This document shows, piece after piece, positions 1 through 64,000 of a DNA stretch of 64,000 bases (positions within the stretch are counted from its first letter, which is position 1; each line of letters starts with the position of its first letter). The notes under the pieces are model-generated. The model did not search any database, was not told where the DNA came from, and worked only from the letters and a program-made list of their open reading frames with translations. This DNA is from Chloroflexota bacterium (GTDB lineage: Bacteria > Chloroflexota > Anaerolineae > JACRMK01), in contig JACRMK010000046.1 in the NCBI GenBank assembly GCA_016235055.1, positions 34,958-98,957 of the forward strand, written 5' to 3'. The position numbers and the translations under genes were made by a program.

Positions 1-122
1 GCATGATCAATGATGGTGTATCGTGGGAGCGTATTCTAGCCGAGATCGACAAGTGTGAAGTGCGATGCGCAAACTGCCATCGCAGGCGAACAGCCGCTCA
101 GTTCGGCTGGTGGAAGCATTGA
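1..122 (+). CDS. HNH endonuclease-like protein, 3' fragment (gene enters window from upstream)
   Basis: Frame 3 reads ...WERILAEIDKCEVRCANCHRRRTAAQFGWWKH then TGA at 120-122; the C-x2-C / C-A-N-C-H pattern matches the C-terminal zinc knuckle of HNH nucleases; too short to appear in ORF track. Confidence 0.4.
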   Translation, partial: MINDGVSWERILAEIDKCEVRCANCHRRRTAAQFGWWKH

Positions 123-135
123 CCAAACACAATTC

Positions 136-208
136 GGGCCTGTAGCTCAATGGTCAGAGCAGCGCCCTCATAAGGCGTTGGTTGCTGGTTCGAGACCAGC
201 CGGGCCCA
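136..208 (+). tRNA. tRNA-Met, anticodon CAT, elongator-type (could also be tRNA-Ile2 if lysidinylated)
   Basis: 73-nt cloverleaf folded by hand: acceptor GGGCCTG/CGGGCCC (one G-T wobble), D-stem GCTC/GAGC, anticodon stem GCGCC/GGCGT with loop CTCATAA, T-stem GCTGG/CCAGC with loop TTCGAGA; G1-C72 paired and no three G-C pairs in anticodon stem, so not initiator; CCA not encoded. Confidence 0.9.
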
Positions 209-224
209 TCCATCTTCGGACACA

Positions 225-253
225 AGCCGCCCTCACCGTGCGGCTTATTTTTT
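225..253 (+). terminator. Rho-independent terminator after tRNA-Met
   Basis: Hairpin AGCCGC-cctcaccgt-GCGGCT followed by T-run TTATTTTTT. Confidence 0.6.
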
Positions 254-278
254 GTCCACCTTTATGTGAGGTCTTGCC

Positions 279-1991
279 ATGCCCGATTTCTCAGCCCTGC
301 CGCGCTACGCGCCCCGCCAGTGGGTGCCCGACCGCTTCGACCCGTCCGAGCCGGCGCAGATCGAAACGCTGTACGACCAGCTCGCCGAGCAGAACCTGGC
401 CTCCCCGGCCGCGCTCGAGCAGTTTCTGCGCCGCTGGAGCGAGTTGACCGATGCGATCCAGGAAGTCGGCATCCGGTGCTATATCGCCATGACCTGCCAG
501 ACCGACGACGCGACTGCCGCCGAGGCGTACCGCCAGTTTGTCACCGGCGTCGCCCCGCTCGTCAAGCGGCGCGACAACGAACTGGAGAAGATGGTCCTCG
601 CCTCGCCCGCGCGCAGCGCGCTGCCGGCGGCGCGCTACGCCGTCTTCGACCGCGAGGTGACGCGGCGCGACGAGATCTACCGCGAGGCCAATGTCGCGCT
701 GGAGACGGAAGACGAACTGCTGGCGCAAGAGTACACGACGCTGATCGGGTCGCTGACCGTGCAGTTCGACGGCGAGGAGCGCACGCTGGCGCAGTTGTAT
801 CCGGTGCTCGAAGAAACCGACCGGGCGCGGCGCGAGGCGGCCTGGCGCGCCATGAACGAGCGGCGCTACCGGGAGCGCGAGAAGCTCGACGCCATCCTGG
901 ACCGCATGATCGGCCTGCGCGAGACGATCGCGTGCAACGCCGGCTTCGCCAACTTCCGCGACTACAAATTTGCGCAGTTGCTGCGCTTCGACTACACGCC
1001 GGCCGACTGCTTCGCCTTCCATGACGCGGTCGAGCGCCACGTCGTGCCCCTGCTGCGGCGCATCCAGGCCGCGCGCCGCGCGCAAATGGGGTTGGGCGCC
1101 CTGCGCCCCTGGGACACATCGGCCGACCCGCTCGGCCGGCCGCCGCTGCGCCCGTTCGCGACCGCCCGCGAGTTGATCGACGGCTGCGCGCGCATCTTCA
1201 CGCAGGTCGACCCGGCGCTGGCGGCGCAGTTCGCGCAGATGGACCAGCGCGGCGTGCTCGATCTGGAGAACCGCAAAGGCAAGGGACCGGGCGGCTACCA
1301 GGAGCTGCTGCCGGAGTCGCGCGTGCCGTTCATCTTCATGAATGCCGTCAGCACCGATGGCGACGTGATGACGCTGCTGCACGAGGGCGGCCATGCCTTC
1401 AACGCCTTCGCCACGCAGAGTGAATGGCTGAACACCTACCGCCACCCGCCGATGGAGTTTGCCGAGGTCGCCTCGATGAGCATGGAACTGCTCGGCGCGC
1501 CGCACATCGAGGCGTTCTACGCGCTGGCCGACGCGCAGCGCTCGCGCACGCAGCACATGGAAAGTACCGTGACGGTGCTCTCGTGGATCGCGATCGTGGA
1601 TGCGTTCCAGCATTGGCTGTACACCGCACCGGGCCACACGCACACGGAACGCAACGCGGAGTGGGCGCGCCTTTACGCGCGCTTCGGCGGCGAGGCCGAC
1701 TGGACTGGGCTGGAGGCGTACCGCGACAGCATGTGGCATCGCCAGTTGCACATCTTCGAGGTGCCATTCTACTACATCGAATACGGCATCGCGCAGTTGG
1801 GGGCGTTGCAGATCTGGCGCAACATGCGGCAGGACCGCGCCGCCGCGATCGCCGCCTACCGGCGCGCGCTGGCGCTGGGCGGCTCCCGGACCCTGCCGGA
1901 GATCTACGCCACGGCCGGCATCGAGTTCAAGTTCGACGCCGGCACCGTCGCGCCGCTGATGGAGCTCGTCGCGAAGGAACTGGGCATATAA
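279..1991 (+). CDS. pepF: Oligoendopeptidase F, M3B family zinc metallopeptidase
   Basis: 570-aa ORF, HEGGH zinc-binding motif (HExxH), overall PepF-like length and composition; GAGG upstream of ATG. Confidence 0.9.
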   Translation: MPDFSALPRYAPRQWVPDRFDPSEPAQIETLYDQLAEQNLASPAALEQFLRRWSELTDAIQEVGIRCYIAMTCQTDDATAAEAYRQFVTGVAPLVKRRDNELEKMVLASPARSALPAARYAVFDREVTRRDEIYREANVALETEDELLAQEYTTLIGSLTVQFDGEERTLAQLYPVLEETDRARREAAWRAMNERRYREREKLDAILDRMIGLRETIACNAGFANFRDYKFAQLLRFDYTPADCFAFHDAVERHVVPLLRRIQAARRAQMGLGALRPWDTSADPLGRPPLRPFATARELIDGCARIFTQVDPALAAQFAQMDQRGVLDLENRKGKGPGGYQELLPESRVPFIFMNAVSTDGDVMTLLHEGGHAFNAFATQSEWLNTYRHPPMEFAEVASMSMELLGAPHIEAFYALADAQRSRTQHMESTVTVLSWIAIVDAFQHWLYTAPGHTHTERNAEWARLYARFGGEADWTGLEAYRDSMWHRQLHIFEVPFYYIEYGIAQLGALQIWRNMRQDRAAAIAAYRRALALGGSRTLPEIYATAGIEFKFDAGTVAPLMELVAKELGI

Positions 1992-1996
1992 GAAAA

Positions 1997-2027
1997 GACC
2001 CGAAGGGTTTGGGGAACCCTTCGGGTC
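1997..2027. terminator. Bidirectional terminator hairpin between convergent pepF and HAD hydrolase genes
   Basis: Near-perfect palindrome GACCCGAAGGGTT-tgggg-AACCCTTCGGGTC; member of a hairpin family reused at 17612, 23058, 28754 and 62679. Confidence 0.55.
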
Positions 2028-2037
2028 TGTCGTTCAT

Positions 2038-2688
2038 CTACTCCGCCATCACCCGCCAGCCGTGCTCGCGCGCCGCGGCCGCCAGCGGCTCGTCGGGCGC
2101 GACCGCCACCGGCGCGGCGCTCATTTGCATCATCGGCACATCGGCGGCGGTGTCGCCGTACGCCGCGACCAGCGCATCGCCGTTCAGCGCGGTGCGCAGG
2201 CGCTCGGCCTTCAGCGGGCCGACCGTCATCGGCCCGGTCAGCCGGCCGGTGGCGCGGCCATCGACCATCTCGAAGCCGGTCGCAATCGCCTCGGCCCCGA
2301 GCCGGCGGGCGAACGCTTCCAGCACGGGCAAGTACGAGCCGGAGGCCAGCACGACCCGGCGGCCTTCTTTCCGGTGCGCCTCCAGTTCGGCGATGACGGC
2401 CGCGCGCCGTTTCGGCCACAGTTCGTTCTCGACGACCCACTCGCCCATTTCGGCCAACTGCTCCGGCGTGCTGCCCTTAAACAGCCCAACCAGATCGATC
2501 AACCAACTCTGGCCGAACTTGTCGCGATCCATCCAGCCTAGTCGGACAGCGACGATGCCCGGCACGCGCGTGAAGAAGAAGCGGCGGTACGCGCCGGACT
2601 GGCCGCTCGCTTCCAGATAGCGGCCGATGCCGCGCCAGGTGGCGCCGCTCGACAGCGTCCCTTCCAGGTCCGATGCAACGACGGGCAT
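2038..2688 (-). CDS. HAD-superfamily hydrolase (HAD-IB / phosphoserine-phosphatase-like)
   Basis: 216 aa; N-terminal DLEGTL is HAD motif I (DxDGT-like); GAGGA upstream of start. Confidence 0.8.
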   Translation of the reverse strand: MPVVASDLEGTLSSGATWRGIGRYLEASGQSGAYRRFFFTRVPGIVAVRLGWMDRDKFGQSWLIDLVGLFKGSTPEQLAEMGEWVVENELWPKRRAAVIAELEAHRKEGRRVVLASGSYLPVLEAFARRLGAEAIATGFEMVDGRATGRLTGPMTVGPLKAERLRTALNGDALVAAYGDTAADVPMMQMSAAPVAVAPDEPLAAAAREHGWRVMAE

Positions 2689-2776
2689 GTGTTATGTCCT
2701 CGATCGCGTCGTGATGAATTGCCGATCCGCGAATAACGCGAATCGACGATACTTCTTCAAGTAGAGCGCGGTCTCA

Positions 2777-2920
2777 TGGTTGTCATGCTGAGCGCGAAGG
2801 TCGAACTATTGGCCTATCGTGCGCTTCGCGCGCGAAGCGCCTGAAATGCAGCACTTCAGATGTCTCGCGCGAGCGACGAGCCAAAGGAAAGAAGTCTTGC
2901 CTTCGCGCTCAACATGACAA
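2777..2920. repeat. MITE-like element, family 1 (terminal inverted repeats GTTGTCATGYTGAGCGCGAAGG)
   Basis: 22-bp terminal inverted repeats with one mismatch flank about 100 bp containing internal hairpins; related copies at about 17279-17415 and 28809-28950. Confidence 0.6.
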
Positions 2921-2950
2921 CATGACAAATTGGGGCACGGCCAAGTCGAA

Positions 2951-3337
2951 TCAGTATGACCACCACGTTTCCGCCGCGCGAGGGCGCCGCGCATACCATT
3001 CGACGAAGCGCAGTTCGCGGCGGCCTTGCGCCGGGGTGATCAGAATGGCGGTCTTCCCGTAGCGCACGCGGATGCGCTTGCGCAGGGATTCCTCGTCCCG
3101 GTCATGATCGACGACCGCGCGCTGGTGAACTGCCACGAACTCGTCGGCATAGCGCAGCCGCTCGTCCGGTGGCAGCGAAGCCCACCACGCCGACTCCGCA
3201 TTCACCTTATGTCGCTGGGCCTCGAATCGATAGTGCCGAATCGCCGTTTCCACAAGACTCTCCGCGTCGACCCCTTCGGCCTGCGCGGCCGCGCGGATCT
3301 GCGACGCCAGCGGCTCGTGAACCACCAATTCACTCAT
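2951..3337 (-). CDS. Hypothetical protein, possible ribbon-helix-helix N-terminus, last gene of metallophosphoesterase-amidohydrolase operon
   Basis: 128-aa reading frame inside track ORF 2951..3781 beginning MSELVVHEPL...; AGGAGG Shine-Dalgarno 5-10 nt upstream of its ATG, start lies 12 nt after the amidohydrolase stop. Confidence 0.6.
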   Translation of the reverse strand: MSELVVHEPLASQIRAAAQAEGVDAESLVETAIRHYRFEAQRHKVNAESAWWASLPPDERLRYADEFVAVHQRAVVDHDRDEESLRKRIRVRYGKTAILITPAQGRRELRFVEWYARRPRAAETWWSY

Positions 3338-3348
3338 CCGACCTCCTG

Positions 3349-4947
3349 TTACTTCCGCTCGTAGACGAACTTGCCGCCGACCATCGTCAGGTCCACCTTG
3401 ACGTCGGTGATGCGCGCCGGGTCGATCGTGAAGATGTCCTCGTTCAGCACGGCCAGGTCGGCCAGCTTGCGCGGCGAGATCGAGCCTTTGATGTTCTCTT
3501 CGCCGGAGGCGAACGCCGGGCCCATCGTAAAGCCGTACACCGTCTCCTCGACGGTCAGCTTCTGCTCCGGGTGCCAGCCGCCCGGCGGCGTGCCGTCCTT
3601 CTTCGTGCGGGTGACGGCGGCGTGGATGTTCGGCATCATGTCGAGCGGCTCGACCGGCGCGTCGGAGCCGAGCGCCAGCATCGCGCCCGAGTTCAGCAGC
3701 GTACGGAACGCGTATGTGCGCGCGGCGCGCTCCTTGCCCCAGAAGCGGTCGGCGTTGGCCATGTCGGCCGGCTGGTGGCACGGCTGCATCGAGGCGATGA
3801 CGCCCAGCTTGGCGAAGCGCCCGATGTCCGCGCTGTCCAGCGTCTGGCAGTGCTCGATGCGGCAGCGCAGTTGGCGCTCGGTCGGCCGCAGTTCTTCGTA
3901 GATGTCAAGCATCTCGCGGTTGGCGCGGTCGCCGATCGCGTGGATCGTCGTCGCCAGCCCGTTTTCGATCGCGCGCGACATGCGGTCGTGCAGGACCTCC
4001 AGCGGTGTGACGGCGATGCCGGTATTGGCCGGCGCGCCCTCGAACGGCGACAGCATCAGCGCCGTCTGCGAGCCGAGCGTGCCGTCGGAGAACAGCTTGA
4101 TGCCGCCGATACGCAGCCACTCGTCGCCGAGTCCGGTGCGCAGTCCGAGTGCAATGGCGTGGTCCAGGTCCTCGTCCGGGATGTACGCCAGCACGCGCAG
4201 GTTCAGCGCGCCGCGGTCCTTCAGCGCCTGGTACGCCCAGAGGTGATCCTTGAAGACGCCCTCGTTCGACATGTCGTGCACGCTGCTGATGCCGTGCTTG
4301 TGCGCGTACGCAATGCCATCCTTCATGGCGTTCAACGCGTCCTCGCGGGTCGTCGGCGGGATGAAGTTGCGCACCAGTCCCATCGCGCTTTCGCGCAGGA
4401 TGCCGGTCGGCTCGCCCGACTCGTCGCGGTCGATATGGCCGCCCGGCACGTCGGCCGTGTCTTTGTTGATTCCCGCGATCTGGAATGCGACCGAATTGCA
4501 CCAGAGCAGGTGCCCGTCCGTGCGGCTCAGTGCCACCGGATGGTTCGGCGCGACGCGATCGAGGTCCTGGCGCGTCGGGTAGCGGTTCTCGACCCACTCG
4601 GTCTGGTCCCAGCCACGCCCTTGAACCCACTGGCCGGCGGGCGTCTTCGCGACACGCTCGGCGACGCGCTTGAGCGCCTCCTCCAGCGACGGCAGATCGT
4701 TGTGATCGACCATCTGCATCGCCTGCGACATCGAGGCGAAGTGCAGGTGCGCGTCGCAAAACGCCGGCACCACGGTGCGCCCCTTCAGATCGACCGCCTC
4801 GACGCCGGGCCGGATCAGGTCCTTGAGGTCCTTGTCCATGCCGGCCGTGACGAACTCGCCGTTGCGAATCACGATCGCCTGCGCGCGCGGGCGGCGTGGA
4901 TCCATCGTATGAACGTTGCCGTTGTACAGCACCATGTCAATCTTCAT
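3349..4947 (-). CDS. Amidohydrolase family protein (metal-dependent hydrolase, amidohydrolase-3 / YtcJ-like)
   Basis: 532 aa; metal-binding H-x-H near N-terminus (CDAHLHF), C-terminal HAIGD and GSDAPV motifs typical of the family. Confidence 0.9.
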   Translation of the reverse strand: MKIDMVLYNGNVHTMDPRRPRAQAIVIRNGEFVTAGMDKDLKDLIRPGVEAVDLKGRTVVPAFCDAHLHFASMSQAMQMVDHNDLPSLEEALKRVAERVAKTPAGQWVQGRGWDQTEWVENRYPTRQDLDRVAPNHPVALSRTDGHLLWCNSVAFQIAGINKDTADVPGGHIDRDESGEPTGILRESAMGLVRNFIPPTTREDALNAMKDGIAYAHKHGISSVHDMSNEGVFKDHLWAYQALKDRGALNLRVLAYIPDEDLDHAIALGLRTGLGDEWLRIGGIKLFSDGTLGSQTALMLSPFEGAPANTGIAVTPLEVLHDRMSRAIENGLATTIHAIGDRANREMLDIYEELRPTERQLRCRIEHCQTLDSADIGRFAKLGVIASMQPCHQPADMANADRFWGKERAARTYAFRTLLNSGAMLALGSDAPVEPLDMMPNIHAAVTRTKKDGTPPGGWHPEQKLTVEETVYGFTMGPAFASGEENIKGSISPRKLADLAVLNEDIFTIDPARITDVKVDLTMVGGKFVYERK

Positions 4948-6343
4948 CGTGTCGTTGTCTCCCGGGAAGTAATGCTCGCAAGCGGGCGAGCAGGTTGCTC
5001 ACAAAATCGGCCAGCCGCTGCAGGATGCCTGGCGCGGCCGGCGGCGCATCGACGAGGCTGGGCGGGGCGTGCTCCAGCAGACGCGCTGTCACGCCGCCGG
5101 CGTCGTCAAAGTCGAGACGCGCATAGTTGAGGCGACGCAGGGCGGCGTATGCGTCCGGTTTAGCGAACAGTTCGCGCCAGCGGCTGTCGTTGGCCCCGGA
5201 CAGGTCCAGTTGCCAGACCCAGCAGCCGGTATTGATGTAGCGCGCGCCGTTCCGCAACTCCATATCGACCGGCCGGTGCGTGTGCCCCAGCAGGACGACC
5301 GTCGCGCCATTCGTCTGCGACAACTGGGCGGCGCCGTCGATCAGGCGACGGTCCTGCTCCTCCTGCATCTGCTGAGCCGTCGCCTGCGGATCGGCCGACG
5401 CGCCGGGCGCCGGCGTTTCGCGGGCGACCGCGTCCATTTCATCCAGCGCGTGGCCCAACAGCGCATGCACTTCGGCGCGATAGGCGTCGCTGGTGCGGTA
5501 GCGCTGGGCAGCGAATTCGGGGTTCGTTTGCAGGTTCGTCAGCCACGAATCGCGGATCTCGTCGCGCACGCCGGCCAGGCGCGGCGCGGCGCGCAACAGC
5601 GCGACCAGCGTGCGGAACGCAAACGACGGGTCGTATTTGAGCGCGTGCCAGACCAGCGCGCCGATCGGCTTGACGCCGTCCACCCAGTACTTGTCGCGCT
5701 CGACGCGGTTGAAGAACTCGATGACGAACTTCGAGCCCCACGGCGTCTCGATCTGCGACGGATCGCCCGGCGCGAGCGGCGCAGCCATGTCCCGGAACCG
5801 GTTGGCCGACTCGGCGTACTGGTTGCCATGTTCCATGCAGGCTGCCCCGTGCCGGTAGCTGACGGCTGGGAACTCCACCAGCGTGCGCCGCTCGCCGCCC
5901 GCGCCGATCGCCTCGCGCAGCGCCTCCTGCACGGCCGACCAGTACCAGTGCGGGTCGTGGTTGCCGCGCAGGATGACGAGCCGGCGGCGCGGCGCATCGG
6001 CGCGCAGCCAGTCGCGCAGCGCGTCGAACAGCGGCCCATGCCCGGCGATGACGTGCCGCAGCCGCTGGGCCGACGCGCTCGGGCCCATATCGGCGTAGTC
6101 GGCGGGCGGGTAGTCCTGCGCGGGATCAAACGAAGCAGCGCGTGGCACCTGCAGGAACTCGACGAAATCGCCGTTGATGACCAGTTCGGCGGCGCGGCCG
6201 CTCTCCTCGCTCTCGCGCGCCAGCGCGGCCAGCAGCGAGGCGAACGCGCCATCGCTGGCGAAGTCTTCGAGCGTGTTTCCGGCGTAGAACCGGCCCGCCC
6301 CGAGATGCAGATCGCTCAGGACGGCGACGATATCGCCTGCCAT
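4937..6343 (-). CDS. Metallophosphoesterase (calcineurin-like phosphoesterase)
   Basis: Start chosen at MAGDIVAVLSDLHLG (7 codons downstream of alternative ATG at 6364; track ORF begins further upstream at 6460); D-x-H, GDFVE, GNHD metallophosphatase motifs; 3' end overlaps amidohydrolase start by 11 nt. Confidence 0.85.
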   Translation of the reverse strand: MAGDIVAVLSDLHLGAGRFYAGNTLEDFASDGAFASLLAALARESEESGRAAELVINGDFVEFLQVPRAASFDPAQDYPPADYADMGPSASAQRLRHVIAGHGPLFDALRDWLRADAPRRRLVILRGNHDPHWYWSAVQEALREAIGAGGERRTLVEFPAVSYRHGAACMEHGNQYAESANRFRDMAAPLAPGDPSQIETPWGSKFVIEFFNRVERDKYWVDGVKPIGALVWHALKYDPSFAFRTLVALLRAAPRLAGVRDEIRDSWLTNLQTNPEFAAQRYRTSDAYRAEVHALLGHALDEMDAVARETPAPGASADPQATAQQMQEEQDRRLIDGAAQLSQTNGATVVLLGHTHRPVDMELRNGARYINTGCWVWQLDLSGANDSRWRELFAKPDAYAALRRLNYARLDFDDAGGVTARLLEHAPPSLVDAPPAAPGILQRLADFVSNLLARLRALLPGRQRHDED

Positions 6344-6349
6344 GCGCGG

Positions 6350-6355
6350 ATTATA
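6350..6355 (-). promoter_or_regulatory. -10 hexamer TATAAT 6 nt upstream of metallophosphoesterase ATG (leaderless-type promoter)
   Basis: mRNA-sense sequence TGGTATAATCCGCGCATG; spacing fits a transcript starting at or next to the start codon. Confidence 0.5.
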
Positions 6356-6523
6356 CCACGGCATGACGGCGTGACAGGATGACAGGCTGGCCGGGTGACA
6401 CGGTGACACGATGAAGAGATGACGGGATAACACGATGACAAGGGGCAGCTTGGGGCGCACTATGAGCGCAGATTCGCGTTATTCGCGGACAGGTTGTTTT
6501 TAAGAAGTCCGACGGTTTGACGG

Positions 6524-6529
6524 TATAAT
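6524..6529 (+). promoter_or_regulatory. -10 hexamer TATAAT 7 nt upstream of epimerase ATG (leaderless-type promoter)
   Basis: GGTATAATGCCGCGTATG; no Shine-Dalgarno between box and ATG at 6537. Confidence 0.5.
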
Positions 6530-6536
6530 GCCGCGT

Positions 6537-7487
6537 ATGTCCTTATGTCTCGTAACCGGCGCGGCTGGCTTTGTCGGCTCGACGCTATCTGAGCGGCTGC
6601 TTACCGACGGCCACACCGTCGTCGGCATCGATTGCTTCACTGACTATTACGCACGCGACGTCAAAGAGAGCAACCTTGCGACGCTGCGCCGACACCCGCG
6701 TTTCACGCTGATCGAGCGAAACCTCGCGACCGGCGACCTCTCGGACGTCATCGACGGCGTTGATGCCGTGTTTCACCAGGCCGGCCAGCCCGGCGTCCTG
6801 CCCTCCTGGGGCCGGCTGTTCGACCAGTACGTGACCAACAACATCATCGCGACACAGCGCTTGCTCGAAGCGCTCAAGGGGCGGCCGCTGCAGCGCTTCG
6901 TTTTCGCCTCGTCGTCCACCGTGTACGGCGAAACGCCCGACCTGCCGGTGCGCGAGACCTCCCTGCCGCGCCCGATCGTGCCGTACGGCGTCACCAAGCT
7001 GGCCGCCGAGCACCTGGTCAATATGTACCACCTCAACTTCGGGCTGCCGGCCGTGATCCTGCGCTACTTCAGCGTGTACGGCCCGCGCCAGCGGCCCGAC
7101 ATGGCGCTCCACAAGTTCATCAATGCCATCGCGCGCGGCGAGACGATCCAGATTCGCGGCGACGGCGAGCAGACGCGCGATGCGACGTACGTGGACGACA
7201 TCGTCGAGGCGAACGTGCTGGCACTGCGCGCCGGCGACGGCGTGCTCGGCAGCGTGTTCAACATCGGCGGCGGCGAAAGCGCCAGCGTGAACCAGATCAT
7301 TCAGCACATGGAGCAGATCATCGAGCGCGCCGCCGTGACGACCCATGTGCCGACGCAGCCCGGTGAACTGCGCCACCAGTGGGCCAATACGAGCCGCGCG
7401 CACGACGCGCTCGGCTTTGCGCCGCACATGCCGTTCAGTCAGGGCTTGCGCCACCAGATCGAATGGCAAATCGGCGGCGGCCAATGA
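6537..7487 (+). CDS. NAD-dependent epimerase/dehydratase (SDR family, UDP-sugar 4-epimerase-like)
   Basis: N-terminal TGAAGFVGS Rossmann motif, YxxxK catalytic pair (YGVTK); start taken at second ATG (MSLCLV). Confidence 0.9.
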   Translation: MSLCLVTGAAGFVGSTLSERLLTDGHTVVGIDCFTDYYARDVKESNLATLRRHPRFTLIERNLATGDLSDVIDGVDAVFHQAGQPGVLPSWGRLFDQYVTNNIIATQRLLEALKGRPLQRFVFASSSTVYGETPDLPVRETSLPRPIVPYGVTKLAAEHLVNMYHLNFGLPAVILRYFSVYGPRQRPDMALHKFINAIARGETIQIRGDGEQTRDATYVDDIVEANVLALRAGDGVLGSVFNIGGGESASVNQIIQHMEQIIERAAVTTHVPTQPGELRHQWANTSRAHDALGFAPHMPFSQGLRHQIEWQIGGGQ

Positions 7488-7876
7488 GCGCAACGGATCC
7501 ATCGCTGACGCGCGTCTTCATCATTCTTGCGATCAACATCGTTTCGAGCGTCAGCGGCCAGTTGCTGCTCAAGCTCGGTATGCGCAATGCCGGCGGGTTT
7601 TCGCTGGATGCCATCGCGCAGGACCCGCTGGTCATTCTGCGCATCGTGTTTAACCCGTTCGTCTTCGTCGGTCTGGTGCTGTACGTGGTGAACGTCTTCC
7701 TCTGGCTCGACGTCATCTCGCGCGCCGACCTGTCCTTCGTCTACCCCTTCCTGAGCCTCTCGTACGCCGCTGTCGTCATCGCCTCGTGGCTGATCCTCGG
7801 CGAGCAGATGTCGTGGATCCGGCTCGTCGGCGTCGCGGTTGTGACCGTCGGCGTCTATCTCATCTCCCGCAGTTAG
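7484..7876 (+). CDS. EamA-like small membrane transporter (ArnE/ArnF-like flippase subunit)
   Basis: 130 aa, four hydrophobic helices; ATGA start-stop overlap with epimerase gene indicates translational coupling. Confidence 0.7.
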   Translation: MSATDPSLTRVFIILAINIVSSVSGQLLLKLGMRNAGGFSLDAIAQDPLVILRIVFNPFVFVGLVLYVVNVFLWLDVISRADLSFVYPFLSLSYAAVVIASWLILGEQMSWIRLVGVAVVTVGVYLISRS

Positions 7877-7968
7877 CACGTACGATTCTTCGCGGCGACG
7901 CAGCGGCACAGAGAAGATCCCTATGGTTCTCTCCATGTCTCCGTGGTGGCCTGGTTCTGGTTTGGCTG

Positions 7969-10900
7969 CTACTGCCGTATCAGCGGCAAGTACAGTTTGG
8001 CGCGCTCCACGAACGTCCACGCGCGGCGCACCAGTACGAAGCCCTCATCGACATCCGCCACCTCGTACTGCGCATAGAACGGATCGGCCGCGGCCGGGTC
8101 AAGCTGCACCGTCCACGTCAGCGGCGGCGCGGCAGTCACCATCCCGCTCCAGCGGATGCTGCGCGATGGCGCATCATACGCCAGCGATGGATCACCCAGT
8201 GAGAGCAACGTCACGGAGGCCGGCAGCGTCACCGTGACGCGCGCGCCCGCGCCAAACGCCGCGTTGCTCGTCGTCAGGCTCAGTTGGTAGGTGAACGCCG
8301 CGCCGGTCAGCACGCTGCTCGGCGCGATCACCGCCGAGTCGCCGAGCGGGCCGAGCCAGCCGGCAACGCGGCCGAGCACCACCGGGCGGGCGGCCACCGG
8401 CAGCGTCTCAAATGGAAAGGCGAAATACGCCGTCTTCCAGACGCCGTTCGGCTGGCGCACCGTCACGGCCGATGGCTGAGCGCCGTTCCCGAGGTACGCG
8501 GCCGTGGCCGTCACGGTTGGCAGCACGTAGTCGCTAAAATTGTTGAACGGGAACGTCAGCGTGTATGGGCCGAGCCCATCGGCGATCGGGCTGTACCGCG
8601 CACCGCCAACGCTGGTGACGGTCACGTCGTTGGTGTACGACAGCACGCCGAGGTACGACGGCGCAAAGCTCGACTGCCCGTAGCGCACATCCAGATAGTC
8701 CTGCGACGTGAAGAACAATCGTCCCCCAGCGTTGAGATAGGCCGCCAGCACTGCTTCGTCGTTCGCGCTCAGCGGGTCGAACCAGTCGTAGCCGGTGAAC
8801 CAGACGACCAGCGGGTACATCTGCATCGTCGCGGTCGACGGCCCCGGTCCGCCGCGCGTGTCGAAAACATCGTACGCGATGCCGGCCGCAGCCAGCGTGG
8901 CGGTGTATTTCTGCTCCTGCTCGTACCAGCGGTCGTCGTCCACCAGCAGCAGCGGCGCGGGCGTCTTGCTGGTAACGGTGCGTGTCTGCGCCACGCTCGG
9001 ATCGCCCTGCGCCTGCACGGCCAGTTGCGCCTGATCCGATGTGTTGCGCGCGGCGTCGGTCGGAATCGTCGTGCGCAGTTCCAGCGCGCGTATTTCGCAC
9101 GCGCCCAGCGTCAGCGGCGATCCAAGCGGCGCGCCGCCGCTCCAGAGCGCGGTCGGCCACGCCTGGCCGGATAGCGCGAGGTCGAATGCATCGGACACGA
9201 TGCCGGTATTGCGCACGCTCACGGCATGCGTCACGGTGGCGCCCGGCACGCCGACGGCGATCGACGCGTCGTCGGTCACGCTCAGGCCGTGCACGGCCGG
9301 CGCTGCCGTCAGCCAGTTGATGAGCTGCTGCAGCGCAGCCTGGCGCGTGGCGGCCGGGCCCGCACCCTCGAATCCGAACGACAAGTACGCCGCGCGGTAC
9401 GGCACACAGGTGTCCACGACCAGCCCGGCGATATCGCCGGTGGCATAGCGCGCCAGCGGCCGCGCCGTGGCGTCGAGCGGCTGGACGGCGTCCGTGGAGC
9501 CCTGGTTGTGCGCGCTGTCGGTCGTGTTGAGCGTGAACGTGATGCCCTGCAGCGCTTCCCCGCTTATGCCTGCGACGTGGGTAGTGGCCACGGCATCGGC
9601 CGCAAACTGCCCATGCAGCCGATACGGGAAGTAGTCGTAGCCGGCGAAGCCCGGCCCGGCGTCCCAGAAGGCGATGTCCTGCCCCGATAGCAGCATCCGC
9701 CCGCCGTAGTTGAAGTACTCGATCAGCGTCTGCCCCGCGCCGATATAGTCCGGCGAATCGAACGGCGCCGACCAGACCACGATGTCATACGCCTGCAGGG
9801 TCGTCGTGGCCGGCGCGCCGTGCAGCGGATCGCCGATAGCGTGCACGGCGTATGGATAACCGAGCGCGTCGAGCGCATCGCGATAGTACTGGATCTGGCT
9901 GCCCATGTACCACGCGCCACTGTCCACCAGCAGGATGGTCGGGGCGGACGCCAGCGCGAAATCGACCGTGAGCAGCGCGTTGGCCGTCAGGCTGACCGTC
10001 GCCGTCAGCGCGCGGTGGGCCCAGGCCGATGTGCGCAGCGTGTAGTCGCCGACCGGCAGGGTCAATGTGTAGAAGCCATCGGCGCCGGCGGTCGTCGTGG
10101 CCGGCGTGCCGGATGCCTGCACGCTGGCGCTGATCGGTTGGCTGCTCGCTACGTCGGTCAGGCGCCCGCGCACGACGCCGGACGGCAGGCGCAGCAGCGT
10201 CGCGTCGAGTGTCGTGGCCTGCGCGGTCGTGATCGCAAGCGCGTTGTTGAGCGCTGGCGCAAAGCCGTATGCAAACACCGAAACCCAGTAGTCGCCCGGC
10301 GCCAGCGGTAGGCGGTATACGCCGTCGGGGCCGCTGCTCGCCGTCGCGGTGCGGCTCAGGCGGTCGGTCGCGACGATCTGCGCGCCGGCCAGTGGTGCGC
10401 CTTCGGCCGTGATCGTGCCGCTCAGCGTGCCGTAGGCCGTCGCCTGCAAAACCGCCTGGAAGGCGTCCACGCGGCCCCAGCCGGTATTGTTGTTCGGCAC
10501 GCTCGTCGTCAGCGGCAGGGCCGTGGATGTGATCAGATAGTATGTGCCATCGACCGTCAGGCTGGGCTGCGCCTGCCGGAGCAGCGCGGCCAGGCCCGCC
10601 ACATGCGGCGCGGCCATCGAGGTGCCGCTCATCAATTGGTAACCACCGCCGGGGACGCTGGAGCGCACACCGACGCCGGGGGCCGACACATCCGGCTTGA
10701 TGTGACCATCGATCGGCGACGGGCCGCGCGACGAGAAGTAGGCCACCTGGTCGGCGCTGTCGGTCGCGCCGACGCCGAACGACTCGGGGTACGAAGCGGG
10801 CGCGCCAACCGTGCCCAAGCCCATGACGCCGTTGTTGCCGTTGGAGAAGACCTGCACGATGCCGGCCGCGCGCACGGCCCGCACATCGTCCTGGAAGACG

Positions 10901-11889
10901 GTGTCGAAGCCGTTGTCGGTGCCCCATGAGTTCGAGACGATATCCGGCGCCAGCGCCGGGTCGCCTCCGGGCGCAATGACCCACTGGAAGCCGGCGTGAA
11001 TCCACGAGTCGAGCCCGCGCCCGCTGTTGTCGAAGATCTTCGCGGCGATCCACTTCGCGCCGGGCGCCACGCCGATTGTGTCGCCGGGCGCGCCGCCGAC
11101 GAGCGTGCCCATCGTGTGTGTGCCGTGGCCGTAACCGTCGCCGGGGTAAAGGTAGCCGCTGCCGGTGGCGTCGAACCAGTTGCCGGTGTGCACCGCCGGG
11201 CCGCTGCCGCGATAACCGCGGTAGCGCGTCTGCAGCGCCGGGTGTTGCCAGTCCACGCCGGTGTCGAGATTGGCGATGACGACGCCGGAACCGTCGATGC
11301 CGAACGCGCTCCAGACGCGGTCGGCGCCGATCAACTGGAGGTTCCACTCGGCGGCAGAGGCGGCAGCCGGGGCGGCGGGCGGCGCATCGTCCGCTGCCGT
11401 GAGCACGCCGTCGACCAGTTGCCGCACGTGATCGGCGCGCACAACCGACACCTCCGACAGGGCAGCCAGCGCGAGAATCGTATCGCGGTCGGCTTCGCCG
11501 GCCAGCGCGTTCGCAATCCAGAGCACGCGCGGCGGCCCGGCCTGCCCGGATGTCTGTCGCGCCGCGAGCAGCGCGCGCGCGTTGACCTGCGCCCGGTCGG
11601 CGGCAATTTGCAGCGCCGACACGACCGACGCCGCGCGCGGGGCGCGCCCGCCCGTCGTCGCCGGCACCAGGCTGGCGCGCGCCGAGAAATGCGCCACAAA
11701 TGGCACGCGACCGCCTTTGGTTTGCAGCAGTTGTTTGCGAAGCGCCGGCTCGAGCTTGCGCGCGCTGTCGGGGAACGGCGCGCCGGCGGGCGCGGCGCTG
11801 GTGGCCGGCCCACGCGGGTCGAGCAGGGCCGCGCAGAGCAGCAACAGGGGCAGCAGCGCGACCAGCACGCGCGATAGTCGGCGGTTCAC
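7969..11889 (-). CDS. Secreted subtilisin-like serine protease (peptidase S8) with long C-terminal beta-rich extension
   Basis: 1306 aa; signal-peptide-like N-terminus; catalytic triad motifs DTGVD, HGTHTMG, GTSMAAPHVAG; GTG start. Confidence 0.9.
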   Translation of the reverse strand: MNRRLSRVLVALLPLLLLCAALLDPRGPATSAAPAGAPFPDSARKLEPALRKQLLQTKGGRVPFVAHFSARASLVPATTGGRAPRAASVVSALQIAADRAQVNARALLAARQTSGQAGPPRVLWIANALAGEADRDTILALAALSEVSVVRADHVRQLVDGVLTAADDAPPAAPAAASAAEWNLQLIGADRVWSAFGIDGSGVVIANLDTGVDWQHPALQTRYRGYRGSGPAVHTGNWFDATGSGYLYPGDGYGHGTHTMGTLVGGAPGDTIGVAPGAKWIAAKIFDNSGRGLDSWIHAGFQWVIAPGGDPALAPDIVSNSWGTDNGFDTVFQDDVRAVRAAGIVQVFSNGNNGVMGLGTVGAPASYPESFGVGATDSADQVAYFSSRGPSPIDGHIKPDVSAPGVGVRSSVPGGGYQLMSGTSMAAPHVAGLAALLRQAQPSLTVDGTYYLITSTALPLTTSVPNNNTGWGRVDAFQAVLQATAYGTLSGTITAEGAPLAGAQIVATDRLSRTATASSGPDGVYRLPLAPGDYWVSVFAYGFAPALNNALAITTAQATTLDATLLRLPSGVVRGRLTDVASSQPISASVQASGTPATTTAGADGFYTLTLPVGDYTLRTSAWAHRALTATVSLTANALLTVDFALASAPTILLVDSGAWYMGSQIQYYRDALDALGYPYAVHAIGDPLHGAPATTTLQAYDIVVWSAPFDSPDYIGAGQTLIEYFNYGGRMLLSGQDIAFWDAGPGFAGYDYFPYRLHGQFAADAVATTHVAGISGEALQGITFTLNTTDSAHNQGSTDAVQPLDATARPLARYATGDIAGLVVDTCVPYRAAYLSFGFEGAGPAATRQAALQQLINWLTAAPAVHGLSVTDDASIAVGVPGATVTHAVSVRNTGIVSDAFDLALSGQAWPTALWSGGAPLGSPLTLGACEIRALELRTTIPTDAARNTSDQAQLAVQAQGDPSVAQTRTVTSKTPAPLLLVDDDRWYEQEQKYTATLAAAGIAYDVFDTRGGPGPSTATMQMYPLVVWFTGYDWFDPLSANDEAVLAAYLNAGGRLFFTSQDYLDVRYGQSSFAPSYLGVLSYTNDVTVTSVGGARYSPIADGLGPYTLTFPFNNFSDYVLPTVTATAAYLGNGAQPSAVTVRQPNGVWKTAYFAFPFETLPVAARPVVLGRVAGWLGPLGDSAVIAPSSVLTGAAFTYQLSLTTSNAAFGAGARVTVTLPASVTLLSLGDPSLAYDAPSRSIRWSGMVTAAPPLTWTVQLDPAAADPFYAQYEVADVDEGFVLVRRAWTFVERAKLYLPLIRQ

Positions 11890-11941
11890 AGACAGATGTT
11901 ACCGATAAAGCGGCGCAGGCGCAAGCGAGTTGTGCGGTAGG

Positions 11942-12192
11942 AGGTATATTCAGTTCTGGGGCGCAACCAATACGGAGCAAGAACATAGTAGCTCGTTATG
12001 TCCGCGTAGGGGCGCATGGCCATGCGCCCGCATCCAGAGGTGCTGCCCCCTGGATTCCCGCGGTGCTCTGCGGCCTTCATCCTGTGCCCGCGCCTGCGGC
12101 GCGGAGCGGGGCGAAGCCCCGCTGCACAGGACATCGCGCAGAGCGTTAACCGCCCGCTGGCCCGAAGCCAGCGGGAAACGCGCGGGAGTGAC
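11942..12192. repeat. Composite intergenic repeat, family 4 (GGTATATTCAGTTCTGGGGCGCAACC module plus GTAGGGGCGC hairpins)
   Basis: Modules recur at about 31255-31370 (inverted) and 55057-55220; several perfect short palindromes. Confidence 0.55.
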
Positions 12193-12433
12193 GTCTTGTT
12201 CTGCCACGGACACCTATTTGCCCCCAATTTGAAATGCGCTCCTATGCCGTAGTGCATACCCGAAAGGTTTAGCGCACCTCCGATAGCGGACAACCCACGA
12301 GAAACTCTTCGGGTCGCAACGCGCCGCGCTCCCATTCGTCGTGCCGGACAACCCTGTGCGCCGATATCCGCGCAATTCCAGCAGATTCATTTCCTCTAGT
12401 ATAATGACCGACGTACCAATTTTGGAGGTCTCT

Positions 12434-14107
12434 GTGGGCAACTCGCAGAAAGTGCTCGTCATCGGACTCGATGGCGTGCCGCTTGAACTGATCAAACCGT
12501 GGGCCGATGCAGGCCACCTGCCGACCCTCAAGCAATTCATCGCTGACGGCGCGTCCGGGCACCTGGCGAGCACCATGCCGCCGACGTCCGGCCCGTCGTG
12601 GTCCACCTTCGCGACCGGCAAGAACCCCGGCAAGCACGGCATCTATGACTTCCTGTTCCGTCATCCGAAGGCGTACGTCTTCCCGCCGGTCAACACGACC
12701 CGCCGCGACGGCAAGGCGCTCTGGAAGATCATCGCCGATGCCGGCAAGGTCGCCGGCTCGCTCAACGTGCCGATCGCGTACCCGGTCGACAAGTTGAACG
12801 GCGGCATGATCTCCGGCTGGATGACGCCGTACAACGCCAAGGACTTCGCGTACCCGCCCGAGCTGCTCGGCGAGATCGAGAAGCGCATCGGCGGGCACTA
12901 TCACATCTACCCGACCGAGACGTTCGCCGAGGGGCGCGGCGAGGAGGCGTTCATGCGCGCCTCCGACGACCTGCTGGATGGGCTGACGAAGACGACGCTG
13001 GCGATGCTGGACAAGTACGCGCCGGACTTCTTCATCACCGTGAACTTCGACACCGACCGCATCCTGCACCAGATGTGGCACTACCTCGACCCGACGCACC
13101 CGTGGCGGAACGACAGCGCAGACCGTTCGGGTCCCGTCCTGCGCTACTTCCAGAAGGTGGACCAGAGCATCGCGCAGATGCTGACGCGCGCCGACGAGAA
13201 CACGCTGGTCGTCATCCTGTCCGATCATGGCATGGGCGCGGCGCACAACTTCGTGGTGCTGAACAACTGGCTGCTGCAGACCGGCCTGCTGCAACTGAAG
13301 CGCGACATCCCGACGCGTCTGAAGCGACTGCTGTTCGACCTCGGCTTCACGCTGCGCAATGTGCACCGCATCGCGAACCGGCTGGGGCTGGCCAAGCACG
13401 CCGAGTACAAGATGGGCTACTTCACCGACGCGCTCATCAAATACTTCTTCCTGTCGTTCCGCAACGTGGACTGGGCGCGCAGCAGGGCGTACTCGTTCGG
13501 GCGGCACGTCGGCTCGATCTATATCAACGTCAAAGGCCGCGAGCCGCAGGGCAGCGTCGAGCGCGGCGCGGAATACGAGCGCGTGCGCGACGAGATCATC
13601 GCGCTGGCGAAGGATTTCCGCGACCCGCACGACGGCCGGGCGATCATCGCGCAGGTGCTCAAGCGCGAAGATGTCTGGACGGGCAAGCATCTCGACGAAG
13701 CGCCCGACCTGGTCATGCTGCCGAAGGAGCCGACCGATATCTTTTTCGGGCTGGCCGACTTCGGCTCCAACCAGTTGATGGACCGCGTGTACCGCTATTC
13801 CGGCATGCACCGCAACGACGGCCTGCTGTTCATGCGCGGCCCGATGATCAAGAAAGGCCACGTCATCACGGGCGCGCAGATCCAGGACATGGCGCCGACG
13901 ATCCTGTGGGCGATGGGCCTGCCGGTCGCGCGCGACATGGACGGCAAGCCGCTGACCGATGTGTTCGAGTACGCGTTCACCGCCGAGCACCCGGTCACCT
14001 ACGACGACGGCAGCAGCGCGGAGCAGAAGCCCGACGTGGCGGACTACAGCGACGAAGAGGCCAGGCAGGTCGAAGAGCGCCTGCGCGAGCTCGGCTACCT
14101 CGGCTGA
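12434..14107 (+). CDS. Type I phosphodiesterase / nucleotide pyrophosphatase family protein (alkaline-phosphatase superfamily)
   Basis: Start chosen at GTG preceded by GGAGGT (alternative ATG at 12404); N-terminal KVLVIGLDG motif typical of the family. Confidence 0.8.
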   Translation: MGNSQKVLVIGLDGVPLELIKPWADAGHLPTLKQFIADGASGHLASTMPPTSGPSWSTFATGKNPGKHGIYDFLFRHPKAYVFPPVNTTRRDGKALWKIIADAGKVAGSLNVPIAYPVDKLNGGMISGWMTPYNAKDFAYPPELLGEIEKRIGGHYHIYPTETFAEGRGEEAFMRASDDLLDGLTKTTLAMLDKYAPDFFITVNFDTDRILHQMWHYLDPTHPWRNDSADRSGPVLRYFQKVDQSIAQMLTRADENTLVVILSDHGMGAAHNFVVLNNWLLQTGLLQLKRDIPTRLKRLLFDLGFTLRNVHRIANRLGLAKHAEYKMGYFTDALIKYFFLSFRNVDWARSRAYSFGRHVGSIYINVKGREPQGSVERGAEYERVRDEIIALAKDFRDPHDGRAIIAQVLKREDVWTGKHLDEAPDLVMLPKEPTDIFFGLADFGSNQLMDRVYRYSGMHRNDGLLFMRGPMIKKGHVITGAQIQDMAPTILWAMGLPVARDMDGKPLTDVFEYAFTAEHPVTYDDGSSAEQKPDVADYSDEEARQVEERLRELGYLG

Positions 14108-14153
14108 GCCGGAGCGCATCCCGCGCGGCAGACGGGACGCGCGATCGACCTCC

Positions 14154-15989
14154 ATGGCTACGCGGACGCGCCTCGCGATTCTCGCCATACTGCTGGCGGC
14201 GTTCGCCCTGCGCGCGGGCAACCTCGACACGCAGAGCATCTGGGGCGACGAGGCGTTTTCGATCTTTACGGCGAAACAGGATATTGCATTTGTGACCGGC
14301 GGCGGGGCGGACACGCACCCGCCGCTTTATCATTTCCTCCTGCACACCTGGATGCTGACGGCGGGCCGCACGCCGTTCGCCATCCGCTGGCTGTCGGTCA
14401 TGGCGTCCATGCTGGCGGTGGCGGCCGCCTATGTGCTGGCCCGACAGGTGTCCGGGCGGAACGCGGGAGCCGGAGCGCCGCTGCTGGCCGCCTTGCTGGT
14501 CGCCGCTGCGCCGTTCCAGGTCTTCTATGCGCAGGAAGCACGCATGTACGCGCAGACCGCCGCGCTGTGCGCGCTCTCGCTGGCCGGATTCATTGGCTGG
14601 CACGCGCGCGGCACGCGCCGTGCGCTGCTCGGCTGGATCGTGGCGACGCTGCCCGCGCTCTACTCTCACTATTTCGCATTCTTCGTGCTGGGCGCGCAGG
14701 ACCTGTTCCTGCTCGGCTCGTTGTGGCGCGACCGCCGCACCGCGCCAGGGCGTTTGCGGGCGGCGGTAGTTGCGCACCTCGCGCTGGCGCTCGCCTATCT
14801 GCCATGGGTCAACGCGCAGCGGGAATACCTCTCCAGCCGCGCCAACGCGCGTGCCAGCACGCTCTCACTACAGGGCATCTGGGATGTGGTGCGCCAATCG
14901 CTTGGCGCATTGTTCGCCGGCACGACCCTCGATGGCCCGGTGCAGGTCGCTGCCGCGCTGTTCTGCCTTGCGCTGGCTCTGTTTGGCCTGTGGTCGGCGC
15001 GGCGCGCGCCATACGCGTGGCTGATGGCGCTGGCGATTGGCGTGCCGATCGCGGGCGCGATCGTGGTCAACCCGCTGTTGCCGTTCTTCCGCGAGCGATT
15101 CTTGCTGCTGGCATCCGTGCCGTTCGCGCTCCTGATGGCGGCCGGACTGTGGCGTTTACCGACGCCGGAGCGATGGGTGTCACTGGCGGTTATCGGAGCG
15201 ATTGTGGCACTCGCGCTGTCGAACACCTGGTACGCAGACCGTTTCCACAAGGGTGAATACGGGCTGGCGATCAACACGATCCGGTCGAATATGCGCGCCG
15301 GCGACGCGGTGATCGTCTATACGCCGATACAGGAGGCGGTGTACGACTACTACCGCATTGAGGGGTTGCCCGCCTACACCATGCCGGGCGCCGACCTGGC
15401 CGCTGTCGCGGCGAAGCAGTCGCGCATCTGGCTGCTGCTGTACGGCGATCCGGCCGTGTTCGATCCGAACCGCAGCGCGGAACAGTTCCTGAGCCAGCAC
15501 GGTTTCAAGAGTTTCTACCAGGGCTACCGTGACGGTGCCCTGGCTCGTTACGATATGGCATCCGAAGCCGTGACGCTGACACCCGCGCAGACGCGATTCG
15601 GCGATGCGGTCACGCTGACCGGCTATGCCGTACCGCCATCGGTGGCCCGCGGAGAGACGCTGCCGGTCGTGCTGCAATGGCAATCGAGCGCGCCGCTAAG
15701 CGAGGATTACACAGTCTTCGCACACCTGCTGGCGCCGGATGGCCGCGTCGTCACGCAGATGGACAGCCAGCCGGTCGGCGGTACGCGCCCGACGCGCGGC
15801 TGGAAACCGGGCGAACCGGTGCGCGACCAGATCGGCGTGGCGGTGCCGTTTGACGCGCCGCCCGGCGTCTATCGCGTCGAGGTCGGCATGTACCTGCTGC
15901 GCACGCTCCAGCGGCTGCCCGTGCGCGAGTCGGGCGGCCTGCCTGTTCAAGCAGACGCCGTGATCCTCGGATCGATTGAGGTGCGATAG
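14154..15989 (+). CDS. Glycosyltransferase family 39 / ArnT-like membrane glycosyltransferase (GT-C fold)
   Basis: 611 aa from internal ATG; multiple TM helices; first-loop IWGDEAF (DE motif); soluble C-terminal domain. Confidence 0.85.
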   Translation: MATRTRLAILAILLAAFALRAGNLDTQSIWGDEAFSIFTAKQDIAFVTGGGADTHPPLYHFLLHTWMLTAGRTPFAIRWLSVMASMLAVAAAYVLARQVSGRNAGAGAPLLAALLVAAAPFQVFYAQEARMYAQTAALCALSLAGFIGWHARGTRRALLGWIVATLPALYSHYFAFFVLGAQDLFLLGSLWRDRRTAPGRLRAAVVAHLALALAYLPWVNAQREYLSSRANARASTLSLQGIWDVVRQSLGALFAGTTLDGPVQVAAALFCLALALFGLWSARRAPYAWLMALAIGVPIAGAIVVNPLLPFFRERFLLLASVPFALLMAAGLWRLPTPERWVSLAVIGAIVALALSNTWYADRFHKGEYGLAINTIRSNMRAGDAVIVYTPIQEAVYDYYRIEGLPAYTMPGADLAAVAAKQSRIWLLLYGDPAVFDPNRSAEQFLSQHGFKSFYQGYRDGALARYDMASEAVTLTPAQTRFGDAVTLTGYAVPPSVARGETLPVVLQWQSSAPLSEDYTVFAHLLAPDGRVVTQMDSQPVGGTRPTRGWKPGEPVRDQIGVAVPFDAPPGVYRVEVGMYLLRTLQRLPVRESGGLPVQADAVILGSIEVR

Positions 15990-15997
15990 CGAACTCG

Positions 15998-16957
15998 CTA
16001 GCGCCCCGCCAGCCGCGCGACGATCGGCGCAAATTCCGCCACCCGATCATCCGGCACGACGTAGTACGAGAACCCGTACACCGCGCGTCGCTCTTCCATC
16101 TGGGCCGCCATCTGCTCCGGCGTGCCGATGAACACCGACGGCATCGCCAACACCTGCTCGACGGTGACGCCCACCCATCCGCGAGTGCGGATCAGCTGCT
16201 CGGCACCGCCCTGCCGGTCGTCTGTGAAGACCAGCCCCGGTATCAGATTCAACTCGATCTGATCGAATCGCTCGCCGGCCCCCTGCCGCACCCACTCTAT
16301 CTTCTGCCGCACCGATTCGGCCAGGCGCTCGGTCGGATCATCAGACAGCGCCCCGCTGGCGACCGACGTGGTCAACATGCTAATGATGTCGGCCTCCCGT
16401 CCGGCCAGCATCAACATCCGCTTCTGCCCGCCACCGAGCAAGATCGGCGGGCGCAGCCGCTGGATGGGCTTCGGGTAGCCGTTCAGATTCGTAACATGGT
16501 AATGCTCGCCCGCATAGGTGAATGGGCCGTCCGCAAACAGGCCGTTTAGCACCCGCAGTGACTCCGCGAGGCGGCTAATGCGCGTGCCAGCGGAATCGAA
16601 TGGCAATCCCGCCTGCGCGTATTCTGTGCGCAGCCAACCCGCGCCGAGCCCCAGTTCCAGCCGCCCGCCGGACAGCGCGTCCAGCGTCGCCGCTTCCTTG
16701 GCCAGCACGACCGGATGCCGGTAATCGTTGTCAATCACGAGCGTACCGACGCGCAGGGTTGTCGTCGCCAGTGCAGCGGCGGTCAGCGCGCTGAACGGCG
16801 CCAGTTGGTCGCCGAAATAGTCGGGCACGAAGTGGTCGCGGATCAGGAACGTCGCGTAACCGAGGTCTTCTACGCGACGTGCGTGGTTCATCCACGTCTG
16901 CGGGTAATGCGACTGCTCGTTGATGACGCCGAAACGGAACGGGTGTGGGTGGGCCAT
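15998..16957 (-). CDS. LLM-class (luciferase-like) flavin/F420-dependent oxidoreductase
   Basis: 319 aa, TIM-barrel luciferase-like composition, N-terminal FRFGV motif. Confidence 0.8.
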   Translation of the reverse strand: MAHPHPFRFGVINEQSHYPQTWMNHARRVEDLGYATFLIRDHFVPDYFGDQLAPFSALTAAALATTTLRVGTLVIDNDYRHPVVLAKEAATLDALSGGRLELGLGAGWLRTEYAQAGLPFDSAGTRISRLAESLRVLNGLFADGPFTYAGEHYHVTNLNGYPKPIQRLRPPILLGGGQKRMLMLAGREADIISMLTTSVASGALSDDPTERLAESVRQKIEWVRQGAGERFDQIELNLIPGLVFTDDRQGGAEQLIRTRGWVGVTVEQVLAMPSVFIGTPEQMAAQMEERRAVYGFSYYVVPDDRVAEFAPIVARLAGR

Positions 16958-17278
16958 GAACTACCGCCTTTCTGGAATCTCAGAACTGCGGCCAGTATAG
17001 CGAGTACCGATGCGTCGTTCTATCCGATTCTTGCGGTTCAAACTGCCGCACAAGCAGGGGACGGCAAAAAGGAATCGTCCGCGCTAGAGCATCTTGCAGA
17101 AACATCGGGCACGCCATGCGGTTCGCCGGGTAGGGGCAGGTCTTTGACCTGCCCAGCGGACAGGCCAAAGGCCTGTCCCTACAGGCGGCGTGCAGCACCG
17201 TATCGGATCATGTCGCAAACCGCTATAAACGCTGGCGACGCTTATGCTTATCCGGGCAGAGCGTGTCCGCAGGAACAT

Positions 17279-17415
17279 GTCATGTTGAGCGCGGCGGCCA
17301 AGTCATCATTAGGCAGACAATCACGCACGCGAAGCATCTATGCCGAAGCATTTCAGGTGCTTCGCGCGCGTGACAGGCCTACCCACAGCGGCCTTGCCTT
17401 CGCGCTGCTCATGAC
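17279..17415. repeat. MITE-like element, family 1 copy
   Basis: Terminal inverted repeats GTCATGTTGAGCGCGG / CCTTCGCGCTGCTCATGAC; internal GAAGCATTTCAGGTGCTTC hairpin as in the copy at 2777. Confidence 0.55.
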
Positions 17416-17611
17416 GTTCGCGGTATTGCTCGTAGGGCCGACCCCGACCCGTTCGCCCCCTTTGGGGGGTTGCGGTCGCCCGGTGCTGGGCCGGGCAAGC
17501 GCTGCTCCTACACGGCTGTCATGCAACGGCGCATGCCCGCCGGGCATGGGGTTCTCGCAATGACGCTTTTGTCGCAGCGCCGCTTACTCTGCAAACCGCT
17601 TCAAAACAAAA

Positions 17612-17644
17612 CAGCCCTTCGGGTCTCTTAACCCGAAGGGCTGT
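17612..17644. terminator. Terminator hairpin (CCCTTCGGGTC family) downstream of L,D-transpeptidase gene
   Basis: Palindrome CAGCCCTTCGGGT-ctctta-ACCCGAAGGGCTG. Confidence 0.55.
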
Positions 17645-17668
17645 TGGTTTCTGGGCGAAGTGTTGCGT

Positions 17669-18472
17669 TTAGTAGTGCGTCCGCACCGGCATGCCGACGT
17701 AGCCGAAGCTGTAGAAGTACGCCGCGTCGTCGAGCGTCAGGTTCACGCAGCCGTGGCTCATCGGGTGCCCGAAGTTGCGGTGCCAGTAGGTGCCGTGCAG
17801 CGCGAAGCCGCGATAGAAGTACATGATGTTCGGCACGCCGGGCAGGCGGTAGTAGTCGCGGGCCGCGCGCGAGCCGCCGGACATTGTCTGCGACTTGACC
17901 TTGGCCCAGACGCGGAACAGGCCGACGACCGTCGGATGACGACGCACGCCGGTCGAGGTCAGCACGGTCTTCAGCGGCGTCGAGCCGCGATAGGCGGTGA
18001 CCGTCTGCCGCGAGATGTTGACGTCCACCCACATGCCGGAGGTCGGCGGGTTCGCCACCGGGCCGGCCAACGTCGTCTCGGCGGTCGTGCGCGGCCAACC
18101 GGGGGCGTCGCCGGGCTTCGCAGGCGGCGCGCCAAGCACGCCGGGCGGCAAGCCGAGCGACAGCGCGCTCTCGAAGGCGGGCGTTTCCGTGGGCGGCATC
18201 GCGAATGCCTCGCTGCTCAACGGCACGCCGCTCATATCCGGTCCACTGGCGGCCAACTCATCGTCGGCAAACAGATCGGCATCGGCGCCGGCCATGATCG
18301 GGTCAAAGCTCAACAGCGCGACCGGATCGATCTCCGCTGACTGCTGCAGCAAATCAGCGGCAACGGCAATGCGCTCCTGCGACACAAAGGCCAGCCCCGT
18401 GCCGATCACGAGCAGCAACAGACTTGCAGCGAGCAGTATACGGTTCTTCAATGTGCCCCCTTTGGCGCTCAA
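17669..18472 (-). CDS. L,D-transpeptidase (YkuD domain), membrane-anchored
   Basis: HGTYWHRNFGHPMSHGCVNL contains the YkuD catalytic His/Cys motif; N-terminal hydrophobic anchor; start is TTG (18472, or a second TTG at 18451 preceded by AAGGGGG). Confidence 0.8.
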   Translation of the reverse strand: MSAKGGTLKNRILLAASLLLLVIGTGLAFVSQERIAVAADLLQQSAEIDPVALLSFDPIMAGADADLFADDELAASGPDMSGVPLSSEAFAMPPTETPAFESALSLGLPPGVLGAPPAKPGDAPGWPRTTAETTLAGPVANPPTSGMWVDVNISRQTVTAYRGSTPLKTVLTSTGVRRHPTVVGLFRVWAKVKSQTMSGGSRAARDYYRLPGVPNIMYFYRGFALHGTYWHRNFGHPMSHGCVNLTLDDAAYFYSFGYVGMPVRTHY

Positions 18473-19566
18473 CGTGCAAAGTTAGGTTGTTCCGTTTTAC
18501 TGCCATTAAGATGGCTTGTCAAGCGCTGCCAATCGGAAACCATCGCTTCGACGCGTACGGCCGCCTCTGCATCTTCCGGCAGCGGGCCGTCGTGCAGGTC
18601 GGCGTACGACGCGCGCTTGTGCGGCGGCACGCAGCCGGCCAGCGTGCCGAGCATCAAGCTCCAGCAGCGCGCGACCGTTTCCGGATGATAGCCGCCGCCG
18701 CCGAACAGCAATAACCGCCCGCCGCACAACTGGTGCGCGGCCGCGTGCAGGCGCTCAGTCAGCGCCTGGTAGGTCTGCGTGGTCAACTGCAATCCGACGA
18801 GTGGGTCGTTGGCGTGCCCGTCGGTGCCGAACTGGACGAGCACGAACTGCGGCCGGTAGGCGCGCAGCGCGGGCAGCGCCACGCGATCGAACGCGTCGAG
18901 GTAGGCGCTGTGTCCCGTCCGGCGCGGCAGCGGCAGGTTGATGTTGTGGCCGAGGCCGGCGCCTTCGCCGTGGTCTTCCAAGCGGCCGGTGCGCGGGTAG
19001 AAGCGCCCGTCGTACTGGTGCAGGGAGATGGTCAGCACCGGTTCGGCGTACAGCAGGTTCTGCGTGCCGTCGCCGTGGTGCCCGTCCACGTCTACGACCG
19101 CGATGCGCGATAGCCCCTGCGCCTGCAGCCAGCGCACGACGATGACGATGTCGTTGAAGATGCAGAACCCGCCGGCGCGGTCGCGCTGCGCGTGGTGCAG
19201 GCCGCCGCTCGGGTTGAAGACGTGGTCGGCTGCGCCATCCATGATCAGCCGCGCGCCGAGCAGCGAGCCGCCGACGCTCAGGCGCGCGCGCTCGAACACG
19301 CCGGGGTAGGCCGGCGTGTCGCCGCCGTCAAGGAAGCCGCTGCCCTCGGCGTCGCGCTGCCGGACATAGTCGACGTACTCCGGCGTGTGCACGCGCAGCA
19401 GTTCGTCCACGCCGGCCGGCGCCTGCCGCTCGACGCGCAGCCCGTTGGCAAAGAAGCCAAGCGACTCAAACAGACGGTAGCTGTCGCGGTAGCGCATCCA
19501 CGAGCGCTGCATCCGCGCGAAGCCGCGCTCGTTGTAGCGCGGGTGGTAAATGAGGACGGTCGACAT
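18469..19566 (-). CDS. Histone deacetylase-family protein (AcuC / acetoin utilization-like deacetylase)
   Basis: 365 aa from internal ATG; zinc-site motifs DVDGHHGDG and GGGGY typical of HDAC/arginase-fold deacetylases. Confidence 0.85.
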   Translation of the reverse strand: MSTVLIYHPRYNERGFARMQRSWMRYRDSYRLFESLGFFANGLRVERQAPAGVDELLRVHTPEYVDYVRQRDAEGSGFLDGGDTPAYPGVFERARLSVGGSLLGARLIMDGAADHVFNPSGGLHHAQRDRAGGFCIFNDIVIVVRWLQAQGLSRIAVVDVDGHHGDGTQNLLYAEPVLTISLHQYDGRFYPRTGRLEDHGEGAGLGHNINLPLPRRTGHSAYLDAFDRVALPALRAYRPQFVLVQFGTDGHANDPLVGLQLTTQTYQALTERLHAAAHQLCGGRLLLFGGGGYHPETVARCWSLMLGTLAGCVPPHKRASYADLHDGPLPEDAEAAVRVEAMVSDWQRLTSHLNGSKTEQPNFAR

Positions 19567-19573
19567 GCGGGGT

Positions 19574-19909
19574 CTACCAGATCCAGCGCTTCGGGCTGTA
19601 GCCGAAGACGAGCACGCCGCAGGCCGCGGCGGCCGAGACGACCGCCATGGCGATGACATCTTCGACGGGCGTCACGCCGAACAACCAGATGCCAAGCACC
19701 TGCTGCGGGTCGAAGTACCACGCGCCCCACTGCCCGCCGAGCGGGTCGGTGACGAGCATCCACAGTTCGGCGATCAGCACGACCGTGATGATTATGCGGC
19801 GGCGGCTCCAGAGAAAGCGCGCGTTGCGCGCCCACAGGATCGCCATGAACAGCGCGCCCATCGCCCCCGTCATCACGAGATAGGTGGCGCGCGGGGGAAT
19901 CAGATCCAT
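19574..19909 (-). CDS. Lycopene cyclase domain protein (heterodimeric CrtYc/CrtYd type), subunit 2
   Basis: 111-aa membrane protein with PVED (PxE[ED]) motif; ATGA overlap with upstream subunit. Confidence 0.75.
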   Translation of the reverse strand: MDLIPPRATYLVMTGAMGALFMAILWARNARFLWSRRRIIITVVLIAELWMLVTDPLGGQWGAWYFDPQQVLGIWLFGVTPVEDVIAMAVVSAAAACGVLVFGYSPKRWIW

Positions 19910-20223
19910 CAGACGCGGCCCTCCGCTTCGGCCAGGACGATCGTCAGTGCGCCGAACAACACGGTGATGGCGGCGATCCAGATCCACTCTTCAATCGGCA
20001 GGCCGAGCAGCCAGATATTGGCGATGTGCTCCGGCGCGTAGAACCAGACGCCGCGCCGCACGGCCAACGCGTCCCACAGCCAGCCGCCGGCCAGCGAGCC
20101 GAGCGTGACCCACGTCAGCGCGCGCCGCTGCTTCCAGAAGACCTGTCGCCAGCGCAGCAGCGCCAGCAGCGGCACGCCCATGCAGAGCGCCAGCCAGATC
20201 AGGTATGTGTAGTGACCGAACAT
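19909..20223 (-). CDS. Lycopene cyclase domain protein (heterodimeric CrtYc/CrtYd type), subunit 1
   Basis: 104-aa membrane protein with PIEE (PxEE) motif. Confidence 0.75.
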   Translation of the reverse strand: MFGHYTYLIWLALCMGVPLLALLRWRQVFWKQRRALTWVTLGSLAGGWLWDALAVRRGVWFYAPEHIANIWLLGLPIEEWIWIAAITVLFGALTIVLAEAEGRV

Positions 20224-20233
20224 AGCTGTTATC

Positions 20234-20452
20234 GGGGATCGGGTTTCAGGTGTCAGGGATCAGGGGATAGGGTATAGGGCATAGTGAGAGCGTCTTGCGC
20301 CGGCCGTCGACATCCGCTTCGCGCAGCAACGCCTTGCTCCGATCCCGAATACCCGATGCCCGGACTCTATGCCTTGTTCCCCGAAACCTGACCCCTGATT
20401 CTCTATTCCCTATCCCCTGATCCCTGACACCCGATCCCTGATACCCGACCCC
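20234..20452. repeat. Large imperfect palindrome in divergent promoter region
   Basis: Left arm GTGTCAGGGATCAGGGGATAGGG is mirrored as CCCTATCCCCTGATCCCTGACAC about 140 bp away; arms extend to about 50-85 bp with mismatches. Confidence 0.6.
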
Positions 20453-20500
20453 CGCTCAACGCGTTTGATTATACCGCCGATATTGTGGTATTGTGATGAT

Positions 20501-21724
20501 ATGCCGCGCGCTGAGCCGCGGCTTCCGAAAATGTCAGACCTCCGAATCAAAGGGCTTGTCGCCGCGATGAACCGCGCCCGCGAGGGGTGGAGTCACGGCG
20601 TGCCCGTCGCCGAAGCCGACGATTTCCGCCGCATGGTGATGGATACGGTCGCGCAAGTCGAAGCGATCTGCCGGCGCAACCAGGTCAAGCCGTCGCAACT
20701 GCCCGGCCCCTCGTACCGCGCGTACCGCTACCTCAAGTCGCTCGATCTGGCCGCGCTGCCGGTCTGCGACGAGTCGGCGGCGCCGTCGCGCGCCGTGCGC
20801 ATCAAGAACGCCATCGCGACCGCGAACCGCATCCGCGCCGACCTGCTGGCGCTGCCCGGCCGCGCCGAACCGGCCGCCCTGCAGCATGGCCCCGCGGCCG
20901 CGCTGCTGAAGCGCATCCAGTCGCAGTCGCGCGCGATCGAGGAGATCTGCGCGCGGCTGTCGAGCTCGCCGGCGCGCCTGCCGCTGCCGTCGCGCCGCGC
21001 GTACCAGTGGCTCAAGTTCCTCAGCGCGACCGACAATCTGCTGTCGCACTGGGCGACGCTGGCGCTGGTGCGCGAGATCATCGGCAGCCTGCGCTGGATC
21101 AAGCAGCGCTGGCCCGGCTACGCCTTCAGCTTCGAAATCTACCCGAGCGACTATCTGTACCGCGCCCAGGTCAATCACACGCAGGTGCGCATCGTCGCCG
21201 CGCCCGGTTTCGTCGGCGCGCCGCCCGATGCGCTCGAAGCGTTGGTGCGCGCGGCGGTCAGCCGCCGGCAGGCGAGCGCAACCAACGCGGTCAAGCGCTA
21301 CATCAACGGCGAGGACTTCGCCGAGGCGTCGCTGGCGTTCGAGTTGTGCCTGGAGCGCCCCGACGGCGGCCTGAAGGGGCGCCACTACGACCTGGCCGAG
21401 GTGTTCGCGCGCGTCAACGCCGCGTACTTCGACGGGTGCATGCCGCGCCCGCGCCTGCAGTGGAGCCGCACCGTCACCGAGCGCACGATGGGCCACTATC
21501 AGGTCGAGAGCGACACGGTGATGATCAGCATCGCGCTCGACGACCATCGCGTGCCGCAGTACGCCATCGACTTCGTGATGTACCACGAACTGCTGCACAA
21601 GCAACTGGGCGTGCAGTTCGTGGACGGGCGGCACTACGCCCACACGCGCGCCTTCCGCGAGGCCGAGAAGCGCTTCAAGCGCTACGACGACGCCGAGGCG
21701 TTCCTGCAGTCGCTGGCGCGCTGA
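20501..21724 (+). CDS. Putative zinc metallohydrolase with C-terminal DUF45/SprT-like HExxH domain and N-terminal internally repeated domain
   Basis: C-terminus ...ISIALDDHRVPQYAIDFVMYHELLHKQ...HTRAF resembles YgjP/DUF45 metal-dependent hydrolases; two about 33-aa N-terminal repeats (...EAICRRNQ...PSYRAYRYLK / ...EEICARLS...PSRRAYQWLK). Confidence 0.65.
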   Translation: MPRAEPRLPKMSDLRIKGLVAAMNRAREGWSHGVPVAEADDFRRMVMDTVAQVEAICRRNQVKPSQLPGPSYRAYRYLKSLDLAALPVCDESAAPSRAVRIKNAIATANRIRADLLALPGRAEPAALQHGPAAALLKRIQSQSRAIEEICARLSSSPARLPLPSRRAYQWLKFLSATDNLLSHWATLALVREIIGSLRWIKQRWPGYAFSFEIYPSDYLYRAQVNHTQVRIVAAPGFVGAPPDALEALVRAAVSRRQASATNAVKRYINGEDFAEASLAFELCLERPDGGLKGRHYDLAEVFARVNAAYFDGCMPRPRLQWSRTVTERTMGHYQVESDTVMISIALDDHRVPQYAIDFVMYHELLHKQLGVQFVDGRHYAHTRAFREAEKRFKRYDDAEAFLQSLAR

Positions 21725-21739
21725 CCGGAAAGCCCACCG

Positions 21740-21955
21740 CAGAGCACGCAAAGAGCGCAAAGAAAAGCTTTGTTGACCGTGAATAACGCGAATTGGCGCT
21801 AGTCGAACGCTAACCGCAGAGAACGCAGAGGAAAACAAGACCAACCGCAAAGCACGCAAAGAGCGCAAAGGAGAACCCTGCTTTCGATTGGCGTCGATTC
21901 GCGTTATTCGCGGATAGAGAGCTTTTCTTTGCGGTCTTTGCGCCCTTTGCGGTTC
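21740..21955. repeat. MITE-like element, family 2 (nested inverted repeats; inner GAATAACGCGAAT / ATTCGCGTTATTC)
   Basis: Outer inverted repeat CGCAAAGAGCGCAAAG / CTTTGCGCCCTTTGCG and inner CCGCGAATAACGCGAAT-type termini; related copy at 56831-56974 and solo ends near 2712, 6465, 24808. Confidence 0.6.
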
Positions 21956-22026
21956 AATGTTCTTGGTGTCCATTCGTGTTCCTTCGTGGACAAAGGTGAT
22001 GTTGAATCTTCCCTGGGGATTTTCTA

Positions 22027-23052
22027 ATGACTGACAAGCTGACCATTATGATCGCCTCGCAACTGGAGCCGGAGCACATCGAGCGCATCCGCGCCGTCGA
22101 TCCGCGCATCGAGGTGCTATACGACCTCGCGCTCGTGCCCCAGATGCGCTACATCGCCGACCACACCGGCGGCCCGTTCCAGCGCACGCCGGAACAGCAG
22201 GCGCAGTGGCTCGACTGGCTTAAGCGCGCCGAGGTGCTGTTCGACTTCGAGCGCGCCGCACTGAAAGATCTGCCGGTCACCGGCCCGCGCGTCAAGTGGA
22301 TCCAGTGGACGAGCGCCGGCATCGGCCAGGTGATCAAGGGCGCGGGCATCGACCGGCTGCCGATCGCGCACACGACCGCCAGCGGCGTGCATGCGCGGCC
22401 GCTGGCCGACTTCTGCCTGATGGTCATGCTGATGACGGTCAAGAACTTCCTCTGGATGCAGCGCGACAAGCGTGCGCACCACTGGGAGCGCTACTGCGGC
22501 GAGGAACTGACCGGCAAGACGCTGGCGATCGTCGGCATGGGGCGCGTCGGCAGCGAGGTGGCGCGCACCGGCAAGCTGATGGGCATGTGTGTGATTGGCA
22601 TGCGCCGTGGCACCGAGCCGGCGCCGTACGTCGACCGGATGGTCACGCGCGCGGAACTGCCCGACATGCTGCGCGTGGCCGACTTCGTGGTGCTGATCGC
22701 GCCGCACACGCCCGAGACGGAGAACCTGATCGGTGGTACGGAACTGGCGCAGATGAAGCCGACCGCCGTGCTGATCAACATCGCGCGCGGCCAGTTGGTG
22801 GACGACGCCGCACTGGTGCGCGCCCTGCAGAGCGGCCAGATCGCCGGCGCGGCGATCGACGTGGCGCGCGTCGAGCCGCTCGACCCGGCGTCGCCGCTGT
22901 GGGCGATGCCGAATGTCGTCATCAGCCCGCACTCGGCCAGCACCGTGACGGCCGAGAACGATCGGATCATGGACATCTTCTGCGAGAACATCGGCCACTA
23001 CCTGCGCGGCGAGCCGATGCGCAACCGCTGGAACCCCGATCTGCTATATTGA
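22027..23052 (+). CDS. D-isomer-specific 2-hydroxyacid dehydrogenase, NAD-binding
   Basis: GxGxxG-type motif IVGMGRVG, conserved catalytic R/E/H region (NIARG..., ISPH). Confidence 0.85.
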   Translation: MTDKLTIMIASQLEPEHIERIRAVDPRIEVLYDLALVPQMRYIADHTGGPFQRTPEQQAQWLDWLKRAEVLFDFERAALKDLPVTGPRVKWIQWTSAGIGQVIKGAGIDRLPIAHTTASGVHARPLADFCLMVMLMTVKNFLWMQRDKRAHHWERYCGEELTGKTLAIVGMGRVGSEVARTGKLMGMCVIGMRRGTEPAPYVDRMVTRAELPDMLRVADFVVLIAPHTPETENLIGGTELAQMKPTAVLINIARGQLVDDAALVRALQSGQIAGAAIDVARVEPLDPASPLWAMPNVVISPHSASTVTAENDRIMDIFCENIGHYLRGEPMRNRWNPDLLY

Positions 23053-23057
23053 TTGGC

Positions 23058-23092
23058 AACCCTTCGGGTCTTCAAGACCCGAAGGGTTTTTT
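23058..23092 (+). terminator. Rho-independent terminator (CCCTTCGGGTC family) after dehydrogenase gene
   Basis: Palindrome AACCCTTCGGGTC-ttcaa-GACCCGAAGGGTT followed by TTTTTT. Confidence 0.65.
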
Positions 23093-23121
23093 GGATTCGC
23101 GAAACGACCGGAGGCGCGGAT

Positions 23122-24765
23122 ATGATCATCAAACGCCTGCTATACCTCGCCTGCACGCTCGTCGCGCTGTTTGCCGCGTACCGCATCCTTGTCGTGGACG
23201 GCGGCATCGTACGTACCTCGACCGTCGTAGATGGCATCCCGGTCGAGATATTCGCGCCGGCACCTGAGCCGAACGCGCGGCTGCCGCGAGTGTACCCTGC
23301 TGTCGTTATCGCACATGGCTATGCGGGAAGCAAGCAGGTCATGTACGAACTGGCGCGCACCCCGATCTATTTGTCACCGGATCAAGGTTTGTTTGTAGCG
23401 GGATTGCTCTCTGGTCCTGGACAGGCAATCGCTGTCACGTTCGACTTCACCGGGCATGGCGCTAATACAACTCCGCTTTCAGCGACCGCACGACTAGATC
23501 AACTGCAGAAGGATATAGGCCGCATTGTGCAGTACGCGCGCTCGCTGCCCAATGTGGATCCAAATAGCATCGCTTTGATTGGTCACTCGATGGGGGCCGG
23601 CGCAGTCGTGCAATACGCCAATCAACACCCGGATATCAAGGGGGTCATATCCATTTCGGGAGGCGCTACCGAGGTGACGCCCAACGCGCCGAAGAATCTG
23701 CTATTGCTGGCCGGTGTTCTCGAATTCGATTCAATCAAGACAGCCCAGAAGATCGCTCTGGCAAACGCGGGGGGCTCGTCCGAAGCATTTTGGTCAGGAC
23801 GGGCGCGAGCATTGGAGTTTGTACCGTCTTCAGAGCACCTTACGGTTTTGTGGAATGACATGACGCTAGTCAGCGCGGCGAGTTGGTTACGGTATTGCTT
23901 TCTCGGAGGGATTCCAGATCGCCTGAGAATAATCGATCGTTGGGGACCATCATTTTGGCAAACGTTGCCACAATCACTGCTTACCGTGCGGGCTATTCAG
24001 GCAGCGCTCTTGCTATCGCTCGCCGTCTTCGTCCTCTTCTTCCCCCTCTCATCATTCGCCGTGTCGCGGCTCGGCCTGCGCGTGGCCGCGCCCGTGCCCG
24101 CCGGTCTGCCGTACGGGCAGGTGCTGCTCGTCGCGCTCGTGCCGGCCGTGCTCGCGCCGCTGATCCTGCGTGGGCTGTCGCTGACGCCGATTGACCCGGC
24201 GACGTGGCTGCCGATCCAGATCGTCAACTACATGGCGATGCATTTCCTGCTGTACGCCGCGCTAATGCTGGGAGTGCTGCGACTGTTCGGCGTGCGCGAC
24301 CTGTGGGCACGCATCCGGCGCAATCTGCGGCCGGCTGCGCTCGTGCTGGCGGCGCTGTTCTTCGCGTGGATCTACGTCACGAACGGGGTGGTGGCGCACC
24401 TGACGTGGCTGAACTTCCTGCCGTCGGGCAGCCGGCTGTGGCTCTGGCCGGTGGTCTGCGCGTTGGCGATGCCGTACTTCGTGCTGAACGAGTATGTGAC
24501 GAAAGCGGCGACGATGCGGCGGAGCGCGCTGAACGAGTTGACCTCGAAGGTCGCGCTGATCGGCTCGCTGCTGTTCGCGGTGGCGATCACGCCGGGGTTG
24601 TTCTTCCTGCTGCTGGTGATCGCCGTCTTTGCGGTCTTCTTCGCCGTGTATGGCGCGTACGCGGTGCGCCTGCATAGCCTGACCGGCAACCCGCTGATCG
24701 CCGCGCTCGGCTACGCGGCTATGACCGCCGCGTTGCTCGTCGCCGTGTTCCCCATCACCGGATAG
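23122..24765 (+). CDS. Alpha/beta-hydrolase fold protein fused to C-terminal polytopic membrane domain
   Basis: GGAGG 7 nt upstream of internal ATG; N-terminal signal anchor; GHSMGAG nucleophile elbow (GxSxG); about 250-aa C-terminal region of 6-8 predicted TM helices. Confidence 0.75.
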   Translation: MIIKRLLYLACTLVALFAAYRILVVDGGIVRTSTVVDGIPVEIFAPAPEPNARLPRVYPAVVIAHGYAGSKQVMYELARTPIYLSPDQGLFVAGLLSGPGQAIAVTFDFTGHGANTTPLSATARLDQLQKDIGRIVQYARSLPNVDPNSIALIGHSMGAGAVVQYANQHPDIKGVISISGGATEVTPNAPKNLLLLAGVLEFDSIKTAQKIALANAGGSSEAFWSGRARALEFVPSSEHLTVLWNDMTLVSAASWLRYCFLGGIPDRLRIIDRWGPSFWQTLPQSLLTVRAIQAALLLSLAVFVLFFPLSSFAVSRLGLRVAAPVPAGLPYGQVLLVALVPAVLAPLILRGLSLTPIDPATWLPIQIVNYMAMHFLLYAALMLGVLRLFGVRDLWARIRRNLRPAALVLAALFFAWIYVTNGVVAHLTWLNFLPSGSRLWLWPVVCALAMPYFVLNEYVTKAATMRRSALNELTSKVALIGSLLFAVAITPGLFFLLLVIAVFAVFFAVYGAYAVRLHSLTGNPLIAALGYAAMTAALLVAVFPITG

Positions 24766-24839
24766 AACTTTTCACCGCAGAGAGCGCAGCGAGAACCTTT
24801 GTATCCGCGAATAACGCGAATCGGCGCGAATAGAACAAC

Positions 24840-24995
24840 TGCGTCCCCCAATGAACGCAAAGAGCGCAGAGGTTACTCCCTGCGCTCTCGTCATCTCTTC
24901 ATCCAGTTATCTTGTCATCTCTTCATCCAGTCATCTTGTCATCTCTTCACCTTGTCACCTTGTCACCTTGTCATCTTGTCATCCCGTCATCTTTC
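24840..24995. repeat. Short tandem repeats (CTTGTCAYC units) next to solo family-2 repeat end
   Basis: TCATCTCTTCATCCAG... then CACCTTGTCACCTTGTCACCTTGTCATCTTGTCATCC; similar GTGACAGGATGACAGG tract in inverted orientation near 6380-6450. Confidence 0.55.
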
Positions 24996-25479
24996 AGATG
25001 ACCGGCTTCTCCTTGTCGGTCAGGTTGACGACGACGGCGCGGCTCGCCTTGACCAGGTCGGCCGGCGCAATCAGGATCTCCTCGCCCCACTGGCCGGTGC
25101 CGACGCCGAGCACGCTCTCAATCAGCAGTGACGCTTCGAGGAACGAGCGGAAGCCCGGCCTCTGCCAGTGAAACGGCGGGATCGAGCCGATCTCGTAGCC
25201 GGTCGTCGTTTTGACCGCTTCCGGGCTGGCGAGCTTGATGTTGCGCGAGTTGAGCACCTTCTTCAGGTGCCCGGAGATCGCGCTCTGGTCGCCGCCGAGC
25301 ATGATCAGTGCCCGCTCGCCGCGGTCGTTCTCGAAGATCAGCGTCTTGACCATCTGCCGCTCGTTGAAGCCGAGCGCGCGCGCCACCGAGGCCGCGCCTT
25401 TCTCGATGTCGGTCGGGAATGAGCGCCGCTCGTATGGAATATTCTGCTGGTCGAGGTAGTCGTGGGATGGCAGGTTCAT
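24994..25479 (-). CDS. ybaK: YbaK/ProX-type aminoacyl-tRNA deacylase (Cys-tRNA(Pro) editing domain)
   Basis: 161 aa from internal ATG with AGGAGA upstream; central G-rich loop and K...GG editing-domain pattern (MVKTLIFENDRGERALIMLGGD). Confidence 0.75.
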   Translation of the reverse strand: MNLPSHDYLDQQNIPYERRSFPTDIEKGAASVARALGFNERQMVKTLIFENDRGERALIMLGGDQSAISGHLKKVLNSRNIKLASPEAVKTTTGYEIGSIPPFHWQRPGFRSFLEASLLIESVLGVGTGQWGEEILIAPADLVKASRAVVVNLTDKEKPVI

Positions 25480-25587
25480 CGCGGTCTCCTGTGCCGGTTG
25501 GCGTAGTGCGCGTATTATAGCCGAACCGCATCCACGAAGGAATACAAAGGGGCACGAATAGACCGCCGACACACAGCAATCCCGACC

Positions 25588-25687
25588 GTCATGCCGGCAA
25601 GTAGTAAGCCGGCATCCACGACCACGGCACGCAAAAGCCCGTGACTCTTGGCCGTGTGGATTCCGGCCAAAATCACGCCGGAATGAC
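25588..25687. repeat. MITE-like element, family 3 (termini GTCATGCCGGCA ... GCCGGAATGAC)
   Basis: About 100 bp with 11-bp terminal inverted repeats and internal hairpin GCCGGCAAGTAGTAAGCCGGC; second copy 41470-41568. Confidence 0.6.
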
Positions 25688-25852
25688 AAATTGCCGATTG
25701 TTGCCGACTTTTAGCGCTTCTTGCCTGTTTGGTGCCCCTTCGTGCCGCTTCGTGGACAATGCTCCCGCGATTTCTGGTATACTTTCAAGGATACGGCCGC
25801 GCGCGGCGGCGCGCCAGCCGGCTGGCGCTGGTTACCCACGGAGGACGCGAAT

Positions 25853-27763
25853 ATGGCTCACGGAAGCACTGGCAAGATCCTGCACGTCAATCTCACCACA
25901 TCGGCTATTCACACCGAAGATATCGACGAGGCGCTGTACCGCCTCTACCCCGGCGGCAAAGCGCTGGCCGCCTACCTGCTGCTCAAGCAGATGCCGGCAC
26001 ACGCCGACCCGCTCGGCCCCGACAATGTGCTGATCCTGGCCAACGGCGTGCTGACCGGCGCGCCGGTCTCGACCGCCACGCGCTTTTCGGCCGTCGCGCG
26101 CTCGCCACTAACCGGCGCATTCGGCGAGTCGGAAGCGGGCGGTTTCTGGGGCCCGGAACTCAAGTTCGCCGGCTTCGAGGCGATCGTGCTCAAAGGGCGC
26201 GCCGACAAGCCGGTCTACCTCTGGATCAAAGACGGCCGGGTCGAGATTCGCGATGCAGCGCACCTGTGGGGCAAGGAGACCGGCGACACGCAGAACGCCG
26301 TGCGCGCCGAACTGGGCGACAAGCTGGTGCGCTTCCTGCAGATCGGCCCCGGCGGCGAGAACCTGGTGCGCTTCGCCTGCCTGACCAACGACCTGCGCCA
26401 CTACAACGGCCGCAACGGCATGGGCGCGGTGATGGGCTCCAAGCGGCTCAAGGGTATCGCCGTGCGCGGCAGCGGCAAGTACCTCGACCTTGCCGAGCAG
26501 CCGAAGGCGCTCTCGGAGTTCGGCAAGCTGCTGTCGAAGCGCGTCAAGAACCAGCCGCAGTCGTTCGACTTGCAGGAGAAGGGCACGCCGGGCATCACCG
26601 GCGGCCTGAACGCGGCCGGCATCCTGCCGACGCGCAACTTCCTGCAGGGCGCGTTCGAAGGCGTGGACGGCCTCAAGTGGGAGGTATACGAGAAGGAACT
26701 GCTGACCGCCCGTCGCTCGTGCTACGCCTGCGCCGTGCGCTGCAAGCGCGAGGTCGCGGTGAACGACCGCTACGTGGTCAGCGATACTTACGGCGGCCCG
26801 GAGTACGAGGCGGTCGGCGGCTTCGGCTCGAACTGTGGCATCGGCGACCTGCAAGCGGTCGCCAAGGCGAACGAACTGTGCGGGCGCTACACGCTCGACG
26901 CCATCTCGACCTCATCGGTCATTTCGTTCGCCATGGAATGCTTCGAGCACGGGCTGATCACGACGAAGGACACCGGCGGCATGGAACTGCGCTTCGGCAA
27001 TGTCGACGCGATGCTGAAGACGGTCGAGTTGATCGCGTTCCGTAAGGGCATCGGCGACCTGCTGGCCGAGGGCGTCAAGCGCGCGGCTGAAAAGATCGGC
27101 GGCGACGCGCCGTTTTTCGCGATGCACGTCAAGGGCCAGGAACTGCCGATGCACGACCCGCGCGGCAAGATTGGCGTTGGCATCGGCTACGCCGTCAACG
27201 AGGGCGGCGCGGATCACCTCGTCGCGTACCACGACACGGCGCTCGCGAACCCGGCGTCGGCCGGTTTCAAGAGCGCGACGGCGCTCGGCATCACGGAAGC
27301 GGTGCCACCGCGCGAACTCAGCGCGCGCAAGGCGTTCAACTACGCGATTCTGGAGAACTGGAGCAGCGCCGGCAAGGTGACCGGCTACTGCTACTTCGGC
27401 CCCGGCCCGCGCTCGTTCATCGAGGCGCAGGAAGTCGTCGATTCGGTGCGCGCGGCGACCGGTTGGGATCTGACGATTGCCGACCTGCTCAAGATCGGCG
27501 AGCGGGCGACGAACCTGGCGCGCGTCTTCAACGTGCGCGAAGGGTTCTCGCGCAAAGACGACATGATCCCGGAGCGGTTGTTTGCGCCGTCGCCGGTCGG
27601 CGCGCTGCAGGGCGTCGGCATCTCGCACGACGAGTTCGAGCAGGCGCTGACCGAGCTGTACCGGCTGAAGGGCTGGGACCCGGAGACCGCGAAGCCGACC
27701 CGCGAGCGCCTGCGCGAGCTGGGCATCGAGTGGGCGGCGGACATCGTCGAGGCGTCCGCGTAG
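25853..27763 (+). CDS. Aldehyde:ferredoxin oxidoreductase (tungsten/molybdopterin AOR family)
   Basis: 636 aa from internal ATG with GGAGGA upstream; N-terminal HVNLT...YPGGKAL AOR signature; cysteine motif CYACAVRC for the [4Fe-4S] cluster. Confidence 0.9.
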   Translation: MAHGSTGKILHVNLTTSAIHTEDIDEALYRLYPGGKALAAYLLLKQMPAHADPLGPDNVLILANGVLTGAPVSTATRFSAVARSPLTGAFGESEAGGFWGPELKFAGFEAIVLKGRADKPVYLWIKDGRVEIRDAAHLWGKETGDTQNAVRAELGDKLVRFLQIGPGGENLVRFACLTNDLRHYNGRNGMGAVMGSKRLKGIAVRGSGKYLDLAEQPKALSEFGKLLSKRVKNQPQSFDLQEKGTPGITGGLNAAGILPTRNFLQGAFEGVDGLKWEVYEKELLTARRSCYACAVRCKREVAVNDRYVVSDTYGGPEYEAVGGFGSNCGIGDLQAVAKANELCGRYTLDAISTSSVISFAMECFEHGLITTKDTGGMELRFGNVDAMLKTVELIAFRKGIGDLLAEGVKRAAEKIGGDAPFFAMHVKGQELPMHDPRGKIGVGIGYAVNEGGADHLVAYHDTALANPASAGFKSATALGITEAVPPRELSARKAFNYAILENWSSAGKVTGYCYFGPGPRSFIEAQEVVDSVRAATGWDLTIADLLKIGERATNLARVFNVREGFSRKDDMIPERLFAPSPVGALQGVGISHDEFEQALTELYRLKGWDPETAKPTRERLRELGIEWAADIVEASA

Positions 27764-27787
27764 CGCCGGGCTGATGGAGGAGAGTCG

Positions 27788-28120
27788 ATGAGCACCCCCG
27801 TAATCGCCGAGCCGCCGTGCTTGGCTGAAGCGATTGAGCGCATCGTGCAGCAGTTTCACCCGCTGCGCATCATCCTGTTCGGCTCCTGGGCGCGCGGGGA
27901 CGCCCGCCCGGACAGCGACCTTGATTTGCTGGTGGTGATGCCGGAGGCGCAGAACAAGCGCGCTATGACAGTTCGCATAGGCAATTCGTTGAGTGATCTG
28001 CCGATCAGCAAAGATGTCGTGGTAACGACGCCAGCGGAGATCGTGGAGCACGGGCAGACTATCGGGCGGGTGCTCCAGCCGGCGCTGGCCGAAGGCAAAG
28101 TCGTCTATGAGCGCCGATGA
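27788..28120 (+). CDS. Nucleotidyltransferase (MNT/MntA-like antitoxin component)
   Basis: GSWARGD...DSDLDLLVV matches the GSx9-13Dx[DE] minimal nucleotidyltransferase motif; GGAGGAG upstream. Confidence 0.8.
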   Translation: MSTPVIAEPPCLAEAIERIVQQFHPLRIILFGSWARGDARPDSDLDLLVVMPEAQNKRAMTVRIGNSLSDLPISKDVVVTTPAEIVEHGQTIGRVLQPALAEGKVVYERR

Positions 28121-28508
28121 TGTAGGCACTTGGCTGGCGTATGCGCATTCCGACTTGGGGGCGGGTCGGTCACTCTTGCTCGGGCCTGAGCCTTTTTCAC
28201 GCCAGTCGTGTTTTTATGCACAACCGGCTGCGGAAAAGGCGCTAAAAGCTGTGCTGGTAGCGCATGGCATCAAAGTTCCGCACACGCATGACCTTGATCA
28301 TTTGCGTGAGATCATCCCGGGCGGGGCTTCGGTGAAAGTCGAATTCCCGCACCTCTATGCATTGTCGATCTGGGCCGTCGAGGCGCGCTATCCCGGCGAT
28401 CCGCAAGAGGTCACGGCCGATGAGGCACGCGCGGCGCTCGATCTGGCGGAACGAGTGCTGCGGGCGGTGGAGCGCGACTTGCGCGCCGGCGGCGCAGAGG
28501 CGTCGTAG
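28107..28508 (+). CDS. HEPN domain protein (toxin component), overlaps MNT gene by 14 nt
   Basis: 133 aa with HEPN-like helices (QQA/QPAAEKALKAVL); gene order MNT-HEPN with overlapping ends is the canonical arrangement. Confidence 0.75.
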   Translation: MSADDVGTWLAYAHSDLGAGRSLLLGPEPFSRQSCFYAQPAAEKALKAVLVAHGIKVPHTHDLDHLREIIPGGASVKVEFPHLYALSIWAVEARYPGDPQEVTADEARAALDLAERVLRAVERDLRAGGAEAS

Positions 28509-28745
28509 ATGCAGGTGCATCTCGGCGGGCATCTCAACTGGTACGAGCCGCAGCGCCGGGTCTGGGTGGAGTTGCCTGCCGGCGGGGCCATGCGCTTGCT
28601 GGCGATCTGTGCCGCGGTGGGCGTGCCGCCGGAGGAAGTCGCCATCGCCGTCGTGAACGGCCATGCGGTCGACCTGGAGCGTGCCACGGCGACCGATGCC
28701 GACCGCGTGGAGTTATACCCGCCGATCGGCGGCGGGGTGGCATAA
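28509..28745 (+). CDS. MoaD/ThiS-family small beta-grasp protein (sulfur-carrier-like)
   Basis: 78 aa; about this size and with Gly-Gly near the C-terminus (IGGGVA); this family commonly accompanies AOR genes. Confidence 0.55.
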   Translation: MQVHLGGHLNWYEPQRRVWVELPAGGAMRLLAICAAVGVPPEEVAIAVVNGHAVDLERATATDADRVELYPPIGGGVA

Positions 28746-28753
28746 CAACACCA

Positions 28754-28787
28754 AGCCCCTTCGGGATTTCAAGACCCGAAGGGGCTT
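28754..28787 (+). terminator. Terminator hairpin (CCCTTCGGG family)
   Basis: AAGCCCCTTCGGG-atttcaa-GACCCGAAGGGGCTT. Confidence 0.55.
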
Positions 28788-28808
28788 CTGTTTCCGGCCA
28801 CCTCGGGC

Positions 28809-28950
28809 GGTCATCCTGAGCGCGAAAGCGGGGCGTATGTCCTTTGGCTCGTTAGGCGCGCGAAGGATCTGAACTGCCGCCTCTCAGATTCTTCGCGCGC
28901 GAGGCGTGTTGCACGCCATCGGTCTTGCCGCCGCGCTCCGAATGACAGCG
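28809..28950. repeat. MITE-like element, family 1 copy
   Basis: Termini GGTCATCCTGAGCGCGAAAG / CCGCGCTCCGAATGACAGCG with internal CGCGCGAAGG...CTTCGCGCGCG hairpin. Confidence 0.5.
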
Positions 28951-28999
28951 GACCAGGGTATGCTCAGCGCAAAACCGCTGTACCTGCGCTTGATTTGCG

Positions 29000-29842
29000 C
29001 TACCGCATCGCGCCGTAGACCAGCACGGCGGTGACGGCGCCGGCCAGCGACGCGAGGAAGTTCACCACGTCGTTGTCCATCCATGCCAGCCCGCGCGTCA
29101 GGATCGCCGGGCGGCCGCAGGCGTGGATCGGCTTCTCGGTGTACGCAGCGTCGCTCGCGCAGTAGTAGAGCGCCTGCACCGTTGCGCCCAACAGCGAATC
29201 GACTACGCTGCCGATGAAGCCCGCGATCAGCGCGGTGGTCGGCAGCCAGAGATACGCGCTCAGGGGCACGTCCGCGAAGAATCCCTCGACGTAGCGCCCC
29301 AGCAGCGCCGCCGAGCCGATCAGCAGCGCGCCGGTGGCCGCCGAGATCAGGCCGAGCGTGCTGACCGCGCCGTTCTCGCCGGTCCGCGTCTCGCGCCAGG
29401 TGGTGACCATGCGCGGCGGCGTCAGGCTGAGCATGCCCAGTTCCGTCGCCCACGTGTCGGCCGTCACGGCCGCCATGGCGCCGGCAAACGCGGCGAAGAT
29501 CGGCAGGGTGTACGCGGGAAAAATGGCGCCCGAGACGGCCAGCACGGCCGCCGCGCCGCCGTTGGCGAGCGTCTGCGCCAGGTCGCGGCGGCCACCCTTG
29601 GCGAACTCGGCGGACGATTCGCGTTTGCGTTCCGCGCCGTAGCGCGTCAGCGCCGACGACGAGACGAAGAACGCCACGACGACCACGGCCCAGGCGAAGC
29701 CGCCGAGGCCGAACGTCAGCGTGCCGACGATGGCCGCGCCCGCGACGCCGTCGCGCGTCAGCGCGCCGCGTCGCTGCGCCGCCAGCCCGATCAGCAGGCT
29801 GAGCGCGAACCCGGCGGCCAGTTGCAGAGGCGAAAGAGACAT
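29000..29842 (-). CDS. Integral membrane protein, DUF92 / TIGR00297-like
   Basis: 280 aa, 7-8 predicted TM helices, Gly/Ala-rich composition as in DUF92 membrane proteins. Confidence 0.55.
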   Translation of the reverse strand: MSLSPLQLAAGFALSLLIGLAAQRRGALTRDGVAGAAIVGTLTFGLGGFAWAVVVVAFFVSSSALTRYGAERKRESSAEFAKGGRRDLAQTLANGGAAAVLAVSGAIFPAYTLPIFAAFAGAMAAVTADTWATELGMLSLTPPRMVTTWRETRTGENGAVSTLGLISAATGALLIGSAALLGRYVEGFFADVPLSAYLWLPTTALIAGFIGSVVDSLLGATVQALYYCASDAAYTEKPIHACGRPAILTRGLAWMDNDVVNFLASLAGAVTAVLVYGAMR

Positions 29843-29896
29843 AGGCAGCCCCTCCGGCGCGCGGCGCGGAGGGGCGTTTTCTTCGGAGCGCGGAGA

Positions 29897-30172
29897 CTAC
29901 TGCGGCAGGATGAAGCGCAGTGCAATCATGCCCGCGAGCAATATGGTCGCGAGCACGGCGATGCGGACCAGGTCGCTCTTGACGTGCGCGTACTGCTGCG
30001 CGGGTGCGGACGACAGCGCCGGCGCGGGCGACCGGGGCGCCGGGGCGGCGGTGACGCGCTCGATCGGCTCCATTGAAGCGCCATGCGGCATGGTGGCGGG
30101 TGCAGCGGAGCGGGGCGCCCTGGGGGTCTTGTCGCCCATGCGGCGGCGCTCGCGGCGTGACGGTTTTGCCAT
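29897..30172 (-). CDS. Small tail-anchored protein (basic N-terminus, C-terminal TM helix), hypothetical
   Basis: 91 aa; GGAG 9 nt upstream of ATG; lies between sortase and DUF92 genes on the same strand. Confidence 0.5.
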   Translation of the reverse strand: MAKPSRRERRRMGDKTPRAPRSAAPATMPHGASMEPIERVTAAPAPRSPAPALSSAPAQQYAHVKSDLVRIAVLATILLAGMIALRFILPQ

Positions 30173-30212
30173 GTGAATACTCCGGTGTCTGTGAAATGGC
30201 CCGAAGGGCCGG

Positions 30213-31037
30213 TTACTTCGCCAGTTGGGCGAAGACGATCATGCGCTGGTTGTCGATCAGGTACGGATAACAGGTGATCAGCGTCAGCGTCGGTTCGGTC
30301 GTCGCCTGCAGCACGCTGACGTCCGTCGGCTCGACAATGCGCCGGTTGCGGACGACGTATGTAAACTTCGCTTCCTTCGAATAGACCTGCACCTCGTCCC
30401 CGGCTTTCAGGTCGCCGATATAGCGGAAGACCTCGCCGAAGACATCATCGTGCCCCGATATGACCATGTTGCCGCGCTGGCCCGGATTGGTCGAGCCCGC
30501 CCGGTGTCCCGCGCCTTTCTTGAGCGCTTCCCAATCGTCGCCCTCGACGACCAGCGAATCGACGTTGATCGCCGGGATGACGATGCGCACCGGCTGCTGC
30601 GGGCCGGGCGTCGGAATAGCGACAGGCACGACCTGCTTGAGCACGCCCTTGAACCGCTCCGGCGTGCCCGCCGAGGGCGGCTGTGAAGCGCCGGGCAGCG
30701 TGGCCGCCGCCTCGGGACTGCCGGTGCGCACCTGGCCGCTGCCGGACTGCGCCGCCGCGCTCTCGCGGTTGAGCTCCTGCAGACGAAAGAAGATGGCGAG
30801 GCCGGCAATCAGCAGTCCCGCCACCGCAAAGACCTCGACAGCCAGCAGCAGGCGATTGCCGACGCGCATGAAGTTGATGTCGGGGCGCGCCGTGCCCGCC
30901 GCCTTGAGCTTCTGCGCGCCGCGCTCCATCGCGCTGGTCTGCGACTCCATGCGCGTGCTGAAGCGTTGCCGCGCGCGTTTCTCGGCCAGCAGTTTTTCCA
31001 GCTCTTCAATCGACAGGTCGTTCAGGTGGGTGCTCAT
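30213..31037 (-). CDS. Class E-like sortase (transpeptidase)
   Basis: N-terminal TM anchor, catalytic TLITCYP (TLxTC) motif and conserved His (MVISGHDD). Confidence 0.8.
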   Translation of the reverse strand: MSTHLNDLSIEELEKLLAEKRARQRFSTRMESQTSAMERGAQKLKAAGTARPDINFMRVGNRLLLAVEVFAVAGLLIAGLAIFFRLQELNRESAAAQSGSGQVRTGSPEAAATLPGASQPPSAGTPERFKGVLKQVVPVAIPTPGPQQPVRIVIPAINVDSLVVEGDDWEALKKGAGHRAGSTNPGQRGNMVISGHDDVFGEVFRYIGDLKAGDEVQVYSKEAKFTYVVRNRRIVEPTDVSVLQATTEPTLTLITCYPYLIDNQRMIVFAQLAK

Positions 31038-31254
31038 ACGACGCCCGTCGGCGCAATCGAAATTATACCCGCGCTATGGATGACGGGCAACTGGCGACCC
31101 GGCAACGGGTATACCGACAAACTGTCGGGGACTCAATCGGTCGTCATGCCGGAATGGCGGATTGGTCAGCCGTGCGGCCCCGACACTTTTGCGGTATACC
31201 CTTTCAATTGGGTGCATTTCGGATTGGGGCCGGGCGCATGCAACTCAACGAGGC

Positions 31255-31370
31255 GTCACTCCCGCGGAAGCGGGAGTCCAGGGACAACACCGCTGGATGC
31301 CCGCGCTGGTCGGCGGCGAGCCACCGTGGTCTCATACCGTATTGGTTGCGCCCCGGAACTGAAAATACCC
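31255..31370. repeat. Intergenic repeat, family 4 partial copy
   Basis: CGTATTGGTTGCGCCCCGGAACTGAAAATACC is the reverse complement of the module at 11942; CACTCCCGCGGAAGCGGGAGTC hairpin. Confidence 0.5.
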
Positions 31371-31467
31371 CCTTTCAACGTCTCAAGCATAGCGAACTGC
31401 CTGCGCAGGGGAGCGATTTGCGAGCTCATCGGGTCGGTATTCATAGGGCGTGCCGGGCGCGCCCGGA

Positions 31468-32397
31468 TCACACGTAGACGGTGCAGCCGCGCGTCTCAAG
31501 CTCCACGAGCCATGTGGGTGCGGCCAGCATCTTGTTCCAGCGCAGATCGAGCTTTTCCAGATGAGGCAGGTTGCGGATGCCCGCAGGCAGTTGCGCCAGC
31601 CGGTTGGCGCGCAGGTCGAGGGTGCGCAGATTGCGCAGGCCGCCGAGGGTTTCCGGCAGGGCGATCAGCGCATTGTTTCGCAAGTCGAGGTCAGTCAGGC
31701 TGCGCAGGCCACCGATTGACTCCGGGAGCGTGGTCAGCCGATTGTCCTGCAATACCAGTTTCCGCAGCGCCCCGAGCGCTCCAATGGATTCCGGCAGCGA
31801 CGCCAGCCGGTTGTTCATCGCGTGCAGTTCCCGCAGGCGCGTCAACCGCCCCAGCGATTCCGGCAGCGCGCCGATCTGGTTGTTGTACACGCGCAACTCG
31901 CTCAGTTGCGTCAGGTCGCCGATGAACTCCGGTAGCGACGTGAGCCGGTTATCGGTCACGTTCAGGTAGATCAGCCTGCCGAGTTTCCCCATTGATTCGG
32001 GCATGCTCGTCAGTTGATTGTTGCTCCCGTACAGAAACGCCAGTTGGCCCAGCCTGCCGAGTGCAACAGGGAGCTCGGCCAATGCGTTGTGCCCCAGGTC
32101 GAGCATGCGCAGCGCGGTGAGCTCGCCGATGCCGCCCGGTAATGCGGTCAGCCTGTTGTCCGCGACGTTGAGCGTTTGCAGCGCGCTCAACTGCCAGAGC
32201 GAGTCGGGCAGTTCGCTCAACCGGTTGTGGTACAGGCTCAACGATGTGAGCGTAATCAGTTCGCCGATCCAGCGGGGCAGTTCGCTCAACCGATTCAGAT
32301 CGAGGTCGAGATCGGCCAGCACAGCGCTGGCGCGAATATGGTCGGGCACGCTGGCCAAGTCGCGGCCGCGCAGGCTGATGCTGGTCGGGTTGTGCAT
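31468..32397 (-). CDS. Leucine-rich repeat (LRR) protein
   Basis: About 12 tandem 23-aa repeats of LxxLxLxxNxLxxLPxxIGxLxx; no other domain; start at internal ATG (MHNPTS). Confidence 0.8.
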   Translation of the reverse strand: MHNPTSISLRGRDLASVPDHIRASAVLADLDLDLNRLSELPRWIGELITLTSLSLYHNRLSELPDSLWQLSALQTLNVADNRLTALPGGIGELTALRMLDLGHNALAELPVALGRLGQLAFLYGSNNQLTSMPESMGKLGRLIYLNVTDNRLTSLPEFIGDLTQLSELRVYNNQIGALPESLGRLTRLRELHAMNNRLASLPESIGALGALRKLVLQDNRLTTLPESIGGLRSLTDLDLRNNALIALPETLGGLRNLRTLDLRANRLAQLPAGIRNLPHLEKLDLRWNKMLAAPTWLVELETRGCTVYV

Positions 32398-32565
32398 GAT
32401 GAGGTGCCGGCATTGTAGGTGCGGCCCCGGCAATCCGCAAATCGGCGCCAGATGCGCGCACGGTTAGCAGCACAATACGCCGTCGAATCACACCTTATTG
32501 TCGGAAAGCCTACCCTTCGACAGGCTCAGGGTACGTGTGTCATTGCGCCCGGCCGCTGGCCGTGT

Positions 32566-32571
32566 TATGAT
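32566..32571 (+). promoter_or_regulatory. -10-like hexamer TATGAT 7 nt upstream of ATG (leaderless-type)
   Basis: GTGTTATGATGCCGGTCATG. Confidence 0.4.
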
Positions 32572-32578
32572 GCCGGTC

Positions 32579-33601
32579 ATGGATACCATCCGCACCCTCC
32601 GCGTCGCCGTCAGCGGCATCCCGCGCGGCTGCCAGACGGCCCGCCCCGATGGCAACTGGCTCTCGCCTGTTCAGCGGACGCAGATCGAGTCCGTTTCCTC
32701 CCGCATCGAGTTAATCGAGCATCCGGCCGACCGGATCGGCGCACCGGTCGGCAGCGAGGTGCTGCTGGCCGAAGGCGGCAACCGCACGCACTACCCCGGC
32801 GAATTGGACTGGGACGACTATCTGCGCTTCTTCATGCCGAGCCTGCGCTGGGTGCAACTATGCAGCACCGGCTTCAGCGACAACATCACCCCGCAGGTGC
32901 TCGACGGCTCCGTGACGCTGACCAATGCGCCGGGCATTCACACCATTCCGATCGCCGAGAGCGTGCTGGCGGCGATGCTCGATCACGCCAAGCGCCTGCG
33001 CGAGCGGCGCATCCACCAGCAGTCGCGCGACTGGCAGGCGCTGCACACCGGTGAACTGCACGGGCGCACCGTGCTGATCATCGGCCTGGGGCGTATCGGC
33101 GGGCGCGTGGCGCAACTGGCGCGCGCGTTCGGCATGCGCGTGATCGGCGTGCGGCGCACCACGGCCGCCGCAAACGAGGCCGATGAAGTGATCGGTCCGC
33201 CGGCGCTGCGCGCGCGCCTGCCCGAGGCCGATTACGTTGTCATGACCGCGCCGTTGACGCCGGAGACCGAGCGCATGCTCGGCGCGGCTGAACTGGCCGC
33301 GATGAAGCCGTCGGCGTACTTCGTCAACGTCGGGCGCGGTTCTACGGTGGACGAAGACGCGCTGGCGCGCGCCATGGCGACGCGGCAGATCGCCGGCGCG
33401 TACCTCGATGCGTTTGCCGACGAGCCGCTGCCGCCGGCGCACCCGTTCTGGGCGCTCGACAACGTCCTGCTGGTGCCGCACGACAGCCACTCGTCGCCGC
33501 ACATCACCGACCGGATGGTGGCGCTGTTCTGCGACAACCTGCGGCGCTATGTCGGCGGCGAACCGCTCCTGCATGTCTGCGACCGGACGCGAGGCTATTG
33601 A
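32579..33601 (+). CDS. D-isomer-specific 2-hydroxyacid dehydrogenase, NAD-binding (paralog)
   Basis: IIGLGRIGG nucleotide-binding motif; catalytic region NVGRG ... VPHDSH. Confidence 0.85.
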   Translation: MDTIRTLRVAVSGIPRGCQTARPDGNWLSPVQRTQIESVSSRIELIEHPADRIGAPVGSEVLLAEGGNRTHYPGELDWDDYLRFFMPSLRWVQLCSTGFSDNITPQVLDGSVTLTNAPGIHTIPIAESVLAAMLDHAKRLRERRIHQQSRDWQALHTGELHGRTVLIIGLGRIGGRVAQLARAFGMRVIGVRRTTAAANEADEVIGPPALRARLPEADYVVMTAPLTPETERMLGAAELAAMKPSAYFVNVGRGSTVDEDALARAMATRQIAGAYLDAFADEPLPPAHPFWALDNVLLVPHDSHSSPHITDRMVALFCDNLRRYVGGEPLLHVCDRTRGY

Positions 33602-33723
33602 GATGAACGGAATCCATACCAACAATGCCGGACAGGGCGCACTCCGTATAATAAAGTAGATACTCAACCGTCCGCGCATGGCGCGGCCTATCAGCAGATG
33701 ATACACTCTGCAAGGTGTAGATA

Positions 33724-34659
33724 ATGAACTGGACTGCAAACGACCTGCCCGACTTACGCAATCGAACCGTGATTGTCACCGGCGCGAACAGCGGCGTCGG
33801 GTTTGAATCGGCGCGCGGCCTGGCGCAGCACGGCGCGACCGTGGTCATGGCCTGCCGCGACGAGGGGCGGGGCCAGCGCGCGGCCGACGCGATCCGTGCC
33901 GGTCAGCCGGATGCGGCGCTCGCGGTCATGCCGCTCGATCTGGCCGATCTCTCCTCCGTGCGGCGCTTCGCTGATGCGTTCACGGCGCGCCATGACCGGC
34001 TCGATGTGCTGCTGAACAACGCCGGCGTCATGGCCATCCCGTACCGCACGACGGCCGATGGCTTCGAGATGCAGTTCGGCACGAACCACCTGGGGCACTT
34101 CGCGCTGACGGGGCGGCTGCTGGACGCGCTGCGGCGCACACCGGGCGCGCGGGTGGTCGTGGTCAGCAGCGGCATGCACCGTCGTGGCCGCGTTGCGTTT
34201 GATGATCTGCAATCGAAGCGAGCGTACAGCCGCTATGGCGCATACGGGCAGAGCAAGCTCGCCAACCTGCTGTTCGCCTACGAGTTGAATCGCCGCTTCG
34301 CCGCGAACGGCGTGCCGGCGATCGGCGTGGGCGCGCATCCCGGCTATGCGGCGACCAACCTGCAGACGGCGGGGGCGCGCATGGACGGCGCACGCATGAC
34401 GGAGACGATCACGAACGCCGTGACCAATCTGGTGGCGCAGAGCTCGGCCATGGGCGCGCTGCCGCTGATGTACGCGGCTGCCGCACCGGGCGTCAGCGGC
34501 GGCGACTACATCGGCCCAACCGGGTTGGCGGGCATGCGCGGCTACCCCGGCCAGGCCAAGTCGAGCACCGCCTCGCACAGCCGCGCCGATGCCGCGCGCC
34601 TGTGGGAGAGCTCCGAGCAGCTGACTGGCGTCTCGTACAACCTGCCGCCCGCGCCGTGA
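33724..34659 (+). CDS. Short-chain dehydrogenase/reductase (SDR) family oxidoreductase
   Basis: TGANSGVG (TGxxxGxG) cofactor motif, NNAG, catalytic YGQSK (YxxxK). Confidence 0.85.
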   Translation: MNWTANDLPDLRNRTVIVTGANSGVGFESARGLAQHGATVVMACRDEGRGQRAADAIRAGQPDAALAVMPLDLADLSSVRRFADAFTARHDRLDVLLNNAGVMAIPYRTTADGFEMQFGTNHLGHFALTGRLLDALRRTPGARVVVVSSGMHRRGRVAFDDLQSKRAYSRYGAYGQSKLANLLFAYELNRRFAANGVPAIGVGAHPGYAATNLQTAGARMDGARMTETITNAVTNLVAQSSAMGALPLMYAAAAPGVSGGDYIGPTGLAGMRGYPGQAKSSTASHSRADAARLWESSEQLTGVSYNLPPAP

Positions 34660-34754
34660 CGCTTGCCCGCGCTGGGGCGGGTGGTACAATAGACCGTGCT
34701 GCGCCCGGCGCAGCTCAAAATCACGCTATTCCGGTCACCGGCAAGGAGAACCAG

Positions 34755-35606
34755 ATGGCAATCAAGACGGTCGGTGTTGTCGGCTGCGGTTTGATGGGGT
34801 CGGGTATTGTCGAAGTCTGCGCGAAGAGCGGCTACGACGTCATTGTAATGGAGATGAACGACGGGCTGTTGAAGCGCGGGCTGGAGCGCATCGATGCCAG
34901 CCTGGCCAAAGCGGTTGAGCGCAAGAAGCTGGACGCCGCCGCCCGCGACGGCATCCGGGCGCGCATCCGTGGCACCACCGGTTTCGCCGATTTCCGCGAC
35001 GCCGATTTCGTCGTCGAGGCGGCGATCGAGAACCTCGACGAGAAGAAGCAGATCTTCGCGCAGCTCGACACAGTCACCCGGCCGGACGCAACTCTGTCGT
35101 CGAACACGTCGTCGCTGTCGATCATCGACATGGCGTCGGCGACGAAGCGGCCGGCGCAGGTGCTCGGCATGCACTTCTTCAATCCGGTGCCGGTCATGCC
35201 GCTGCTCGAGATGGTGCGCTCGTTCCTGACGAGCGAGGCGACCTACCAGGCGGCGCGGGCTTTCGGCGAATCGCTCGGCAAGACCGTGGTCGTGGCGAAG
35301 GACAAGCCGGGCTTCATCGTCAACGCGTTGCTGATCCCGTACCTGCTCGACGCGATCCGCATGGTCGAAGAGGGCGCCGCGTCACGCGAGGATATCGACG
35401 CCGGCATTCATCTGGGGCTGAACCACCCGATGGGCCCGCTGACGCTGACGGACTTCGTGGGGCTGGACACGACGCTCTACGTGGCCGACGCGATGTTCGC
35501 GGAGACGAAGAACGCGCGTTACGCCGCGCCGACGCTGCTGCGCCGCATGGTCACGGCCGGGCACATGGGCCGCAAGAGCGGCAAGGGGTTCTACGAGTAT
35601 GAGTGA
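34755..35606 (+). CDS. hbd: 3-hydroxyacyl-CoA / 3-hydroxybutyryl-CoA dehydrogenase
   Basis: N-terminal VGVVGCGLMGSGI Rossmann motif; AAGGAGAA upstream of internal ATG; C-terminal dimerisation domain. Confidence 0.9.
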   Translation: MAIKTVGVVGCGLMGSGIVEVCAKSGYDVIVMEMNDGLLKRGLERIDASLAKAVERKKLDAAARDGIRARIRGTTGFADFRDADFVVEAAIENLDEKKQIFAQLDTVTRPDATLSSNTSSLSIIDMASATKRPAQVLGMHFFNPVPVMPLLEMVRSFLTSEATYQAARAFGESLGKTVVVAKDKPGFIVNALLIPYLLDAIRMVEEGAASREDIDAGIHLGLNHPMGPLTLTDFVGLDTTLYVADAMFAETKNARYAAPTLLRRMVTAGHMGRKSGKGFYEYE

Positions 35607-35751
35607 GGCTTGGGGGCTTGCAAAAGCCTCGGCTGGCACACTTGCCACGCTGCCGCCCATAGCGGTTATGGGCGGCAGCGAGTTGATTCCCCCCGTTTGG
35701 TCCGTCGGCGGCCAGAACGACGGTCTGGCCGCCAATCACGAACTCGGCAGA

Positions 35752-35997
35752 TTACGGGCAGGATGAATTGACCACAGCGGTGTGCATGCCGATGTTTCCA
35801 TTGATGTTATCGCGAGCCATCGGAATACTCCCCATCGTGGCGTCGGCGATCATGTTGCGCGCTCCGGCATATCCGGTGCCCGGAGCGGGGCACGTTCCGC
35901 CATCAGCCTGTGCCGGGCGCGGCGCGAGCGCGCCTGCACCCAATGCCAGGATAGCCAGCAACGCCCAAACCTTGATAGAGCGAATATTCATGTGCAT
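35752..35997 (-). CDS. Small secreted protein (signal peptide plus about 50-aa Gly/Ala-rich mature part with 2 Cys)
   Basis: GGAGGT 9 nt upstream of ATG; predicted signal peptide ending ...RPAQA; flanked by terminator-like hairpins and its own upstream region. Confidence 0.6.
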   Translation of the reverse strand: MHMNIRSIKVWALLAILALGAGALAPRPAQADGGTCPAPGTGYAGARNMIADATMGSIPMARDNINGNIGMHTAVVNSSCP

Positions 35998-36393
35998 GGT
36001 GGTCAGACCTCCAGTCTGAAGATGCGCTTTTGATCATGCTTATCCATTGCCGCGGAATTGAAGCCGAGACACAATTACACCGTTGTTGATCCGCAGTCAG
36101 ATTAGGGCGACATGTGAGCCTCCTTGAGAGTCCGCGCGCCTGCCCTTTGTGACGCACTGCAGTCGTGTCGTCGGAGCGAACGTTGCTATCGGGCAATGGC
36201 GTCTTGCAGCTAGCCTGCTTCGGGCACGCGCTCGACGGTCTGGATGTACTCCTCTATGAGCGTAGAACCCTGGGCTGTCTCGCGCTCCTCGCGCTTACGG
36301 CGGGTCGACCAATCGCGTCCGCCTTAATCTCCCTCCGGGCACGGTCGCTAGGCGTGCCCGGAGATCGACGCAATTGAAACCCGCTCGGCGATT

Positions 36394-37308
36394 CTAGCCG
36401 GGTTTCACGACCGGCAAACCGGCCTTGGCCCACGCGGCGAAGCCGCCGGCCAGGCTTTTTACGTTGGTATAGCCCAGCAGGCGCAGCGCCATCATCGTCT
36501 GCGCACCGTTGTGCCCGATGGAACAATGGGTCACGATGGGCGCGTTTTTGTCCTGCGGGAGCTTGTCCAGGTTCTTGAATAGGTTGCGGATCGGCACGTT
36601 CAGCGCGCCGACGATCATGCCGTTGGTTTTCAGATCCTGCTCGTTGCGCACATCGAGCACGACCGGCTTGCCCGCGGCCAACTGGTCTTTGAGACCAGCC
36701 GGCGCGACGGCGTTGTAGTCGTCCGGGAGGTTGCTCAGGTACTGGTCAACCAGTGCCAGCCGGTCGGCATCGACCGCGGCGGCTTTGCCCGCCACCGGCG
36801 CCGCGATCGGTCCTTTGACCACGGGCAGATTGGCGCCCGTCCAGCCGGCAAAGCCGCCCGCCACGCTTTTCACGTTCGTGTAGCCCAGCAGGTGCAGCGC
36901 CATCATGCTCTGCGCCCCGTTGTGCCCGATCCCACAGTACACCACGATGGGCGCCGTCTTGTCCTGCGGCAGCTTGTCCAGGTTCTTGGCCAGCGTGCGG
37001 ATCGGGATGTTGACTGCCCCCTCGATGTAACCATTCGTCGCCACGTCCTGGGCGCTCCGCACGTCCACCAGGAACGGCTTGCTGCCGGCCAGTTGCTCCT
37101 GCAAGCCAGCGGGTGTGACCGCCCAATTGCTGTCGGGCAGGGTCTCGATGTAGTTCTGGACCATGGCGCGGACGTCGAGCGCGGCTTTGGTTGGCGCTTG
37201 CGTCGGCGCCGGCGCGGGCGCAAGCGGGCCGCACGCCACCGTGCCGACAAAGGCAAGCAGCGTGAGCAGCATGGCGAACAACACAGTGAACCGATATTGG
37301 TTTCTCAT
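36394..37308 (-). CDS. Tandem-rhodanese sulfurtransferase lipoprotein
   Basis: Lipobox-like TVAC; two rhodanese domains each with active-site Cys loop (YCGIGHNG, HCSIGHNG). Confidence 0.85.
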   Translation of the reverse strand: MRNQYRFTVLFAMLLTLLAFVGTVACGPLAPAPAPTQAPTKAALDVRAMVQNYIETLPDSNWAVTPAGLQEQLAGSKPFLVDVRSAQDVATNGYIEGAVNIPIRTLAKNLDKLPQDKTAPIVVYCGIGHNGAQSMMALHLLGYTNVKSVAGGFAGWTGANLPVVKGPIAAPVAGKAAAVDADRLALVDQYLSNLPDDYNAVAPAGLKDQLAAGKPVVLDVRNEQDLKTNGMIVGALNVPIRNLFKNLDKLPQDKNAPIVTHCSIGHNGAQTMMALRLLGYTNVKSLAGGFAAWAKAGLPVVKPG

Positions 37309-37320
37309 GTCTCTCCTTGA

Positions 37321-37963
37321 TTATTTTCGCCCTAAGGCAATATGCGCAGCTGTTCGATAGACTTGTTCGTCACCGTCGACGTATGTTTGCAGGGCCCGCC
37401 CGATATCGCCCTCTACCGCCCGCGCCACGGCAGCGCGCTCATCGGGGCCCATGGTACTTACGGCGGGGACACATCCCCCAACGCTCGCCAGAATCGGAGC
37501 AATGATCTGCGGACTGCGCGGCTCACGCACGTTGTAGGCGCGAGCCGTGATCGTCACATCGATAAACCCGGCCGCCTCCAGCAGCGCCTCGAGTTCGCTC
37601 GCGTCGCCAAGATTGAAGAACGGAAGTAGGACGGAGACGCTGGTAGCAAAGCGATGGGCGAGCGCTACCCAGATGAGCCGCACCTTCGGATGGTGTTCAA
37701 TGGAGCGCCAGACACAACTGGCGGCGCGCCCGCATGGCTGGATCGATGTCCACGCCCACGACGATGCCGGCGCACCCCACGCGCGGTGCGACCCGCCGGG
37801 CGACGATTCCCGTGCCGCACGCCACATCCAAAACTCGCTCGCCGGGCAGTGGGTTGGCGATTTCGAGCAGGAGCGTCGCCCATGATCCCATCTGGTAGGT
37901 AACGAGGTTCTTCTCATAGTTCTCGGCTGCGGCCAGTGCGGGATTGGGTTGTGGTTGAGTCAT
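37321..37963 (-). pseudogene. Class I SAM-dependent methyltransferase, reading frame disrupted
   Basis: Motif I VLDVACGTG in ORF 37697..38005; C-terminal MTase-like part continues in a different frame (ORF 37321..37917). Confidence 0.5.
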
Positions 37964-38202
37964 GTGCTCTTCGATCGCCGTGTCGATATGGCATGCGCGT
38001 TTCATTCCCCTATGAACCCAGTTTAGCCAACCGGGCCAGAATGTATATGCTCAAAATCAACCGTTTATCGGCGCAAGTGCGCCGCAGGTCCCGCGGCACC
38101 ACTAGTCAATTTGGACTGTGCAAGAAAAAACCTGACGGTGCCAATGGGCCCGTCAGGTCTGCGCCTGCGTGCGAAGTTAGCGGCCGCCCGGCCGCTTGCG
38201 GC

Positions 38203-41200
38203 TCAGATCAGGCGGCGATCCAAAGCGGCGCGCATGGCAGCCGAACGAGAGGGCACGTCCAGCTTGGCGTAGACCGACCGCAGATGACCGCGCACGGTAT
38301 GCACGCTGATAACCAGCCGGTCCGCGATTTCCTTGTCGCTTAGGCCCTGAGCGAGCCAGCGCAGCACCTCCATCTCGCGCGCGGTCAGGGGTTCGCCGGG
38401 CGTTGGCGGTGCACCTTCGTCAACGGGCCCGCCATGCGACTCGGGAGAGGGGTGTTGCCGCTTGGGACCCAGTGCCTCCAGCGCGGCGCGCGCGCGCGCC
38501 GCGTCGGGCAGCGCCTGCACTTCCTCAAAACCGGCCAACGCGCGGGAAAGATAGTCGTGCGCGCGGACAGCGTCGCCGCGCGCGCGTTCGAGGTCGCCGA
38601 GGTCGGCCAACGTGCGACCCGTTTGCCAGGGGGTGCCTAATTGCTGGAACAGCGCCAGTGCCTGCTGGAAGCGTGTTTCCGCTGAGGGGTATTCGCCGGC
38701 CAGCCGGTGAGCCACGCCCCAGGCGCGATGGGCGACGGCCTGATAGAGCACATGGCCGTAGCGCATGGCCAGCGCTTCGGCGAGCGGCGCGTACCTGCGC
38801 AGCATCGGCTCGTCGGCCCGCTGCGCCGCCGTGTCGGCCATTGTGGCGAACAGATCATGGTCGCCGGGCCAGCTTCCGTTATTAAACACCTGTGGGTTGT
38901 TCGCAAATCGCTTCTGCAATGCCCCTTCCAGGTGCTGCTCCACGAGGGCGAACTCGCCCTCCGCCATTAACGGCAGCGCATGTCAGTAGTGCTGGGTGCG
39001 TCCCCACCCATCGGGCCCGACGACCGCGCCCATGATCTGGGCCGACTCGAGTCGCAGCCGGCGCGCGCGTTCGGAATCCCCGCGCATCGCATAGGCGCAC
39101 GAGAAAATGGCGGTGTGCCAGCAAGGATATTGGAACAGGTCCTGCGTGGAGCGCCGCTGCAGCGCAACCATGATTTGCTCGCTGCGGAGGACCTCGTTCC
39201 AGCGGTCGAGGCGCAGCCAAGACAGTGCCTGGCTCGCAAGTGTATGGAGGCAAAGGTCCAATGCGCGAATCTGCCCGGCCTGCGTCTGTGCTTCATCCAG
39301 ATACCGCAGCGCGTCTGTGTATTCGCCCACCGACGCCAACGCCGCGCCCAATTGCATCAAAATCCGCACACGCTCGCGCTGATCGCGGAAACGGGCATCG
39401 CGGCTCAGCGCCAACCGGCGCTGCACCAACTCTATTTGCTCGCGCAGCATGCCCTGCGCGCCATAGACCAGGGCCAGCGCGTCGAGCGCAACCGACGTGA
39501 CGACAGGGTCGTCCAGTTTTTCGGCCATATCCACGCCGGCGCGGGCGTACCGCTCGGCAGCCTCCCAGTCTGCGCTCGCTTGCCGGATCCACATGGCCGA
39601 GGAAAGGGTGGCCAGCAAGTAAACCGTTTCCACATGCGGCGGTTCCACGCTCGCTATTTCCCATGCAACGGCCAGCTGGGCCCGCGCATCGACCCGGAAG
39701 CGCTGGAAGTCGGCGCCCGCGCGCAGATTGAGCACGGCGTTCCCAAACTTGCGGCGCAAGCGAACGGCAAGCATCTTGTCACCGCTGGCCAGCGCGTCCC
39801 ACAGCGCGATCGCCTGCGCGAAGAGCGGAACCGCCAGCAAGGTGTCTCCCTGTTGGTCGTATATGTCGGCCAATTGCTCGACCACGGCGGCTTGCGTGTC
39901 CGGTTTGCGGCTGCCCTGCAGCCAGTCCAGCGCGCGGTGCAAATGCTGCGCCGCCGCGTCATACGCATGGACGGACTGAGCACGCCGCGCCGCCTTGCAG
40001 GCGTAATCGATCGCTTTGTCGCGCTCTCCGGCCGCGCTGAAGTGATAAGCCAGCGCTTCGTCGTCATCCGGATGCCGGCCCTCGATCGCCATCGCAACCT
40101 GGCGGTGAAGATGCTGGCGGCGCGGGGCCACAATATCTTCCTGCAGCGCCGACGGGATGAGCGCATGGGCAAAGACGGACAGGCTGTGCCCGCCTCGCCG
40201 CGTCTCCCGGATCAGCCCCGCGCGCCCGGCGGTCTCCAGGGCATCGATCAGCCGATCGGCCTCCAGGTCGCCCGCAATACGCAGCAGGTCAACGTCAAAT
40301 TCCCTGCCGATGATCGCCGCCAGGCGCAAGACATCCTGCACAGCAGCCGGCAGTTTCTCCACGCGCGCCCGGACCACGGCGCGCACGTTCTGCGGGATGT
40401 GGGACTGTTCCGGCGAGGGCCAGTGCCAGCGTTCTCCTGTGCGATACAGCGTGCCGTCTTCGAGCAGTCCTTTGACAACCTCCTCAATAAAGAAGGGGTT
40501 GCCTTCGGTCTGGCGATACAGGTATTCCAGAAATGCGGGCTCGACCTCGCCGCCAAAAGGCGCGGCCAGCAGCTCGCGAGCCTGCTCGAGGGTGAAGCGC
40601 GACACGCCGAGGTGCGTGCTCAGCCGCTCGCGATTGAGGTCCAGCAGCAGGTGGCCGAGGGCCGCGTTGTCGTGCAGCTCCTCCTCTCGGTAGGTCAGGA
40701 CCACCATGAGACGCATCTGGAATGCGCGGCGAGCCACGTGGCGCAGCAGGTCGAGGGTGCCTCGATCAGCCCAGTGCACGTCCTCAATAGCGAGCACGAC
40801 GGGCGTGCGCGCGGCCGGCGCAGCGCACAACTCCGCGACGCTTTCAAAGATGCGCTCTCGCTCCGAGAGCGGATCGAGCGTGGGATTTGGAGCTATGGCC
40901 GGATAGCGTGCACGCAGCGCCGGCGCGAGTGTAACGAGGTCAGCCAGGGCGAATGCGGGGAGACGCAATTCCTCGCTGGACTGCTCTAAGGCTTGCCGGA
41001 TGAACTGGGCAATGGGAGCATACGGCGTGCCGCCTTCGGCATGGCAGTCGCAGATGAACGCGCGTGCGCCGGCGCGGGACGCCCGGGAGGTGAATTCGCG
41101 CACCAGGCGCGTCTTGCCGACACCCGGCTCGCCGCTCACGAGCAGCGTATGACCTTCGCCGTCCAGCACTCGCCCGAACACGGCGTCGGCCTCGGCCAAC

Positions 41201-41253
41201 TCCCGCGCACGTCCAACAAATGGGCTGCGTAGCAGGCGTTCCAGCATTGGCAT
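38203..41253 (-). pseudogene. Large LuxR-family regulator (N-terminal AAA/NTPase, helical repeats, C-terminal LuxR HTH) interrupted by one in-frame TGA
   Basis: Walker A GEPGVGKT near N-terminus; LuxR HTH (EIADRLVISVHTVRGHLRSVYAKL) at C-terminus; ORFs 38983..41253 and 38203..38967 are in the same frame, separated by TGA at 38983-38985 plus 5 sense codons. Confidence 0.7.
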
Positions 41254-41469
41254 TAGAATCTCGGACCGACTAGCTAATGGAGTGCTACGGGGGTGTATTT
41301 ACCCGTGATCGTCGCGATCTGGGACACGGGCGTGCTCCCTTCCATAGCACGCTGCGCCGATGGTGCTGCCTCATTCGGGTAGACCGATAATAGGCTCGCG
41401 GGAAGCTAATGTCAAGCGAGTAAAAGGTAGGAGCGCACCTCAGTTTCGGGGTAGAGTTGTTGGCAACCC

Positions 41470-41568
41470 GTCATGCCGGCATGTAGTTAGCCGGCATCCA
41501 CGCCAGCATCTGGCGCGCATGCTGGCCCGTGTTACGCCGGCGTGGATTCCGGCCTTCGCCGGAATGAC
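41470..41568. repeat. MITE-like element, family 3 copy
   Basis: GTCATGCCGGCATGTAGTTAGCCGGCAT ... GCCGGAATGAC; close match to 25588-25687. Confidence 0.6.
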
Positions 41569-41792
41569 GGCTTGGATATGCGGTGCATCAGTTTCTGCAC
41601 TCACGCATCCGACGCTGCGGGATGTAATTCTTGCAACGACAGTCTCGCTGAGTGGTGGTTATGCGTATCGGACATCTCTGTTACTGAGTTGTCGAAATCT
41701 AGCATTCATCCGATATTCGCAATATACACTGTATTTCCGGGCGCTTCGTACTCATCGCATGCGCGCTATTTGCTGAAAAGTCAGTAAGCGTT

Positions 41793-42485
41793 CTAGCCGC
41801 CGCTGCGGCGGCCGGGCAGTCCCGCAGAGTCTTTCGGTGCCGTGCGCATCTTTTCCATCATCCGCATGCGCACCTGCGCCAGCGCGTGCTTGAGCGGCGT
41901 CACGCGCAACAGCAGCAGTAACGCGAGCACCGTGCCGTACACCAGCGGCAGGCCGACGTTGCCTTGCAAACGCAGGAAGTCGCCTTTGACCGATAGAACG
42001 AAGTGCACGACCACCAGCGGCGCAATCAGATAGACCAGCTTGTGCAGGCGCGTCCAGCCTTTGCCAAGCCGTTTCATCCAGTAGCGGAACGACGTGACCG
42101 CCAGCGGCACCAGCAGCAGGAACGCCGTCGTGCCGATGATGATGTACCACTTGCTGCCGACGTCGGCCCAAATCAACCCGAAATCGAACGTGTAGTCCAC
42201 CCCGACGAACGCCAGCAGGTGCAGGCTGGCGTACATGAAGCCATAGAGCCCCAGCGCCTTGCGGCGCCGCAGCACCGCCTTCCAGCCGCCGATCGAGGCC
42301 AGCGGCGTGCAGGCCAGCGACAGCAGCAGGAAGGTCAGCGCGACCAGCCCCGTGCGCTGCTCGATCGCCTGGATCGGGTTGGATGTCAGGTTGCGCGCCA
42401 GCGCATCGGCAGCCAGCCACGCCAGCGGCAGCCAGCCGCCGATGTGGACGAGCGCCTGCAGCGGGTCAGGCAAGTGATGTTTCAT
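41793..42485 (-). CDS. msrQ: Protein-methionine-sulfoxide reductase heme-binding subunit MsrQ (YedZ-like)
   Basis: 230 aa from internal ATG, 6 TM helices, conserved His residues for heme b; immediately downstream of msrP. Confidence 0.85.
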   Translation of the reverse strand: MKHHLPDPLQALVHIGGWLPLAWLAADALARNLTSNPIQAIEQRTGLVALTFLLLSLACTPLASIGGWKAVLRRRKALGLYGFMYASLHLLAFVGVDYTFDFGLIWADVGSKWYIIIGTTAFLLLVPLAVTSFRYWMKRLGKGWTRLHKLVYLIAPLVVVHFVLSVKGDFLRLQGNVGLPLVYGTVLALLLLLRVTPLKHALAQVRMRMMEKMRTAPKDSAGLPGRRSGG

Positions 42486-42535
42486 GACCGGACGTAGACC
42501 TGGCGGGTTTGCAAAACCCGCGAGGTCTTTCTCGC

Positions 42536-43507
42536 TCAATAGTTCTTCCGCAAGTCCAGCCCCGCGTAGAGGCCGGCGACCTGCTCGGCATAGCCGTTGA
42601 ACGGCTGCGTCGTCCGCCGGCGCAATTCGCCGATGCGCCGCTCGCTGCCCTGCGACCAGCGCGGGTGATTGACCTCCGGATTCACATTAGCGTAGAAGCC
42701 ATATTCATTCGAGGCAATCGTGCTCCACATCGTCTTCGGCTGCGTGTCGGTTAACTCGATCTTGACGACCGCCTTGATCGACTTGAACCCGTACTTCCAC
42801 GGCACGACCAGCCGGATGCCGCCGCCGTTCGCGGCCGGTAGTTCGCCGCCGTACAGGCCGGTCGCCAGCAGCGTCAGGTCGTTCATCGCCTCGTCGATAC
42901 GCAGCCCTTCCTGGTACGGCCAGGGGTAGAACGGCGAGCGCTGGCCGGGGAAGTCGTCCGGCTTGAAGAGCGTCTCGAAGCGCACATATTTCGCGGCTGC
43001 CGTCGGTTCGACCGCCTTCAGCAGCTTCGCGAGCGGGAAGCCGACCCACGGGATGACCATGCTCCACGCTTCGACGCAGCGCAGGCGGTAGATGCGCTCC
43101 TCGGGCTGGAAGCGCTTGATCATCTCCTCGACGGCGTACTTGCCCGGCTTGCCTACCAGGCCCGACACCTGCACGTCCCACGGCGACGTCTTGAAGTTGG
43201 CGGCGCGCGGCGCAACGCCCTCTTTCTCTTCCGTGAACTCGTAGTAGTTGTTGTAGTGCGTGATGTCCTGGTACGACGTCGCCGGATCGCCCAGTTCGTC
43301 CTTGCGCGCGGACGCGCCCGGCTGGGCCGCAGGCGGCGCCGTGGCCGAAGGCGCCGGCTGCGCGTCGTTGCCTGCCAGCGGACCGCACGCCGCAAGTGCC
43401 ATGCTGCCCGCCACCACGCCGGTGGCCTTGATAAACTCGCGCCGCGAGAGGTACACCGCCTTCGGCGTGACCTCGGATTCCGCGATGCGCGGATAACGGC
43501 TCTTCAT
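42536..43507 (-). CDS. msrP: Protein-methionine-sulfoxide reductase catalytic subunit MsrP (YedY-like molybdopterin oxidoreductase)
   Basis: Twin-arginine signal (SRREFIK), sulfite-oxidase-fold motifs (ITHYNNYYEF, RLRCVEAW, GGGIRLVVPWKYGFKSIKAV). Confidence 0.9.
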   Translation of the reverse strand: MKSRYPRIAESEVTPKAVYLSRREFIKATGVVAGSMALAACGPLAGNDAQPAPSATAPPAAQPGASARKDELGDPATSYQDITHYNNYYEFTEEKEGVAPRAANFKTSPWDVQVSGLVGKPGKYAVEEMIKRFQPEERIYRLRCVEAWSMVIPWVGFPLAKLLKAVEPTAAAKYVRFETLFKPDDFPGQRSPFYPWPYQEGLRIDEAMNDLTLLATGLYGGELPAANGGGIRLVVPWKYGFKSIKAVVKIELTDTQPKTMWSTIASNEYGFYANVNPEVNHPRWSQGSERRIGELRRRTTQPFNGYAEQVAGLYAGLDLRKNY

Positions 43508-43531
43508 ACAGCTCTCCCTCCCTGGGTGTGT

Positions 43532-44083
43532 CTAAGCCGGCTCATTCAGCAATGTCACGATGGCGGCTTCCAGTTCATCATACCGCCCCTCGCCGATATG
43601 CGTGAATCGAATGCGGCCGTGCTTGTCGATCAGGTACAACGTCGGCCAGAACTGATTGCGATACGCGCGCCACGTCGCACCGTCATTGTCCTGCGCCACC
43701 GCATATGGCACGCCCAACCGGGCCACGGCATCCTTCAGATTGCCAAGGTCGGCCTCGTAGCCGAACTCCGGGAAATGGTTGCCGATGATCGTCAGCCCTT
43801 GCGGGCCGTACTGCGCATGCCAGCCCCTCAACGAGGGGATCACATTACGGCAGTTGATTCAGCCAAACGTCCACATATCGAGCAGCACGACGCGCCCGCG
43901 CAGATCGGCCAGCCGCAGCGGGCGGTCGGTGTTGAGCCAGACCGTGTTGGTCAGCTCCGGCGCCGGGCCGAGATCAACCAGTTGCGCCTTTGGCGCGCCG
44001 GCGGCTTGCGGCAACTGCGCAGCCGCCTGCGGAGCGCACGCCGCCAAACATACGAGGGCCAACAGCCAGATAGCATGTCTCAT
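43532..44083 (-). CDS. TlpA/DipZ-type thiol:disulfide oxidoreductase lipoprotein with in-frame TGA at first active-site position (candidate selenoprotein, U-x-x-C)
   Basis: ORFs 43859..44083 and 43532..43843 are in the same frame; TGA at 43859-43861 gives ...[19 protein letters not shown]..., matching the WTYTCINC redox motif of this family with Sec in place of Cys; AGGAGG 6 nt upstream of ATG; lipobox LAAC. Confidence 0.7.
43803..43850 (-). promoter_or_regulatory. Candidate SECIS-like hairpin downstream of the in-frame UGA
   Basis: mRNA CCCCUC-guu-GAGGGG hairpin about 20 nt 3' of UGA, nested in a longer GCCGUA...UACGGC pairing; not verified against a SECIS model. Confidence 0.3.
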
Positions 44084-44150
44084 GGTCGCCTCCTGAAAAC
44101 ATACTAACCGGTTGACATTACGAAAGTATTACCCGGCGCTGAATGGCCGC

Positions 44151-45383
44151 TTACGGCAGCGTAAAGCGGAACGTCGTCCCGGCACCCGGTTCGCTCGCGA
44201 CGCTGATGTCGCCGCCGTGCGCCTGCACCAGCCCGCGCGCGATCGCCAGCCCCAGCCCGGAACCGCCGGTCGCGCGACTGCGCGACTTCTCGCCGCGGTA
44301 GAACTGCTCGAACACGCGCGCCAGATCCTCGGTGCGAATCCCCTCCCCGCTGTCGCTGATGCTCACGCCAACCTGGCCGCCCTCGCGTGCCGCCTGCACG
44401 ACCACGCGCCCGCCGGCCGGCGTGTGCCGCAGGCCATTGCCGACCAGGTTGCTCAGCACGCGACCAATGCGTGCCGCGTCCATCGTGACCGGATCCACAC
44501 CGGGCGCGACAGCCCCTTCCAGCACGACGCCCTGGCGAGCCGCCATGGCGGAAAAGCTTTCCAGCGTGTCGGACACCAGGTCGGCGAGCGAATTCGGCGC
44601 GCGGTCCAGCCGCAGGCCGCCCGCGTCGATCTGGGCCATCTGGAACAGGTCGTCAATCAGCGCCGACAGCGCGCGCACGTCGCGCTGCGCGCCTGCCAGG
44701 TACCGGCGCGCCGTCTGCGGATCGTCCACCACGTCGTCGGCCAGCGCCTCGACAACCGCACGGATCGACGCGAGCGGGGTCTGCAGATCATGGCCCACCC
44801 AGGCGATCAGGTCAGCGCGGAGCCGCGCGACCTCCTGCTGGCGCTCGGCCGCTTCCTGCAACTGCGCCGCCATGCGGTTGAAGGCGCGTGCCAGCGATGC
44901 CACCTCGTCGGTGCCGTGCGCCTCGACGCGCACGCCGAGCTCGCCCCCGGCCACCGCCTGCGCCGCGGACTCGACCTGCCGGATGCGGTCGGTCACAGCG
45001 CTGGATAGAAAATATCCGAGCGCCATCGCCATACCACCGGCAAAGACCAGCAGGATCGTCGCCAGCGCCAGATCATGCGCGCTGGCGAACATCAGGCGCG
45101 CAGTCAGCCATACATTGACGAACGTCAGCACGCTGGACAGGGCATGCCCGGCCAGCAGCGCCCATCGCAGCGTCGGCGCGTACGACAGCCAACCCAGCCG
45201 GTAGGCCGCAAAAGCCGCCGCGCCGGAAATGATCGCCGTCACGCCCAGGAACGCCGTCATCAGCCCGAGCTCGGCCGGCGGCGGCTGCATGACGAGCGTA
45301 AACAGCGCCAGCGCCGCCAGGGTGGCGATCAGGACGCCGGCGGCATAGCGCGCGGCCAGTGGTATGCGAGTGATAGCGCTCAT
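44151..45383 (-). CDS. Sensor histidine kinase (HAMP-HisKA-HATPase)
   Basis: Two N-terminal TM helices; H-box EVARLRADLIAWVGHDLQTPL; N, G1, G2 boxes (GLGLAIAR, GAGTTF); ATGA overlap with response-regulator gene. Confidence 0.85.
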   Translation of the reverse strand: MSAITRIPLAARYAAGVLIATLAALALFTLVMQPPPAELGLMTAFLGVTAIISGAAAFAAYRLGWLSYAPTLRWALLAGHALSSVLTFVNVWLTARLMFASAHDLALATILLVFAGGMAMALGYFLSSAVTDRIRQVESAAQAVAGGELGVRVEAHGTDEVASLARAFNRMAAQLQEAAERQQEVARLRADLIAWVGHDLQTPLASIRAVVEALADDVVDDPQTARRYLAGAQRDVRALSALIDDLFQMAQIDAGGLRLDRAPNSLADLVSDTLESFSAMAARQGVVLEGAVAPGVDPVTMDAARIGRVLSNLVGNGLRHTPAGGRVVVQAAREGGQVGVSISDSGEGIRTEDLARVFEQFYRGEKSRSRATGGSGLGLAIARGLVQAHGGDISVASEPGAGTTFRFTLP

Positions 45384-46069
45384 GGTTCGAACTTGTACCC
45401 CACGCCCCACACGGTCAGCAGGCGGCGCGGATTGGAGGCGTCGGCCTCGATCTTTTCGCGCAGACGCCGCACGTGCACCGTCACCGTGCCTGGGTCGATG
45501 TATTCCGCGCCACCCCACACGCGCTCCAGCAGTTGATCGCGCGTGAACACCTGGCGCGGGTGTCGTGCGAACAGGTAGAGCATGTCAAACTCCCTGGCCG
45601 TGAGTATGGCCGGCGCGCCGGCAACCGTGACGCTGCGCGCACGTGGGTCCACGCACAGGTCGCCATGCTGGATGGCGCGCTCGCCGTCGGCGCCCTTGTC
45701 TCCGCCGGCGCGGCGCAGCACAGCGCGCACGCGACTGACCAGCTCTTGCGGGCTGAACGGCTTAACCATGTAGTCGTCGGCGCCCATCTCCAGTCCGGCA
45801 ATGCGGTCAATCTCCTCGCGTCGCGCGGTGAGCATGATGATCGGCACGTCGCTCTGCTCGCGCAGCCAGCGGGTGAGCGTGTAGCCGTCCAGACCCGGCA
45901 GCATCAGATCGAGCACGAGCAGAGCGGGCAGGCGCTGCGACAGCCACGTACGCGCCGACAGACCGTCCGCCGCGATGTGAACGGTGTAGCCCGAGCGCCG
46001 GAGGTATAAGCCGATCACTTCAGCGATGCTCGGTTCATCTTCAACGACAAGGATTGTTTTCTCGGACAT
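45380..46069 (-). CDS. OmpR-family response regulator (REC plus winged helix)
   Basis: ILVVEDEP, phospho-acceptor region LLVLDLMLPGLDG, C-terminal ...LTVWGVGYKF winged-helix signature. Confidence 0.9.
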   Translation of the reverse strand: MSEKTILVVEDEPSIAEVIGLYLRRSGYTVHIAADGLSARTWLSQRLPALLVLDLMLPGLDGYTLTRWLREQSDVPIIMLTARREEIDRIAGLEMGADDYMVKPFSPQELVSRVRAVLRRAGGDKGADGERAIQHGDLCVDPRARSVTVAGAPAILTAREFDMLYLFARHPRQVFTRDQLLERVWGGAEYIDPGTVTVHVRRLREKIEADASNPRRLLTVWGVGYKFEP

Positions 46070-46259
46070 CGTTCGTGCCCCGCCTCACTGAATAATACAC
46101 CGATTCCGGTCAAACTCATCACTTTGTTAAGAATCTTGTAATACTCCGGCAGGCTGCGCGTAATGAGGATGCGGTAGGATACGCACAGTTATCAATCCAC
46201 CGTGCCGACGGCTTCCGCAAGTCAGGAACCCGTACCGGCCGCTTTTCAAGGAGCAAACC

Positions 46260-47024
46260 ATGCGCAAAGAGATAGCAACCGTCGTGTTGGGATTAACAAT
46301 GATACTCGCGGCTTGCGGGCCGACCCCCACACCCGCCGCCATGATGCAAGCCGCGATGCCAACGCCTGACGCAATGATGGCCAAGCCGACGCCCGATGCG
46401 ATGATGGCCAAGCCGACGCCCGATGCCATGATGGCCAAGCCGACGCCCGACGCCATGATGGCGCGCCCAACACCCGACGCGATGATGGCGCACCCAACAC
46501 CCGACGCCATGATGGCGCACCCAACACCCGACGCGATGATGGCGCATTCGACCCCGGATGCCATGATGCAAGCCCCGGCCTGGTTTGGCGCATCGCTGAC
46601 CGATGTGCGCACCGGTCAGACGTTCTCGCTCAACGGCTTCAAAGGCAAGGTGGTGCTGGTCGAAACGATGGCGCAATGGTGTCCGAGTTGCCGCACGCAG
46701 CAGACGCAGGTGAAAGACCTGCGCGCGATGTTTGCCGGGCGCGATGATCTGGTGACGATCGCGCTCGACGTGGATCCGAATGAGCAGGCCGCCGACCTGA
46801 AGAAATACGTGCAGGCCAACGGCTTCGAAGGGTTCTACGGCATCGCGCCCGCCGCCGTGGCGCGCGAGATCGGCAATCTTTATGGCGCGCAATTCCTGAA
46901 TCCGCCGTCCACGCCGATCCTGATTGTGGACCGCCACGGCCTGGCGCATCCCCTGCCGTTCGGCATCAAGAGCGCACGCGATCTGGCGAGCGCCATCGAG
47001 CCGTACCTCAAGGACGCCATGTAA
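46260..47024 (+). CDS. TlpA/ResA-like thioredoxin-fold lipoprotein with tandem nonapeptide linker
   Basis: Lipobox ILAAC; seven to eight repeats of A[KRH]PTPDAMM; redox motif WCPSC; AAGGAG upstream. Confidence 0.85.
   Translation: MRKEIATVVLGLTMILAACGPTPTPAAMMQAAMPTPDAMMAKPTPDAMMAKPTPDAMMAKPTPDAMMARPTPDAMMAHPTPDAMMAHPTPDAMMAHSTPDAMMQAPAWFGASLTDVRTGQTFSLNGFKGKVVLVETMAQWCPSCRTQQTQVKDLRAMFAGRDDLVTIALDVDPNEQAADLKKYVQANGFEGFYGIAPAAVAREIGNLYGAQFLNPPSTPILIVDRHGLAHPLPFGIKSARDLASAIEPYLKDAM
46341..46560 (+). repeat. 27-bp tandem repeat array inside the tlpA-like gene (coding, in frame)
   Basis: GCCAAGCCGACGCCCGATGCGATGATG-type unit repeated about 8 times with third-position and K/R/H variation. Confidence 0.8.
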
Positions 47025-47088
47025 GGCTGCACGGTTGCGGGCGGACGGCGCTCCAGGGAGCGCCGTCCGCCCCGGGAGGGACAGTTCT

Positions 47089-47757
47089 ATGGAAACGATT
47101 CTGACCGCGATCGGCATTGGCCTGTTGGCGACGACCAGCCCGTGCGTGTTCCCGCTCTATCCCGGGTTTCTCGCCTATATCGGTGGGGGGCCAGTGGCGC
47201 CGAGCCGCGCCGGGCGCTACACGCTGGGCGTGTTCGTGTTGGCGGGCGTGCTGACCATGATGCTCGCACTGGGTGCGCTAATCGCGGCGCTATCCGTCTC
47301 GGTCGGCCGCGCGCTCTCCCTGCTCGTGCCGCTGGCCGACGGCCTGATCGTATTGCTGGGCGTGCTGTTGTTGCTGGGCGCCAACCCGTTCAAGGCGCTG
47401 CCGCAGGTACGTGTGCCGGCGCTGTCGCACCCCTTCGCCAACGCATTCGTCTATGGCTTGTTGTATGGACCGATCGCCCTGCCGTGCGCGGGTCCATTGC
47501 TGGTCGGCCTCTTCGCGTTTTCGCTGACCGCGACGGAGTTCGTCTCGAAACTGGGAGTCTTTCTGGGCTTCGGGTTCGGCTTCGGCTTGCCGTTGCTGGC
47601 GCTTTCGTTTCTGTCCGGCGCCGCCCAGCGCGTCATCACGCGCGCCTTCGCGCGTCATAGCCGGGCGATCAACCGCGCGAGCGGCAGCCTGTTGGTCGGC
47701 GTGGGAGCGTACGATCTCTGGTCGAACTGGACGCTGATCAGCGCGTACCTCGCCTGA
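47089..47757 (+). CDS. ccdA: Cytochrome c-type biogenesis protein CcdA (DsbD-like transmembrane electron transporter)
   Basis: 222 aa, 6 TM helices, two conserved Cys in TM1 and TM4 (TSPCVFPLYP, LPCAGP); GGGAGGG upstream; perfect 30-bp palindrome between tlpA and ccdA. Confidence 0.85.
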   Translation: METILTAIGIGLLATTSPCVFPLYPGFLAYIGGGPVAPSRAGRYTLGVFVLAGVLTMMLALGALIAALSVSVGRALSLLVPLADGLIVLLGVLLLLGANPFKALPQVRVPALSHPFANAFVYGLLYGPIALPCAGPLLVGLFAFSLTATEFVSKLGVFLGFGFGFGLPLLALSFLSGAAQRVITRAFARHSRAINRASGSLLVGVGAYDLWSNWTLISAYLA

Positions 47758-48006
47758 CTTGTGCGCACCGGTTCTTGAAGCGCAATACCGTTTCCCGGAG
47801 TAGACCAGGAGCTAGCGCAGCGTGCAGAACCATCGAGCAGGCAGAATGGAAATCGCCACCCGCGCTGTGCCATGCCTGGCGTCCGGCTTTTGCGGGAATG
47901 ACGTACCGAGACCGTGCCGGTTCATTCTACAAGCCGCGCCAGGGGATGAAGTGGCTCAGCATCGCGCCAGTATGCGCCGTGATGATGGAGACGGATGGCG
48001 ACTGCG

Positions 48007-48174
48007 TCAAAGCAAAACCGTATGCACGCGCCCGGGCGCGCCCGGCGGCCCGCAGGCCGCGATGGCCATACTGCCCGCCACGACGCCGGCGGCCATGATG
48101 AATGCGCGCCGCGAGAGGTACGCCGCCTTCGGCGTGACCTCGGATTCCGCGATGCGCGGATAGCGATTGTTCAT
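48007..48174 (-). pseudogene. Truncated duplicate of the msrP 5' end (RBS plus twin-arginine signal peptide only)
   Basis: About 110 bp near 48060-48175 is roughly 90% identical to msrP 43395-43505 including the GGGAGG ribosome-binding region; reads MNNRYPRIAESEVTPKAAYLSRRAFIMAAGVVAGSMAIAACGP then terminates; end coordinate approximate. Confidence 0.5.
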
Positions 48175-48338
48175 ATTTTTCCCTCCCCTGGATATACGCG
48201 CAGGCCGCCCTGGTCCATTGCCTCCGGCTGTGGCAGCGTGCTGTTCATCTTACCGCCCTTGCCCGAATTGCGTGAACGGCCGCCGGCAACAAAAAGCCCC
48301 GCGTAAGCGCGGGGCGTGTCTGGCTGACCCGCTGCGGG

Positions 48339-49283
48339 CTACCCGCCCGCGCAGATGCTCATGTTCGGATAGAACTGCTTGCAGATGCGCGGCACCGACG
48401 GGCCGAGGATCACCAGGCCCAGCGCCGGCAGCAGCATCAGCACCAGCACCACGCTCATCTTGACCGGCGCGCGCTGCGCCTCTTCCTCGGCGCGCTGGCG
48501 CCGCTGAATGCGCATCATGTCGGACTGCACGCGCAGCACCTTGGCGATATTCACACCCAATTGCTCGGCCTGCAGGATGGCCGCCACAAAGCTGGACAAC
48601 TCCGGCAGGCCGGCGCGCGCCGCCATATCGCGCATCGCTTCGGAGCGCGTCTTGCCGATCTGCACCTCCACCAGCATCTGCGCCAGCCCGCGCGCCATCT
48701 CGTCGTCCCGCTCGCGCGCGACGCGCGCCATGGCCGCCTCCAGGCCAAGTCCGGCTTCCACGCTGACCGTGATCAGGTCAATCGCATCCGGCAGCGCGCG
48801 GCGAATCAAATGCTGGCGGGCGCGAATGCGGCTGTTCAGCCAGAGCACCGGCGCATAGAATCCCAGGCCAACCACCGCCAGGAAAACCAGGATCTGGTTG
48901 GCCAGCGGCAAATTGAGCACCCCGAAAAGCAGTAAGCCGAAGCCGCCGAATAGCGCCGCCAACACGACCCGCATCCCCAGGAAATCGGCCGGCGCCCAGC
49001 GAAACGGGTTGCCCGCCATATCGAGCTTGAGCCGGATCGCATCCAGGTTGACCTGCGGCATCAGGCGCAGCAGCAGTCGCGCCAGGTTGCGCAGTCCGGG
49101 CCGGATCACACGCTCATACAGCGGCTGGTCCAGATCCACCTCGTCCAGCGAGCGGACGCGGCGCCCGTAGTTTTCGAGGCGCGCCTGCACGCGATCGCGG
49201 CGCGTAGTTACCGCCAGGCCCGCGAAGACCAGAAAGATGCCGTAGGCCAGCGACAGCGCGATAATGACAATCTCGGTGGGCAT
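48339..49283 (-). CDS. tadC: Tad pilus inner-membrane platform protein TadC (T2SS F-family)
   Basis: 314 aa, N-terminal TM, cytoplasmic GspF-like domain, two C-terminal TM helices. Confidence 0.85.
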   Translation of the reverse strand: MPTEIVIIALSLAYGIFLVFAGLAVTTRRDRVQARLENYGRRVRSLDEVDLDQPLYERVIRPGLRNLARLLLRLMPQVNLDAIRLKLDMAGNPFRWAPADFLGMRVVLAALFGGFGLLLFGVLNLPLANQILVFLAVVGLGFYAPVLWLNSRIRARQHLIRRALPDAIDLITVSVEAGLGLEAAMARVARERDDEMARGLAQMLVEVQIGKTRSEAMRDMAARAGLPELSSFVAAILQAEQLGVNIAKVLRVQSDMMRIQRRQRAEEEAQRAPVKMSVVLVLMLLPALGLVILGPSVPRICKQFYPNMSICAGG

Positions 49284-49292
49284 GGGGTTGCG

Positions 49293-50267
49293 TCAAACCT
49301 CGATACTGATAATCCGGCGGATGACCAGCATGGCCGAGCCGACCAGCACCAGCACTGTGAAGAAGATCAGTTGCCCGCACAGCGAGTTGAAGAACTGTCC
49401 CATGTACGCGGGGCTGATGACAAAGAGCAGCACGGTCAGCAGGAACGGCATGGCGCCGACAAAATAGCCGGATGCCTGCTGCTGCGTGGTCAGGATGCGC
49501 ACCTCACCCTTGATGCGGATGCGCTCGCGGATCGTGTGGTTGATCGTGTCGAGAATGAGCGAGAGGTTGCCGCCGACCTCGTGCTGGATCAGCAGCGCGG
49601 TGACCAGCAGGTCGAGGTCTTCATTGCGGATGCGATTGCGCATGTTTGAGATCGCCTGATCGAACGCCACGCCAAGGCCGATCTCGCGCACCACCCGGCC
49701 GAACTCCTCCGAGATCGGCGGCTGCAGTTCCCGCGACAACAACTCCATGGACTGCAAGAGGCTGTAGCCGGACCGCAGCGAGGTGGACATCAGGCTGATC
49801 GCGTCGGGCAGTTGCCCGCTGAAGGCGCTGCGCCGCTGGTACTGGCGGAACACCAGGTACCAGCGCGGGCCCAGGTAGCCCAGGATGGCGCACGGCAGCG
49901 CCACATACCACTGCTTGAAGATGAGGAGTCCCAGCGCAAACGCGAGCAGCACGCCGGTGACCATCACGACGATGAACTCGCCGGGCGTCAGCTTCAGGTC
50001 GGCCTGCGCCAGCTCCAGCTCCAGCGTGTGGCCGCGACCGCGGCGCGTCAACTGGCGGTCGATGTCGCGCGTCAGGCGCCCGCGCGCGCGCGCGCCGCCC
50101 GTCACGTGCCCGCCGACGACGCTGGCGCGCATCGCATAGTGTTCCATGCGGTCGTCCACGTCGTACGGGTTGCGCGATAGCGCGCGCGCCAGCCCGGCAA
50201 AGAACAGGACGATCCCCAGCATGGCGAGGCCGCCGACGACCAGCGCCGCAACGGGTAGCCCGCCCAT
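49293..50267 (-). CDS. tadB: Tad pilus inner-membrane platform protein TadB (T2SS F-family)
   Basis: 324 aa with the same topology; start codon directly abuts cpaE-like stop. Confidence 0.85.
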   Translation of the reverse strand: MGGLPVAALVVGGLAMLGIVLFFAGLARALSRNPYDVDDRMEHYAMRASVVGGHVTGGARARGRLTRDIDRQLTRRGRGHTLELELAQADLKLTPGEFIVVMVTGVLLAFALGLLIFKQWYVALPCAILGYLGPRWYLVFRQYQRRSAFSGQLPDAISLMSTSLRSGYSLLQSMELLSRELQPPISEEFGRVVREIGLGVAFDQAISNMRNRIRNEDLDLLVTALLIQHEVGGNLSLILDTINHTIRERIRIKGEVRILTTQQQASGYFVGAMPFLLTVLLFVISPAYMGQFFNSLCGQLIFFTVLVLVGSAMLVIRRIISIEV

Positions 50268-51536
50268 CTAGCGTGCTCCGAACAGCCCGTGCTTCGGCCG
50301 GGAACCGGCCGCGCGCAACTCGGGCGCCATGTGCTGCGCCAGGTGTAACACCACCTGGCTGATCGGCGTTTTGGGACTGCTGATGACGAACGGCAGGCCG
50401 GACTGCACCGCCTCGACCGCCGTCTTGTCGTCGCGCTCGATCACGGCGACGATCGGCTGGCCGATGGCAGATTCGATCTCCTTGGGCGACACGCGTCCTT
50501 TGGGGTTATGCCGGTTCAGCACCAGCATCATCTTATTCGCCGGGTATTTGAGCAGTTCCGCAACCTCCAGGAACAGCCGCATGTTCTTGACGACATGCAC
50601 CTCGCTGGTGGCGACCAGCACGATCCGGTCGGCATGGTCGAGGATCGTCAGCATCGTCTCGTCGAGCGCGCTGAATGTGTCCACGATCACATAGTCGAAC
50701 TGGTCGCGCAGCGCGTTCAACACCTGGTCAACGGCATGCGGCGTCAGCGTGTCGGCAAGCTCCGGCGACGCCGGCGCCAGCAGGACCTTAACGCCGCTGT
50801 GGTGCGCGGCCAGCACGTCGGGCAACGCCGCCAGGTCCACCTTGCCGTTGGACGAGCAAATATCGGTGATCGTGCGCTGGGAGCGCAGGTTCATGTACAC
50901 GCCCACGTCGCCGTAGCGCAGGCTGGCATCCATCAGCGCGACCCGTTCGATCCCGCCGGTTTGCAGCGCAATGGCCAGGTTAACCGCCAGCGTGGTGCGC
51001 CCGATGCCGCCGTTGGCGCTGTACACGGCAATGATTCGACCGTGCCGCGACGGCGGTGGCGGTGGCGGCGGAGCGATCGCGGCCAGGCGCGGCGCCGAGC
51101 CGGGTATCACGCTGCCGGGCGACAGCGGCATAGGGCCAGCCGACGGCGCAGCGTACGCGGTGCGCCGGATCCCTTCCAGCAGTTCTGCCGACTCAAACGG
51201 CCGGATGATAAACTCGCGCGCGCCAGCCAGCAGTACGCGCTGCAGATATTCCGCGCTCGCCAGCGACTTGGGAATCACCATCAAGATGCGCGTGGCGGGC
51301 AAGCGCTCGGCAATCGCCTGGCTAATCTGCAGACCATCGGCGCCCTGGCCGCCCACCACCGCCACCAGCACGACGTCGGGCATCTTCTGCTCGGCCGCAA
51401 ACAACGCGTCGTGCAGCGAGGTCGCCGTACCCACAATCTGGATGGTAGACTCAAGGGACAGCAACTGCTCAAGCGCAGACAGCGTGTCCCGCTCGGCGTC
51501 GACTAACAGGAGTCGGATCGGTTGCGTTGAGTTCAT
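50268..51536 (-). CDS. cpaE: CpaE/TadZ-like pilus-assembly ATPase (ParA/MinD fold) with N-terminal receiver-like domain
   Basis: Deviant Walker A VYSANGGIGRTT; N-terminal about 120-aa REC-like domain (IRLLLVDAE...); Pro-rich linker. Confidence 0.85.
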   Translation of the reverse strand: MNSTQPIRLLLVDAERDTLSALEQLLSLESTIQIVGTATSLHDALFAAEQKMPDVVLVAVVGGQGADGLQISQAIAERLPATRILMVIPKSLASAEYLQRVLLAGAREFIIRPFESAELLEGIRRTAYAAPSAGPMPLSPGSVIPGSAPRLAAIAPPPPPPPSRHGRIIAVYSANGGIGRTTLAVNLAIALQTGGIERVALMDASLRYGDVGVYMNLRSQRTITDICSSNGKVDLAALPDVLAAHHSGVKVLLAPASPELADTLTPHAVDQVLNALRDQFDYVIVDTFSALDETMLTILDHADRIVLVATSEVHVVKNMRLFLEVAELLKYPANKMMLVLNRHNPKGRVSPKEIESAIGQPIVAVIERDDKTAVEAVQSGLPFVISSPKTPISQVVLHLAQHMAPELRAAGSRPKHGLFGAR

Positions 51537-51560
51537 AAAGAGCTATCGGACCGGTTGACG

Positions 51561-51953
51561 CTAGCGCGGCTTGCCCAATTGCGCCGCCACAAAACGGACA
51601 ATGCTCAGCGCGTATTGATAATATTCCCCGGATTGCTCGATCGTCGGCGCCGCTTCAATATCAGCCGGGTAGACCGATTGCGTCGTAAACGGCACGAGCG
51701 CCGCCACCGGCCGCTCAAACTGGCGGAACGCCGCATCGACCGAGACACACAGCCCCAGCAGGTAGGTCAGGTTCTGGCGCAGCAAAAAGTGCTTGGCGCT
51801 CGCCACCAGATATGCCTTCAGGCTCTTTTCGATCGCCTGCTGGCAATGAAAGGCGTGGATCGCCGTCGGGAAGTCGTCGACGTGCTGCAGAATCTCCGCG
51901 GTTCTAAGGTCGGACTGCGCATAGCGCAGCCAGTCTTGAGCATTTTCAGCCAC
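51561..51953 (-). CDS. HEPN domain protein, orphan (no adjacent nucleotidyltransferase gene)
   Basis: 130 aa, GTG start; helix pattern HCQQAIEKSLKAYL similar to the HEPN at 28107; sits between cpaB and cpaE-like genes. Confidence 0.7.
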   Translation of the reverse strand: MAENAQDWLRYAQSDLRTAEILQHVDDFPTAIHAFHCQQAIEKSLKAYLVASAKHFLLRQNLTYLLGLCVSVDAAFRQFERPVAALVPFTTQSVYPADIEAAPTIEQSGEYYQYALSIVRFVAAQLGKPR

Positions 51954-52004
51954 GGGTGCGTCTATCCTTTGTGTAGTGTGATGCAGAGCGTCCGTCGCGG
52001 CCGC

Positions 52005-52778
52005 TCACTTGACGAGCATGCCGTTGAAGCCGAAGCGAATATCCACGTATTCCACGACGATCGGCTGGGTCCGGAAGCGCTGGTGGTCGCCCGCCGCGCG
52101 CAGGACGAGATGCAGCCCCGATGACGTCTCGCGCAGGAACTTGAGCGTCAGCGCGTCCTGCGGCGTCAGCAGGAAGGTCACGTACGACTGCGCGCCCGCC
52201 TCAGCGCTCGCCGACCAGAGGCCGACCTTGAGCACCTCGACGTCCTGCAGCGCGATCTGGGTGATCTGCCGCCGGGTGACGCCGGTCGTGATGTTGCCGG
52301 TCGAGGCGACATCGTAGGACGCCAGCACGTCCACGTGGTCGCCTTCGCGCAGCGCCGATGCTACGCCGCTGACGGCGTCGATCGCGTATGCCATCGCCAC
52401 CAGGCCGTTCGGGACAATGTATGAGGCCTGGCTGCCGGCGCCGCGGCGCGTCTCCTCGATCTCTTTGTCGATCAGCATGCCGGGCAGGATGACCTGCCCC
52501 TCGGCGATCTGCGTCGCCGCCAGCCGGTTGTACGCGTCGACCGGATCGGTCAGCGCGCCGCGCGGCACGGAGGCGGTTGGCCAGTCGGCCAGCCCGATCG
52601 TATCGGTTGTCACCGTCGCGCGCGGCGCAATCGCCCGGCGCGCCACGACGACTTTGGTCGTCTGCACTTCCACCTGCGCCCGATTGCGATCGGGGTTGAG
52701 AAAGACAAATGACGCGATGAGTGCGAGGCCGCCGAGCAGAATGCCCAGCAGGATCAGAACGCGCCCGCTTCGTTGCAT
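52005..52778 (-). CDS. cpaB: Flp pilus assembly protein CpaB (RcpC-like)
   Basis: N-terminal TM anchor, SAF-like and beta-rich periplasmic domains typical of CpaB. Confidence 0.85.
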   Translation of the reverse strand: MQRSGRVLILLGILLGGLALIASFVFLNPDRNRAQVEVQTTKVVVARRAIAPRATVTTDTIGLADWPTASVPRGALTDPVDAYNRLAATQIAEGQVILPGMLIDKEIEETRRGAGSQASYIVPNGLVAMAYAIDAVSGVASALREGDHVDVLASYDVASTGNITTGVTRRQITQIALQDVEVLKVGLWSASAEAGAQSYVTFLLTPQDALTLKFLRETSSGLHLVLRAAGDHQRFRTQPIVVEYVDIRFGFNGMLVK

Positions 52779-52838
52779 ACGATTCTCCGAATGGCCGGCG
52801 AAAGTCGCTTGCGCAGCGACGCTGCTGCGCGCCGCCGG

Positions 52839-53855
52839 CTAGTTGGTCAGATTGACGCTCTTAACGCCCGACACACCACCACAGTTGGTTATACAGATCT
52901 CGCCCGGCATGATGTAATGCTGGAAATAGCCCATTACCGTCTTCGGATTGCCGGTCATGTTTACCACGCTTACCACGAGGCGCGCGAAGCCCACGACGTG
53001 GTACATCTTATGGCCCTGCTCCGAATTCGCTGTGTCGTAGAATAATACCGTCACCGACATCCCCTGATGCGCTACGATGGCGTCGCGAATGTTCTGCGTA
53101 TTGCCCAGGCCGGTGTCGCCGTCCAGGCAATCGCCGATGGACAGCATCGTCTTCGATGTCGCCTGATTCTGATCGCACTCGCCGCCTGAATACAGATAGG
53201 TCATGTACGGGCTGGCGGACTGACCGTTCAGCCAATTCAGCGTGTCGGTCGAATTGTTGTTGCCGCCATTAAAGTCGACCCACCCGAACGTGCCCGGCTG
53301 GTAGTTGGTGCCGTTGTCGTTGAACAGCGTATACACCTGACCATAGGACAATGGCGAGGTGATCGACGGCGTGTGCACAACCATCGGCCACAGCGGCGCA
53401 TTGGTCATTCCGATCGGCCCGGCGCACGCCGTGGCTTGCGCGGACGTGTTCATCGCGTTGAATCCGACGATGCCCATGAAGTAGGTGCCAAAGGTCACGT
53501 AGGTTGTGACCCGCACGCAGTTGTCGCTGGCCGACGGGTTGGTCGTTTTGACATCGTTGTTGCTGGGCAGGAAGACACCTTCCCAGTTGTCGGCGCGATT
53601 GCCGAAACCGCCGCCGCCCACCGTGTACGACTGAACCTGTCCTTCGATAATCGAGCGCGCCATCGCGTTACCCAGTGCATACGCGCCTGCCATGGAACCC
53701 GAATCGGCGGCGTTCTGCATCATGCGCCGCCGCTCGAAAACCTGCGCACCATCCAGCGCCAGACCCACGAACGCGACCAGCGCAACCGCCATCAGCGCCA
53801 CCAGCACAACGGCTTGCCCGCGCCGGCGACGGTCCTTCAAATGTAGGCCGTTCAT
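52839..53855 (-). CDS. TadG-like pilus-assembly protein (Tad N-terminal domain plus large extracellular domain)
   Basis: N-terminus RRGQAVVLVALMAVALVAFVGLALDGAQV matches the Tad/TadG motif; Gly/Asn/Thr-rich remainder. Confidence 0.7.
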   Translation of the reverse strand: MNGLHLKDRRRRGQAVVLVALMAVALVAFVGLALDGAQVFERRRMMQNAADSGSMAGAYALGNAMARSIIEGQVQSYTVGGGGFGNRADNWEGVFLPSNNDVKTTNPSASDNCVRVTTYVTFGTYFMGIVGFNAMNTSAQATACAGPIGMTNAPLWPMVVHTPSITSPLSYGQVYTLFNDNGTNYQPGTFGWVDFNGGNNNSTDTLNWLNGQSASPYMTYLYSGGECDQNQATSKTMLSIGDCLDGDTGLGNTQNIRDAIVAHQGMSVTVLFYDTANSEQGHKMYHVVGFARLVVSVVNMTGNPKTVMGYFQHYIMPGEICITNCGGVSGVKSVNLTN

Positions 53856-53927
53856 GGGACCATCTCCTTCTGCATCAGACCGCTCCCCCTTAGGCCTCGA
53901 AAGCCCTGGGACCTTCCGCCCTCACCG

Positions 53928-54359
53928 TTAATTGCACGTGCTATTATTGTTCGTACGGCCAATCCGCATGGTCGCCGTCGCCGCCAGCGGCAAACTCGGA
54001 ATAAACGACACGATCGGCGAGAACGTGTAACTGGTGCCCACCTGGATCCGATTGCCAAACGAGCAGTAGCTGCTGCCGGTGGCGCCGGCATCGTTCAAGC
54101 AGGTGACCGTAACGTCGCTGGATGTCATACCCACCGCGACGACGCGCTGCAAAGCGACCTGCGTGACGCATGCCGTATTCTGGTTAACTATCCCGTAGCG
54201 CGCGCCTTCTTCCGCCGCGCTCAGGACGGTGTTGTAATAGAAATAGGCGCGCGAGAACTCCAGAATGCCGAACACGATCAGAAACAGCAGGGAAGCGATC
54301 GCTGCAAACTCAACCAGCGATTGCCCGGCCTGCCGCATGCGCGCGACAATGCTCATCAC
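53928..54359 (-). CDS. TadE/TadF-like pseudopilin
   Basis: N-terminal GQSLVEFAAIASLLFLIVFGILEF (TadE motif); 143 aa. Confidence 0.75.
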   Translation of the reverse strand: MMSIVARMRQAGQSLVEFAAIASLLFLIVFGILEFSRAYFYYNTVLSAAEEGARYGIVNQNTACVTQVALQRVVAVGMTSSDVTVTCLNDAGATGSSYCSFGNRIQVGTSYTFSPIVSFIPSLPLAATATMRIGRTNNNSTCN

Positions 54360-54821
54360 CTAATTCCCGGTCGTCAAAACCATCATGTCAGCCTGCCCCA
54401 TCAGCGGAATCGTCGAGAAGCCGATGATGCCGGCGAAATACGGGGTCAGACTGTAGGCGACCGCGACGCGCACCGGGCAACCTGCGGCGGCAGAGCCGCC
54501 GGCGCACGTGATTGTTCCGCTGAGCGCTGGATAGCTGACCGTCACATCGCCGCACGCCACCGTCAGTGTGCCGGACAGCGATTCCTGCACACGCGAGCAG
54601 ACCGTCGCCGACGTTCCATCCGGCAGCGCAGCATAATATGCGCCCTCGCGCGCCGCGTTGGTCAGCGCGATGTAGATACGAAACGCGTTGGCGAAGTCAA
54701 CCACGCCGGCCAGCAGGAGGATGAGGAACGGCAACACGAGCGCGAACTCGATCACGCTCTGCGCCCGGCTGTTTTTGCGGTGCAATACTCCGACCATATC
54801 ACCCCATACTCCCTTAACCAT
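54360..54821 (-). CDS. TadE/TadF-like pseudopilin
   Basis: N-terminal AQSVIEFALVLPFLILLLAGVVDF (TadE motif); 153 aa; start may be the internal ATG 24 nt downstream. Confidence 0.75.
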   Translation of the reverse strand: MVKGVWGDMVGVLHRKNSRAQSVIEFALVLPFLILLLAGVVDFANAFRIYIALTNAAREGAYYAALPDGTSATVCSRVQESLSGTLTVACGDVTVSYPALSGTITCAGGSAAAGCPVRVAVAYSLTPYFAGIIGFSTIPLMGQADMMVLTTGN

Positions 54822-55056
54822 ATTATAACATTATAACGGCATAGCGGGAGCGCAACAATAGCCCATACGGCACAAAAGTCGCTGAACTGTGCCATCCGGC
54901 CAGCCGGCCAGCGCGGTGCCGTCAGGCTCTGCCGGGGTGGAAGGCGCCAATCCCCTCGCCTGCGACGCCGTTGGGTGAGCCTGCCGAACCCCGTCGCGGG
55001 AGAGGGTTTGGGAGCGGGCCAATCCGACTCTGAAAAGACCCAGACCCGATAAGCAG

Positions 55057-55220
55057 GGTGCATTTCACTTCTGGGGCGGCTAATGGGCCAACAAGCCGTC
55101 ATGCCGTTGCCCGCTGGCCCCTTGCCAGCGGGCGCTTGACGGTCAGCGGCGAGAAGCCGCTGACCAGCGCGGGCATCCAGAGGTGTTGCCCCTGGACTCC
55201 CGCTTTCGCGGGAGTGACGA
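55057..55220. repeat. Composite intergenic repeat, family 4 copy
   Basis: GGTGCATTTCACTTCTGGGGCGGC module; GCCCGCTGGCCCCTTGCCAGCGGGC and TCCCGCTTTCGCGGGA hairpins matching modules at 12030-12192. Confidence 0.55.
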
Positions 55221-55316
55221 TGTGGAGGGCTGACTGGTTATGCGCCGAATCTCGCCCCTAATCTGAAATACACCCGATAAGAACATTTGTTTCATTGGTG
55301 GTTCATCCTGTGGTAT

Positions 55317-55322
55317 TATAAT
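55317..55322 (+). promoter_or_regulatory. -10 hexamer TATAAT 6 nt upstream of ATG (leaderless-type)
   Basis: GGTATTATAATGATGCCATG. Confidence 0.45.
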
Positions 55323-55328
55323 GATGCC

Positions 55329-56690
55329 ATGCCCCAGCCGATCCATTTTGAGAAAGGCGCGACGCAGACCGTCGCCTTTGTGCCCGGCGCCGACGCGACC
55401 GCCATCGCCGAGACGATGGTCGCCTTCGCCAATGCCGAGGGCGGCAGCCTGTTCATCGGCATGAGCGCCGACGGCCGCATCCACGACCTGTCCGGCGAGG
55501 ATGTCGACGCCTCCGTCACGCGCGCGCAGTCGCTCTGCCGCCCGCCGGTGCGCTCCGAGTGGCAGCGCGTCGAGACGCCGGCCGGCTTCGCCATCGGCAT
55601 CACCATCGCGCGCAGCCCCGAATTGCACTCGCTGGCCGACGGCCGCGTGCTGATCCGCGCCGGCGCGGAGAACCGGCCGCTGGCCGGCTCCGAGATCCGC
55701 CAACTGGCGGCGACCAAGGGCAGCGGCGATTTCGAAGCGGAACTGGTGCCTGCCGCGCGCCGCGCCGATCTCAGCGACGCCCTCATCAAGGAGTACATCG
55801 CCAAGCGCGAGGAGAAGCAGCGCCGTCGCTTTGCCCAGCCCGCCGACGAGATCCTGCGCGACGCCGCGTTCACCGACGAGCACGGCAACCCGACCGTGGC
55901 CGGATTGCTGCTGCTCGGGCACAACCCGCAAGCGCTCCTGCCGCAGAGCGGGCTCGTCTTCGTGCGCTTCCCCGGCACCCAGCCGACCTCCGGCGAGAAA
56001 GCCGGTTACGGCCGCCGCGAGGAGATCGGCGGCCCCCTGCCGCGCCTGACCGAAGAGGCGTGGGACTTGATTCACCAGGAGATGCGCGTCGGCGCCGTCG
56101 TCACCGGCCTGCGCCGGCAGGAGACGACCGAGTACCCGCCGTTCGCCGTGCGCGAGGCGCTGATCAACGCCGTGGCGCACCGCGACTACCGGCTGGGCGG
56201 TCGGCGCATCGAGGTGCGCATGTTCGACGACCGGCTGGAGATCATCAGCCCCGGCGGGCTGGCCGGCTACATCACCGTGGACAACATTGTCGAGGAGCAC
56301 TTCTCGCGCAACCCGCGCATCGTGCACGGCCTGTTCCAGTGGGGCTACATCGAGGAGCTCGGGCTCGGCGTGGACAAGATGATCGACGACATGCTGGCCG
56401 CCGGGCACCCGCCGCCCAAGTTCAAGCCCGCGCCGTACTCGTTCACCGTGATCCTGTCGAACCAGAAACAGCGCGCGCCGATGCCGACCTGGCAGAAGAA
56501 CATCAGCGAGCGCCAGAAGCGCGCCGTGCAGTACGTGCAGGAGAACGGGCGCATCACCAATCGCGAGTACCAGCAACTGTGCCCCGACGTCAGCGCCGAG
56601 ACGCTGCGCATCGATCTGGCCGACCTGGTCGACAAGGGCCTGCTGATCCGCATCGGCGACAAGAAGGGCACCTATTACATGCTGAAATGA
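55329..56690 (+). CDS. Schlafen/AlbA_2-type ATP-binding protein with HATPase_c_4 and C-terminal HTH (RecG-C-terminal-like putative regulator)
   Basis: N-terminal AFANAEGGSLFIGMSADGRI (AlbA_2 pattern); middle REALINAVAHRDY; C-terminal winged-helix-like segment. Confidence 0.75.
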   Translation: MPQPIHFEKGATQTVAFVPGADATAIAETMVAFANAEGGSLFIGMSADGRIHDLSGEDVDASVTRAQSLCRPPVRSEWQRVETPAGFAIGITIARSPELHSLADGRVLIRAGAENRPLAGSEIRQLAATKGSGDFEAELVPAARRADLSDALIKEYIAKREEKQRRRFAQPADEILRDAAFTDEHGNPTVAGLLLLGHNPQALLPQSGLVFVRFPGTQPTSGEKAGYGRREEIGGPLPRLTEEAWDLIHQEMRVGAVVTGLRRQETTEYPPFAVREALINAVAHRDYRLGGRRIEVRMFDDRLEIISPGGLAGYITVDNIVEEHFSRNPRIVHGLFQWGYIEELGLGVDKMIDDMLAAGHPPPKFKPAPYSFTVILSNQKQRAPMPTWQKNISERQKRAVQYVQENGRITNREYQQLCPDVSAETLRIDLADLVDKGLLIRIGDKKGTYYMLK

Positions 56691-56830
56691 TGCGGGTGCG
56701 TAGGGGCGCGTTGCACGCGTCCCGCAACGGGGCACATGCAATGTGCCCCTACGTTATCCGCAGGTGGCAGATGTCGTTCTGCGAAACGATCATCCGCTGC
56801 CCGCCCAGCACCTCCGCCGCATAGACTCAT

Positions 56831-56974
56831 CCACGAAGGGACACGAAGGAACACCAAGAACACCTTTATCCGCGAATAACGCGAATGAACGCGAATAGAG
56901 CCCACAAACTCCAGAACTGATTGGCCTCGATTCGCGTTATTCGCGGATCGCTTTTTATTTGTGTTCCTTCGTGG
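56831..56974. repeat. MITE-like element, family 2 copy (nested inverted repeats)
   Basis: Outer CCACGAAGGGACACGAAGGAACAC / GTGTTCCTTCGTGG; inner CCGCGAATAACGCGAAT / ATTCGCGTTATTCGCGG. Confidence 0.6.
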
Positions 56975-56982
56975 ACGGTGTG

Positions 56983-58008
56983 TTAGATCATCGCGCGCGC
57001 GCGGCGGGCGAGGGCCGGCACGCCGGTATCCAGCATCGCGAAGAACGGGTCGTCGGTCGTGCCGAGCTGATGGCGCTTATAGCTGCCTTCCAGCAGGATC
57101 GCCAGCTTCCAGATCGCCAGCACGATGTAGAAATTGAGGTTGGCGACCTTGCGGCCGCTCAGTTCCTCGTAGCGCGCGGCGACCTCCGCGCGGCCCGGGA
57201 AGCCGCCCGAGGCCGTTACATCGCCCATGTCGTCGGGCAGCGGCGTTGTTGGCGCCTCGCCCGGCTCGCGCCAGAACGACAGCAGGTAGCCCAGGTCGGC
57301 CAGCGGATCGCCGAGCGTGGACATCTCCCAGTCGAGCACCGCCAGCAGCTTGACCGGCGGCCGGCTGGCGTAGATCGCGTTGTCGAGCCGGAAGTCGCCG
57401 TGCACGATCGTCGCGGCAGGCGATTCCGGGATGTGGCCTTGCAGCCACGCGCTCACGGCGTCGAGGTCGGGCAGGTCGCGGGTACGCGCGCCGTCCAGTT
57501 GGCCGACCCAGCGCTTGACCTGCCGCGCGATGTAGCCATCGGGCTTGCCCAGCGTGCCGAGGCCGGCCGCCGTGTAGTCCACCGTGTGCAGGGCAACCAG
57601 CGCGCGAATCAACTCATCGGCGAGCGCGGCGCGTTCCGCCGGGCCGCTCAGAGCTGCCGGCAGCTTGTTGCGCACGACCGCGCCCTCGATGCGCTGCATC
57701 AGGTAGAACGGCGCGCCGATGACCGCCGTGTCTTCGCACAACAGGATCGGTTGCGGGACCGGAAAGTGCGCCGCCGTCAGCCCCGCGATGACGCGGTACT
57801 CGCGCGCCACGTCGTGCGCGGTCGGCAGGTACGGCGGGCGCGGCGGGCGGCGCAGGACGTACTGCTCCGCGCCGCGCGAGACGAAGAACGTCAGGTTCGA
57901 GTGTCCCGCATCGATCCGTTCCGCGCGGACCGGCGCCTCGCTCGGCGACAGCGCGCGGTCGAGGTACGCTTGCAGGTTCGCTTCATCCACGAGCGGGGGC
58001 AGGGTCAT
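56983..58008 (-). CDS. Phosphotransferase-family protein (APH-like kinase fold)
   Basis: Brenner motif HGDFRLDN and downstream D-W-E metal-binding region (VLDWEMS). Confidence 0.8.
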   Translation of the reverse strand: MTLPPLVDEANLQAYLDRALSPSEAPVRAERIDAGHSNLTFFVSRGAEQYVLRRPPRPPYLPTAHDVAREYRVIAGLTAAHFPVPQPILLCEDTAVIGAPFYLMQRIEGAVVRNKLPAALSGPAERAALADELIRALVALHTVDYTAAGLGTLGKPDGYIARQVKRWVGQLDGARTRDLPDLDAVSAWLQGHIPESPAATIVHGDFRLDNAIYASRPPVKLLAVLDWEMSTLGDPLADLGYLLSFWREPGEAPTTPLPDDMGDVTASGGFPGRAEVAARYEELSGRKVANLNFYIVLAIWKLAILLEGSYKRHQLGTTDDPFFAMLDTGVPALARRARAMI

Positions 58009-58347
58009 GGCTGGTCATCCTCACAACACAATGGGTCGATGCGGACGCAAGCCATTATAGCACGGCCGAATGAGCGCGGCGCTAGTTTGCTTCTGCGCGT
58101 TATCGCGGTTGCAGCTGGAGTAGATGGATGGTTTGCCGGCACGGAAGGTCATGGGGCAGGTCGAATTGCACTCCCTTTGATCCCAGATGAGGTTTGCTGG
58201 TCCGGGCTACTGCGCTTGCTTCATGGATTGAGGGCGCATATAATCCCATTGACCCCGACGGTTTACGAGCATCGTTGGTGGTAGCTGCGGGACGGATGAC
58301 CTGCGCACCAGGCATAGTGGCCGGTTCGCAAAAGGAGACGCGACTCC

Positions 58348-58686
58348 ATGAACATAACGGCGCAAGGAAGCCGCACGGCGTCAACACGTGGACGGTCCGA
58401 TCTGAACCGATTCAGACGAATCCTGAAGCGGCACATGCCTGATTTGGAGAACCGCTACAACGTCCGGTCGCTAGGCATCTTCGGATCGTATGTTAGGGGC
58501 GAACAGCGGAAGCGTAGTGATCTGGACGTGCTGGTCGAATTCGCCAAATCGCCCGACCTGTTCGAGTTCACGGCATTGGCCGACGACCTCGAGCACCTGT
58601 TGGGCGTTAAGGTGGATTTGGTCAGCCGGAACGGCCTGCAAGGCCGCTTGGCAGAGCGCATCTTAAGCGAGGTTGTGCCGGTATGA
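58348..58686 (+). CDS. Nucleotidyltransferase MntA-like antitoxin
   Basis: LGIFGSYVRGE...SDLDVLV motif; AAGGAG upstream. Confidence 0.8.
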   Translation: MNITAQGSRTASTRGRSDLNRFRRILKRHMPDLENRYNVRSLGIFGSYVRGEQRKRSDLDVLVEFAKSPDLFEFTALADDLEHLLGVKVDLVSRNGLQGRLAERILSEVVPV

Positions 58687-59069
58687 GTGCCGCGCGCCGC
58701 CATCTCGACTACCTGCGGGACATCGCCGACATGATGGGCACCGTTGTCGAGTTGACCGATGCGATGACGTTTGAGCAGTTTGCGACTGACAAACGCACGG
58801 CTTTGGCCGTCAGAAAGGCAATCGAGATCATCGGCGAAGCCGCCAAGCATCTGCCACCGTCCTTCCGCGATCGGCACGATGCAATCCCCTGGAAACAAAT
58901 GGCTGGCATGCGCGATCGGTTAATCCACGCTTACTGGGGCATCAACATTGACATTTTGTGGGCAACGGCAACCGAAGTGATTCCCAGCCTGCGCCCGCGC
59001 ATCGCACTAGTCCTGGAACAGGAGCTGGCACGCGAACAGCGCGCGCGGCCGGCGCCAGATGATACGTGA
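58683..59069 (+). CDS. HepT-like (DUF86) HEPN toxin
   Basis: R-x4-H-x-Y HEPN motif (RDRLIHAY); ATGA overlap with mntA-like gene. Confidence 0.8.
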   Translation: MSAARRHLDYLRDIADMMGTVVELTDAMTFEQFATDKRTALAVRKAIEIIGEAAKHLPPSFRDRHDAIPWKQMAGMRDRLIHAYWGINIDILWATATEVIPSLRPRIALVLEQELAREQRARPAPDDT

Positions 59070-59186
59070 GTCACATCCGTTCCAGCCGGTCTTATTTATC
59101 TCGCCTCGCTTGACTTTCCCCCGCCAAATCGAGTACGCTTGCAACGCAACACCGTCCACAACCATGACCTGGTAAGGAGGCATCCC

Positions 59187-60785
59187 ATGACCACGTTGTA
59201 TGCCGAGAAGCAGGCTGCGTTCGATTGGATCGAAGCCAACCGAGCGCGCCTTTCCGGCTTCTGCGAGCAGATCTGGAACTATGCGGAGACGGCGTTCCGC
59301 GAGTACAAGTCCGCGCGCGCGTATTGCGATCTGCTGCGCGCCGAAGGGTTCACCGTCGAGGAAGGCTCCGCCGAGATGCCGACGGCGTTCGTCGCGACGT
59401 ACGGCAACGGCGGGCCGGTGCTGGCGACGTTCTCCGAATACGACGCCGTGCCGGAGAACTCGCAGGAGCGCGTGCCGTACCCGTCGCCGCGCGCCGGCCT
59501 GAACCGCTGGGCGGCCGGGCACACCGACCCGCACTCGTCGCTCGGCACGAGCGCGCTGATCGGTGCGCTGGCCGCCAAGGCGATGATGGTCAAATACGGG
59601 CTGCACGGCACGCTCAAGCTGTTCGGCGAGCCGGCGGAGAAGGTCTGCGGTTCCAAGCCGGTACACGCCGCCAAGGGGTATTACGACGGGCTCGACGCGG
59701 CGGTCGTCTATCACCCCAATGCCAGCAACTCCGTAGTGTGGGAAACACACAGCGGCTCGTACTGGAGCGCGGCGTTCGTCTTTGAGTGCATCGATCCGGA
59801 GGAGTGGATCGACCAGCGCCTGCTGCCGAACACGAGCACCTCGCACGCGGCGGCGCGCTGTCCGGCGGCGATCGACGCGCTGTGCCTGATGTATACGCTG
59901 ACCAAGTACAGCAAGGAGGCGATGTTCCCGCACACCGGCACCTGGACGCTCAACGAGAACATCATGGTTGGCGGGCAGTGCACCTCGGACAACCTGCCGC
60001 CGCGCCTGGCGGTCATCCAGTACTCGTGGCGCTCGCCGACGCTCGACATCCAGGAGCGCGTATTCCAGGTGCTGGCGCAGAACGCGCGGCAGGTCGCCGG
60101 CGCGACCGGCTGCGTCGCCTCGGTGCGCTGGATCACGAAGACGCGCGTCGGCCTGCCGAACCTGGCGATCTCCGACCTGGCCTACCGCAACCTGGAACTG
60201 GTCGGCGCGCCCCAGTTTGGAGACGAGGCGCGCACCTTCGCCCGCGCGATCCAGAAGAATCTCGGCTTCGAGCCGATGGACGACCCGTTCATTGCCGACA
60301 ACCAGACGCTGACGCCGCCGCCCGAACTGGAAGCGCGCGTGCGCCAGGGCCTGCCGCCGTGGCAGCTCAACTTCACGTCGGATGATTATGTGGAATACAC
60401 CTGGCACGCGCCGACCGTGCGGCTCTACACGGCGCGGCCGCGCCTGAAGGCGCCCAAGCCCGGTTACACGTACCCGGCATGGGTGAACAACGCGATGGGC
60501 GGCGTGCCGGCCTGCATCGATCCCGGCATGTTCGTCGCGGGCAAGACGATCGCCGCGACGATGCTCGATCTGCTCAAGTCCCCGGACGAGCTCGCCAAAG
60601 CGCAAGCCGAGTTCCGCGAGCGGACGGGTGGCGGCGTGGGCGGCAGCCAGTGGGTCGCGCCGCTGTTGGCGCGCGATTTCCCGCCGCCGGTCGAATTACG
60701 CTGGCCGGAGTACGTGCAGACGCCGCGCGGCGAGGAGTGGTGGGTGCCGACGGTGACGCACGAATCGGCCTACGTGAAGCTGTAG
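59187..60785 (+). CDS. M20-family amidohydrolase (aminobenzoyl-glutamate-utilization AbgB-like)
   Basis: 532 aa from internal ATG with AAGGAGG upstream; metal-ligand regions (GHTDPHS, EPAEK) typical of M20 peptidases. Confidence 0.8.
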   Translation: MTTLYAEKQAAFDWIEANRARLSGFCEQIWNYAETAFREYKSARAYCDLLRAEGFTVEEGSAEMPTAFVATYGNGGPVLATFSEYDAVPENSQERVPYPSPRAGLNRWAAGHTDPHSSLGTSALIGALAAKAMMVKYGLHGTLKLFGEPAEKVCGSKPVHAAKGYYDGLDAAVVYHPNASNSVVWETHSGSYWSAAFVFECIDPEEWIDQRLLPNTSTSHAAARCPAAIDALCLMYTLTKYSKEAMFPHTGTWTLNENIMVGGQCTSDNLPPRLAVIQYSWRSPTLDIQERVFQVLAQNARQVAGATGCVASVRWITKTRVGLPNLAISDLAYRNLELVGAPQFGDEARTFARAIQKNLGFEPMDDPFIADNQTLTPPPELEARVRQGLPPWQLNFTSDDYVEYTWHAPTVRLYTARPRLKAPKPGYTYPAWVNNAMGGVPACIDPGMFVAGKTIAATMLDLLKSPDELAKAQAEFRERTGGGVGGSQWVAPLLARDFPPPVELRWPEYVQTPRGEEWWVPTVTHESAYVKL

Positions 60786-60835
60786 CCAAACGCGACGCAC
60801 AAACGGAAGCGGGACAGGCATGATGCCTGTCCCGC
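60705..60835 (+). repeat. Direct repeat, left copy (3' end of M20 gene plus terminator)
   Basis: 131 bp; identical to 62092-62222 except 2 substitutions. Confidence 0.85.
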
Positions 60836-60841
60836 TTTTTT
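60811..60841 (+). terminator. Rho-independent terminator of M20 gene
   Basis: GGGACAGGC-atga-GCCTGTCCC followed by GCTTTTTTG. Confidence 0.7.
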
Positions 60842-60945
60842 GTTGTGCGTGCTATCCCTCAGCGCGCCCGGCTGGACGAAACTGGCTTGAATCCCCGTTT
60901 GCGGCAATCCGCACGAGGAATGTCAAACAGCATCAGTACGGAGAA

Positions 60946-61080
60946 AATGGGGGTACGACGGCGTGTGCCCATTGCCAACGCAGTGGGCAACAAGTCAAGG
61001 ACGGAATCAATGCGTTTGGCAGCCTGCAGTATCGATGCAAAGGCTGTTGCCCTTCTGAACTTTTTCACTTAACACGGTAG
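60946..61080 (+). pseudogene. Possible IS1595-family transposase N-terminal zinc-ribbon remnant
   Basis: ...NGGTTACAHCQRSGQQVKDGINAFGSLQYRCKGCCPSELFHLTR then stop; pattern NG..C.HC...(13)...YRCK.C...F resembles the Zn_Tnp_IS1595 ribbon; no DDE domain follows. Confidence 0.3.
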
Positions 61081-61086
61081 CAATTG

Positions 61087-61743
61087 TCATCTTCCAAGCA
61101 ATTCTGCATTCGACTGGAATAGAGGAATCTGTGTACTTTCAGTATCATCGCAGTCCGGTGAGAACTTGTATTTCACGTTGAAACTCATTTCTGAATAGCT
61201 GTAGGCTTGATACCCTTTAAAATGGGAATTGGAAAGCTGGGTAAAGCGATTCTCAATAGGTTTCCATACGGCGGTGCTCCAATATGAAACCGGATATCGT
61301 ATGCACGACCTCTCGTGAGCCCCACCATCTTGAACATCCAAATCGACAAAAACCAAGAATCGATCTGAACCGAACTTCACATACTCGACCAAGTAGTAGC
61401 CCTTGCCATGATACCAAACGTCTCGCCTGACCCCGACGTTTATCGAACCAAGCGCTTGTGCCTTGGTGATAAACGCCGCGACCCCTGAGGCATCTTGCAC
61501 GGCCGCAGTCGCCCAGAAGGTATTTTCGCGTTGAGCTTTACGCTGTGACTCAATTGTGCTGACAGCTCGATCATCAAGTGTACCATATGAAATCGCATTC
61601 GACGCGCCTTGGTAAACTGCGACGACGGCAGAGAATCCGACGAGGATGATCAGGAGGCCGATTAATCCCCTCAGCAAATTGCCAAAACATCCCGACTCGA
61701 TCAAAATACCCAAGCCAACAGCTCGAAAGAAGTTATCGCTCAT
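61087..61743 (-). CDS. Hypothetical membrane-anchored protein (cargo gene B)
   Basis: 218-aa ORF in AT-richer DNA where stop-free frames of this length are unlikely by chance; two N-terminal hydrophobic helices; ATGA overlap with upstream ORF. Confidence 0.55.
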   Translation of the reverse strand: MSDNFFRAVGLGILIESGCFGNLLRGLIGLLIILVGFSAVVAVYQGASNAISYGTLDDRAVSTIESQRKAQRENTFWATAAVQDASGVAAFITKAQALGSINVGVRRDVWYHGKGYYLVEYVKFGSDRFLVFVDLDVQDGGAHERSCIRYPVSYWSTAVWKPIENRFTQLSNSHFKGYQAYSYSEMSFNVKYKFSPDCDDTESTQIPLFQSNAELLGR

Positions 61744-62054
61744 ATTCCGCCTGCGTCTTTCTCTTCGGTGACAACTGGAGGAAAACAGCGCTTTGCACTA
61801 GAAAGCATGTCTCGCCGTGTGTACCGCATGTATCCAATCTTCAAGTATATGCACTTTGCATTGTGGCGACCATCATGATAGCGGTGTGAGTTTCCAGGCT
61901 TGGGCAATGGCGAACGAAGATGGAAATAGCATCGAACTTCGCTCGCGTATTTTCTTCTGAACTCAGCCCACGGTTGGTTTGTCCCATAAACACAGTCATT
62001 ATACAACTTTGTGCTGCGTTTCTGGTTTATCGGCAATGGGTGTAGCAACGACAT
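61740..62054 (-). CDS. Hypothetical Cys/His-rich small protein (cargo gene A)
   Basis: 104 aa; 4 Cys and 6 His could form a metal site; no obvious RBS. Confidence 0.45.
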   Translation of the reverse strand: MSLLHPLPINQKRSTKLYNDCVYGTNQPWAEFRRKYASEVRCYFHLRSPLPKPGNSHRYHDGRHNAKCIYLKIGYMRYTRRDMLSSAKRCFPPVVTEEKDAGGI

Positions 62055-62091
62055 ACACTTGATTCCATCGATACCGTGCGGTTTGCTCTGG

Positions 62092-62222
62092 CCGGAATAC
62101 GTGCAGACGCCGCGCGGCGAGGAGTGGTGGGTGCCGACGGTGACGCACGAATCGGCCTACGTGAAGCTGTAGCCAAACGCGACGCACAAACGGAAGCGGG
62201 ACAGGCATCATGCCTGTCCCGC
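62092..62222 (+). repeat. Direct repeat, right copy (duplicate of M20 3' end plus terminator hairpin)
   Basis: Same 131 bp as 60705-60835 with G-to-A at position 6 and loop ATGA-to-ATCA; followed by TTCATTTTC. Confidence 0.85.
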
Positions 62223-62459
62223 TTCATTTTCACTCGGGCGCGGTATTCTGTTCGGACCCTATCTGGCTGCGTCGGGATCGCGTAGGGGCGCACCGACGTG
62301 TGCGCCCGCCTGGCACGCTGCGGGCCGACACGCAGGTCGGCCCCTACCACCGGCGCTTTGCGGGTGGCTTTGCCCAATTCGCACGCATGTTCTAAGTTTG
62401 TGCTATAATAGCGACGGGCACAGAACATTAGTTCTCACTACCGCTATAGGAGAATCGCG

Positions 62460-62654
62460 ATGATCACCGGACCGCAATCCCAACTGCTCTTCATCGGCGT
62501 GTTTGCCGTGCTGTTCGCCTTTTGCCTCGCGTTCGCGTGGCTGTTTGCCACCGTGGCCGCCAGGATCGGCATGCCCAATGACGACGAGCTCGACGAACTA
62601 GCGGAGGCCGTGCTGAATGGCACGCCGGTCCGCGCGCCGCGCGTCGCCGAGTGA
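62460..62654 (+). CDS. Small membrane protein, hypothetical
   Basis: 64 aa; AGGAGAA 7 nt upstream of ATG; TATAAT-like box about 50 nt upstream; one TM helix plus acidic C-terminus. Confidence 0.55.
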   Translation: MITGPQSQLLFIGVFAVLFAFCLAFAWLFATVAARIGMPNDDELDELAEAVLNGTPVRAPRVAE

Positions 62655-62678
62655 CCAGCTCGTGCGGTTGTAACAAAA

Positions 62679-62710
62679 GACCCGAAGGGTTTGCAAACCC
62701 TTCGGGTCTA
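62679..62710. terminator. Bidirectional terminator hairpin (CCCTTCGGGTC family) between convergent genes
   Basis: AGACCCGAAGGGTT-tgca-AACCCTTCGGGTCT. Confidence 0.6.
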
Positions 62711-62733
62711 TTTCGCTGCGCCCGCGACGGCGC

Positions 62734-64000
62734 TTACGCCGGTCGCCAGCAGAGGTCCGGCTTGCGCGCTGCCGTCGCCTCGTCCAGCCGCGAGACCGGC
62801 GTGGTGTGCGGCGCAGAGCGCACGAGCTCGGGGTTCTCCTCGGCCTCGCGCGCGATCTGCAGCATCACCTCGCAGAAGCGGTCGATCGTCTCCTTGCTCT
62901 CCGTCTCGGTCGGCTCGACCATCAGCGCTTCCTCGACGACCAGCGGGAAGTAGACCGTCGGCGGGTGAATGCCGAAGTCGATCAGCCGCTTGGCGATGTC
63001 GAGCGTGCGCACGTTGTTCTTCGCCTGGCGCTTGCCGGAAAAGACGACCTCGTGGTAGCAGGTGCGGTCGAACGGCAGGTCGTACGCGCCCTTGAGGCGC
63101 TCCTTGATGTAGTTCGCGTTCAGCACGGCGATCTGGCTCACCTCGCGCAGGCCGTCCTCGCCGTGTGAGCGGATGTACGCGTAGCCGCGCACCAGGTTGG
63201 CGAAGTTGCCGTGGAACGCGCGCACCCGGCCGATCGACAGCGGCCGGTCGTTGTCGAGCGTGTAGCGGCCATCCTTGAATGCGACGACCGGCGCCGGCAG
63301 GAACGGCGCCAGCGCCTTGGAAACGCTTGTGCCGCACGCGCCCGGCCCGCCGCCGCCGTGCGGCACGCCGAACGTCTTGTGCAGGTTGTAGTGCAGGATG
63401 TCGAAGCCGACCTCGCCCGGCTTGCAGATGCCGAGCAGGGCGTTCATGTTCGCGCCGTCGCCGTACACCAGGCCGCCCGCCGCGTGCACCAGTCGATTGA
63501 TCTGCTCGATGTGCTGGTCGAAAAGGCCAACCGTCGACGGATTGGTGATCATCATGCCCGCGACCGTGTCGTCGAGCAGCGCCTTCAGCGCGTCCACGTC
63601 CACGTTGCCGTGGGCGTCCGCCTTGACGGTGACGACGCTGTAGCCGACCATCGCGGCGGTCGCCGGGTTGGTGCCGTGCGAGCTATCCGGCACGATAATT
63701 TTGGTGCGCTTCGTGTCGCCGCGCGACTTGTGATAGCCGTGGATCATCAGCACGCCGGTCAGTTCGCCGTGCGCGCCTGCCGCCGGCTGCAGCGTCGCGC
63801 CCGCGTGCCCTGCGATCTCGGCGAGCTGCTCCTGCAGTTCGTACATCATGCGCAGCGCGCCCTGCACGGTGCTCTCAGCCTGGTACGGGTGAATGCGCGC
63901 AAAGCCCGCCTGCCCGGCGATGACGTCGTTGATCTTCGGGTTGTACTTCATCGTGCACGAGCCGAGCGGATAGAACACGGTATCCACGCTGAAGTTCTTG
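62734..64000 (-). CDS. gcvPB: Glycine dehydrogenase (decarboxylating) subunit 2, GcvPB; 5' end lies beyond window
   Basis: PLP-enzyme motifs incl. [13 protein letters not shown] and LHKTF (Lys for PLP); reading frame stays open to the window edge. Confidence 0.9.

Follow-up and report, generated by a model that had tools for sequence, protein, structure and literature searches.

Three 137-nt intergenic elements in a Chloroflexota genome as probable inverted dimers of a CGTC-tagged REP / SRM hairpin repeat

Gene context and anatomy of the three copies

The 64-kb window, i.e. the whole stretch of DNA that was analysed, has a G+C content of 65% and contains three copies of a repeated element. 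All three lie outside the ORFs that are supported by third-position GC and Pfam hits, in agreement with the intergenic location given in the initial annotation. Copy 1 follows the stop codon of a 128-aa ORF at a distance of 33 nt and precedes a HAD phosphatase gene by 94 nt, all on the minus strand. Copy 2 lies in a spacer of 711 bp, with a luciferase-like gene (start 16957) on one side and, on the other, a terminator-like site of the YkuD gene that the terminator scan placed at 17645-17610 on the minus strand. It is found amid a cluster of other palindromic repeats. Copy 3 lies between the convergent ThiS-like (stop 28745) and DUF92 (stop 29000) genes, and a hairpin that was read by eye at 28757-28790 adjoins it. 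The gene context is thus unidirectional for two copies and convergent for one, and each copy lies downstream of a gene. The features of the three regions are as follows (no strand is assigned to the elements):

2782-2918, copy 1, 137-nt inverted dimer
2782-2796, left head unit of copy 1, GTCATGCTGAGCGCG; its arm at 2797-2829 is followed by the centre-left motif GCGCGAAGCGCC
2842-2858, 17-nt spacer of copy 1, followed by the centre-right motif GATGTCTCGCGC and the arm at 2871-2903
2904-2918, right head of copy 1, CGCGCTCAACATGAC
2919-2926, extra 8-nt head copy beyond the right end of copy 1, AACATGAC
17279-17415, copy 2, 137-nt inverted dimer; of its two units, the left one (TGTC-AT-GTT-GAGCGCG ... 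ACGCGAAGCATC) is intact and the right one partly degenerate
17518-17564, 47-nt GTCAT...ATGAC palindrome (tGTCATGCAACGGCGCATGCCCG/CGGGCATGGGGTTCTCGCAATGACg), adjoining copy 2
28810-28946, copy 3, 137-nt inverted dimer with both units intact (GTC-AT-CCT-GAGCGCG ... GCGCGAAGGATC and an inverted partner with ATTC/GAAT)

A degenerate extra head copy is also present outside the left end of copy 1. The palindrome beside copy 2 is probably a degenerate relative.

The initial annotation had described a MITE-like family of three copies with 22-bp terminal inverted repeats and an internal GAAGC...CTTCG hairpin. The three copies are real and lie essentially where they had been placed. Each is exactly 137 nt long, and they align with one another without a gap, far beyond chance. 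Their left ends read GTCATGCTGAGCGCG, GTCATGTTGAGCGCG, and GTCATCCTGAGCGCG, just as had been written, and a GAAG...CTTC palindrome is present in all three copies. It belongs to a 45-nt imperfect palindrome at the centre of the element, in which 28-36 of the 45 positions are self-complementary. The terminal inverted repeats are also real, but their length had been overstated for copies 2 and 3, which have 14 matches in 19 positions each, while copy 1 has 18 (scored over 22 nt, the numbers of matches are 18, 16, and 15 for copies 1, 2, and 3). A profile of the three window copies and four foreign copies retrieved only these three copies from the 64-kb window, with E-values of 1e-30 to 1e-34, and the next match had an E-value of 0.2. 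The end motif GTCATSYTGAGCGCG (15-mer, at most 2 mismatches) occurs 7 times in the window versus 1.9 +/- 1.5 times in shuffles, and a count of 7 was reached in 0 of 100 shuffles.

All three copies share a fixed segmentation of 15-33-12-17-12-33-15 nt, in which the ends and the centre are conserved while the arms have diverged. The pairwise identity among the copies is 58-69%, that of the arms 33-58%. Each half-element consists of a GTCAT-NNN-GAGCGCG end, a 33-nt arm, and GCGCGAAG-N'N'N'-ATC, and the 17-nt spacer is followed by the mirror image, one short motif being present four times per element in alternating orientation. The element is thus made up of two inverted hairpin units, (C/T)GTC-AT-NNN-GAGCGCG / 33-nt arm / GCGCGAAG-N'N'N'-AT-C. 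Because these units are arranged tail to tail with the heads pointing outward, the outward heads are what appears as terminal inverted repeats. The stem of a unit contains five Watson-Crick pairs (A-T, T-A, and three covarying pairs), a tandem G·A/A·G mismatch, and four G-C pairs. The 33-nt arm, fixed in length and free in sequence, forms the loop, and a C follows the closing A-T/T-A pairs. This conserved C starts the tail, which reads CTG or CTA. The GTC-AT...AT-C frame is intact in four of the six units (copy 1 right, copy 2 left, and both units of copy 3) and degenerate in the remaining two. The six heads are TGTC, TGTC, TGTC, CGTC, GGTC, and TGTC; the base before GTCAT is accordingly C or T at 5 of the 6 window ends.

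Two alternative folds are predicted. In the first, pairing between the left end and the centre-left motif gives a hairpin unit in which the arm is the loop, and the right half folds in the same way. Alternatively, the two ends can pair with each other, and so can the two 12-nt centre motifs, which are also mutually complementary, yielding one long hairpin of 137 nt. The long hairpin was calculated to have -68 to -78 kcal/mol versus about -37 to -48 kcal/mol for two separate hairpins. The minimum free energy of the whole elements, each a single long imperfect hairpin, is -69 to -81 kcal/mol, with folding z-scores of -6.5 to -8.2 for copies 1 and 2 and -2.9 to -3.9 for copy 3. A role as duplex DNA or RNA could be an alternative reading of the central pairing and of the long-hairpin fold. 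Pairing between the arms occurs in copies 1 and 2 and is absent from copy 3 and from the foreign copies L147 and L139, and it was rejected as a conserved feature. A function of the arms as guides or spacers was rejected as well: no second match of an arm was found in the window, beyond a 13-nt stretch that is common to copies 1 and 3. Taken together, the block-wise conservation and the fixed length are unlike a recent MITE burst. With their identity of 58-69%, the copies are old and diverged.

Relatives in other genomes and turnover between lineages

The family is not confined to the window and was also found in other genomes and in metagenomes. A genome scan with the left half (GTCATNNTGAGCGCG, 28-38 nt, GCGCGAAG) that included one genome per species yielded at least 120 loci. 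Longimicrobium MAGs dominate among the matches listed, with versions of roughly 174 nt, and the other labels among the matches listed are Anaerolineales, Thermoflexales, KSB1, Acidobacteriota, Saprospiraceae, Caldithrix, Latescibacterota, and Eremiobacterota. The GTCAT-headed unit type occurs in MAGs labelled as at least 8 phyla. Its reach comprises MAGs labelled Chloroflexota, Gemmatimonadota (Longimicrobium), Acidobacteriota, KSB1, and others.

Covariation was analysed with the 89 listed genome-scan matches that carry the full ...AAG-N-AT signature. In every one of the 89 elements, head position 6 is complementary to its counterpart after GCGCGAAG, and all four pair types were observed (C-G 69, T-A 10, G-C 9, A-T 1). 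The listed matches without this signature are mostly coding and did not follow a complementarity rule. GTCAT is preceded by C or T at 88 of the 89 ends in the listed genome set and at 63 of the 72 ends in the metagenome set.

A metagenome scan for both ends yielded 39 loci, with L126 and L147 as near relatives. L147 is the closest foreign copy and 72% identical to copy 1; it was rejected as an ortholog of a window copy as its locus is non-orthologous. The metagenome set also includes low-GC versions, short units with abutting halves, and tandem arrays of 23-25-nt head fragments. Versions of the GTCAT-headed unit with a short loop were found at three loci (L004, L137, and L160), and there are single units and tandem head arrays that lack a second end. 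The first flanking bases of the relatives are usually complementary, and some copies are nested inside other palindromes.

The comparison with related lineages revealed unoccupied sites for two of the three copies (copies 1 and 3, in relatives with 75-82% identity). Copy 1 is part of a 660-bp block (2689-3348) that comprises the 128-aa ORF, copy 1, and another repeat. In three relatives, with HAD proteins that are 76-82% identical, this block is absent, and only 3 nt separate the amidohydrolase stop from the HAD start. The spacer with copy 3 has a length of 254 bp in the window versus 90 bp, with a hairpin only, in a 75% relative (L165). A 79% relative (L166) has a different GTCAT-TTC-GAG unit at this site. 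Between the sortase gene and the gene that follows it, L166 also carries a degenerate member of the family, at a spacer that is 40-51 bp long and without an element in the window and in another relative. The flanks of the empty and filled sites are too diverged for the exact junctions to be read. The presence and absence at orthologous sites shows that the family turns over between lineages and that copies have been gained or lost over evolutionary time. Within the strain, copy 3 was unchanged in contigs from two sequencing runs, and no polymorphism of this copy was seen in them. Contigs assembled from short reads of the same strain break off within copy 1 and near the repeat cluster at copy 2, as expected for multi-copy DNA. 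In this genome, the spacers marked by the elements are places where DNA is gained and lost, and short-read assemblies are broken by the elements.

A candidate partner nuclease and the rival explanations

The architecture of the units recalls a group of repeats that has been described as CGTC-tagged REPs (Di Nocera, De Gregorio & Rocco 2013, BMC Genomics 14:522). Their head is an unpaired CGTC, also TGTC or CCTC, their stems begin with AT and are perfect over 8-9 bp, the loops have 4-5 nt, and the C-rich tail has three unpaired nucleotides with the consensus CCA. They occur mostly as inverted dimers with spacers of 20-100 bp that can be folded as a single larger hairpin, and they lie between unidirectional or convergent ORFs without a linked transposase. 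The group includes Neisseria dRS3/NTS and Rickettsia RPE-4/RPE-6 (BMC Genomics 14:522), and its members are now termed Ssn-related motifs (SRM). In the supplement of the 2013 paper, the peptides VIPAKAGI and VIAGLDPAIH...RVKPAHD correspond to GTCAT...ATGAC, the intragenic examples reading VI... (GTCAT) and ...HD/MT/ND (ATGAC). The first 50 kb of S. meliloti pSymB did not contain canonical CGTC repeats.

The NTS CGTCATTCCCGCGMAVGCGGGAATCYRG, with dRS3 as a part of it, is a substrate that the small GIY-YIG protein SsnA binds and cuts (PMC11893778; Nat Commun 2025;16:2388). SsnA acts on ssDNA only, not on dsDNA or RNA, and in a single orientation. Binding depends critically on the C that directly follows the palindrome and cleavage on the 3 nt that precede it, while the identity of the loop is dispensable. 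The repeats of ssnA lie on both sides of the gene, Ssn-related motifs of their own accompany thousands of homologues (cd10448), and SRMs were found in 71% of the ssn homologue regions. Binding and cutting have been demonstrated experimentally for the pairs from Neisseria and Wolbachia (all PMC11893778). A Neisseria region with CGTCATTCCCACGCAAGCGGGAATcta units was compared with the window, and the GTC-AT...AT-C frame is common to the Neisseria and the window elements.

The published SRM regex (HGTCWYN(0-2)YYVSBRHN(0-5)WNVSBRGN(0-2)RNCYNB; PMC11893778) failed to match any of the three 137-nt elements, also when a loop of up to 45 nt was allowed. It has 5 matches in the window versus 0.43 in shuffles, and canonical members of the group are the following:

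25587-25688, no strand, canonical CGTC-tagged REP / SRM dimer of a different family, cGTCATGCCGGC..GCCGGCATCCAC, 36-nt spacer, GTGGATTCCGGC..GCCGGAATGACa; both units match the SRM regex
41469-41569, no strand, second canonical CGTC-tagged REP / SRM dimer of a different family, heads outward, 40-nt spacer
55192-55219, minus strand, single canonical SRM unit, CGTCACTCCCGCGAAAGCGGGAGTCCAG, matching the SRM regex

The tails of both canonical dimers end in CCA. Canonical GTAG-tagged REP doublets are also present in the window.

All ORFs of the window and of the related loci were screened for GIY-YIG proteins with phmmer; the GIY-YIG sequences that were used as seeds served as a lead only. No GIY-YIG or ssn gene was detected among the ORFs of the 64-kb window. 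The single match was a 95-aa ORF on the minus strand of a Thermoflexales (Chloroflexota) MAG (L058:249-536; PF01541, E 1e-15; no NCBIfam model). The protein is 49% identical over its length to a Neisseria gonorrhoeae protein (E 4e-29), the gene of which sits among 13 NTS repeats. Directly upstream of the L058 ORF lie GTCATTCTGAGCGCG, a 33-nt arm, GCGCGAAGAATC, a central hairpin, and an inverted short unit, and GTCATGCTGAGCGGAGCGAAGCATC units lie downstream. The closest plasmid homologue (72.8%) is encoded on Planktothrix agardhii p1, where dimers with this layout (TGTCATTCTGAGTGAAACGAAGAATC ... GATCCTTC...CAGGATGACA) lie on either side of it, along with tandem head arrays. A homologue from Spirosoma is flanked by related palindromes with a GTCAT head, namely a TGTCATCCCGAG dimer on the upstream side and TGTCATCC..GGATGACA on the downstream side. 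For the long-loop subtype, the adjacency of repeat and ssn gene was thus observed at one Chloroflexota locus and on one cyanobacterial plasmid. The units that flank the three homologues suggest that the GAG...GAAG unit type travels with a subclade of Ssn nucleases.

Based on these results, the three elements are probably inverted dimers of a CGTC-tagged REP / SRM hairpin repeat, and their partner would be an Ssn ssDNA nuclease that is encoded elsewhere. Each unit would fold once the DNA becomes single-stranded, e.g. during replication, during repair, or in incoming DNA. A small site-specific GIY-YIG endonuclease, the Ssn encoded elsewhere in the genome, would then bind the folded unit and cut just upstream of the GTC head. 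A GIY-YIG ssDNA nuclease rather than an IS transposase is most likely the cognate protein, and we infer that this genome encodes an Ssn that acts on the units and takes part in their spread. A nuclease-dependent copying of the repeats is the leading idea, because an ssn gene with its own repeats on both sides is similar to an IS or a REPtron.

The initial annotation had proposed that the elements are non-coding and moved in trans. They indeed encode nothing and would therefore depend on a protein acting in trans; however, an IS transposase could not be substantiated as this partner. As a classical MITE, the element would be the deletion derivative of an IS and would be moved by a DDE transposase binding the terminal inverted repeats of about 19 bp. 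The terminal inverted repeats, the size of 137 bp without coding capacity, the dispersed intergenic copies, and the presence/absence variation between relatives are all features that a MITE would have. However, target-site duplications were absent from the three copies, and in 105 relatives direct repeats of 2-10 bp occurred at chance level with all offsets tried. Transposase genes were not found near the copies in the window, and matching ends around a transposase were found neither in the window nor in about 1.3 Mb of related loci. Only two pairs of matching ends more than 1 kb apart were present in these 1.3 Mb, and they enclose non-transposase ORFs, one of them a DUF4344 putative metallopeptidase. 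The identity of just 58-69%, the block-wise conservation, the internal motif that equals the inverted end motif, and the single units and tandem head arrays without a second end also argue against a MITE. The assignment to a MITE-like family was therefore abandoned, and we regard a MITE origin as very unlikely. The palindromic flanks in nested arrays form an exception to the chance level of direct repeats among the relatives.

An inverted doublet with perfectly conserved spacing, a less conserved spacer, a hairpin fold, and no duplications would equally be expected for a REPIN-type element that is moved by a REP-associated tyrosine (Y1, HUH) transposase, as is the case for GTAG-tagged REPs. 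The GTAG-tagged REP doublets in the window indicate that a RAYT may exist in the genome. However, the head of the elements is (C/T)GTC and not GT[AG]G, and a tyrosine transposase flanked by CGTC repeats was found in no species (Di Nocera 2013, BMC Genomics 14:522). A screen with phmmer and Y1 sequences detected a single Y1 transposase gene near a relative (locus L023), and it is flanked by a different hairpin family. No Y1 gene was detected in the window or at the other loci, and none lies beside any copy. A homologue search that started from the L023 Y1 protein led to close acidobacterial relatives only. Movement by a Y1 transposase is thus regarded as distinctly improbable.

The elements might also have a primary role at the RNA level, i.e. 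the repeats would be maintained since the transcribed hairpin stabilises or insulates mRNAs or ends transcription. The very stable hairpins and the location of all copies downstream of a gene, in unidirectional or convergent arrangement as reported for REPs (BMC Genomics 14:522), are in line with such a role. However, a T-tract is absent at all three copies, the terminator scan marks none of them, and separate hairpins lie beside copies 2 and 3, so that the terminator role that had been considered for the elements was not supported. Furthermore, there is no strand preference, because the element is almost symmetric, and SsnA is inactive on RNA (PMC11893778). In the window, only a tRNA reached the gathering score of Rfam and no family matched the elements; the best Rfam hits on copy 1 were miRNA-precursor models far below the threshold, also in a permissive search. 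In the three relatives without the copy 1 block, the two genes abut, and the block is therefore dispensable there. RNA-level effects are possible but unsupported, and we consider it unlikely that they are the primary role. They would be compatible with the CGTC-tagged REP / Ssn explanation, and the two are not mutually exclusive.

Only the 65% G+C of the window would favour a chance similarity of GC-rich intergenic sequence. Against it stand the profile E-values of 1e-30 or better, the motif count that no shuffle reached, and the same architecture in many other genomes. The fixed segmentation with conserved ends and centre and diverged arms is not a low-complexity similarity either, and chance can practically be dismissed. 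A BLAST of copy 1 against plasmids returned short chance matches only, and a literature search for the raw motifs returned primer coincidences only.

Beyond the assignment to the CGTC-tagged REP / SRM group, the long-loop dimers might form a distinct and active class of miniature mobile DNA that is copied via cleavage by an Ssn-type GIY-YIG nuclease. This stronger reading is rather doubtful. If it were true, Ssn copying would add a third enzymatic route to the two used by miniature elements, i.e. DDE transposases in MITEs and HUH tyrosine transposases in REPINs. The structure that is recognized and processed would then consist of the fixed 33-nt arms, the four-fold motif, and the conserved tandem G·A mismatch, and the spread over MAGs labelled as at least 8 phyla and the perfect covariation would reflect horizontally moving, co-evolving pairs of nuclease and repeat.

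For genome annotation, the results imply that MITE-like elements in high-GC environmental genomes can be CGTC-tagged / Ssn-related repeats, and annotators should look for a small GIY-YIG gene and not for a transposase. The variant with the G·A mismatch and the 33-nt loop escapes the published search motif, and current censuses may undercount the system. The long-loop variant also offers test substrates for the tolerance of Ssn to variation of loop and stem, which is relevant to the proposed ssDNA tools.

Comparison with known systems

The elements differ from intrinsic terminators in that the G+C-rich hairpin lacks a T-tract at every copy. They resemble MITEs such as Correia/NEMIS, RUP, and Nezha in size, terminal inverted repeats, non-coding nature, and many intergenic copies. 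In contrast to MITEs, they have neither a target-site duplication nor a matching IS, the end motif is repeated internally, and the conservation is block-wise and not uniform.

The similarity to REPINs (Bertels & Rainey 2011, PLoS Genet 7:e1002132) includes the inverted hairpin doublet with strict spacing and a more variable spacer, the lack of duplications, the dependence on a single-copy enzyme acting in trans, and the occurrence of singlets and clusters beside doublets. However, the head is not GT[AG]G as in REPINs, the associated enzyme is apparently a GIY-YIG nuclease and not a Y1 HUH transposase as in RAYTs, and excision intermediates are not known.

With the NTS/SRM (PMC11893778), the units share the GTC head, the palindrome, and the C directly after it, positions that are important for cleavage or binding in that system. 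The arrangement NTS-ssnA-NTS has its counterpart in the repeats that flank the ssn homologue in the Chloroflexota MAG and on the Planktothrix plasmid. In contrast to the SRM, the 137-nt elements fail the published regex due to the G·A mismatches and the loop of 33 nt instead of 0-5 nt. In contrast to the NTS/SsnA system, the 64-kb window is devoid of an ssn gene, and the organism is not known as naturally transformable.

With their stems containing a G·A mismatch and their 33-nt loops, the window units differ from the CGTC-tagged REPs, which have 8-9 bp stems and 4-5 nt loops, and their 12-nt centre motifs, in addition, also pair with each other. Nevertheless, they have in common with this group the unpaired (C/T)GTC head, the stem that starts with AT, the C at the start of the tail, the inverted dimers that can fold as a larger hairpin, the location between unidirectional or convergent ORFs, and the lack of an adjacent transposase, and canonical members are present in the same window. 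Taken together, the most fitting place for the elements is the CGTC-tagged REP / SRM family, in which they would be a dimeric variant with long loops and G·A mismatches.

Surroundings of copies 1 and 3

In the window, the stop codon of the amidohydrolase gene and the start codon of the HAD gene are split by a 660-bp block (2689-3348) around copy 1 of the 137-nt hairpin repeats, whereas only 3 nt separate them in three relatives; the insertion lies exactly between the two genes. A 128-aa ORF on the minus strand (2954-3337) is part of the block and has an AGGAGG ribosome-binding site of its own; the C-terminal part of the ORF shows a weak match to DUF5678 (E 2.9e-4, short of the Pfam cut-off). 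Genes for a nucleotidyltransferase (PF01909) and a HEPN protein (PF05168) are situated side by side (27788-28508) and immediately precede the ThiS-like gene and copy 3; this pair looks like a toxin-antitoxin-type module.

Further repeats of the window

Several other repeats were found:

2709-2756, 6466-6501, 21759-21806, 21891-21926, 24787-24834, 56852-56899, 56924-56959: dispersed family with the core (A)TCCGCGAATAACGCGAATC, both orientations
12006-12032, 17130-17182, 56700-56752, 62282-62347: canonical GTAG-tagged REPs (GTAGGGGC...)
17432-17511: long GTAGG...CCTAC palindrome
24862-24997: 8-bp tandem array in a spacer, variants TCTTGTCA and TCTCTTCA
43375-43508 and 48042-48175: direct repeat pair, 134 nt, 87% identical
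46326-46595: 27-nt tandem repeat within an ORF (46260-47024)
60687-60837 and 62074-62224: direct repeat pair, 151 nt, 95% identical

One member of the dispersed family directly adjoins copy 1. Three of the canonical GTAG-tagged REPs are inverted doublets, and the presence of this REP class suggests that the source genome also encodes a RAYT.

Related elements and nuclease or transposase genes at other loci

The Longimicrobium versions of the element have a length of about 174 nt (e.g., L121:6858-7031 and L100:3345-3519), with one end of the CGCG type and the other of the GGCC type. Conserved sequence, e.g., GGTGGCTTGGGTGCGGCATGCACAGTCAATC, extends beyond both ends, and therefore, these versions belong to a composite repeat of greater length. 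At three further loci (L159:5480-5800, L125:992-1278, and L004:3173-3290), a complete element is preceded by tandem arrays of 23-38-nt units, all of which start with GTCAT-NNN-GAG, suggesting that duplications or insertions have recurred at the head.

On the Planktothrix agardhii plasmid p1 (L175:18147-19822), an ssn-like GIY-YIG gene, together with the repeats on either side of it, is part of a defence-gene neighbourhood, with an MmeI-type restriction-modification gene on one side and DISARM drmA on the other.

In a Sulfotelmatobacter MAG (L023:5150-6300), a Y1 transposase gene (PF01797) is flanked by GGCACGAGTGAACTCGTGCCCTTCCCGA hairpins, and GTCATCCTGAGCG units occur elsewhere in the locus. 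With its flanking hairpins, this Y1 locus is similar to the REPtron-like TnpA-Y1 loci that Quentin et al. 2018 placed in 'class 3'.

Follow-up and report, generated by a model that had tools for sequence, protein, structure and literature searches.

A spacer of 193 bp (6344-6536) separates two divergent genes, one for a metallophosphoesterase and the other for an NAD-dependent epimerase/dehydratase. The spacer lies in a Chloroflexota genome assembled from a metagenome (MAG), within a stretch of 64,000 nucleotides that will be called the window, meaning the whole stretch of DNA that was analysed. Both genes begin a few nucleotides after a perfect TATAAT, and comparable arrangements precede two further genes, encoding a D-2-hydroxyacid dehydrogenase and a DNA-binding protein with AlbA_2 and HATPase_c_4 domains. 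The features concerned are the following:

4937..6343, minus strand: metallophosphoesterase gene, 468 aa, starting at ATG 6343 (6343..6341), with the same start in GenBank (MBI5878125.1)
6350..6358, minus strand: extended -10 element TGgTATAAT (hexamer 6355..6350) of the metallophosphoesterase promoter, read from the sequence and scoring 10/12, with TG, in the promoter scan
6363..6442, no strand given: about 10 octamers RTGACRSG arranged in tandem, the array being homologous to 24886-24996 in reverse complement
6372..6377, minus strand: -35-like hexamer CTGTCA with a 16-nt spacer, found by the promoter scan, which is also one unit of the octamer array
6471..6489, plus strand: 19-nt dispersed box GATTCGCGTTATTCGCGGA, recognised by copy count, its end 34 nt before the epimerase -10
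6500..6505, plus strand: -35-like hexamer TTAAGA of the epimerase promoter, with an 18-nt spacer, found by the promoter scan
6524..6529, plus strand: -10 hexamer TATAAT of the epimerase promoter, from the sequence and the promoter scan
6537..7487, plus strand: NAD-dependent epimerase/dehydratase gene, 316 aa, as in GenBank (MBI5878126.1, 316 aa)
11887..11901, minus strand: possible fifth case, an S8 peptidase gene starting at GTG 11889, with a weak -10 (TAACAT) at 6 nt; the GenBank start agrees
32563..32571, plus strand: extended -10 element TGtTATGAT (hexamer TATGAT at 32566-32571), read from the sequence
32579..33601, plus strand: D-2-hydroxyacid dehydrogenase gene, 340 aa, its ATG 7 nt after the -10 and without a Shine-Dalgarno (SD) sequence
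55311..55322, plus strand: overlapping -10 elements TGgTATTATAAT (TATAAT at 55317-55322), from the sequence and the orthologue in locus L169
55329..56690, plus strand: AlbA_2/HATPase_c_4 DNA-binding protein gene, 453 aa, its ATG 6 nt after TATAAT and without an SD

In the divergent spacer, the metallophosphoesterase ATG (6343, minus strand) stands 6 nt (CCGCGC) after its TATAAT, and the epimerase ATG (6537, plus strand) stands 7 nt (GCCGCGT) after the other. In the 20 nt that precede each of the four ATGs, no GGAG, GAGG or AGGA core is found. An earlier note on this DNA had reported -10 boxes 6-7 nt from the divergent ATGs of a 193-bp spacer lacking SD sequences, with every coordinate exact, and had extended the arrangement to 32566 (TATGAT) and 55317 (TATAAT), where it can be read directly from the sequence. 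All four genes are placed as the first gene of a transcription unit, each with its own upstream intergenic region; for the dehydrogenase (ATG 32579) this is a 181-bp divergent spacer (32398-32578), and for ATG 55329 an intergenic region of about 500 bp. The four proteins are deposited in GenBank as MBI5878125/126/148/173 (locus tags HZB53_...), encoded on a contig of 139,767 nt. A further candidate, ATG 20501 with TATTGT at 6 nt, was dropped because GenBank uses ATG 20531. At its other end, the metallophosphoesterase gene overlaps the start of the downstream amidohydrolase gene (ATG 4947).

The interpretation of such short distances depends on the start codons, and comparison with homologues indicates that the four are correct. 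All 60 metallophosphoesterase homologues among the matches listed start 3-11 residues before the SDLHLGAG motif, like MAGDIVAVLSDLHLG in the window. Epimerase homologues, where their start is evident, begin 3-5 residues before VTGxAGFxG, and those of the dehydrogenase begin 2-8 residues before AVSGIPRG, one of them (77% identical) having the same length of 340 aa. Homologues of the AlbA_2/HATPase_c_4 protein cluster at 453-456 aa and match it at the N-terminus. The Pfam domains Metallophos and Epimerase match from residues 6 and 5, respectively. The PGAP proteins of this MAG in GenBank have exactly the same starts for all four genes. The gene finder used by PGAP is GeneMarkS-2+. Since the model of GeneMarkS-2 includes a -10 box close to the start of genes (PMC6028130), this agreement is not independent evidence.

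Gene calls on Logan contigs from the same organism place three of these starts further upstream, giving an epimerase of 319 instead of 316 aa (ATG 6528), a metallophosphoesterase of 475 instead of 468 aa (ATG 6364), and a dehydrogenase of 344 instead of 340 aa (32567). The true starts might accordingly be these upstream ATGs, or else downstream codons preceded by a ribosome-binding site. For the metallophosphoesterase, the 39-codon extension of the ORF has a GC3 of about 0.74 by our own count, a value that is not clearly non-coding; this extension crosses the octamer tandem array, though, and the N-termini of the homologues fit the shorter forms. Moreover, an equivalent of the upstream ATG is missing from the orthologous loci L004 and L085, and the upstream ATGs in the window likewise lack an SD. 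The downstream option, which the earlier note had named as a way in which its reading could fail, finds no codon to use, as no in-frame ATG, GTG or TTG occurs between the four ATGs and the conserved motifs (GxxGxxG, DxH and SGIPRG). Misplaced starts are consequently regarded as very improbable. The longer Logan N-termini would then be wrong, which implies that start prediction aware of leaderless genes matters for Chloroflexota MAGs.

The hexamers upstream of the four starts behave as predicted promoters of the sigma-70/SigA housekeeping type. In a scan with the sigma-70 consensus, in which matches to -35 and -10 are scored out of 12, both promoters of the divergent spacer reach 10/12 (TTAAGA-18-TATAAT, and CTGTCA-16-TATAAT with an upstream TG), a score expected 0.1 times in the shuffled region. 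The -35 boxes that accompany the 6350 and 6524 promoters each match 4/6 positions. No -35 at the scan threshold was found for the 32566 and 55317 sites, and both of these carry a TGn extension (TGtTATGAT in the former, and TGgTATTAT overlapping TATAAT in the latter). In total, three of the four sites have such an extension (6350, 32566 and 55314). When membership in the sigma-70 class was examined through orthologues, the -10 was found to be conserved upstream of them independently of the coding sequence.

In a window with a G+C content of about 65%, dinucleotide-preserving shuffles lead one to expect 0.01 occurrences of TATAAT-N6-ATG and 0.02 of TATAAT-N7-ATG, against two and one observed (overall, 3 versus 0.03). 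Even when the 15 exact TATAAT hexamers of the window are taken as given, the probability that at least three have an ATG at +6/+7 is 0.007. Every one of these matches is in frame at the 5' end of an ORF supported by GC3. If hexamers matching at least 5/6 positions before in-frame starts are counted in the 5' regions of genes, four have spacings of 6-7, and each other spacing from 0 to 30 has between none and two. This peak is clear only after restriction to the 5' regions of GC3-supported ORFs, as the unrestricted histogram (any ATG or GTG after 77 near-consensus hexamers) has a weak peak at 6-8 nt.

A mere coincidence of hexamer and start codon would draw on that weak peak and on the smallness of the sample. 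It is nevertheless hard to reconcile with the observed excess, with its persistence once the hexamers are given, with matches that are all in frame at gene 5' ends and with the conservation of the arrangement in orthologues described below. A baseline across phyla points the same way. A metagenome scan for epimerase orthologues, which returned only relatives of at most 57% identity, served for this purpose, and a -10 of at least 5/6 matches at 6-8 nt was present in 3 of 146 homologue loci from many phyla (about 2%), one of the three being the closest relative. Chance is therefore given hardly any credence as an explanation.

The arrangement has also been followed through orthologous loci. Among species-representative genomes, the nearest one found is a MAG from Anaerolineae, its epimerase being 65% identical in amino acids. 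In the epimerase upstream regions of the window, L004 (65% amino acid identity) and L085, a single block is invariant, G-TATAAT-N7-ATGTCC. L084 (79% identity) has the TGGTATAATCCGCGC-ATG of the metallophosphoesterase without a single difference, and for the AlbA_2 gene, L169 (82% identity) keeps TGtTATAAT-N6-ATGCCCC. In the alignments, three gene families thus retain the exact block of -10, spacer and ATG in their closest orthologues, whereas the flanks have diverged. The closest orthologue of the D-2-hydroxyacid dehydrogenase (L088) could not be used for this comparison, as it lies inside an operon, with 13 nt between it and the gene before.

The metallophosphoesterase offers a series in which the distance between promoter and start codon varies. 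The sequence TGGTATAAT occurs upstream of all five orthologues examined, from 6 to 180 nt away from the ATG:

window: TGGTATAAT, -10 to ATG 6 nt, no SD
L084: -10 to ATG 6 nt, no SD
L087: -10 to ATG 33 nt, SD GGGAGA
L086: -10 to ATG 62 nt, SD GGGAGGG
L085: -10 to ATG 180 nt, SD GAGGA

The SDs of L087, L086 and L085 lie 6-9 nt before the ATG. In this series an SD is present exactly where a leader is predicted, as expected if the genes without one are leaderless. The AlbA_2 orthologues at 63-65% identity are SD-led as well.

The longest of these predicted leaders, that of L085, retains a possible trace of its origin. After the promoter it has ATCGCAAGAC where the window has ATGGCAGGCGA, with ATC GCA AGA in the place of ATG GCA GGC, and this is followed by a hairpin, heptamer repeats, the SD and the ATG. 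This part of L085 looks like a displaced and decayed former leaderless start. In the window, the module formed by the octamer array and the 19-nt box fills the spacer and supplies the -35 of one promoter. It might be, and this is put forward tentatively, that orthologues in this Anaerolineae-like lineage switch between leaderless and SD-led initiation on the same TG-extended -10, with modules of dispersed tandem repeats as the raw material for remodelling. As regards evolution, a series with the same promoter, distances of 6, 33, 62 and 180 nt and an SD only where there is a leader illustrates the interconversion of initiation modes.

In bacteria, RNA polymerase begins the transcript about 7 nt (6-9) past the -10 hexamer. 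With the spacers found here, such a start would place +1 on the A of the ATG where the spacer is 6 nt, and on either that A or the T before it where the spacer is 7 nt. For the 7-nt spacers, the start could thus fall on the T before the ATG, and at 55317 the overlapping TGgTATTAT would put it 2-3 nt upstream of the ATG. All four genes start with ATG, and ATG is the start codon strongly preferred in leaderless translation.

It appears likely, from sequence comparison, that the four genes are expressed as leaderless mRNAs from housekeeping-type promoters, in coexistence with SD-led genes. Each would be the first gene of its transcription unit, with a SigA-type promoter that directly adjoins the coding sequence. 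RNA polymerase would read the -10, often TG-extended, and would begin some 7 nt further on, at the ATG's A or within 1-2 bases of it, so that the mRNA would have no 5' UTR and hence no SD. Ribosome and initiator tRNA would then bind the 5'-terminal AUG directly, in the leaderless route. In 6344-6536, two promoters of this kind would face away from each other, with predicted starts 193 bp apart, while most other genes, including operon-internal ones, would follow SD-led initiation, both modes thus coexisting. We infer the position of the transcription start and the mechanism of translation; the leaderless interpretation proposed in the earlier note is supported at each step that sequence can test, namely starts, promoter quality with conservation, the link between leader and SD, and coexistence. 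Regarding the ribosome, leaderless mRNA binds the 70S particle directly (PMC5397173). Over their first 40 nt, the four predicted mRNAs fold no more weakly than shuffled controls (z from -0.6 to +1.1). In the literature searched, no report of experimental start-site mapping in any Chloroflexota was found.

The same genes might instead be transcribed from promoters further upstream into leadered mRNAs without an SD, translated by means of unstructured AT-rich sequence or protein S1, the TATAAT being an AT-rich patch or a secondary promoter of minor importance. The 17 of 51 ORFs with neither signal (see below) make it probable that initiation without an SD, on leadered or coupled mRNAs, occurs here too, and two of the four sites lack a -35. 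On the other hand, an AT-rich patch need not be an exact TATAAT with TGn at exactly 6-7 nt, nor need it be unchanged in orthologues with diverged flanks. Furthermore, other orthologues have TGGTATAAT standing alone, 33-180 nt before the ATG, and combine it with an SD, and what lies beyond each divergent -10 in the window is the dispersed repeat and then the other gene. Upstream promoters are for these reasons considered unlikely, and leaderless transcription remains the preferred reading.

The coexistence of two initiation modes, which the earlier note had deduced from strong GGAGG sites at other genes, is borne out by a census of the 51 GC3-supported ORFs of the window, 26 of which have an SD core of 4 or 5 nt. 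In 18 of them the core has 5 nt (GGAGG, AGGAG or similar) and in eight it has 4 nt. A strong -10 at 6-8 nt precedes five ORFs, one of which (54821) more probably starts at ATG 54797 with an SD, and a weak -10 precedes two, including the S8 peptidase (GTG 11889; TAACAT at 6 nt). Of the remainder, 17 have neither SD nor -10 at the best candidate start, and one has no candidate start in the stretch scanned. Roughly, then, 8-10% of the genes in the window look leaderless by these signals.

Leaderless initiation is a well-known phenomenon in Actinobacteria and Deinococcus, and its prediction in Chloroflexi dates from 2011. The findings reported here leave current understanding unchanged. The leaderless 'group C' genomes of GeneMarkS-2 are defined by a -10 box at 6-8 nt from the gene start (PMC6028130). 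Zheng et al. (2011) predicted TA-led genes, preceded by a TAtaaT-type signal, in 4 of 12 Chloroflexi genomes, where they make up 4.0-5.7% of the genes, and on average in about 19% of the genes of Actinobacteria and 39% of those of Deinococcus-Thermus (PMC3160421). The four genes resemble the TA-led or group C genes of Actinobacteria and Deinococcus-Thermus (Mycobacterium tuberculosis, Streptomyces coelicolor, Deinococcus deserti) in having the -10 at 6-8 nt from the start and no SD, in being the first genes of operons, and in sharing their genome with SD-led genes (PMC6028130; PMC3160421). They differ from those of other high-GC phyla, which show a degenerate TANNNT, in their full TATAAT, often with TGn, despite a G+C content of about 65%, and the fraction of leaderless-like ORFs in the window is lower than that of either phylum.

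The closest precedent is provided by the predictions of Zheng et al. for Chloroflexi, which concern the same phylum, the same TAtaaT-type signal and a similarly low frequency (PMC3160421). However, those genomes were described as belonging to cultured Chloroflexi of medium GC (PMC3160421), while the present MAG comes from an uncultured, Anaerolineae-like organism of high GC, and the frequency in the window is somewhat higher. As far as could be found, the phylum has so far had predictions only, and the orthologue comparison adds comparative support for leaderless initiation in it. The classic leaderless mRNA is that of the phage lambda cI gene from PRM, transcribed from the A of the AUG and requiring no SD. 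The four genes would be similar to it in a predicted start at the A of the AUG and in translation without an SD. Nevertheless, cI is a single regulated phage gene in a host that is rarely leaderless, whereas here the arrangement looks routine for genes of a housekeeping type.

The rest of the divergent spacer is largely repetitive. Positions 6363-6490 and the reverse complement of 24800-24996, a segment flanked by two convergent gene ends, are 73% identical and have their modules in the same order; for this reason most of the 193-bp spacer is taken to be a single copy of a composite repeat that is dispersed. The 19-nt box has seven copies in the window versus 0.04 expected, all of them intergenic. 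The -35 of the minus-strand promoter is an octamer unit of the repeat, and both -10 boxes lie outside it. Rfam and tRNA scans gave nothing relevant to the spacer.

In the sequence comparisons, no evidence was seen that the spacer repeat regulates the promoters. A role of the 19-nt box as an operator of the epimerase gene was considered and is unlikely, as other copies lie between convergent gene ends. Phase variation through the octamer array is likewise unlikely, as its promoter-proximal end is fixed and a change in copy number would leave the distance between -35 and -10 as it is; in addition, two independent assemblies from the same population agree exactly in the start-to-start distance of the two genes.

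The octamer array is also found upstream of the same metallophosphoesterase promoter in L084, and different heptamer arrays occupy the corresponding places in L004, L029, L085 and L169. Short tandem repeats of this kind include the heptamers known as STRR in cyanobacteria. Other examples are the TAACTGA repeats of Beggiatoaceae (PMC4679880) and the 'satellites' (GATAGRA)n of Chloroflexus aurantiacus (PMC6749651). The spacer repeat is similar to the latter in its units of 7-10 nt, its intergenic location and the dispersal of families in one genome (PMC6749651), and differs from them in the octamer RTGACRSG with its 19-nt box, the composite modules and the long palindromes.

The gene calls made on the Logan contigs, which are separate assemblies of the same organism, place the starts of three of the leaderless genes at upstream ATGs, giving products of 319, 475, and 344 aa, whereas the GenBank/PGAP annotation of the source MAG holds the shorter forms, which have homologue support (6528 vs. 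6537, 6364 vs. 6343, and 32567 vs. 32579, for Logan and GenBank/PGAP, respectively). For leaderless genes in MAGs, such extended calls are a systematic source of start-codon error.

One of the loci from relatives, L085, encodes the orthologues of the metallophosphoesterase and the epimerase. In the region 412-603 of this locus, the same promoter TGGTATAATCCGCGCAT as in the window orthologue is followed by ATC where ATG would be expected. The leader comprises 180 nt, includes an inverted repeat (~20 nt per arm) along with the heptamer repeats AATCACC and GTTCACT, and is followed by a GAGGA Shine-Dalgarno (SD). This region looks like a leaderless start that has been turned into a leadered one, and the divergent epimerase at the same locus still exhibits the leaderless arrangement. 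Two further genes of the window are preceded at short distances by hexamers of this kind:

32412-32417 (-): TACAAT, 14 nt before the ATG at 32397, without SD
31062-31067 (-): TATAAT, 24 nt before the ATG at 31037, without SD

The first of these genes and the leaderless promoter at 32566 form a divergent pair. Both genes may have very short 5' UTRs and SD-free translation.

One copy of a composite repeat takes up most of the spacer that separates the divergent promoters, and several other kinds of repeats are found in the window:

6363-6490 and 24800-24996, in opposite orientations: two copies of a composite dispersed repeat
2726, 6471, 21776, 21896, 24804, 56869, and 56929: 19-nt box GATTCGCGTTATTCGCGGA, 7/7 intergenic
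21725-21995 and 56826-56982: long composite palindromes, almost perfect
31254-31317 (+) and 55156-55219 (-), with a partial copy at 11939-11995: 64-nt dispersed intergenic repeat
60687-60837 / 62074-62224: direct repeat of 151 nt, 95% identical
43375-43508 / 48042-48175: direct repeat of 134 nt, 87% identical
2910-2928, 20256-20284, 20387-20454, and 25715-25754: short-unit tandem arrays, also present in the loci L004, L029, L085, and L169 of relatives

The composite repeat consists of a tandem array of the octamer RTGACRSG (~10 copies in the spacer and ~13 in the second copy), followed by GGGGCGCA...CTAT...GATTCGCGTTATTCGCGGA. Both copies share 73% identity, and the second sits between convergent gene ends. 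The 19-nt box has seven occurrences in the window, five of them exact, compared to 0.04 expected. Among the loci retrieved for comparison, those of other organisms lack this box, and its only matches lie on two contigs from the same organism as the window; it could be a REP-like element, a terminator, or a protein-binding site. Inverted copies of the box lie within the two palindromes, surrounded by the tandem 9-10-mer modules CGCAAAGAG and CACGAAGGAA. The predicted folds reach -127 kcal/mol (z-score -9.9) for the palindrome at 21725 and -64 kcal/mol (z-score -6.7) for that at 56826, and both elements look BIME- or MITE-like.

The copies of the 64-nt repeat are 94% complementary to each other and include the hairpin CTCCCGC-GRAA-GCGGGAG; the promoter at 55317 has one of them ~100 nt upstream. 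No Rfam match was obtained for the region that includes the 31254-31317 copy. The 151-nt direct repeats, which contain the hairpin AAGCGGGACAGGCATGATGCCTGTCCCGCTT, flank a stretch of lower GC content (0.57 at 60-62 kb).

Both in this genome and in those of its relatives, tandem arrays of 7-10 nt units fill many of the intergenic regions, and the units differ from genome to genome. The unit GGGATAG, found at 20256, is similar to the (GATAGRA)n satellites that have been reported for Chloroflexus aurantiacus (PMC6749651), and 20232-20282 forms an inverted pair with 20398-20448.

Regarding coding regions, ARAGORN called a 92-nt tRNA-Ala(ggc) at 63283-63374 (-), within a GC3-supported coding ORF; Rfam did not confirm this call, which is probably a false positive. 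The gene at 46260-47024 holds an in-frame 27-nt tandem repeat (46353-46568, ~8 copies) that encodes a repeated (A/M)xP(T/N)PDAMM-like peptide.

Follow-up and report, generated by a model that had tools for sequence, protein, structure and literature searches.

Probable diverged copies of a palindromic DNA repeat built around an NTS/dRS3-type hairpin doublet in an uncultured Chloroflexi genome

MITEs with structured interiors include the Correia elements of Neisseria, the enterobacterial ERIC, the pneumococcal RUP/BOX and the SMAG elements of Stenotrophomonas. REPINs, in the sense of Bertels & Rainey, are REP doublets mobilised by RAYT Y1 transposases. The REPIN master sequence of Neisseria includes ATTCCCGCGCAGGCGGGAATC (bioRxiv 10.1101/2021.07.10.451892). 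The NTS/dRS3 repeats of Neisseria, with the consensus CGTCATTCCCGCGMAVGCGGGAATCYRG, and the broader group of ‘Ssn-related motifs’ (SRM) are targets of the GIY-YIG ssDNA nuclease SsnA (Nat Commun 2025, PMC11893778). In Neisseria this motif makes up REPINs. Its binding and cleavage there concern the ssDNA and not the RNA form, and cleavage of ssDNA is shown in that paper for Neisseria and Wolbachia homologues only (PMC11893778).

The window, i.e. the whole 64-kb stretch of DNA analysed here, contains three decayed copies (E1, E2 and E3) of one small non-coding palindromic repeat of an uncultured Chloroflexi genome. A three-way alignment showed them to be collinear copies of a 160–300 bp element over the ends, the left-internal region and the core, E2 being a reverse-complemented copy, and coding capacity is absent from all three. 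The E element is selfish DNA of a known class of repeats, of which it forms a lineage-specific member. With three full copies in the window, all of them decayed, we consider it probable that E1–E3 have diverged from a single palindromic DNA repeat, lineage-specific and non-autonomous, with the shape of a MITE (miniature inverted-repeat transposable element) and a REPIN-like centre.

11940–12242, forward strand: E1, the composite element at its full length of 303 bp (aligned with E2 and E3, landmark coordinates); one closed predicted fold, z = −5.5
31208–31372, reverse strand: E2, full element (alignment with E1 and E3, landmark coordinates)
55054–55271, forward strand: E3, full element (alignment, landmark coordinates); fold z = −7.5

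The initial annotation had noticed that these three intergenic regions share sequence, and the sharing is far above chance: the core pattern CATCCAGNGGTGNTGNCCC(N)TGGANTCCCGC occurs three times in the window and not at all in shuffles, and E2 and E3 are 94% identical across 64 nt. The coordinates given for these regions end at the second hairpin and leave out the right-hand ends; the full elements run longer. E2 is spanned at 100% identity by an independent Logan contig (L244). E1, E2 and E3 each lie upstream of the next gene and in the orientation of that gene; the three genes encode a phosphodiesterase, a sortase and a Schlafen/AlbA-type ATPase and are unrelated to one another. A different order and orientation of modules had also been described. 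This holds for a single two-hairpin module, displaced and inverted between E1 and E3 (12113–12200 versus 55090–55177, 72% over 93 nt), but the remainder is collinear and E2 is simply reverse-complemented. There is thus some mosaicism among the three copies. The GCCCGCTGGCC hairpin was found in E1 and E3 only.

The ends of the E elements carry a GGGTGCATTTC motif, which is present in inverted, imperfect form at both ends of E1, E2 and E3.

11940–11963, forward strand: left inverted end of E1, GGAGGTATATTCAGTTCTGGGGCG (alignment, landmark coordinates, end-window identity)
12219–12242, forward strand: right inverted end of E1, TGCCCCCAATTTGAAATGCGCTCC (end pattern, landmark coordinates, end-window identity)
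28143–28163, forward strand: solo end-like sequence, GCGCATTCCGACTTGGGGGCG (end-pattern search)
31199–31207 and 31370–31378: flanking repeat of E2, CCCTTTCAA, the second copy overlapping the end of E2 by 3 nt
55044–55053 and 55272–55281: flanking direct repeat of E3, ACCCGATAAG

The end pattern occurs six times in the window (0.31 expected), and five of these six lie at element ends. In 24-nt end windows, left ends agree with one another at 18/24 positions and right ends at 17.7/24, against 15/24 for left versus right; the two ends within one element match weakly (14–18/24, i.e. 58–75% identity). The higher identity of like ends points to one composite element and not to the free ‘modular shuffling’ that had been suggested. 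E3 is flanked by an exact 10-nt direct repeat and E2 by an exact 9-nt direct repeat, lengths reached by ~0.1% and ~0.4% of random site pairs, respectively. These duplications suggest a transposase acting in trans. Because they overlap the element termini, more than one boundary and more than one duplication length are compatible with the sequence. Comparison of the flanks of E1 gave no convincing duplication; an imperfect 7/9 match overlapping the inverted end was left uncounted. No empty site was present among the Logan contigs, of which one spans E2 and three end at its edge. In exact-protein look-ups the sortase and LRR proteins were matched on short Logan contigs only, and the AFOR hit P0001, TadE, the full-length LRR ORF and the Schlafen-type ATPase gave no match.

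With the MITEs named above the E element shares a size of 160–300 bp, inverted ends, the lack of an ORF, flanking direct repeats, a strong predicted fold and an intergenic position, often beside promoters. It differs from them in its poorly conserved ends (58–75% within an element), in that no parent IS is known, and in its interior, which is a cross-phylum hairpin doublet and not a deleted transposase gene.

In the shared core of E1–E3, two hairpins in inverted orientation are separated by a small central one. The intact member of the pair reads CGTCACTCCCGCG-RAA-GCGGGAGTCCAG. Hairpin 2 of the E element (CGTCACTCCCGCGRAAGCGGGAGTCCAG; stem type CGTCACTCCCGC) is predicted with DNA parameters to fold into an 8-bp stem with a 4-nt loop.

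11994–12005, forward strand: putative remnant of the 5′ arm of E1 hairpin 1, CGTTATGTCCGC versus canonical CGTCATGCCCGC, as read from the sequence
12006–12029, forward strand: single GTAG-headed REP hairpin, GTAGGGGCGCATGGCCATGCGCCC, at the expected loop position of hairpin 1
12030–12053, forward strand: 3′ arm of E1 hairpin 1, GCATCCAG, with the small central hairpin, CCAGAGGTGCTGCCCCCTGG
12051–12061, forward strand: 5′ arm of E1 hairpin 2, TGGATTCCCGC
12062–12181, forward strand: self-complementary 120-nt insert of E1, exactly in the loop of hairpin 2
12182–12193, forward strand: 3′ arm of E1 hairpin 2, GCGGGAGTGACG
31254–31281, forward strand: E2 hairpin 2 in NTS orientation, CGTCACTCCCGCGGAAGCGGGAGTCCAG
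31293–31308, reverse strand: degenerate E2 hairpin 1, of which the 3′ arm CAGCGCGGGCATCCAG alone is left
55097–55180, forward strand: expanded E3 hairpin 1, the arms enclosing two extra hairpins (55109–55133 and 55141–55165)
55097–55105 and 55165–55180, forward strand: 5′ arm CGTCATGCC and 3′ arm CAGCGCGGGCATCCAG of E3 hairpin 1
55192–55219, reverse strand: E3 hairpin 2 in NTS orientation, CGTCACTCCCGCGAAAGCGGGAGTCCAG, which fits the published SRM search pattern

Since none of the three copies has kept hairpin 1 in a non-degenerate form, these copies may be dead. The 120-nt insert of E1 consists of nested GC-rich hairpins, including CCCGCTGGC..GCCAGCGGG at 12153–12175; its DNA fold (z = −7.0) is closed by the stem of hairpin 2.

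The core of E1–E3 is an NTS/SRM-type doublet, homologous to one that is widespread. It shares with the Neisseria NTS/dRS3 the order of CGTCA, a stem of 8 bp (A-Y-TCCCGC) around a loop of 4 nt, and TCCAG, as well as the direction in which the non-palindromic flanks point, the intergenic and multicopy occurrence and compensated stem variants. In SRM repeats these flanks, GTCA upstream and a C directly following the palindrome, give the short hairpin its orientation, and the hairpin examined here conforms to this. Hairpin 2 of E2 and E3 agrees with the NTS consensus except for one compensated exchange, T>C / A>G, to which E2 adds a single different loop base. The degenerate SRM pattern HGTCWYN(0-2)YYVSBRHN(0-5)WNVSBRGN(0-2)RNCYNB has five matches in the window versus 0.52 in shuffles. 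The differences lie in the host, an uncultured Chloroflexi here and Pseudomonadati there, in the stem variants (ACTCCC/GGGAGT and ATGCC, plus a GCCGGC subfamily), and in the arrangement as heterotypic inverted doublets inside a longer shell that has inverted ends and lies between duplications.

Beyond the window, the hairpin TGGANTCCCGC-N3-6-GCGGGAGTGA was found at at least 120 loci in the genome collection and at least 120 in the metagenome collection, in many phyla, where a rough estimate of our own gives about four chance matches. An inverted partner hairpin lies upstream in 141 of the 225 foreign matches listed, at a median spacer of 17 nt, and is mostly of the ATTCCC type. Among these listed matches the NTS-type hairpin usually stands on the right in a doublet of ~70 nt, next to a left half of another stem type, with the doublet length peaking at 70 nt, and outer inverted repeats surround 25% of the foreign doublets versus 4% of controls. 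A Desulfacinum family has a nested design like that of the E element. The strict core pattern matched nothing in either collection; hence the source MAG and its close relatives are absent from both. BLAST found no similarity between the E-element shell outside the core and the 240 foreign loci listed; shell and core may thus move as one unit or separately.

A covariance model built from foreign doublets only returned E4, E3, E2 and D5 from the window, with E between 2.6e-9 and 2e-4, while every other match had E = 0.6 or above. E4 and D5 are additional core-hairpin doublets (41469–41569 and 25587–25688) that the initial annotation had overlooked.

41426–41600, forward strand: E4, left-end-like sequence (41426–41451) followed by an intact hairpin doublet (41469–41501 and 41542–41569)
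25587–25688, forward strand: D5, intact GCCGGC-stem doublet (covariance model 27 bits, E = 2e-4)

Its GCCGGC stem assigns the E4 doublet, which the covariance model scores at 48 bits (E = 2.6e-9), to a second subfamily. E4 lacks an inverted right end, with only forward left-end-like fragments after the doublet, and it departs from the orientation of E1–E3 relative to the next gene. D5 lies between two inverted ends (25531–25555 and 25732–25756) that belong to another repeat family.

The GTAGGGGC hairpins form a family of their own, separate from the E core, GTAG-headed and REP/REPIN-like. GTAGGGRC occurs seven times in the window (1.6 expected).

17130–17182, no strand assigned: GTAG-headed inverted hairpin doublet, REPIN-like, DNA fold z = −4.4
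56700–56752, no strand assigned: GTAG-headed inverted hairpin doublet, REPIN-like, DNA fold z = −4.6
62282–62347, no strand assigned: GTAG-headed inverted hairpin doublet, REPIN-like (DNA fold)

All three show the GTAG head, the imperfect palindrome and the inverted pairing of REPs and REPINs, in the layout GTAGGG(G/A)C...G(C/T)CCCTAC. They had been taken for isolated GTAGGGGCGC hairpins; the hairpins exist, but as inverted doublets, and the one at 17130, given as GCGC, in fact reads GTAGGGGCAG. The singlet at 12006–12029 is a copy of this GTAG family inside E1, while the E-element core itself carries no GTAG. The earlier designation ‘REP-like elements’ was right in kind, given the NTS/dRS3-type core doublet and the REP/REPIN-like GTAG hairpins. 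Two inverted short hairpins with a short spacer in a long imperfect palindrome, and a non-coding, intergenic, multicopy occurrence, are shared with REPINs, and the classical picture of GTAG-headed REPs and REPINs holds for the GTAGGGGC doublets (17130, 56700 and 62282). In contrast to REPINs, no RAYT / Y1_Tnp is found among the annotated ORFs of the 64-kb window, and the two halves of the NTS-type doublets differ in stem type, in this genome as in other phyla. Moreover, movement of the RAYT/IS200 type proceeds without target duplication, whereas E2 and E3 have flanking repeats of 9–10 nt.

The anatomy is that of an outer shell with imperfect inverted ends, distinct at left and right, around an NTS/SRM-type inverted doublet and a small central hairpin. 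The acting enzyme, the mode of mobility and any host effect we can only infer. The hairpins would extrude in single-stranded DNA, e.g. during replication or DNA uptake, and would there be recognised and cleaved by an enzyme whose gene lies in another part of the genome. The likeliest candidate appears to be a GIY-YIG ssDNA nuclease of the Ssn type, with a Y1 (RAYT-like) transposase as the alternative. A profile of six Ssn-like proteins gave no match at E ≤ 10 in all six frames of the 64-kb window, which also holds no transposase. Single-domain GIY-YIG genes occur at 6 of the 240 foreign loci listed, in three cases within ~150 nt of the matched hairpin. The whole shell would have spread by insertion. 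The copies may differ in length since further GC-rich palindromes landed in, or grew from, the hairpin loops; these additions would be the GTAG REP in hairpin 1 of E1, the 120-nt palindrome in hairpin 2 of E1 and the two hairpins in hairpin 1 of E3.

The regions could instead be mosaics in the manner of the BIMEs of E. coli and the NIMEs of Neisseria, in which independent palindromic units, here NTS hairpins, GTAG REPs, further GC-rich hairpins and end-like motifs, accumulate and recombine at intergenic hot spots and no composite transposing unit exists. This was the main idea of the initial annotation. Small palindromic units joined to other short motifs, nesting of units, and some variation in module order and orientation are features common to these and the E elements. 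The two-hairpin module with its other position and opposite orientation in E1 and E3 fits such mosaics, as do E4, which joins a left-end-like motif to the other doublet subfamily without an inverted right end, D5 inside the ends of another repeat family, the solo end at 28143–28163 and the palindromes nested in hairpin loops. We nevertheless regard this origin as unlikely. Over ends, left-internal region and core, E1–E3 largely keep the same order, as expected of descendants of a single composite element and not of free combinations; their left ends are closer to each other than to the right ends, and exact direct repeats of 9–10 nt bound E2 and E3. Collinearity, end identities and direct repeats are more simply explained by one composite ancestor, with mosaic changes added later.

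It is far less probable that the copies represent a structured multicopy non-coding RNA, as the initial annotation had considered, or a cis-regulatory leader, whose transcription would accompany or precede that of the downstream gene. Such a function would accord with the very stable predicted folds of E1 and E3 (z = −5.5 and −7.5), with the co-oriented position of E1–E3 upstream of the next gene and with small-RNA reads from Thalassospira that match a related hairpin (PMC6413936). The fold of E2, however, is no better than that of shuffles (z = −1.15), Rfam returned nothing at any copy, at the gathering threshold or at E ≤ 5, and a pattern search revealed no promoter-like or terminator-like site inside any copy. 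Promoter-like sites instead lie between element and gene: one between E2 and the sortase gene, and TATAAT motifs just upstream of the likely starts of the genes beside E1 and E3. The downstream genes have nothing in common, E4 does not keep to the orientation seen in E1–E3, the flanking duplications indicate insertion events, and the Neisseria homologue is bound as ssDNA (PMC11893778). A riboswitch or leader RNA in particular was rejected on the unrelated downstream genes together with the promoter-like sites between element and gene. The elements are probably also no retron, integron attC, group II intron or CRISPR, as defining motifs or adjacent genes were absent on reading of the sequence and the Pfam annotation.

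Compensatory changes in the hairpin stem might likewise be taken to favour an RNA. In 88 aligned hairpins, chosen by flanking GTCA and TCCA only, so that the invariance of these flanks is a selection criterion, 98.3% of cells are paired and five of the eight pairs are changed on both sides (52 such cells), a level reached by none of 500 shuffles. For the outer helices, three copies are too few for covariation. A lack of compensatory changes, together with a lack of transcription, had been named earlier as the mark of plain DNA repeats. Taken literally the first of these is not seen, as such changes are abundant, but they do not show an RNA, because a DNA hairpin that an enzyme recognises should display them just as well. 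The covariance model scores both strands about equally, as for a DNA palindrome.

Chance similarity or a compositional artefact, for which nothing speaks other than the high GC of about 65%, can be set aside in view of the shuffle controls (0 to 0.5 expected versus 3 to 6 observed), the 94% identity of E2 and E3 over 64 nt and the matches of a foreign-built model with E down to 2.6e-9.

We tentatively raise a further possibility, namely that the ~70-nt heterotypic doublet, and not the single NTS hairpin, is the replicating unit. It might be an ancient mobile or enzyme-addressed module, repeatedly enclosed in palindromic shells specific to single lineages. Its halves, one hairpin of the ATTCCC type and one of the ACTCCC type, would be joined by a short palindromic spacer, with polarity and geometry both fixed. 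Such a module could be common to Proteobacteria, Desulfobacterota, Planctomycetota, Chloroflexota and candidate phyla, the E element being one of its shells. The hairpin loops might then be preferred landing sites, giving rise to the ‘Russian-doll’ palindromes of E1, E3 and D5.

At the level of annotation, intergenic repeats of an uncultured Chloroflexi genome are explained as selfish hairpin DNA. Hairpins of this kind are known to be translated into spurious peptides, which calls for caution against declaring E-type repeats RNA genes or ORFs. The NTS/Ssn-related hairpin, so far mainly from Neisseria and other Pseudomonadati, is now placed in Chloroflexota and several other phyla, typically as a heterotypic doublet of fixed geometry that is frequently embedded in longer palindromes. 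Were Ssn nucleases or Y1 transposases to act on them, the doublets would be useful markers for ssDNA-directed genome dynamics in uncultured lineages and a source of new ssDNA nuclease specificities. Should the doublet indeed be the replicator, the Ssn/NTS system would be recast as a cross-phylum, REPIN-like replicator.

Three intergenic regions of the window were read from the sequence and then aligned together with their flanks, which gave the following composite elements.

E1: 11940-12242, plus strand, composite element aligned with E2 and E3
E2: 31208-31372, minus strand, composite element aligned with E1 and E3
E3: 55054-55271, plus strand, composite element aligned with E1 and E2

In all three, the left end reads GG(R)GGTAT(W)TTCAGTTCYGGGGCG, the core ..CAGCGCGGGCATCCAG - AGGTGTTGCCC - CTGGACTCCCGC-TTYC-GCGGGAGTGACG and the right end CGCCCC(N)AATYTGAAATRCACCC. 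The right end imperfectly repeats the left end in inverted form, and the order from left end through core to right end is identical. The sequence sharing noted in the initial annotation reflects a real repeat family, the core pattern occurring 3 times in the window versus 0 in shuffles and the end pattern 6 times versus 0.31 expected. Five of these six lie at element ends and the sixth is a solo copy (28143-28163). Left ends are identical to each other at 18/24 and right ends at 17.7/24 positions, left-right identity being lower at 15/24, which at the level of sequence indicates descent of E1-E3 from a single composite element with distinct ends. The three regions had been correctly located, but the original coordinates stopped at the second conserved hairpin, missing about 50 nt at each right side. 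The module shuffling proposed at the time is confined to one two-hairpin module with CCCGCTGGC..GCCAGCGGG, which E3 carries in its left half, E1 has inverted within its right-hairpin loop and E2 lacks; the rest of the order is shared.

Neither 185,579 representative genomes nor the metagenome collection contained a match to the strict core pattern. The right-hairpin pattern, TGGANTCCCGC-N3-6-GCGGGAGTGA, was found at no fewer than 120 loci in the genome collection and at least 120 in the metagenome collection, with about 4 chance matches by our rough estimate. The matches listed belong to Alpha-, Beta- and Gammaproteobacteria, Desulfobacterota, Planctomycetota, Latescibacterota, Zixibacteria and others, and within Chloroflexota to SAR202, Dehalococcoidia, Anaerolineales and Promineifilaceae. 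On the opposite strand the right hairpin reads CGTCACTCCCGCG-RAA-GCGGGAGTCCAG. The Neisseria Transformation Sequence (NTS), an extended dRS3 repeat, is CGTCATTCCCGCGMAVGCGGGAATCYRG, and a degenerate ‘Ssn-related motif’ (SRM) has also been defined; the hairpins typically flank ssn genes, and SsnA, a GIY-YIG enzyme, binds and cuts the single-stranded DNA form, not RNA (PMC11893778). Bertels and Rainey (bioRxiv 10.1101/2021.07.10.451892) regard the same Neisseria 21-mer as a REP, its REPIN population being associated with a group-2 RAYT. Against the NTS consensus, the window hairpin has a single compensated pair change (T>C with A>G), and the published SRM pattern has 5 matches in the window versus 0.52 in shuffles. 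Among the matched sites are two more doublets, which represent a second subfamily:

E4: 41469-41569, hairpin doublet with GCCGGC stem, SRM pattern match
D5: 25587-25688, hairpin doublet with GCCGGC stem, SRM pattern match

Both hairpins are intact in E4 and D5; E1-E3 have a degenerate or disrupted left hairpin.

Among the foreign matches listed, an inverted partner hairpin lay upstream in 141 of 225 testable cases (median spacer 17 nt), its stem being of type ATTCCC (81), ATTCCTG (16), ATGCCC (14), ATCCCC (11) and, in only 4, ACTCCC. In the 240 foreign loci fetched with the right-hairpin pattern (L004-L243, alignment A5) the ACTCCC-type NTS hairpin hardly ever stands alone or pairs with its own type; in these 141 of 225 cases it forms the right half of a doublet with a left half of ATTCCC, ATGCCC or ATCCCC type. 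Doublet length peaks sharply at 70 nt, the spacer itself is palindromic in many foreign copies as judged by eye, and the heterotypic pattern spans at least six phyla among the matches listed. The window elements share this design: their left hairpin is of ATGCC type, their right one of ACTCCC or ATTCC type. A covariance model built from 71 foreign doublets only retrieved E4 (48 bits, E = 2.6e-9), E3 (44 bits), E2 (36 bits) and D5 (27 bits, E = 2e-4), with about equal scores on both strands and no further window match below E = 0.6. E1 was missed because of a 120-nt insert in its right-hairpin loop.

Since three copies are too few for a covariation analysis, the compensatory changes by which the initial annotation proposed to recognise an RNA were sought in 85 partner hairpins from other genomes and 3 from the window. 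The foreign hairpins were selected only by flanking GTCA and TCCA at fixed spacing, pairing not being required. Such changes were indeed found in these 88 hairpins: in the 8-bp stem 98.3% of cells are paired and both sides have changed in 5 of 8 pairs (52 cells), a level reached by 0 of 500 shuffles, and pairing drops to 19–49% when the partner is offset by one to three columns. Selection thus acts on the hairpin as a structure. The position telling the doublet halves apart is compensated within each hairpin (ATTCCC/GGGAAT vs ACTCCC/GGGAGT), which favours two local hairpins rather than one long one. RNA is not thereby demonstrated, because a DNA hairpin read by a protein would show the same.

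The elements might instead be RNA genes or leaders, the structured multicopy RNA suggested initially. Small-RNA reads have been reported from a related hairpin in Thalassospira (PMC6413936), and E1-E3 each lie upstream of a gene in the same sense, a weak indication with n = 3; however, E4 does not follow this pattern and the downstream genes are unrelated to each other. The elements had no Rfam match even at E <= 5, and no promoter-like or terminator-like site was found inside the copies: the only promoter-like site of the scan sits between E2 and the sortase start, and at the genes beside E1 and E3 TATAAT motifs closely precede the likely start, again between element and gene. Folds of E1 and E3 are better than those of shuffles, but that of E2 is not. 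Rfam, promoter and terminator, fold and gene-context evidence thus speaks against an RNA.

At the DNA level, exact direct repeats flank two of the copies, of 10 nt at E3 (ACCCGATAAG) and of 9 nt at E2 (CCCTTTCAA); of 20,000 random site pairs within the window, about 0.1% had repeats of at least 10 nt and about 0.4% of at least 9 nt. No convincing flanking repeat was found at E1. Because the repeats overlap the last inverted-end bases of E2 and E3, the exact boundary and repeat length are ambiguous. Three independent Logan contigs from separate metagenome runs (L001-L003) end at 31196-31201, within 5 nt of the E2 edge, and a fourth (L244) spans E2 with 100% identity. The breaks could result from a 30-mer shared with another place in the genome or from heterogeneity of the population here; an empty site was seen in none of these contigs.

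In E1 and E3, palindromes occupy the loops of other palindromes. Where the E1 left hairpin should have its loop there is a GTAG-headed REP hairpin (12006-12029), and a series of perfectly nested hairpins, 120 nt in total, sits exactly within the right-hairpin loop, the right hairpin still closing around it (DNA fold z = −7.0). The E3 left hairpin encloses two extra hairpins, and D5 lies between inverted ends of a different repeat family. Additional outer inverted repeats, located within 80 nt, accompany 25% of the foreign doublets versus 4% of mismatched controls, among the matches listed; in a Desulfacinum family an element of about 140 bp, which has 22-nt inverted ends of its own, holds the doublet at its centre. 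No relatives of the shell of the Chloroflexi element, i.e. the parts outside the core, were found among the 240 foreign loci listed.

The ‘isolated GTAGGGGCGC hairpins’ described earlier are actually inverted doublets, GTAGGG(G/A)C-hairpin-hairpin-G(C/T)CCCTAC:

17130-17182, GTAG-headed inverted doublet
56700-56752, GTAG-headed inverted doublet
62282-62347, GTAG-headed inverted doublet

With their classical GTAG head they resemble RAYT-associated REPs/REPINs and are a family separate from the E elements, the single copy inside E1 being the sole link. A second MITE-like family, with TCCACGAAGGnACACGAAGG.. as inverted ends, contains a pair of CGCGAATAACGCGAAT hairpins in its interior, replaced by an NTS doublet in the copy at 25531-25756:

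21958-21990, 56830-56862, 56948-56978, 25531-25555, 25732-25756: ends
2709-2756, 21759-21806, 24787-24834, 56852-56899, 6466-6501, 21891-21926, 56924-56959: interior motifs

A further intergenic family, GCGCGCGAAG..CTGAA..CTTCGCGCGC, occurs in both orientations (2822-2918, 17321-17370, 28810-28906), and a GGGATCAGGGGATAGGG-rich 51-nt inverted repeat (20232-20282 and 20398-20448) has 84% complementary arms separated by 115 nt.

The window has a G+C content of about 65%. Its aldehyde:ferredoxin oxidoreductase (25721-27763) is 100% identical to a protein of a Chloroflexi MAG, while the next relatives reach only about 73% identity; the host is therefore an uncultured Chloroflexi without a close sequenced relative. 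By exact protein matches, this organism was otherwise met only in Logan metagenome contigs, all of them short. A low-GC (about 57%) insert of 1.2 kb at 60838-62073, within region 60687-62224, carries a 218-aa ORF (61087-61743, minus strand) with no Pfam match. On both sides of the insert is a 151-nt direct repeat (95% identity) in which the 3' end of gene 59139-60785 is duplicated together with its terminator hairpin; the arrangement resembles either an insertion that made a long target duplication or a scar of recombination. A tandem array with 8-nt period (24862-24997) is built of TCATCTCT / TCATCCAG / TCTTGTCA units, and a relative of it lies 18 kb away in inverted orientation (6363-6438). 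A 27-nt tandem repeat (46326-46595, 8-10 copies) may encode a repeated peptide, the period being a multiple of three. ARAGORN called a 92-nt tRNA-Ala(GGC) at 63283-63374 (minus strand) inside the glycine dehydrogenase subunit 2 ORF, probably a false positive as Rfam did not report it. A nucleotidyltransferase gene (NTP_transf_2/Polbeta, 27788-28120) and a HEPN gene inside the tad pilus operon (51561-51953) are likely toxin-antitoxin modules; Logan contig L001 has an adjacent HEPN and nucleotidyltransferase pair.

Single-domain GIY-YIG (Ssn-like) genes of 89–94 aa were present in 6 of the 240 hairpin-fetched loci listed, the proteins being first located with a consensus and then confirmed as GIY-YIG by Pfam:

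L077, 4967-5248, Ssn-like gene
L142, 411-677, Ssn-like gene
L187, 1887-2165, Ssn-like gene
L149, 6855-7133, Ssn-like gene
L098, 1735-2001, Ssn-like gene
L161, 7964-8230, Ssn-like gene

In L077, L142 and L187 no more than about 150 nt separate the gene from the matched hairpin, in agreement with the published NTS-ssn association. A profile of these six proteins, which adjoin or lie near the hairpin, had no match in any frame of the window, and Pfam detected no transposase, Y1/RAYT or GIY-YIG protein among essentially all credible window ORFs. The E elements are therefore non-autonomous here, within the window.

The best description of the family is a composite palindromic DNA element, specific to this lineage, with an NTS/SRM-type hairpin doublet as its core, and a DNA-level selfish element is the most likely mechanism. 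The data demonstrate its anatomy, the homology, the covariation and the lack of RNA signals; which enzyme acts on it, how it moves and what it might do to the host are inferred. The hairpins would be addressed in single-stranded DNA by an enzyme encoded elsewhere, an Ssn-type nuclease or a Y1 transposase; the shell would have spread through insertion duplicating 9–10 bp, and palindromes would later have grown within hairpin loops. In a small literature sample we found no earlier description of the cross-phylum doublet or its nesting. The most novel point is this heterotypic doublet of fixed geometry, together with its habit of nesting.

Follow-up and report, generated by a model that had tools for sequence, protein, structure and literature searches.

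The long imperfect palindrome between a lycopene cyclase operon and a divergent SprT-like gene in the 64-kb stretch of Chloroflexota DNA analysed here (henceforth the window) is best described, and with good support, as a convergent (head-to-head) pair of degenerate G-rich arrays of 7-nt units, of the GGGNATC / NNTCAGG type. Repeats of this class have been described before, with their function unestablished, and the Chloroflexota element in front of crtY is a further member. Our preferred reading, to which we give a little under an even chance, is that the whole palindrome is transcribed as the leader of crtYc, folds into a hairpin and acts in cis on the mRNA. One part of it stands on firmer ground, i.e. 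crtYc is probably transcribed through the array pair. The ideas of a carotenoid-specific operator or a mobile element give way to that of a slippage-prone, hairpin-forming leader before a heterodimeric lycopene cyclase operon.

The original prediction had placed a long, imperfect and non-coding palindrome in a divergent intergenic region, a location that Pfam searches and gene calls bear out. The 23-bp perfect inverted repeat is present as claimed, with the cores GTGTCAGGGATCAGGGGATAGGG at 20250–20272 and CCCTATCCCCTGATCCCTGACAC at 20408–20430 mutually complementary throughout, and the distance of about 100 bp first given for the arms needs correction, as 135 nt separate the perfect cores. A repeat finder extends the arms to 20232–20282 and 20398–20448 (51 nt, 84% complementarity, 115 nt apart). 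Folded as single-stranded DNA, the region 20224–20464 reaches −60.1 kcal/mol against −33.4 ± 3.4 kcal/mol for dinucleotide shuffles (z = −7.8), a value matched by none of 200 shuffles; the pairing is strong and far beyond that of shuffled sequence. The minus-strand RNA folds at −125 kcal/mol (z = −6.8). A scan of 19500–22500 against Rfam at E ≤ 1 returned no relevant family. The palindrome is no artefact of assembly, since two independent Logan assemblies of the same strain (L001 and L003) carry it in full and without any difference, and the diverged relatives L137 and L138 show the same architecture. Three metagenome assemblies agree completely over the palindrome; its units are degenerate, and their number differs between lineages.

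What had been missed is that both arms are tandem arrays of degenerate heptamers. The left arm (20230–20285) is, on the plus strand, a G-rich array of about eight units (TATCGGG, GATCGGG, TTTCAGG, TGTCAGG, GATCAGG, GGATAGG, GTATAGG and GCATAG) with a Tandem Repeats Finder period-7 row at 20256–20284. It begins 7 nt from the crtYc start codon, and on the strand of the crtYc mRNA it reads as a C-rich array (CCCUGAU...). The right arm with its extension (20335–20454) is, again on the plus strand, a C-rich tract of about 17 heptamers (CCGATCC, CGAATAC, CCGATGC ... CCCTGAT, CCCTGAC, ACCCGAT, CCCTGAT, ACCCGAC) that includes the direct-repeat families D1 and D2, with Tandem Repeats Finder rows at 20387–20454. 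At period 7 the left arm has a self-identity of 0.73 and the right arm one of 0.57, against about 0.3 at other lags; the non-repetitive central spacer (20286–20334, 49 nt) has 0.36 at this period and no peak. Aligned to each other, the arms are collinear except for about 30 extra nt (4–5 units) in the right one, visible as a 29-nt bulge in the fold, and these additional units are the signature of unit gain or loss. G-rich unit variants within the element include GGGGATC, GGGTTTC, AGGGATC, GGGGATA and GGGTATA. By regular-expression scan the left arm holds a canonical G-quadruplex motif on the plus strand (20256–20279, G3 N4 G4 N3 G3 N4 G3) and the right arm a cluster of such motifs with seven G3+ tracts on the minus strand (20408–20453). 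The element is the only locus of its heptamer unit type in the 64-kb window. Some partial resemblances were also seen at the level of sequence, namely CsrA-type GGA sites, a HutP-like UAG-N4 spacing in the left arm, Shine-Dalgarno/anti-Shine-Dalgarno mimicry, TGA stops in three frames and a last heptamer that resembles a −35 hexamer (cTGACA).

Quadruplex-forming heptameric repeats of the GGGNATC type were described by Rehm et al. (2015) in Xanthomonas and Nostoc (PMC4692102). A Xanthomonas genome carries about 185 arrays, 89–93% of them intergenic and with a mode of four units, and 70–75 convergent array pairs that form inverted repeats (PMC4692102). Among the repeats upstream of an ORF the largest fraction lies at most 50 bp from it, on its non-coding strand; 7–8% of the repeats sit between divergent ORFs, and a comparison of Xcc with Xac showed extensive length variation at the same loci (PMC4692102). 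Oligonucleotides of the (GGGAATC)n type form G-quadruplexes in vitro and the C-strand forms an i-motif, and for the genomic repeats the study identified neither a link to gene function nor a part in regulation (PMC4692102).

We assign the window element to this class because it agrees with it in all the sequence-level features tested within the 64 kb. Its 7-nt units are tandem and consist of a G-tract followed by A-T(-C), as the period-7 values and the Tandem Repeats Finder rows indicate; both arms contain at least four consecutive G3 tracts, as a sequence motif whose folding is predicted; and the G-array lies 5' of the C-array, i.e. the orientation is convergent. The position is intergenic with the G-rich strand non-coding near an ORF on both sides, the right array ending 47–77 nt from the start of the SprT-like gene and the left one starting 7 nt from the crtYc ATG. 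Shared with the published repeats are the G3–4 tract with (N)ATC, the heterogeneous and degenerate nature of the intergenic arrays, their convergent pairing and a length and sequence that vary at one locus between close relatives. The differences lie in the host (Chloroflexota here, Xanthomonas and cyanobacteria there), in the number of units (8 and about 17 in the two arms, against a mode of 4) and in the context, since a position between divergent genes is the rarest in the published class. The spacer differs too, with a unique core of about 50 nt and 115 nt between the well-paired arms, where the pairs that we collected have a median of about 18 nt.

Comparable intergenic heptamer arrays with a CTGA core, adjoining start codons that lack a Shine-Dalgarno sequence, are the STRR heptamers of cyanobacteria. 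The TAACTGA repeats of Beggiatoaceae, cyanobacteria and Bacteroidetes resemble the window arrays in the same way, being intergenic, built on a CTGA core, adjacent to start codons without Shine-Dalgarno sequences and scattered in their phylogeny, but they are AT-rich, almost always direct (one indirect among 169 sets) and have no G-quadruplex potential (PMC4679880). MacGregor described these arrays directly upstream of start codons, where a role in translation has been proposed for them, and also summarised the finding of Mrazek that heptanucleotide units are the commonest among long prokaryotic simple-sequence repeats (PMC4679880). Among transcribed heptamer repeats, a mechanism has been resolved by experiment only for that in the 5' UTR of hmw1A in Haemophilus influenzae, which forms one arm of a long hairpin that is processed by RNase III (PMC12721329). 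As in the leader that we propose for crtYc, a heptamer arm in the 5' UTR pairs with a purine- or G-rich arm and the effect is in cis (PMC12721329). There, however, the repeat is a perfect (ATCTTTC)n array at a phase-variable contingency locus and the RNase III cleavage is experimental (PMC12721329), whereas the window element has degenerate units and an array in each of its arms, does not vary among three samples, and is deduced to be transcribed and cleaved. REP/BIME elements, REPINs and MITEs are likewise extragenic, palindromic and hairpin-forming, with REP often intercistronic; REP and MITE families are dispersed copies of one conserved sequence, while the window element is single-copy there and has internally repetitive arms that change by unit number.

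G-rich heptamer arrays are not peculiar to Xanthomonas and Nostoc. We scanned 596 Gb of species-representative genomes with the 16-mer CCYGATCCCTGAYACC, for which about 1000 chance matches are estimated and from which copy numbers cannot be derived, and among the matches listed there were many heptamer arrays, in many phyla. The same type of pair, in the same convergent arrangement, is present in Gemmatimonadota, Acidobacteriota, Alpha- and Betaproteobacteria, Actinomycetota, Chloroflexota and others, i.e. in at least five phyla, going by the labels of the MAGs and isolates concerned. A period-7 detector run over 974 kb of fetched loci showed that the arrays are very often inverted pairs, typically with arms of 4–5 units and a spacer of about 18 nt. 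According to rough ORF calls, 30 of 38 flanked pairs lie between co-directional ORFs, 6 between divergent and 2 between convergent ones; the gap to the ORF on each side is usually shorter than 30 bp, and a T-run follows the pair in 1 of 26. The window element is an unusually large example of such pairs in an uncommon (divergent) context.

The pairs have a marked polarity. In the 974 kb of fetched loci, with at least three units per arm, the G-array came first in 35 pairs and the C-array in none. Viral contigs gave eight G-first and no C-first stretches with 3+3 units, and 36 against one with 3+2 units. In metagenome contigs, where the C-first orientation alone was counted, 104 C-first stretches with 3+3 units were found, which refutes the notion that a C-array never precedes its G-array. 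Non-skewed units (GTCCTGA/TCAGGAC) make up many of the C-first pairs printed, some pairs are genuine, and 14 of 106 C-first matches are flanked by further arrays, so that most are not junctions of adjacent pairs. The G-first polarity is therefore a strong bias and not a rule. It amounts to roughly 40 to 1, and published explanations do not account for it.

That convergent (NNTCAGG)n–spacer–(CCTGANN)n pairs form one functional element class across at least five phyla, with their near-constant polarity and their tendency to fill gaps between co-directional genes stemming from a common mechanism, strikes us as unlikely. Such a mechanism may be an RNA hairpin that is independent of orientation and has its G-rich arm first, or a block to transcription in both directions through G-rich non-template DNA. 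If the single class were real, the crtY leader, as one of its exceptionally large members, would lend itself to finding the mechanism. A functional bias would point to a widespread and uncharacterised cis-element, a mutational one would constrain the origin of inverted repeat arrays, and this cross-phylum polarity is possibly worth more than the locus itself.

The palindrome is bounded on the left by a gene for a 104-aa crtYc-type lycopene cyclase half-domain (19909–20223, minus strand; Pfam PF18916, Lycopene_cyc). It opens an operon whose further members are another Lycopene_cyc gene, one of the histone-deacetylase family and one for a YkuD L,D-transpeptidase (Pfam; gene calls on L001–L003). 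The divergent gene on the right (20531–21724, plus strand) encodes an HExxH protein of the SprT-like family; the homologues carry PF10263, and the window protein itself has no Pfam match at E ≤ 0.001. Judging by the alignment of homologues, in which it is conserved, the ATG at 20531 (MSDLRIK...) is probably the start of this gene. A leaderless start at the ATG at 20501 was also considered and is weakened by L137, which has a GTG there together with the conserved downstream ATG. The source, with about 65% G+C, is an uncultured Chloroflexota bacterium to judge by the named homologues, which belong to Anaerolineae or Anaerolineales, to Caldilineaceae and to MAGs of unclassified Chloroflexota. An intrinsic terminator is rejected, in agreement with the original prediction that a simple terminator does not explain the palindrome: U-tracts are missing, the terminator scan gave no terminator-like site, and the flanking genes are divergent.

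A predicted and conserved block of back-to-back promoters, one for each strand, occupies 20465–20497, outside the palindrome and to its right. The minus-strand candidate consists of a −35 ATCACA (20497–20492), an 18-nt spacer and a perfect −10 TATAAT (20473–20468), and it aims through the palindrome towards crtYc. It is the sole sigma-70-like site in 20100–20650 (10 of 12 matches, 0.1 expected), and in L136 the same TATAAT site is again the sole sigma-70-like candidate. The plus-strand candidate, read by eye from the alignment of relatives, has a −35 TTGATT (20465–20470), an 18-nt spacer and an extended −10 TGgTATTGT (20486–20494), and would serve the SprT-like gene. In the alignment the hexamers of the block are invariant in L136, L137 and L138, and the spacer between the plus-strand hexamers varies. 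Since the minus-strand −10 overlaps the −35 of the divergent gene, the conservation of the block is assignable to neither gene alone. Inspection of the central spacer gave a weak second candidate for crtYc on the minus strand, with a −35 TCGACG (20310–20305), 18 nt and a −10 CACTAT (20286–20281); it has 8 of 12 matches, below the threshold of the scan, and its hexamers are conserved in L137. No Shine-Dalgarno sequence is found upstream of the crtYc AUG.

The nearest homologues of the SprT-like protein on long contigs are 51–56% identical, do not have crtY next to them and carry no upstream arrays. Closer relatives, i.e. L136, L137/L138 and a Caldilineaceae orthologue, were found through homologues of CrtY. 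In L137/L138, syntenic with the window and 83% identical in CrtY, the crtY-sense strand reads promoter block, G-array (about 19 units), partly conserved spacer, C-array (about 11 units) and ATG. The arms pair over 25 nt at 88% and over 61 nt at 74%, and the RNA fold reaches −128.6 kcal/mol (z = −6.7). Unit sequences and unit numbers differ from those of the window, and the blocks GCGTTGCTG, CGACnGCCnGCGCA and TCACTATGCCC of the spacer are conserved in the L137 alignment. The closest relative, L136 (CrtY 90% identical), is identical in DNA to the window over the 5' end of the SprT-like gene and the promoter block, up to …TATAATCAAACGCGTT, and unrelated beyond. A few degenerate G-units remain in it, and the C-array and the spacer are missing. 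The structure predicted for its leader is unexceptional (z = −0.4), and a copy of another dispersed repeat, from the ATTCGCGTTATTCG..GGA family, sits there instead. The Caldilineaceae orthologue (66% identical) has no arrays. Conservation in relatives, on which the regulatory role envisaged by the original prediction partly hung, is thus divided, with the architecture and the long hairpin kept in L137/L138 and the palindrome lacking in L136. The element is inherited and reshaped by unit changes in one pair of lineages and dispensable in another; whatever function it has must be dispensable too, as L136 lacks the C-array and any special structure and the Caldilineaceae orthologue lacks arrays.

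In the leader reading, replication slippage would lengthen and shorten the arrays by 7 nt at a time, with the two arms kept similar to each other; slippage in such steps is argued for by the indel of about 4–5 units that sets the arms apart and by L137, whose unit numbers are not those of the window. Transcription of crtYc would begin at the TATAAT promoter to the right of the palindrome, which would make the element a 5' leader of about 238 nt on the crtYc-crtYd-HDAC-YkuD mRNA. Folding during transcription would turn this leader into a long, imperfect hairpin with the 23-bp perfect duplex and a total of about 50–85 bp, its base lying about 10 nt from an AUG without a Shine-Dalgarno sequence. 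The duplex would then act in cis, by changing how stable the mRNA is or how accessible its start codon, or by serving as a substrate for a double-strand-specific RNase (e.g. RNase III), and would tune rather than switch the expression of the cyclase operon. This reading is suggested by the fact that the sole sigma-70-like site aims through the palindrome and is conserved in all three lineages. The promoter is a consensus match, a candidate whose conservation may instead reflect the promoter of the divergent gene, and the retention of the hairpin in L137 could reflect homogenisation within the palindrome instead of selection. Control of the carotenoid genes would be possible solely as an effect of this leader.

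The most serious competitor of the hairpin leader, which we regard as a real possibility without expecting it to be the answer, is that the pair is a neutral by-product, i.e. self-propagating simple-sequence arrays that stem from heptamer slippage, are homogenised between the arms, occupy a permissive leader or intergenic site and have no selected effect on crtY or on the SprT-like gene. L136 speaks for this, as the element is absent or degenerate there next to an identical promoter block and a copy of the ATTCGCGTTATTCG..GGA repeat occupies the leader instead, making the site look like a dumping ground; so do the lack of arrays in more distant orthologues, the degenerate units and the membership in a published class without functional association (PMC4692102). 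Neutrality is harder to reconcile with the retention of about 230 bp of non-coding DNA, arm complementarity included, in two lineages between which 17% of the CrtY residues differ. The strong orientation bias across phyla is also hard to obtain from a purely neutral process, and the preference for four units reported in Xanthomonas (PMC4692102) counts in the same direction.

A further alternative places the effect in the DNA, with one G-quadruplex on each strand, in each case the template strand of the outward gene, or with cruciforms or slipped hairpins that respond to the negative supercoiling arising between divergent transcription units and modulate or insulate both promoters. Each arm is a canonical G-quadruplex motif, and the two account for two of the four such motifs in the whole 64 kb; (GGGAATC)n oligonucleotides do form quadruplexes in vitro, and the site lies between divergent genes, a context in which the published class is nevertheless depleted (7–8%; PMC4692102). 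The conserved promoter block is outside the pair and not between the arms, and many arrays of the same family elsewhere have runs of GG only (ACCTGAC, ACCTGAA), with which quadruplex formation would not be a general property. We therefore consider a DNA-level role improbable. Extrusion kinetics disfavour a cruciform whose arms are separated by more than 100 bp. Of the cruciform-prone element suggested by the original prediction, the proneness to structure is physically reasonable, and the DNA cruciform as such is unlikely because the well-paired arms are 115–135 bp apart; a hairpin of RNA or single-stranded DNA, or G-quadruplexes, are more plausible.

We give similarly little credence to a leader that starts at the spacer promoter (TCGACG-18-CACTAT) and would contain the C-array only, serving as a G-poor, unstructured landing pad for ribosomes or as a Rho-loading (rut-like) tract. 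The window and L137 share the hexamers of this promoter and their spacing, the transcript is predicted to be unstructured (−6.6 kcal/mol, z = −0.5) in front of an AUG without a Shine-Dalgarno sequence, and a translational role has been proposed for the TAACTGA repeats that directly precede start codons (PMC4679880). The promoter is, however, weak (8 of 12, below the scan threshold), L136 must still express crtY without this region, and the complementary G-array is left unexplained.

A paired operator for a carotenoid regulator, or a MITE, both put forward by the original prediction, is very improbable in spite of the dyad symmetry next to carotenoid genes and of a MITE-like size of 230 bp with inverted ends, since neither the window nor the metagenome scan gave a second copy, no target-site duplication or clean empty site is seen against L136, L137 does not conserve the sequence of the arms, units of this type are found beside unrelated genes in many phyla, and the arms stay at least 10 bp outside the −35/−10 block. 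Within the 64-kb window BLAST matches of the arms and spacer are to the element itself only, and a 37-nt spacer probe had no match in the metagenome contigs, i.e. the species or a second copy is absent from that collection; the search for further copies thus came out empty in these two sets. In the comparison of the window with L136, the divergent stretch is bounded by ...AACGCG at one end and only by the crtY ATG at the other, with no duplication and no clean boundary of insertion or excision, and what looked like terminal inverted repeats are simple-sequence arrays. As to an operator pair, the units are generic, changed in L137/L138 (83%) and missing from L136 (90%) despite its conserved promoter block, a pattern opposite to that of operator conservation, so that L136 excludes a conserved operator.

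Repeats of other kinds are present in the same stretch of DNA. The palindrome is not a member of the true dispersed family of the window, ATTCGCGTTATTCGCGGA, which is of the REP/MITE sort and has seven copies with 0.06 expected, nor is it among the arrays of octamers and nonamers (8–9-nt units) that occupy other intergenic regions of the window.

The true REP/MITE-like family in this genome is the dispersed 18-mer ATTCGCGTTATTCGCGGA, of which the 64-kb window has seven copies, six of them exact, against 0.06 expected. Four copies lie on the minus strand (2726–2743, 21776–21793, 24804–24821 and 56869–56886) and three on the plus strand (6472–6489, 21897–21914 and 56930–56947). Inverted pairs are frequent, sitting within nested palindromes in intergenic regions. 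A member of the same family is also found in L136, the closest relative (about 385–402 of L136), where it takes the place of the heptamer palindrome in the crtY leader.

Over the 5′ end of the SprT-like gene and the promoter block (20455–20600), L136 and the window are 100% identical; the similarity stops exactly at the palindrome edge, and the sequences beyond it are unrelated. Given this abrupt end of identity, together with a CrtY that is just 90% identical, the sequence comparison suggests that the repeat marks the breakpoint of a recombination or replacement event.

On the other side of the palindrome, the lycopene cyclase operon (17669–20223, minus strand) comprises two lycopene-cyclase half genes and then, all co-directional, genes for a histone-deacetylase-family protein and a YkuD L,D-transpeptidase. 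The last two are unusual operon partners for carotenoid genes, and the same gene order is seen in three independent assemblies of the same strain (L001–L003). One of these three (L002, SRR12113397) is broken here, its contig ending inside the palindrome spacer, as expected of a locus that is an inverted repeat. Such loci will tend to be lost or split in short-read MAGs.

Convergent heptamer-array pairs are present in many phyla (L004–L135 and L245–L273, from other genomes or contigs, and metagenome loci L141–L244). Among them, pairs in which the G-array precedes the C-array in the 5′ to 3′ direction, whichever strand is read, are favoured about 40 to 1. The opposite, C-first arrangement does exist, in 104 metagenome stretches, often with units that lack G/C skew (e.g. 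GTCCTGA).

Other short-unit arrays occur in the window. Intergenic inverted arrays of 9–10-nt units (21738–21988, 24776–24871 and 56820–56980), with units CGCAAAGAG / CTCTTTGCG and CACGAAGGAA / TTCCTTCGTG, are nested around the ATTCGCG... element; they share the facing-array architecture of the heptamer pair but differ from it in their units. Two octamer arrays with a TGACA core (6358–6440 and 24886–24996; GATGACAG..., on the other strand GATGACAAG...) obey the same positional rule as reported for the heptamer class, the start of the purine-rich strand adjoining the nearest gene boundary in both. A tandem repeat of period 27 (also 54) at 46359–46568, with about 7.8 copies of CCAACGCCCGACGCCATGATGGCGCAC, may be coding, as its period is a multiple of three.

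Finally, two divergent genes (6325–6345, minus strand; 6520–6540, plus strand) carry a TATAAT only 6–7 nt before the ATG, a spacing that suggests leaderless mRNAs in this organism.
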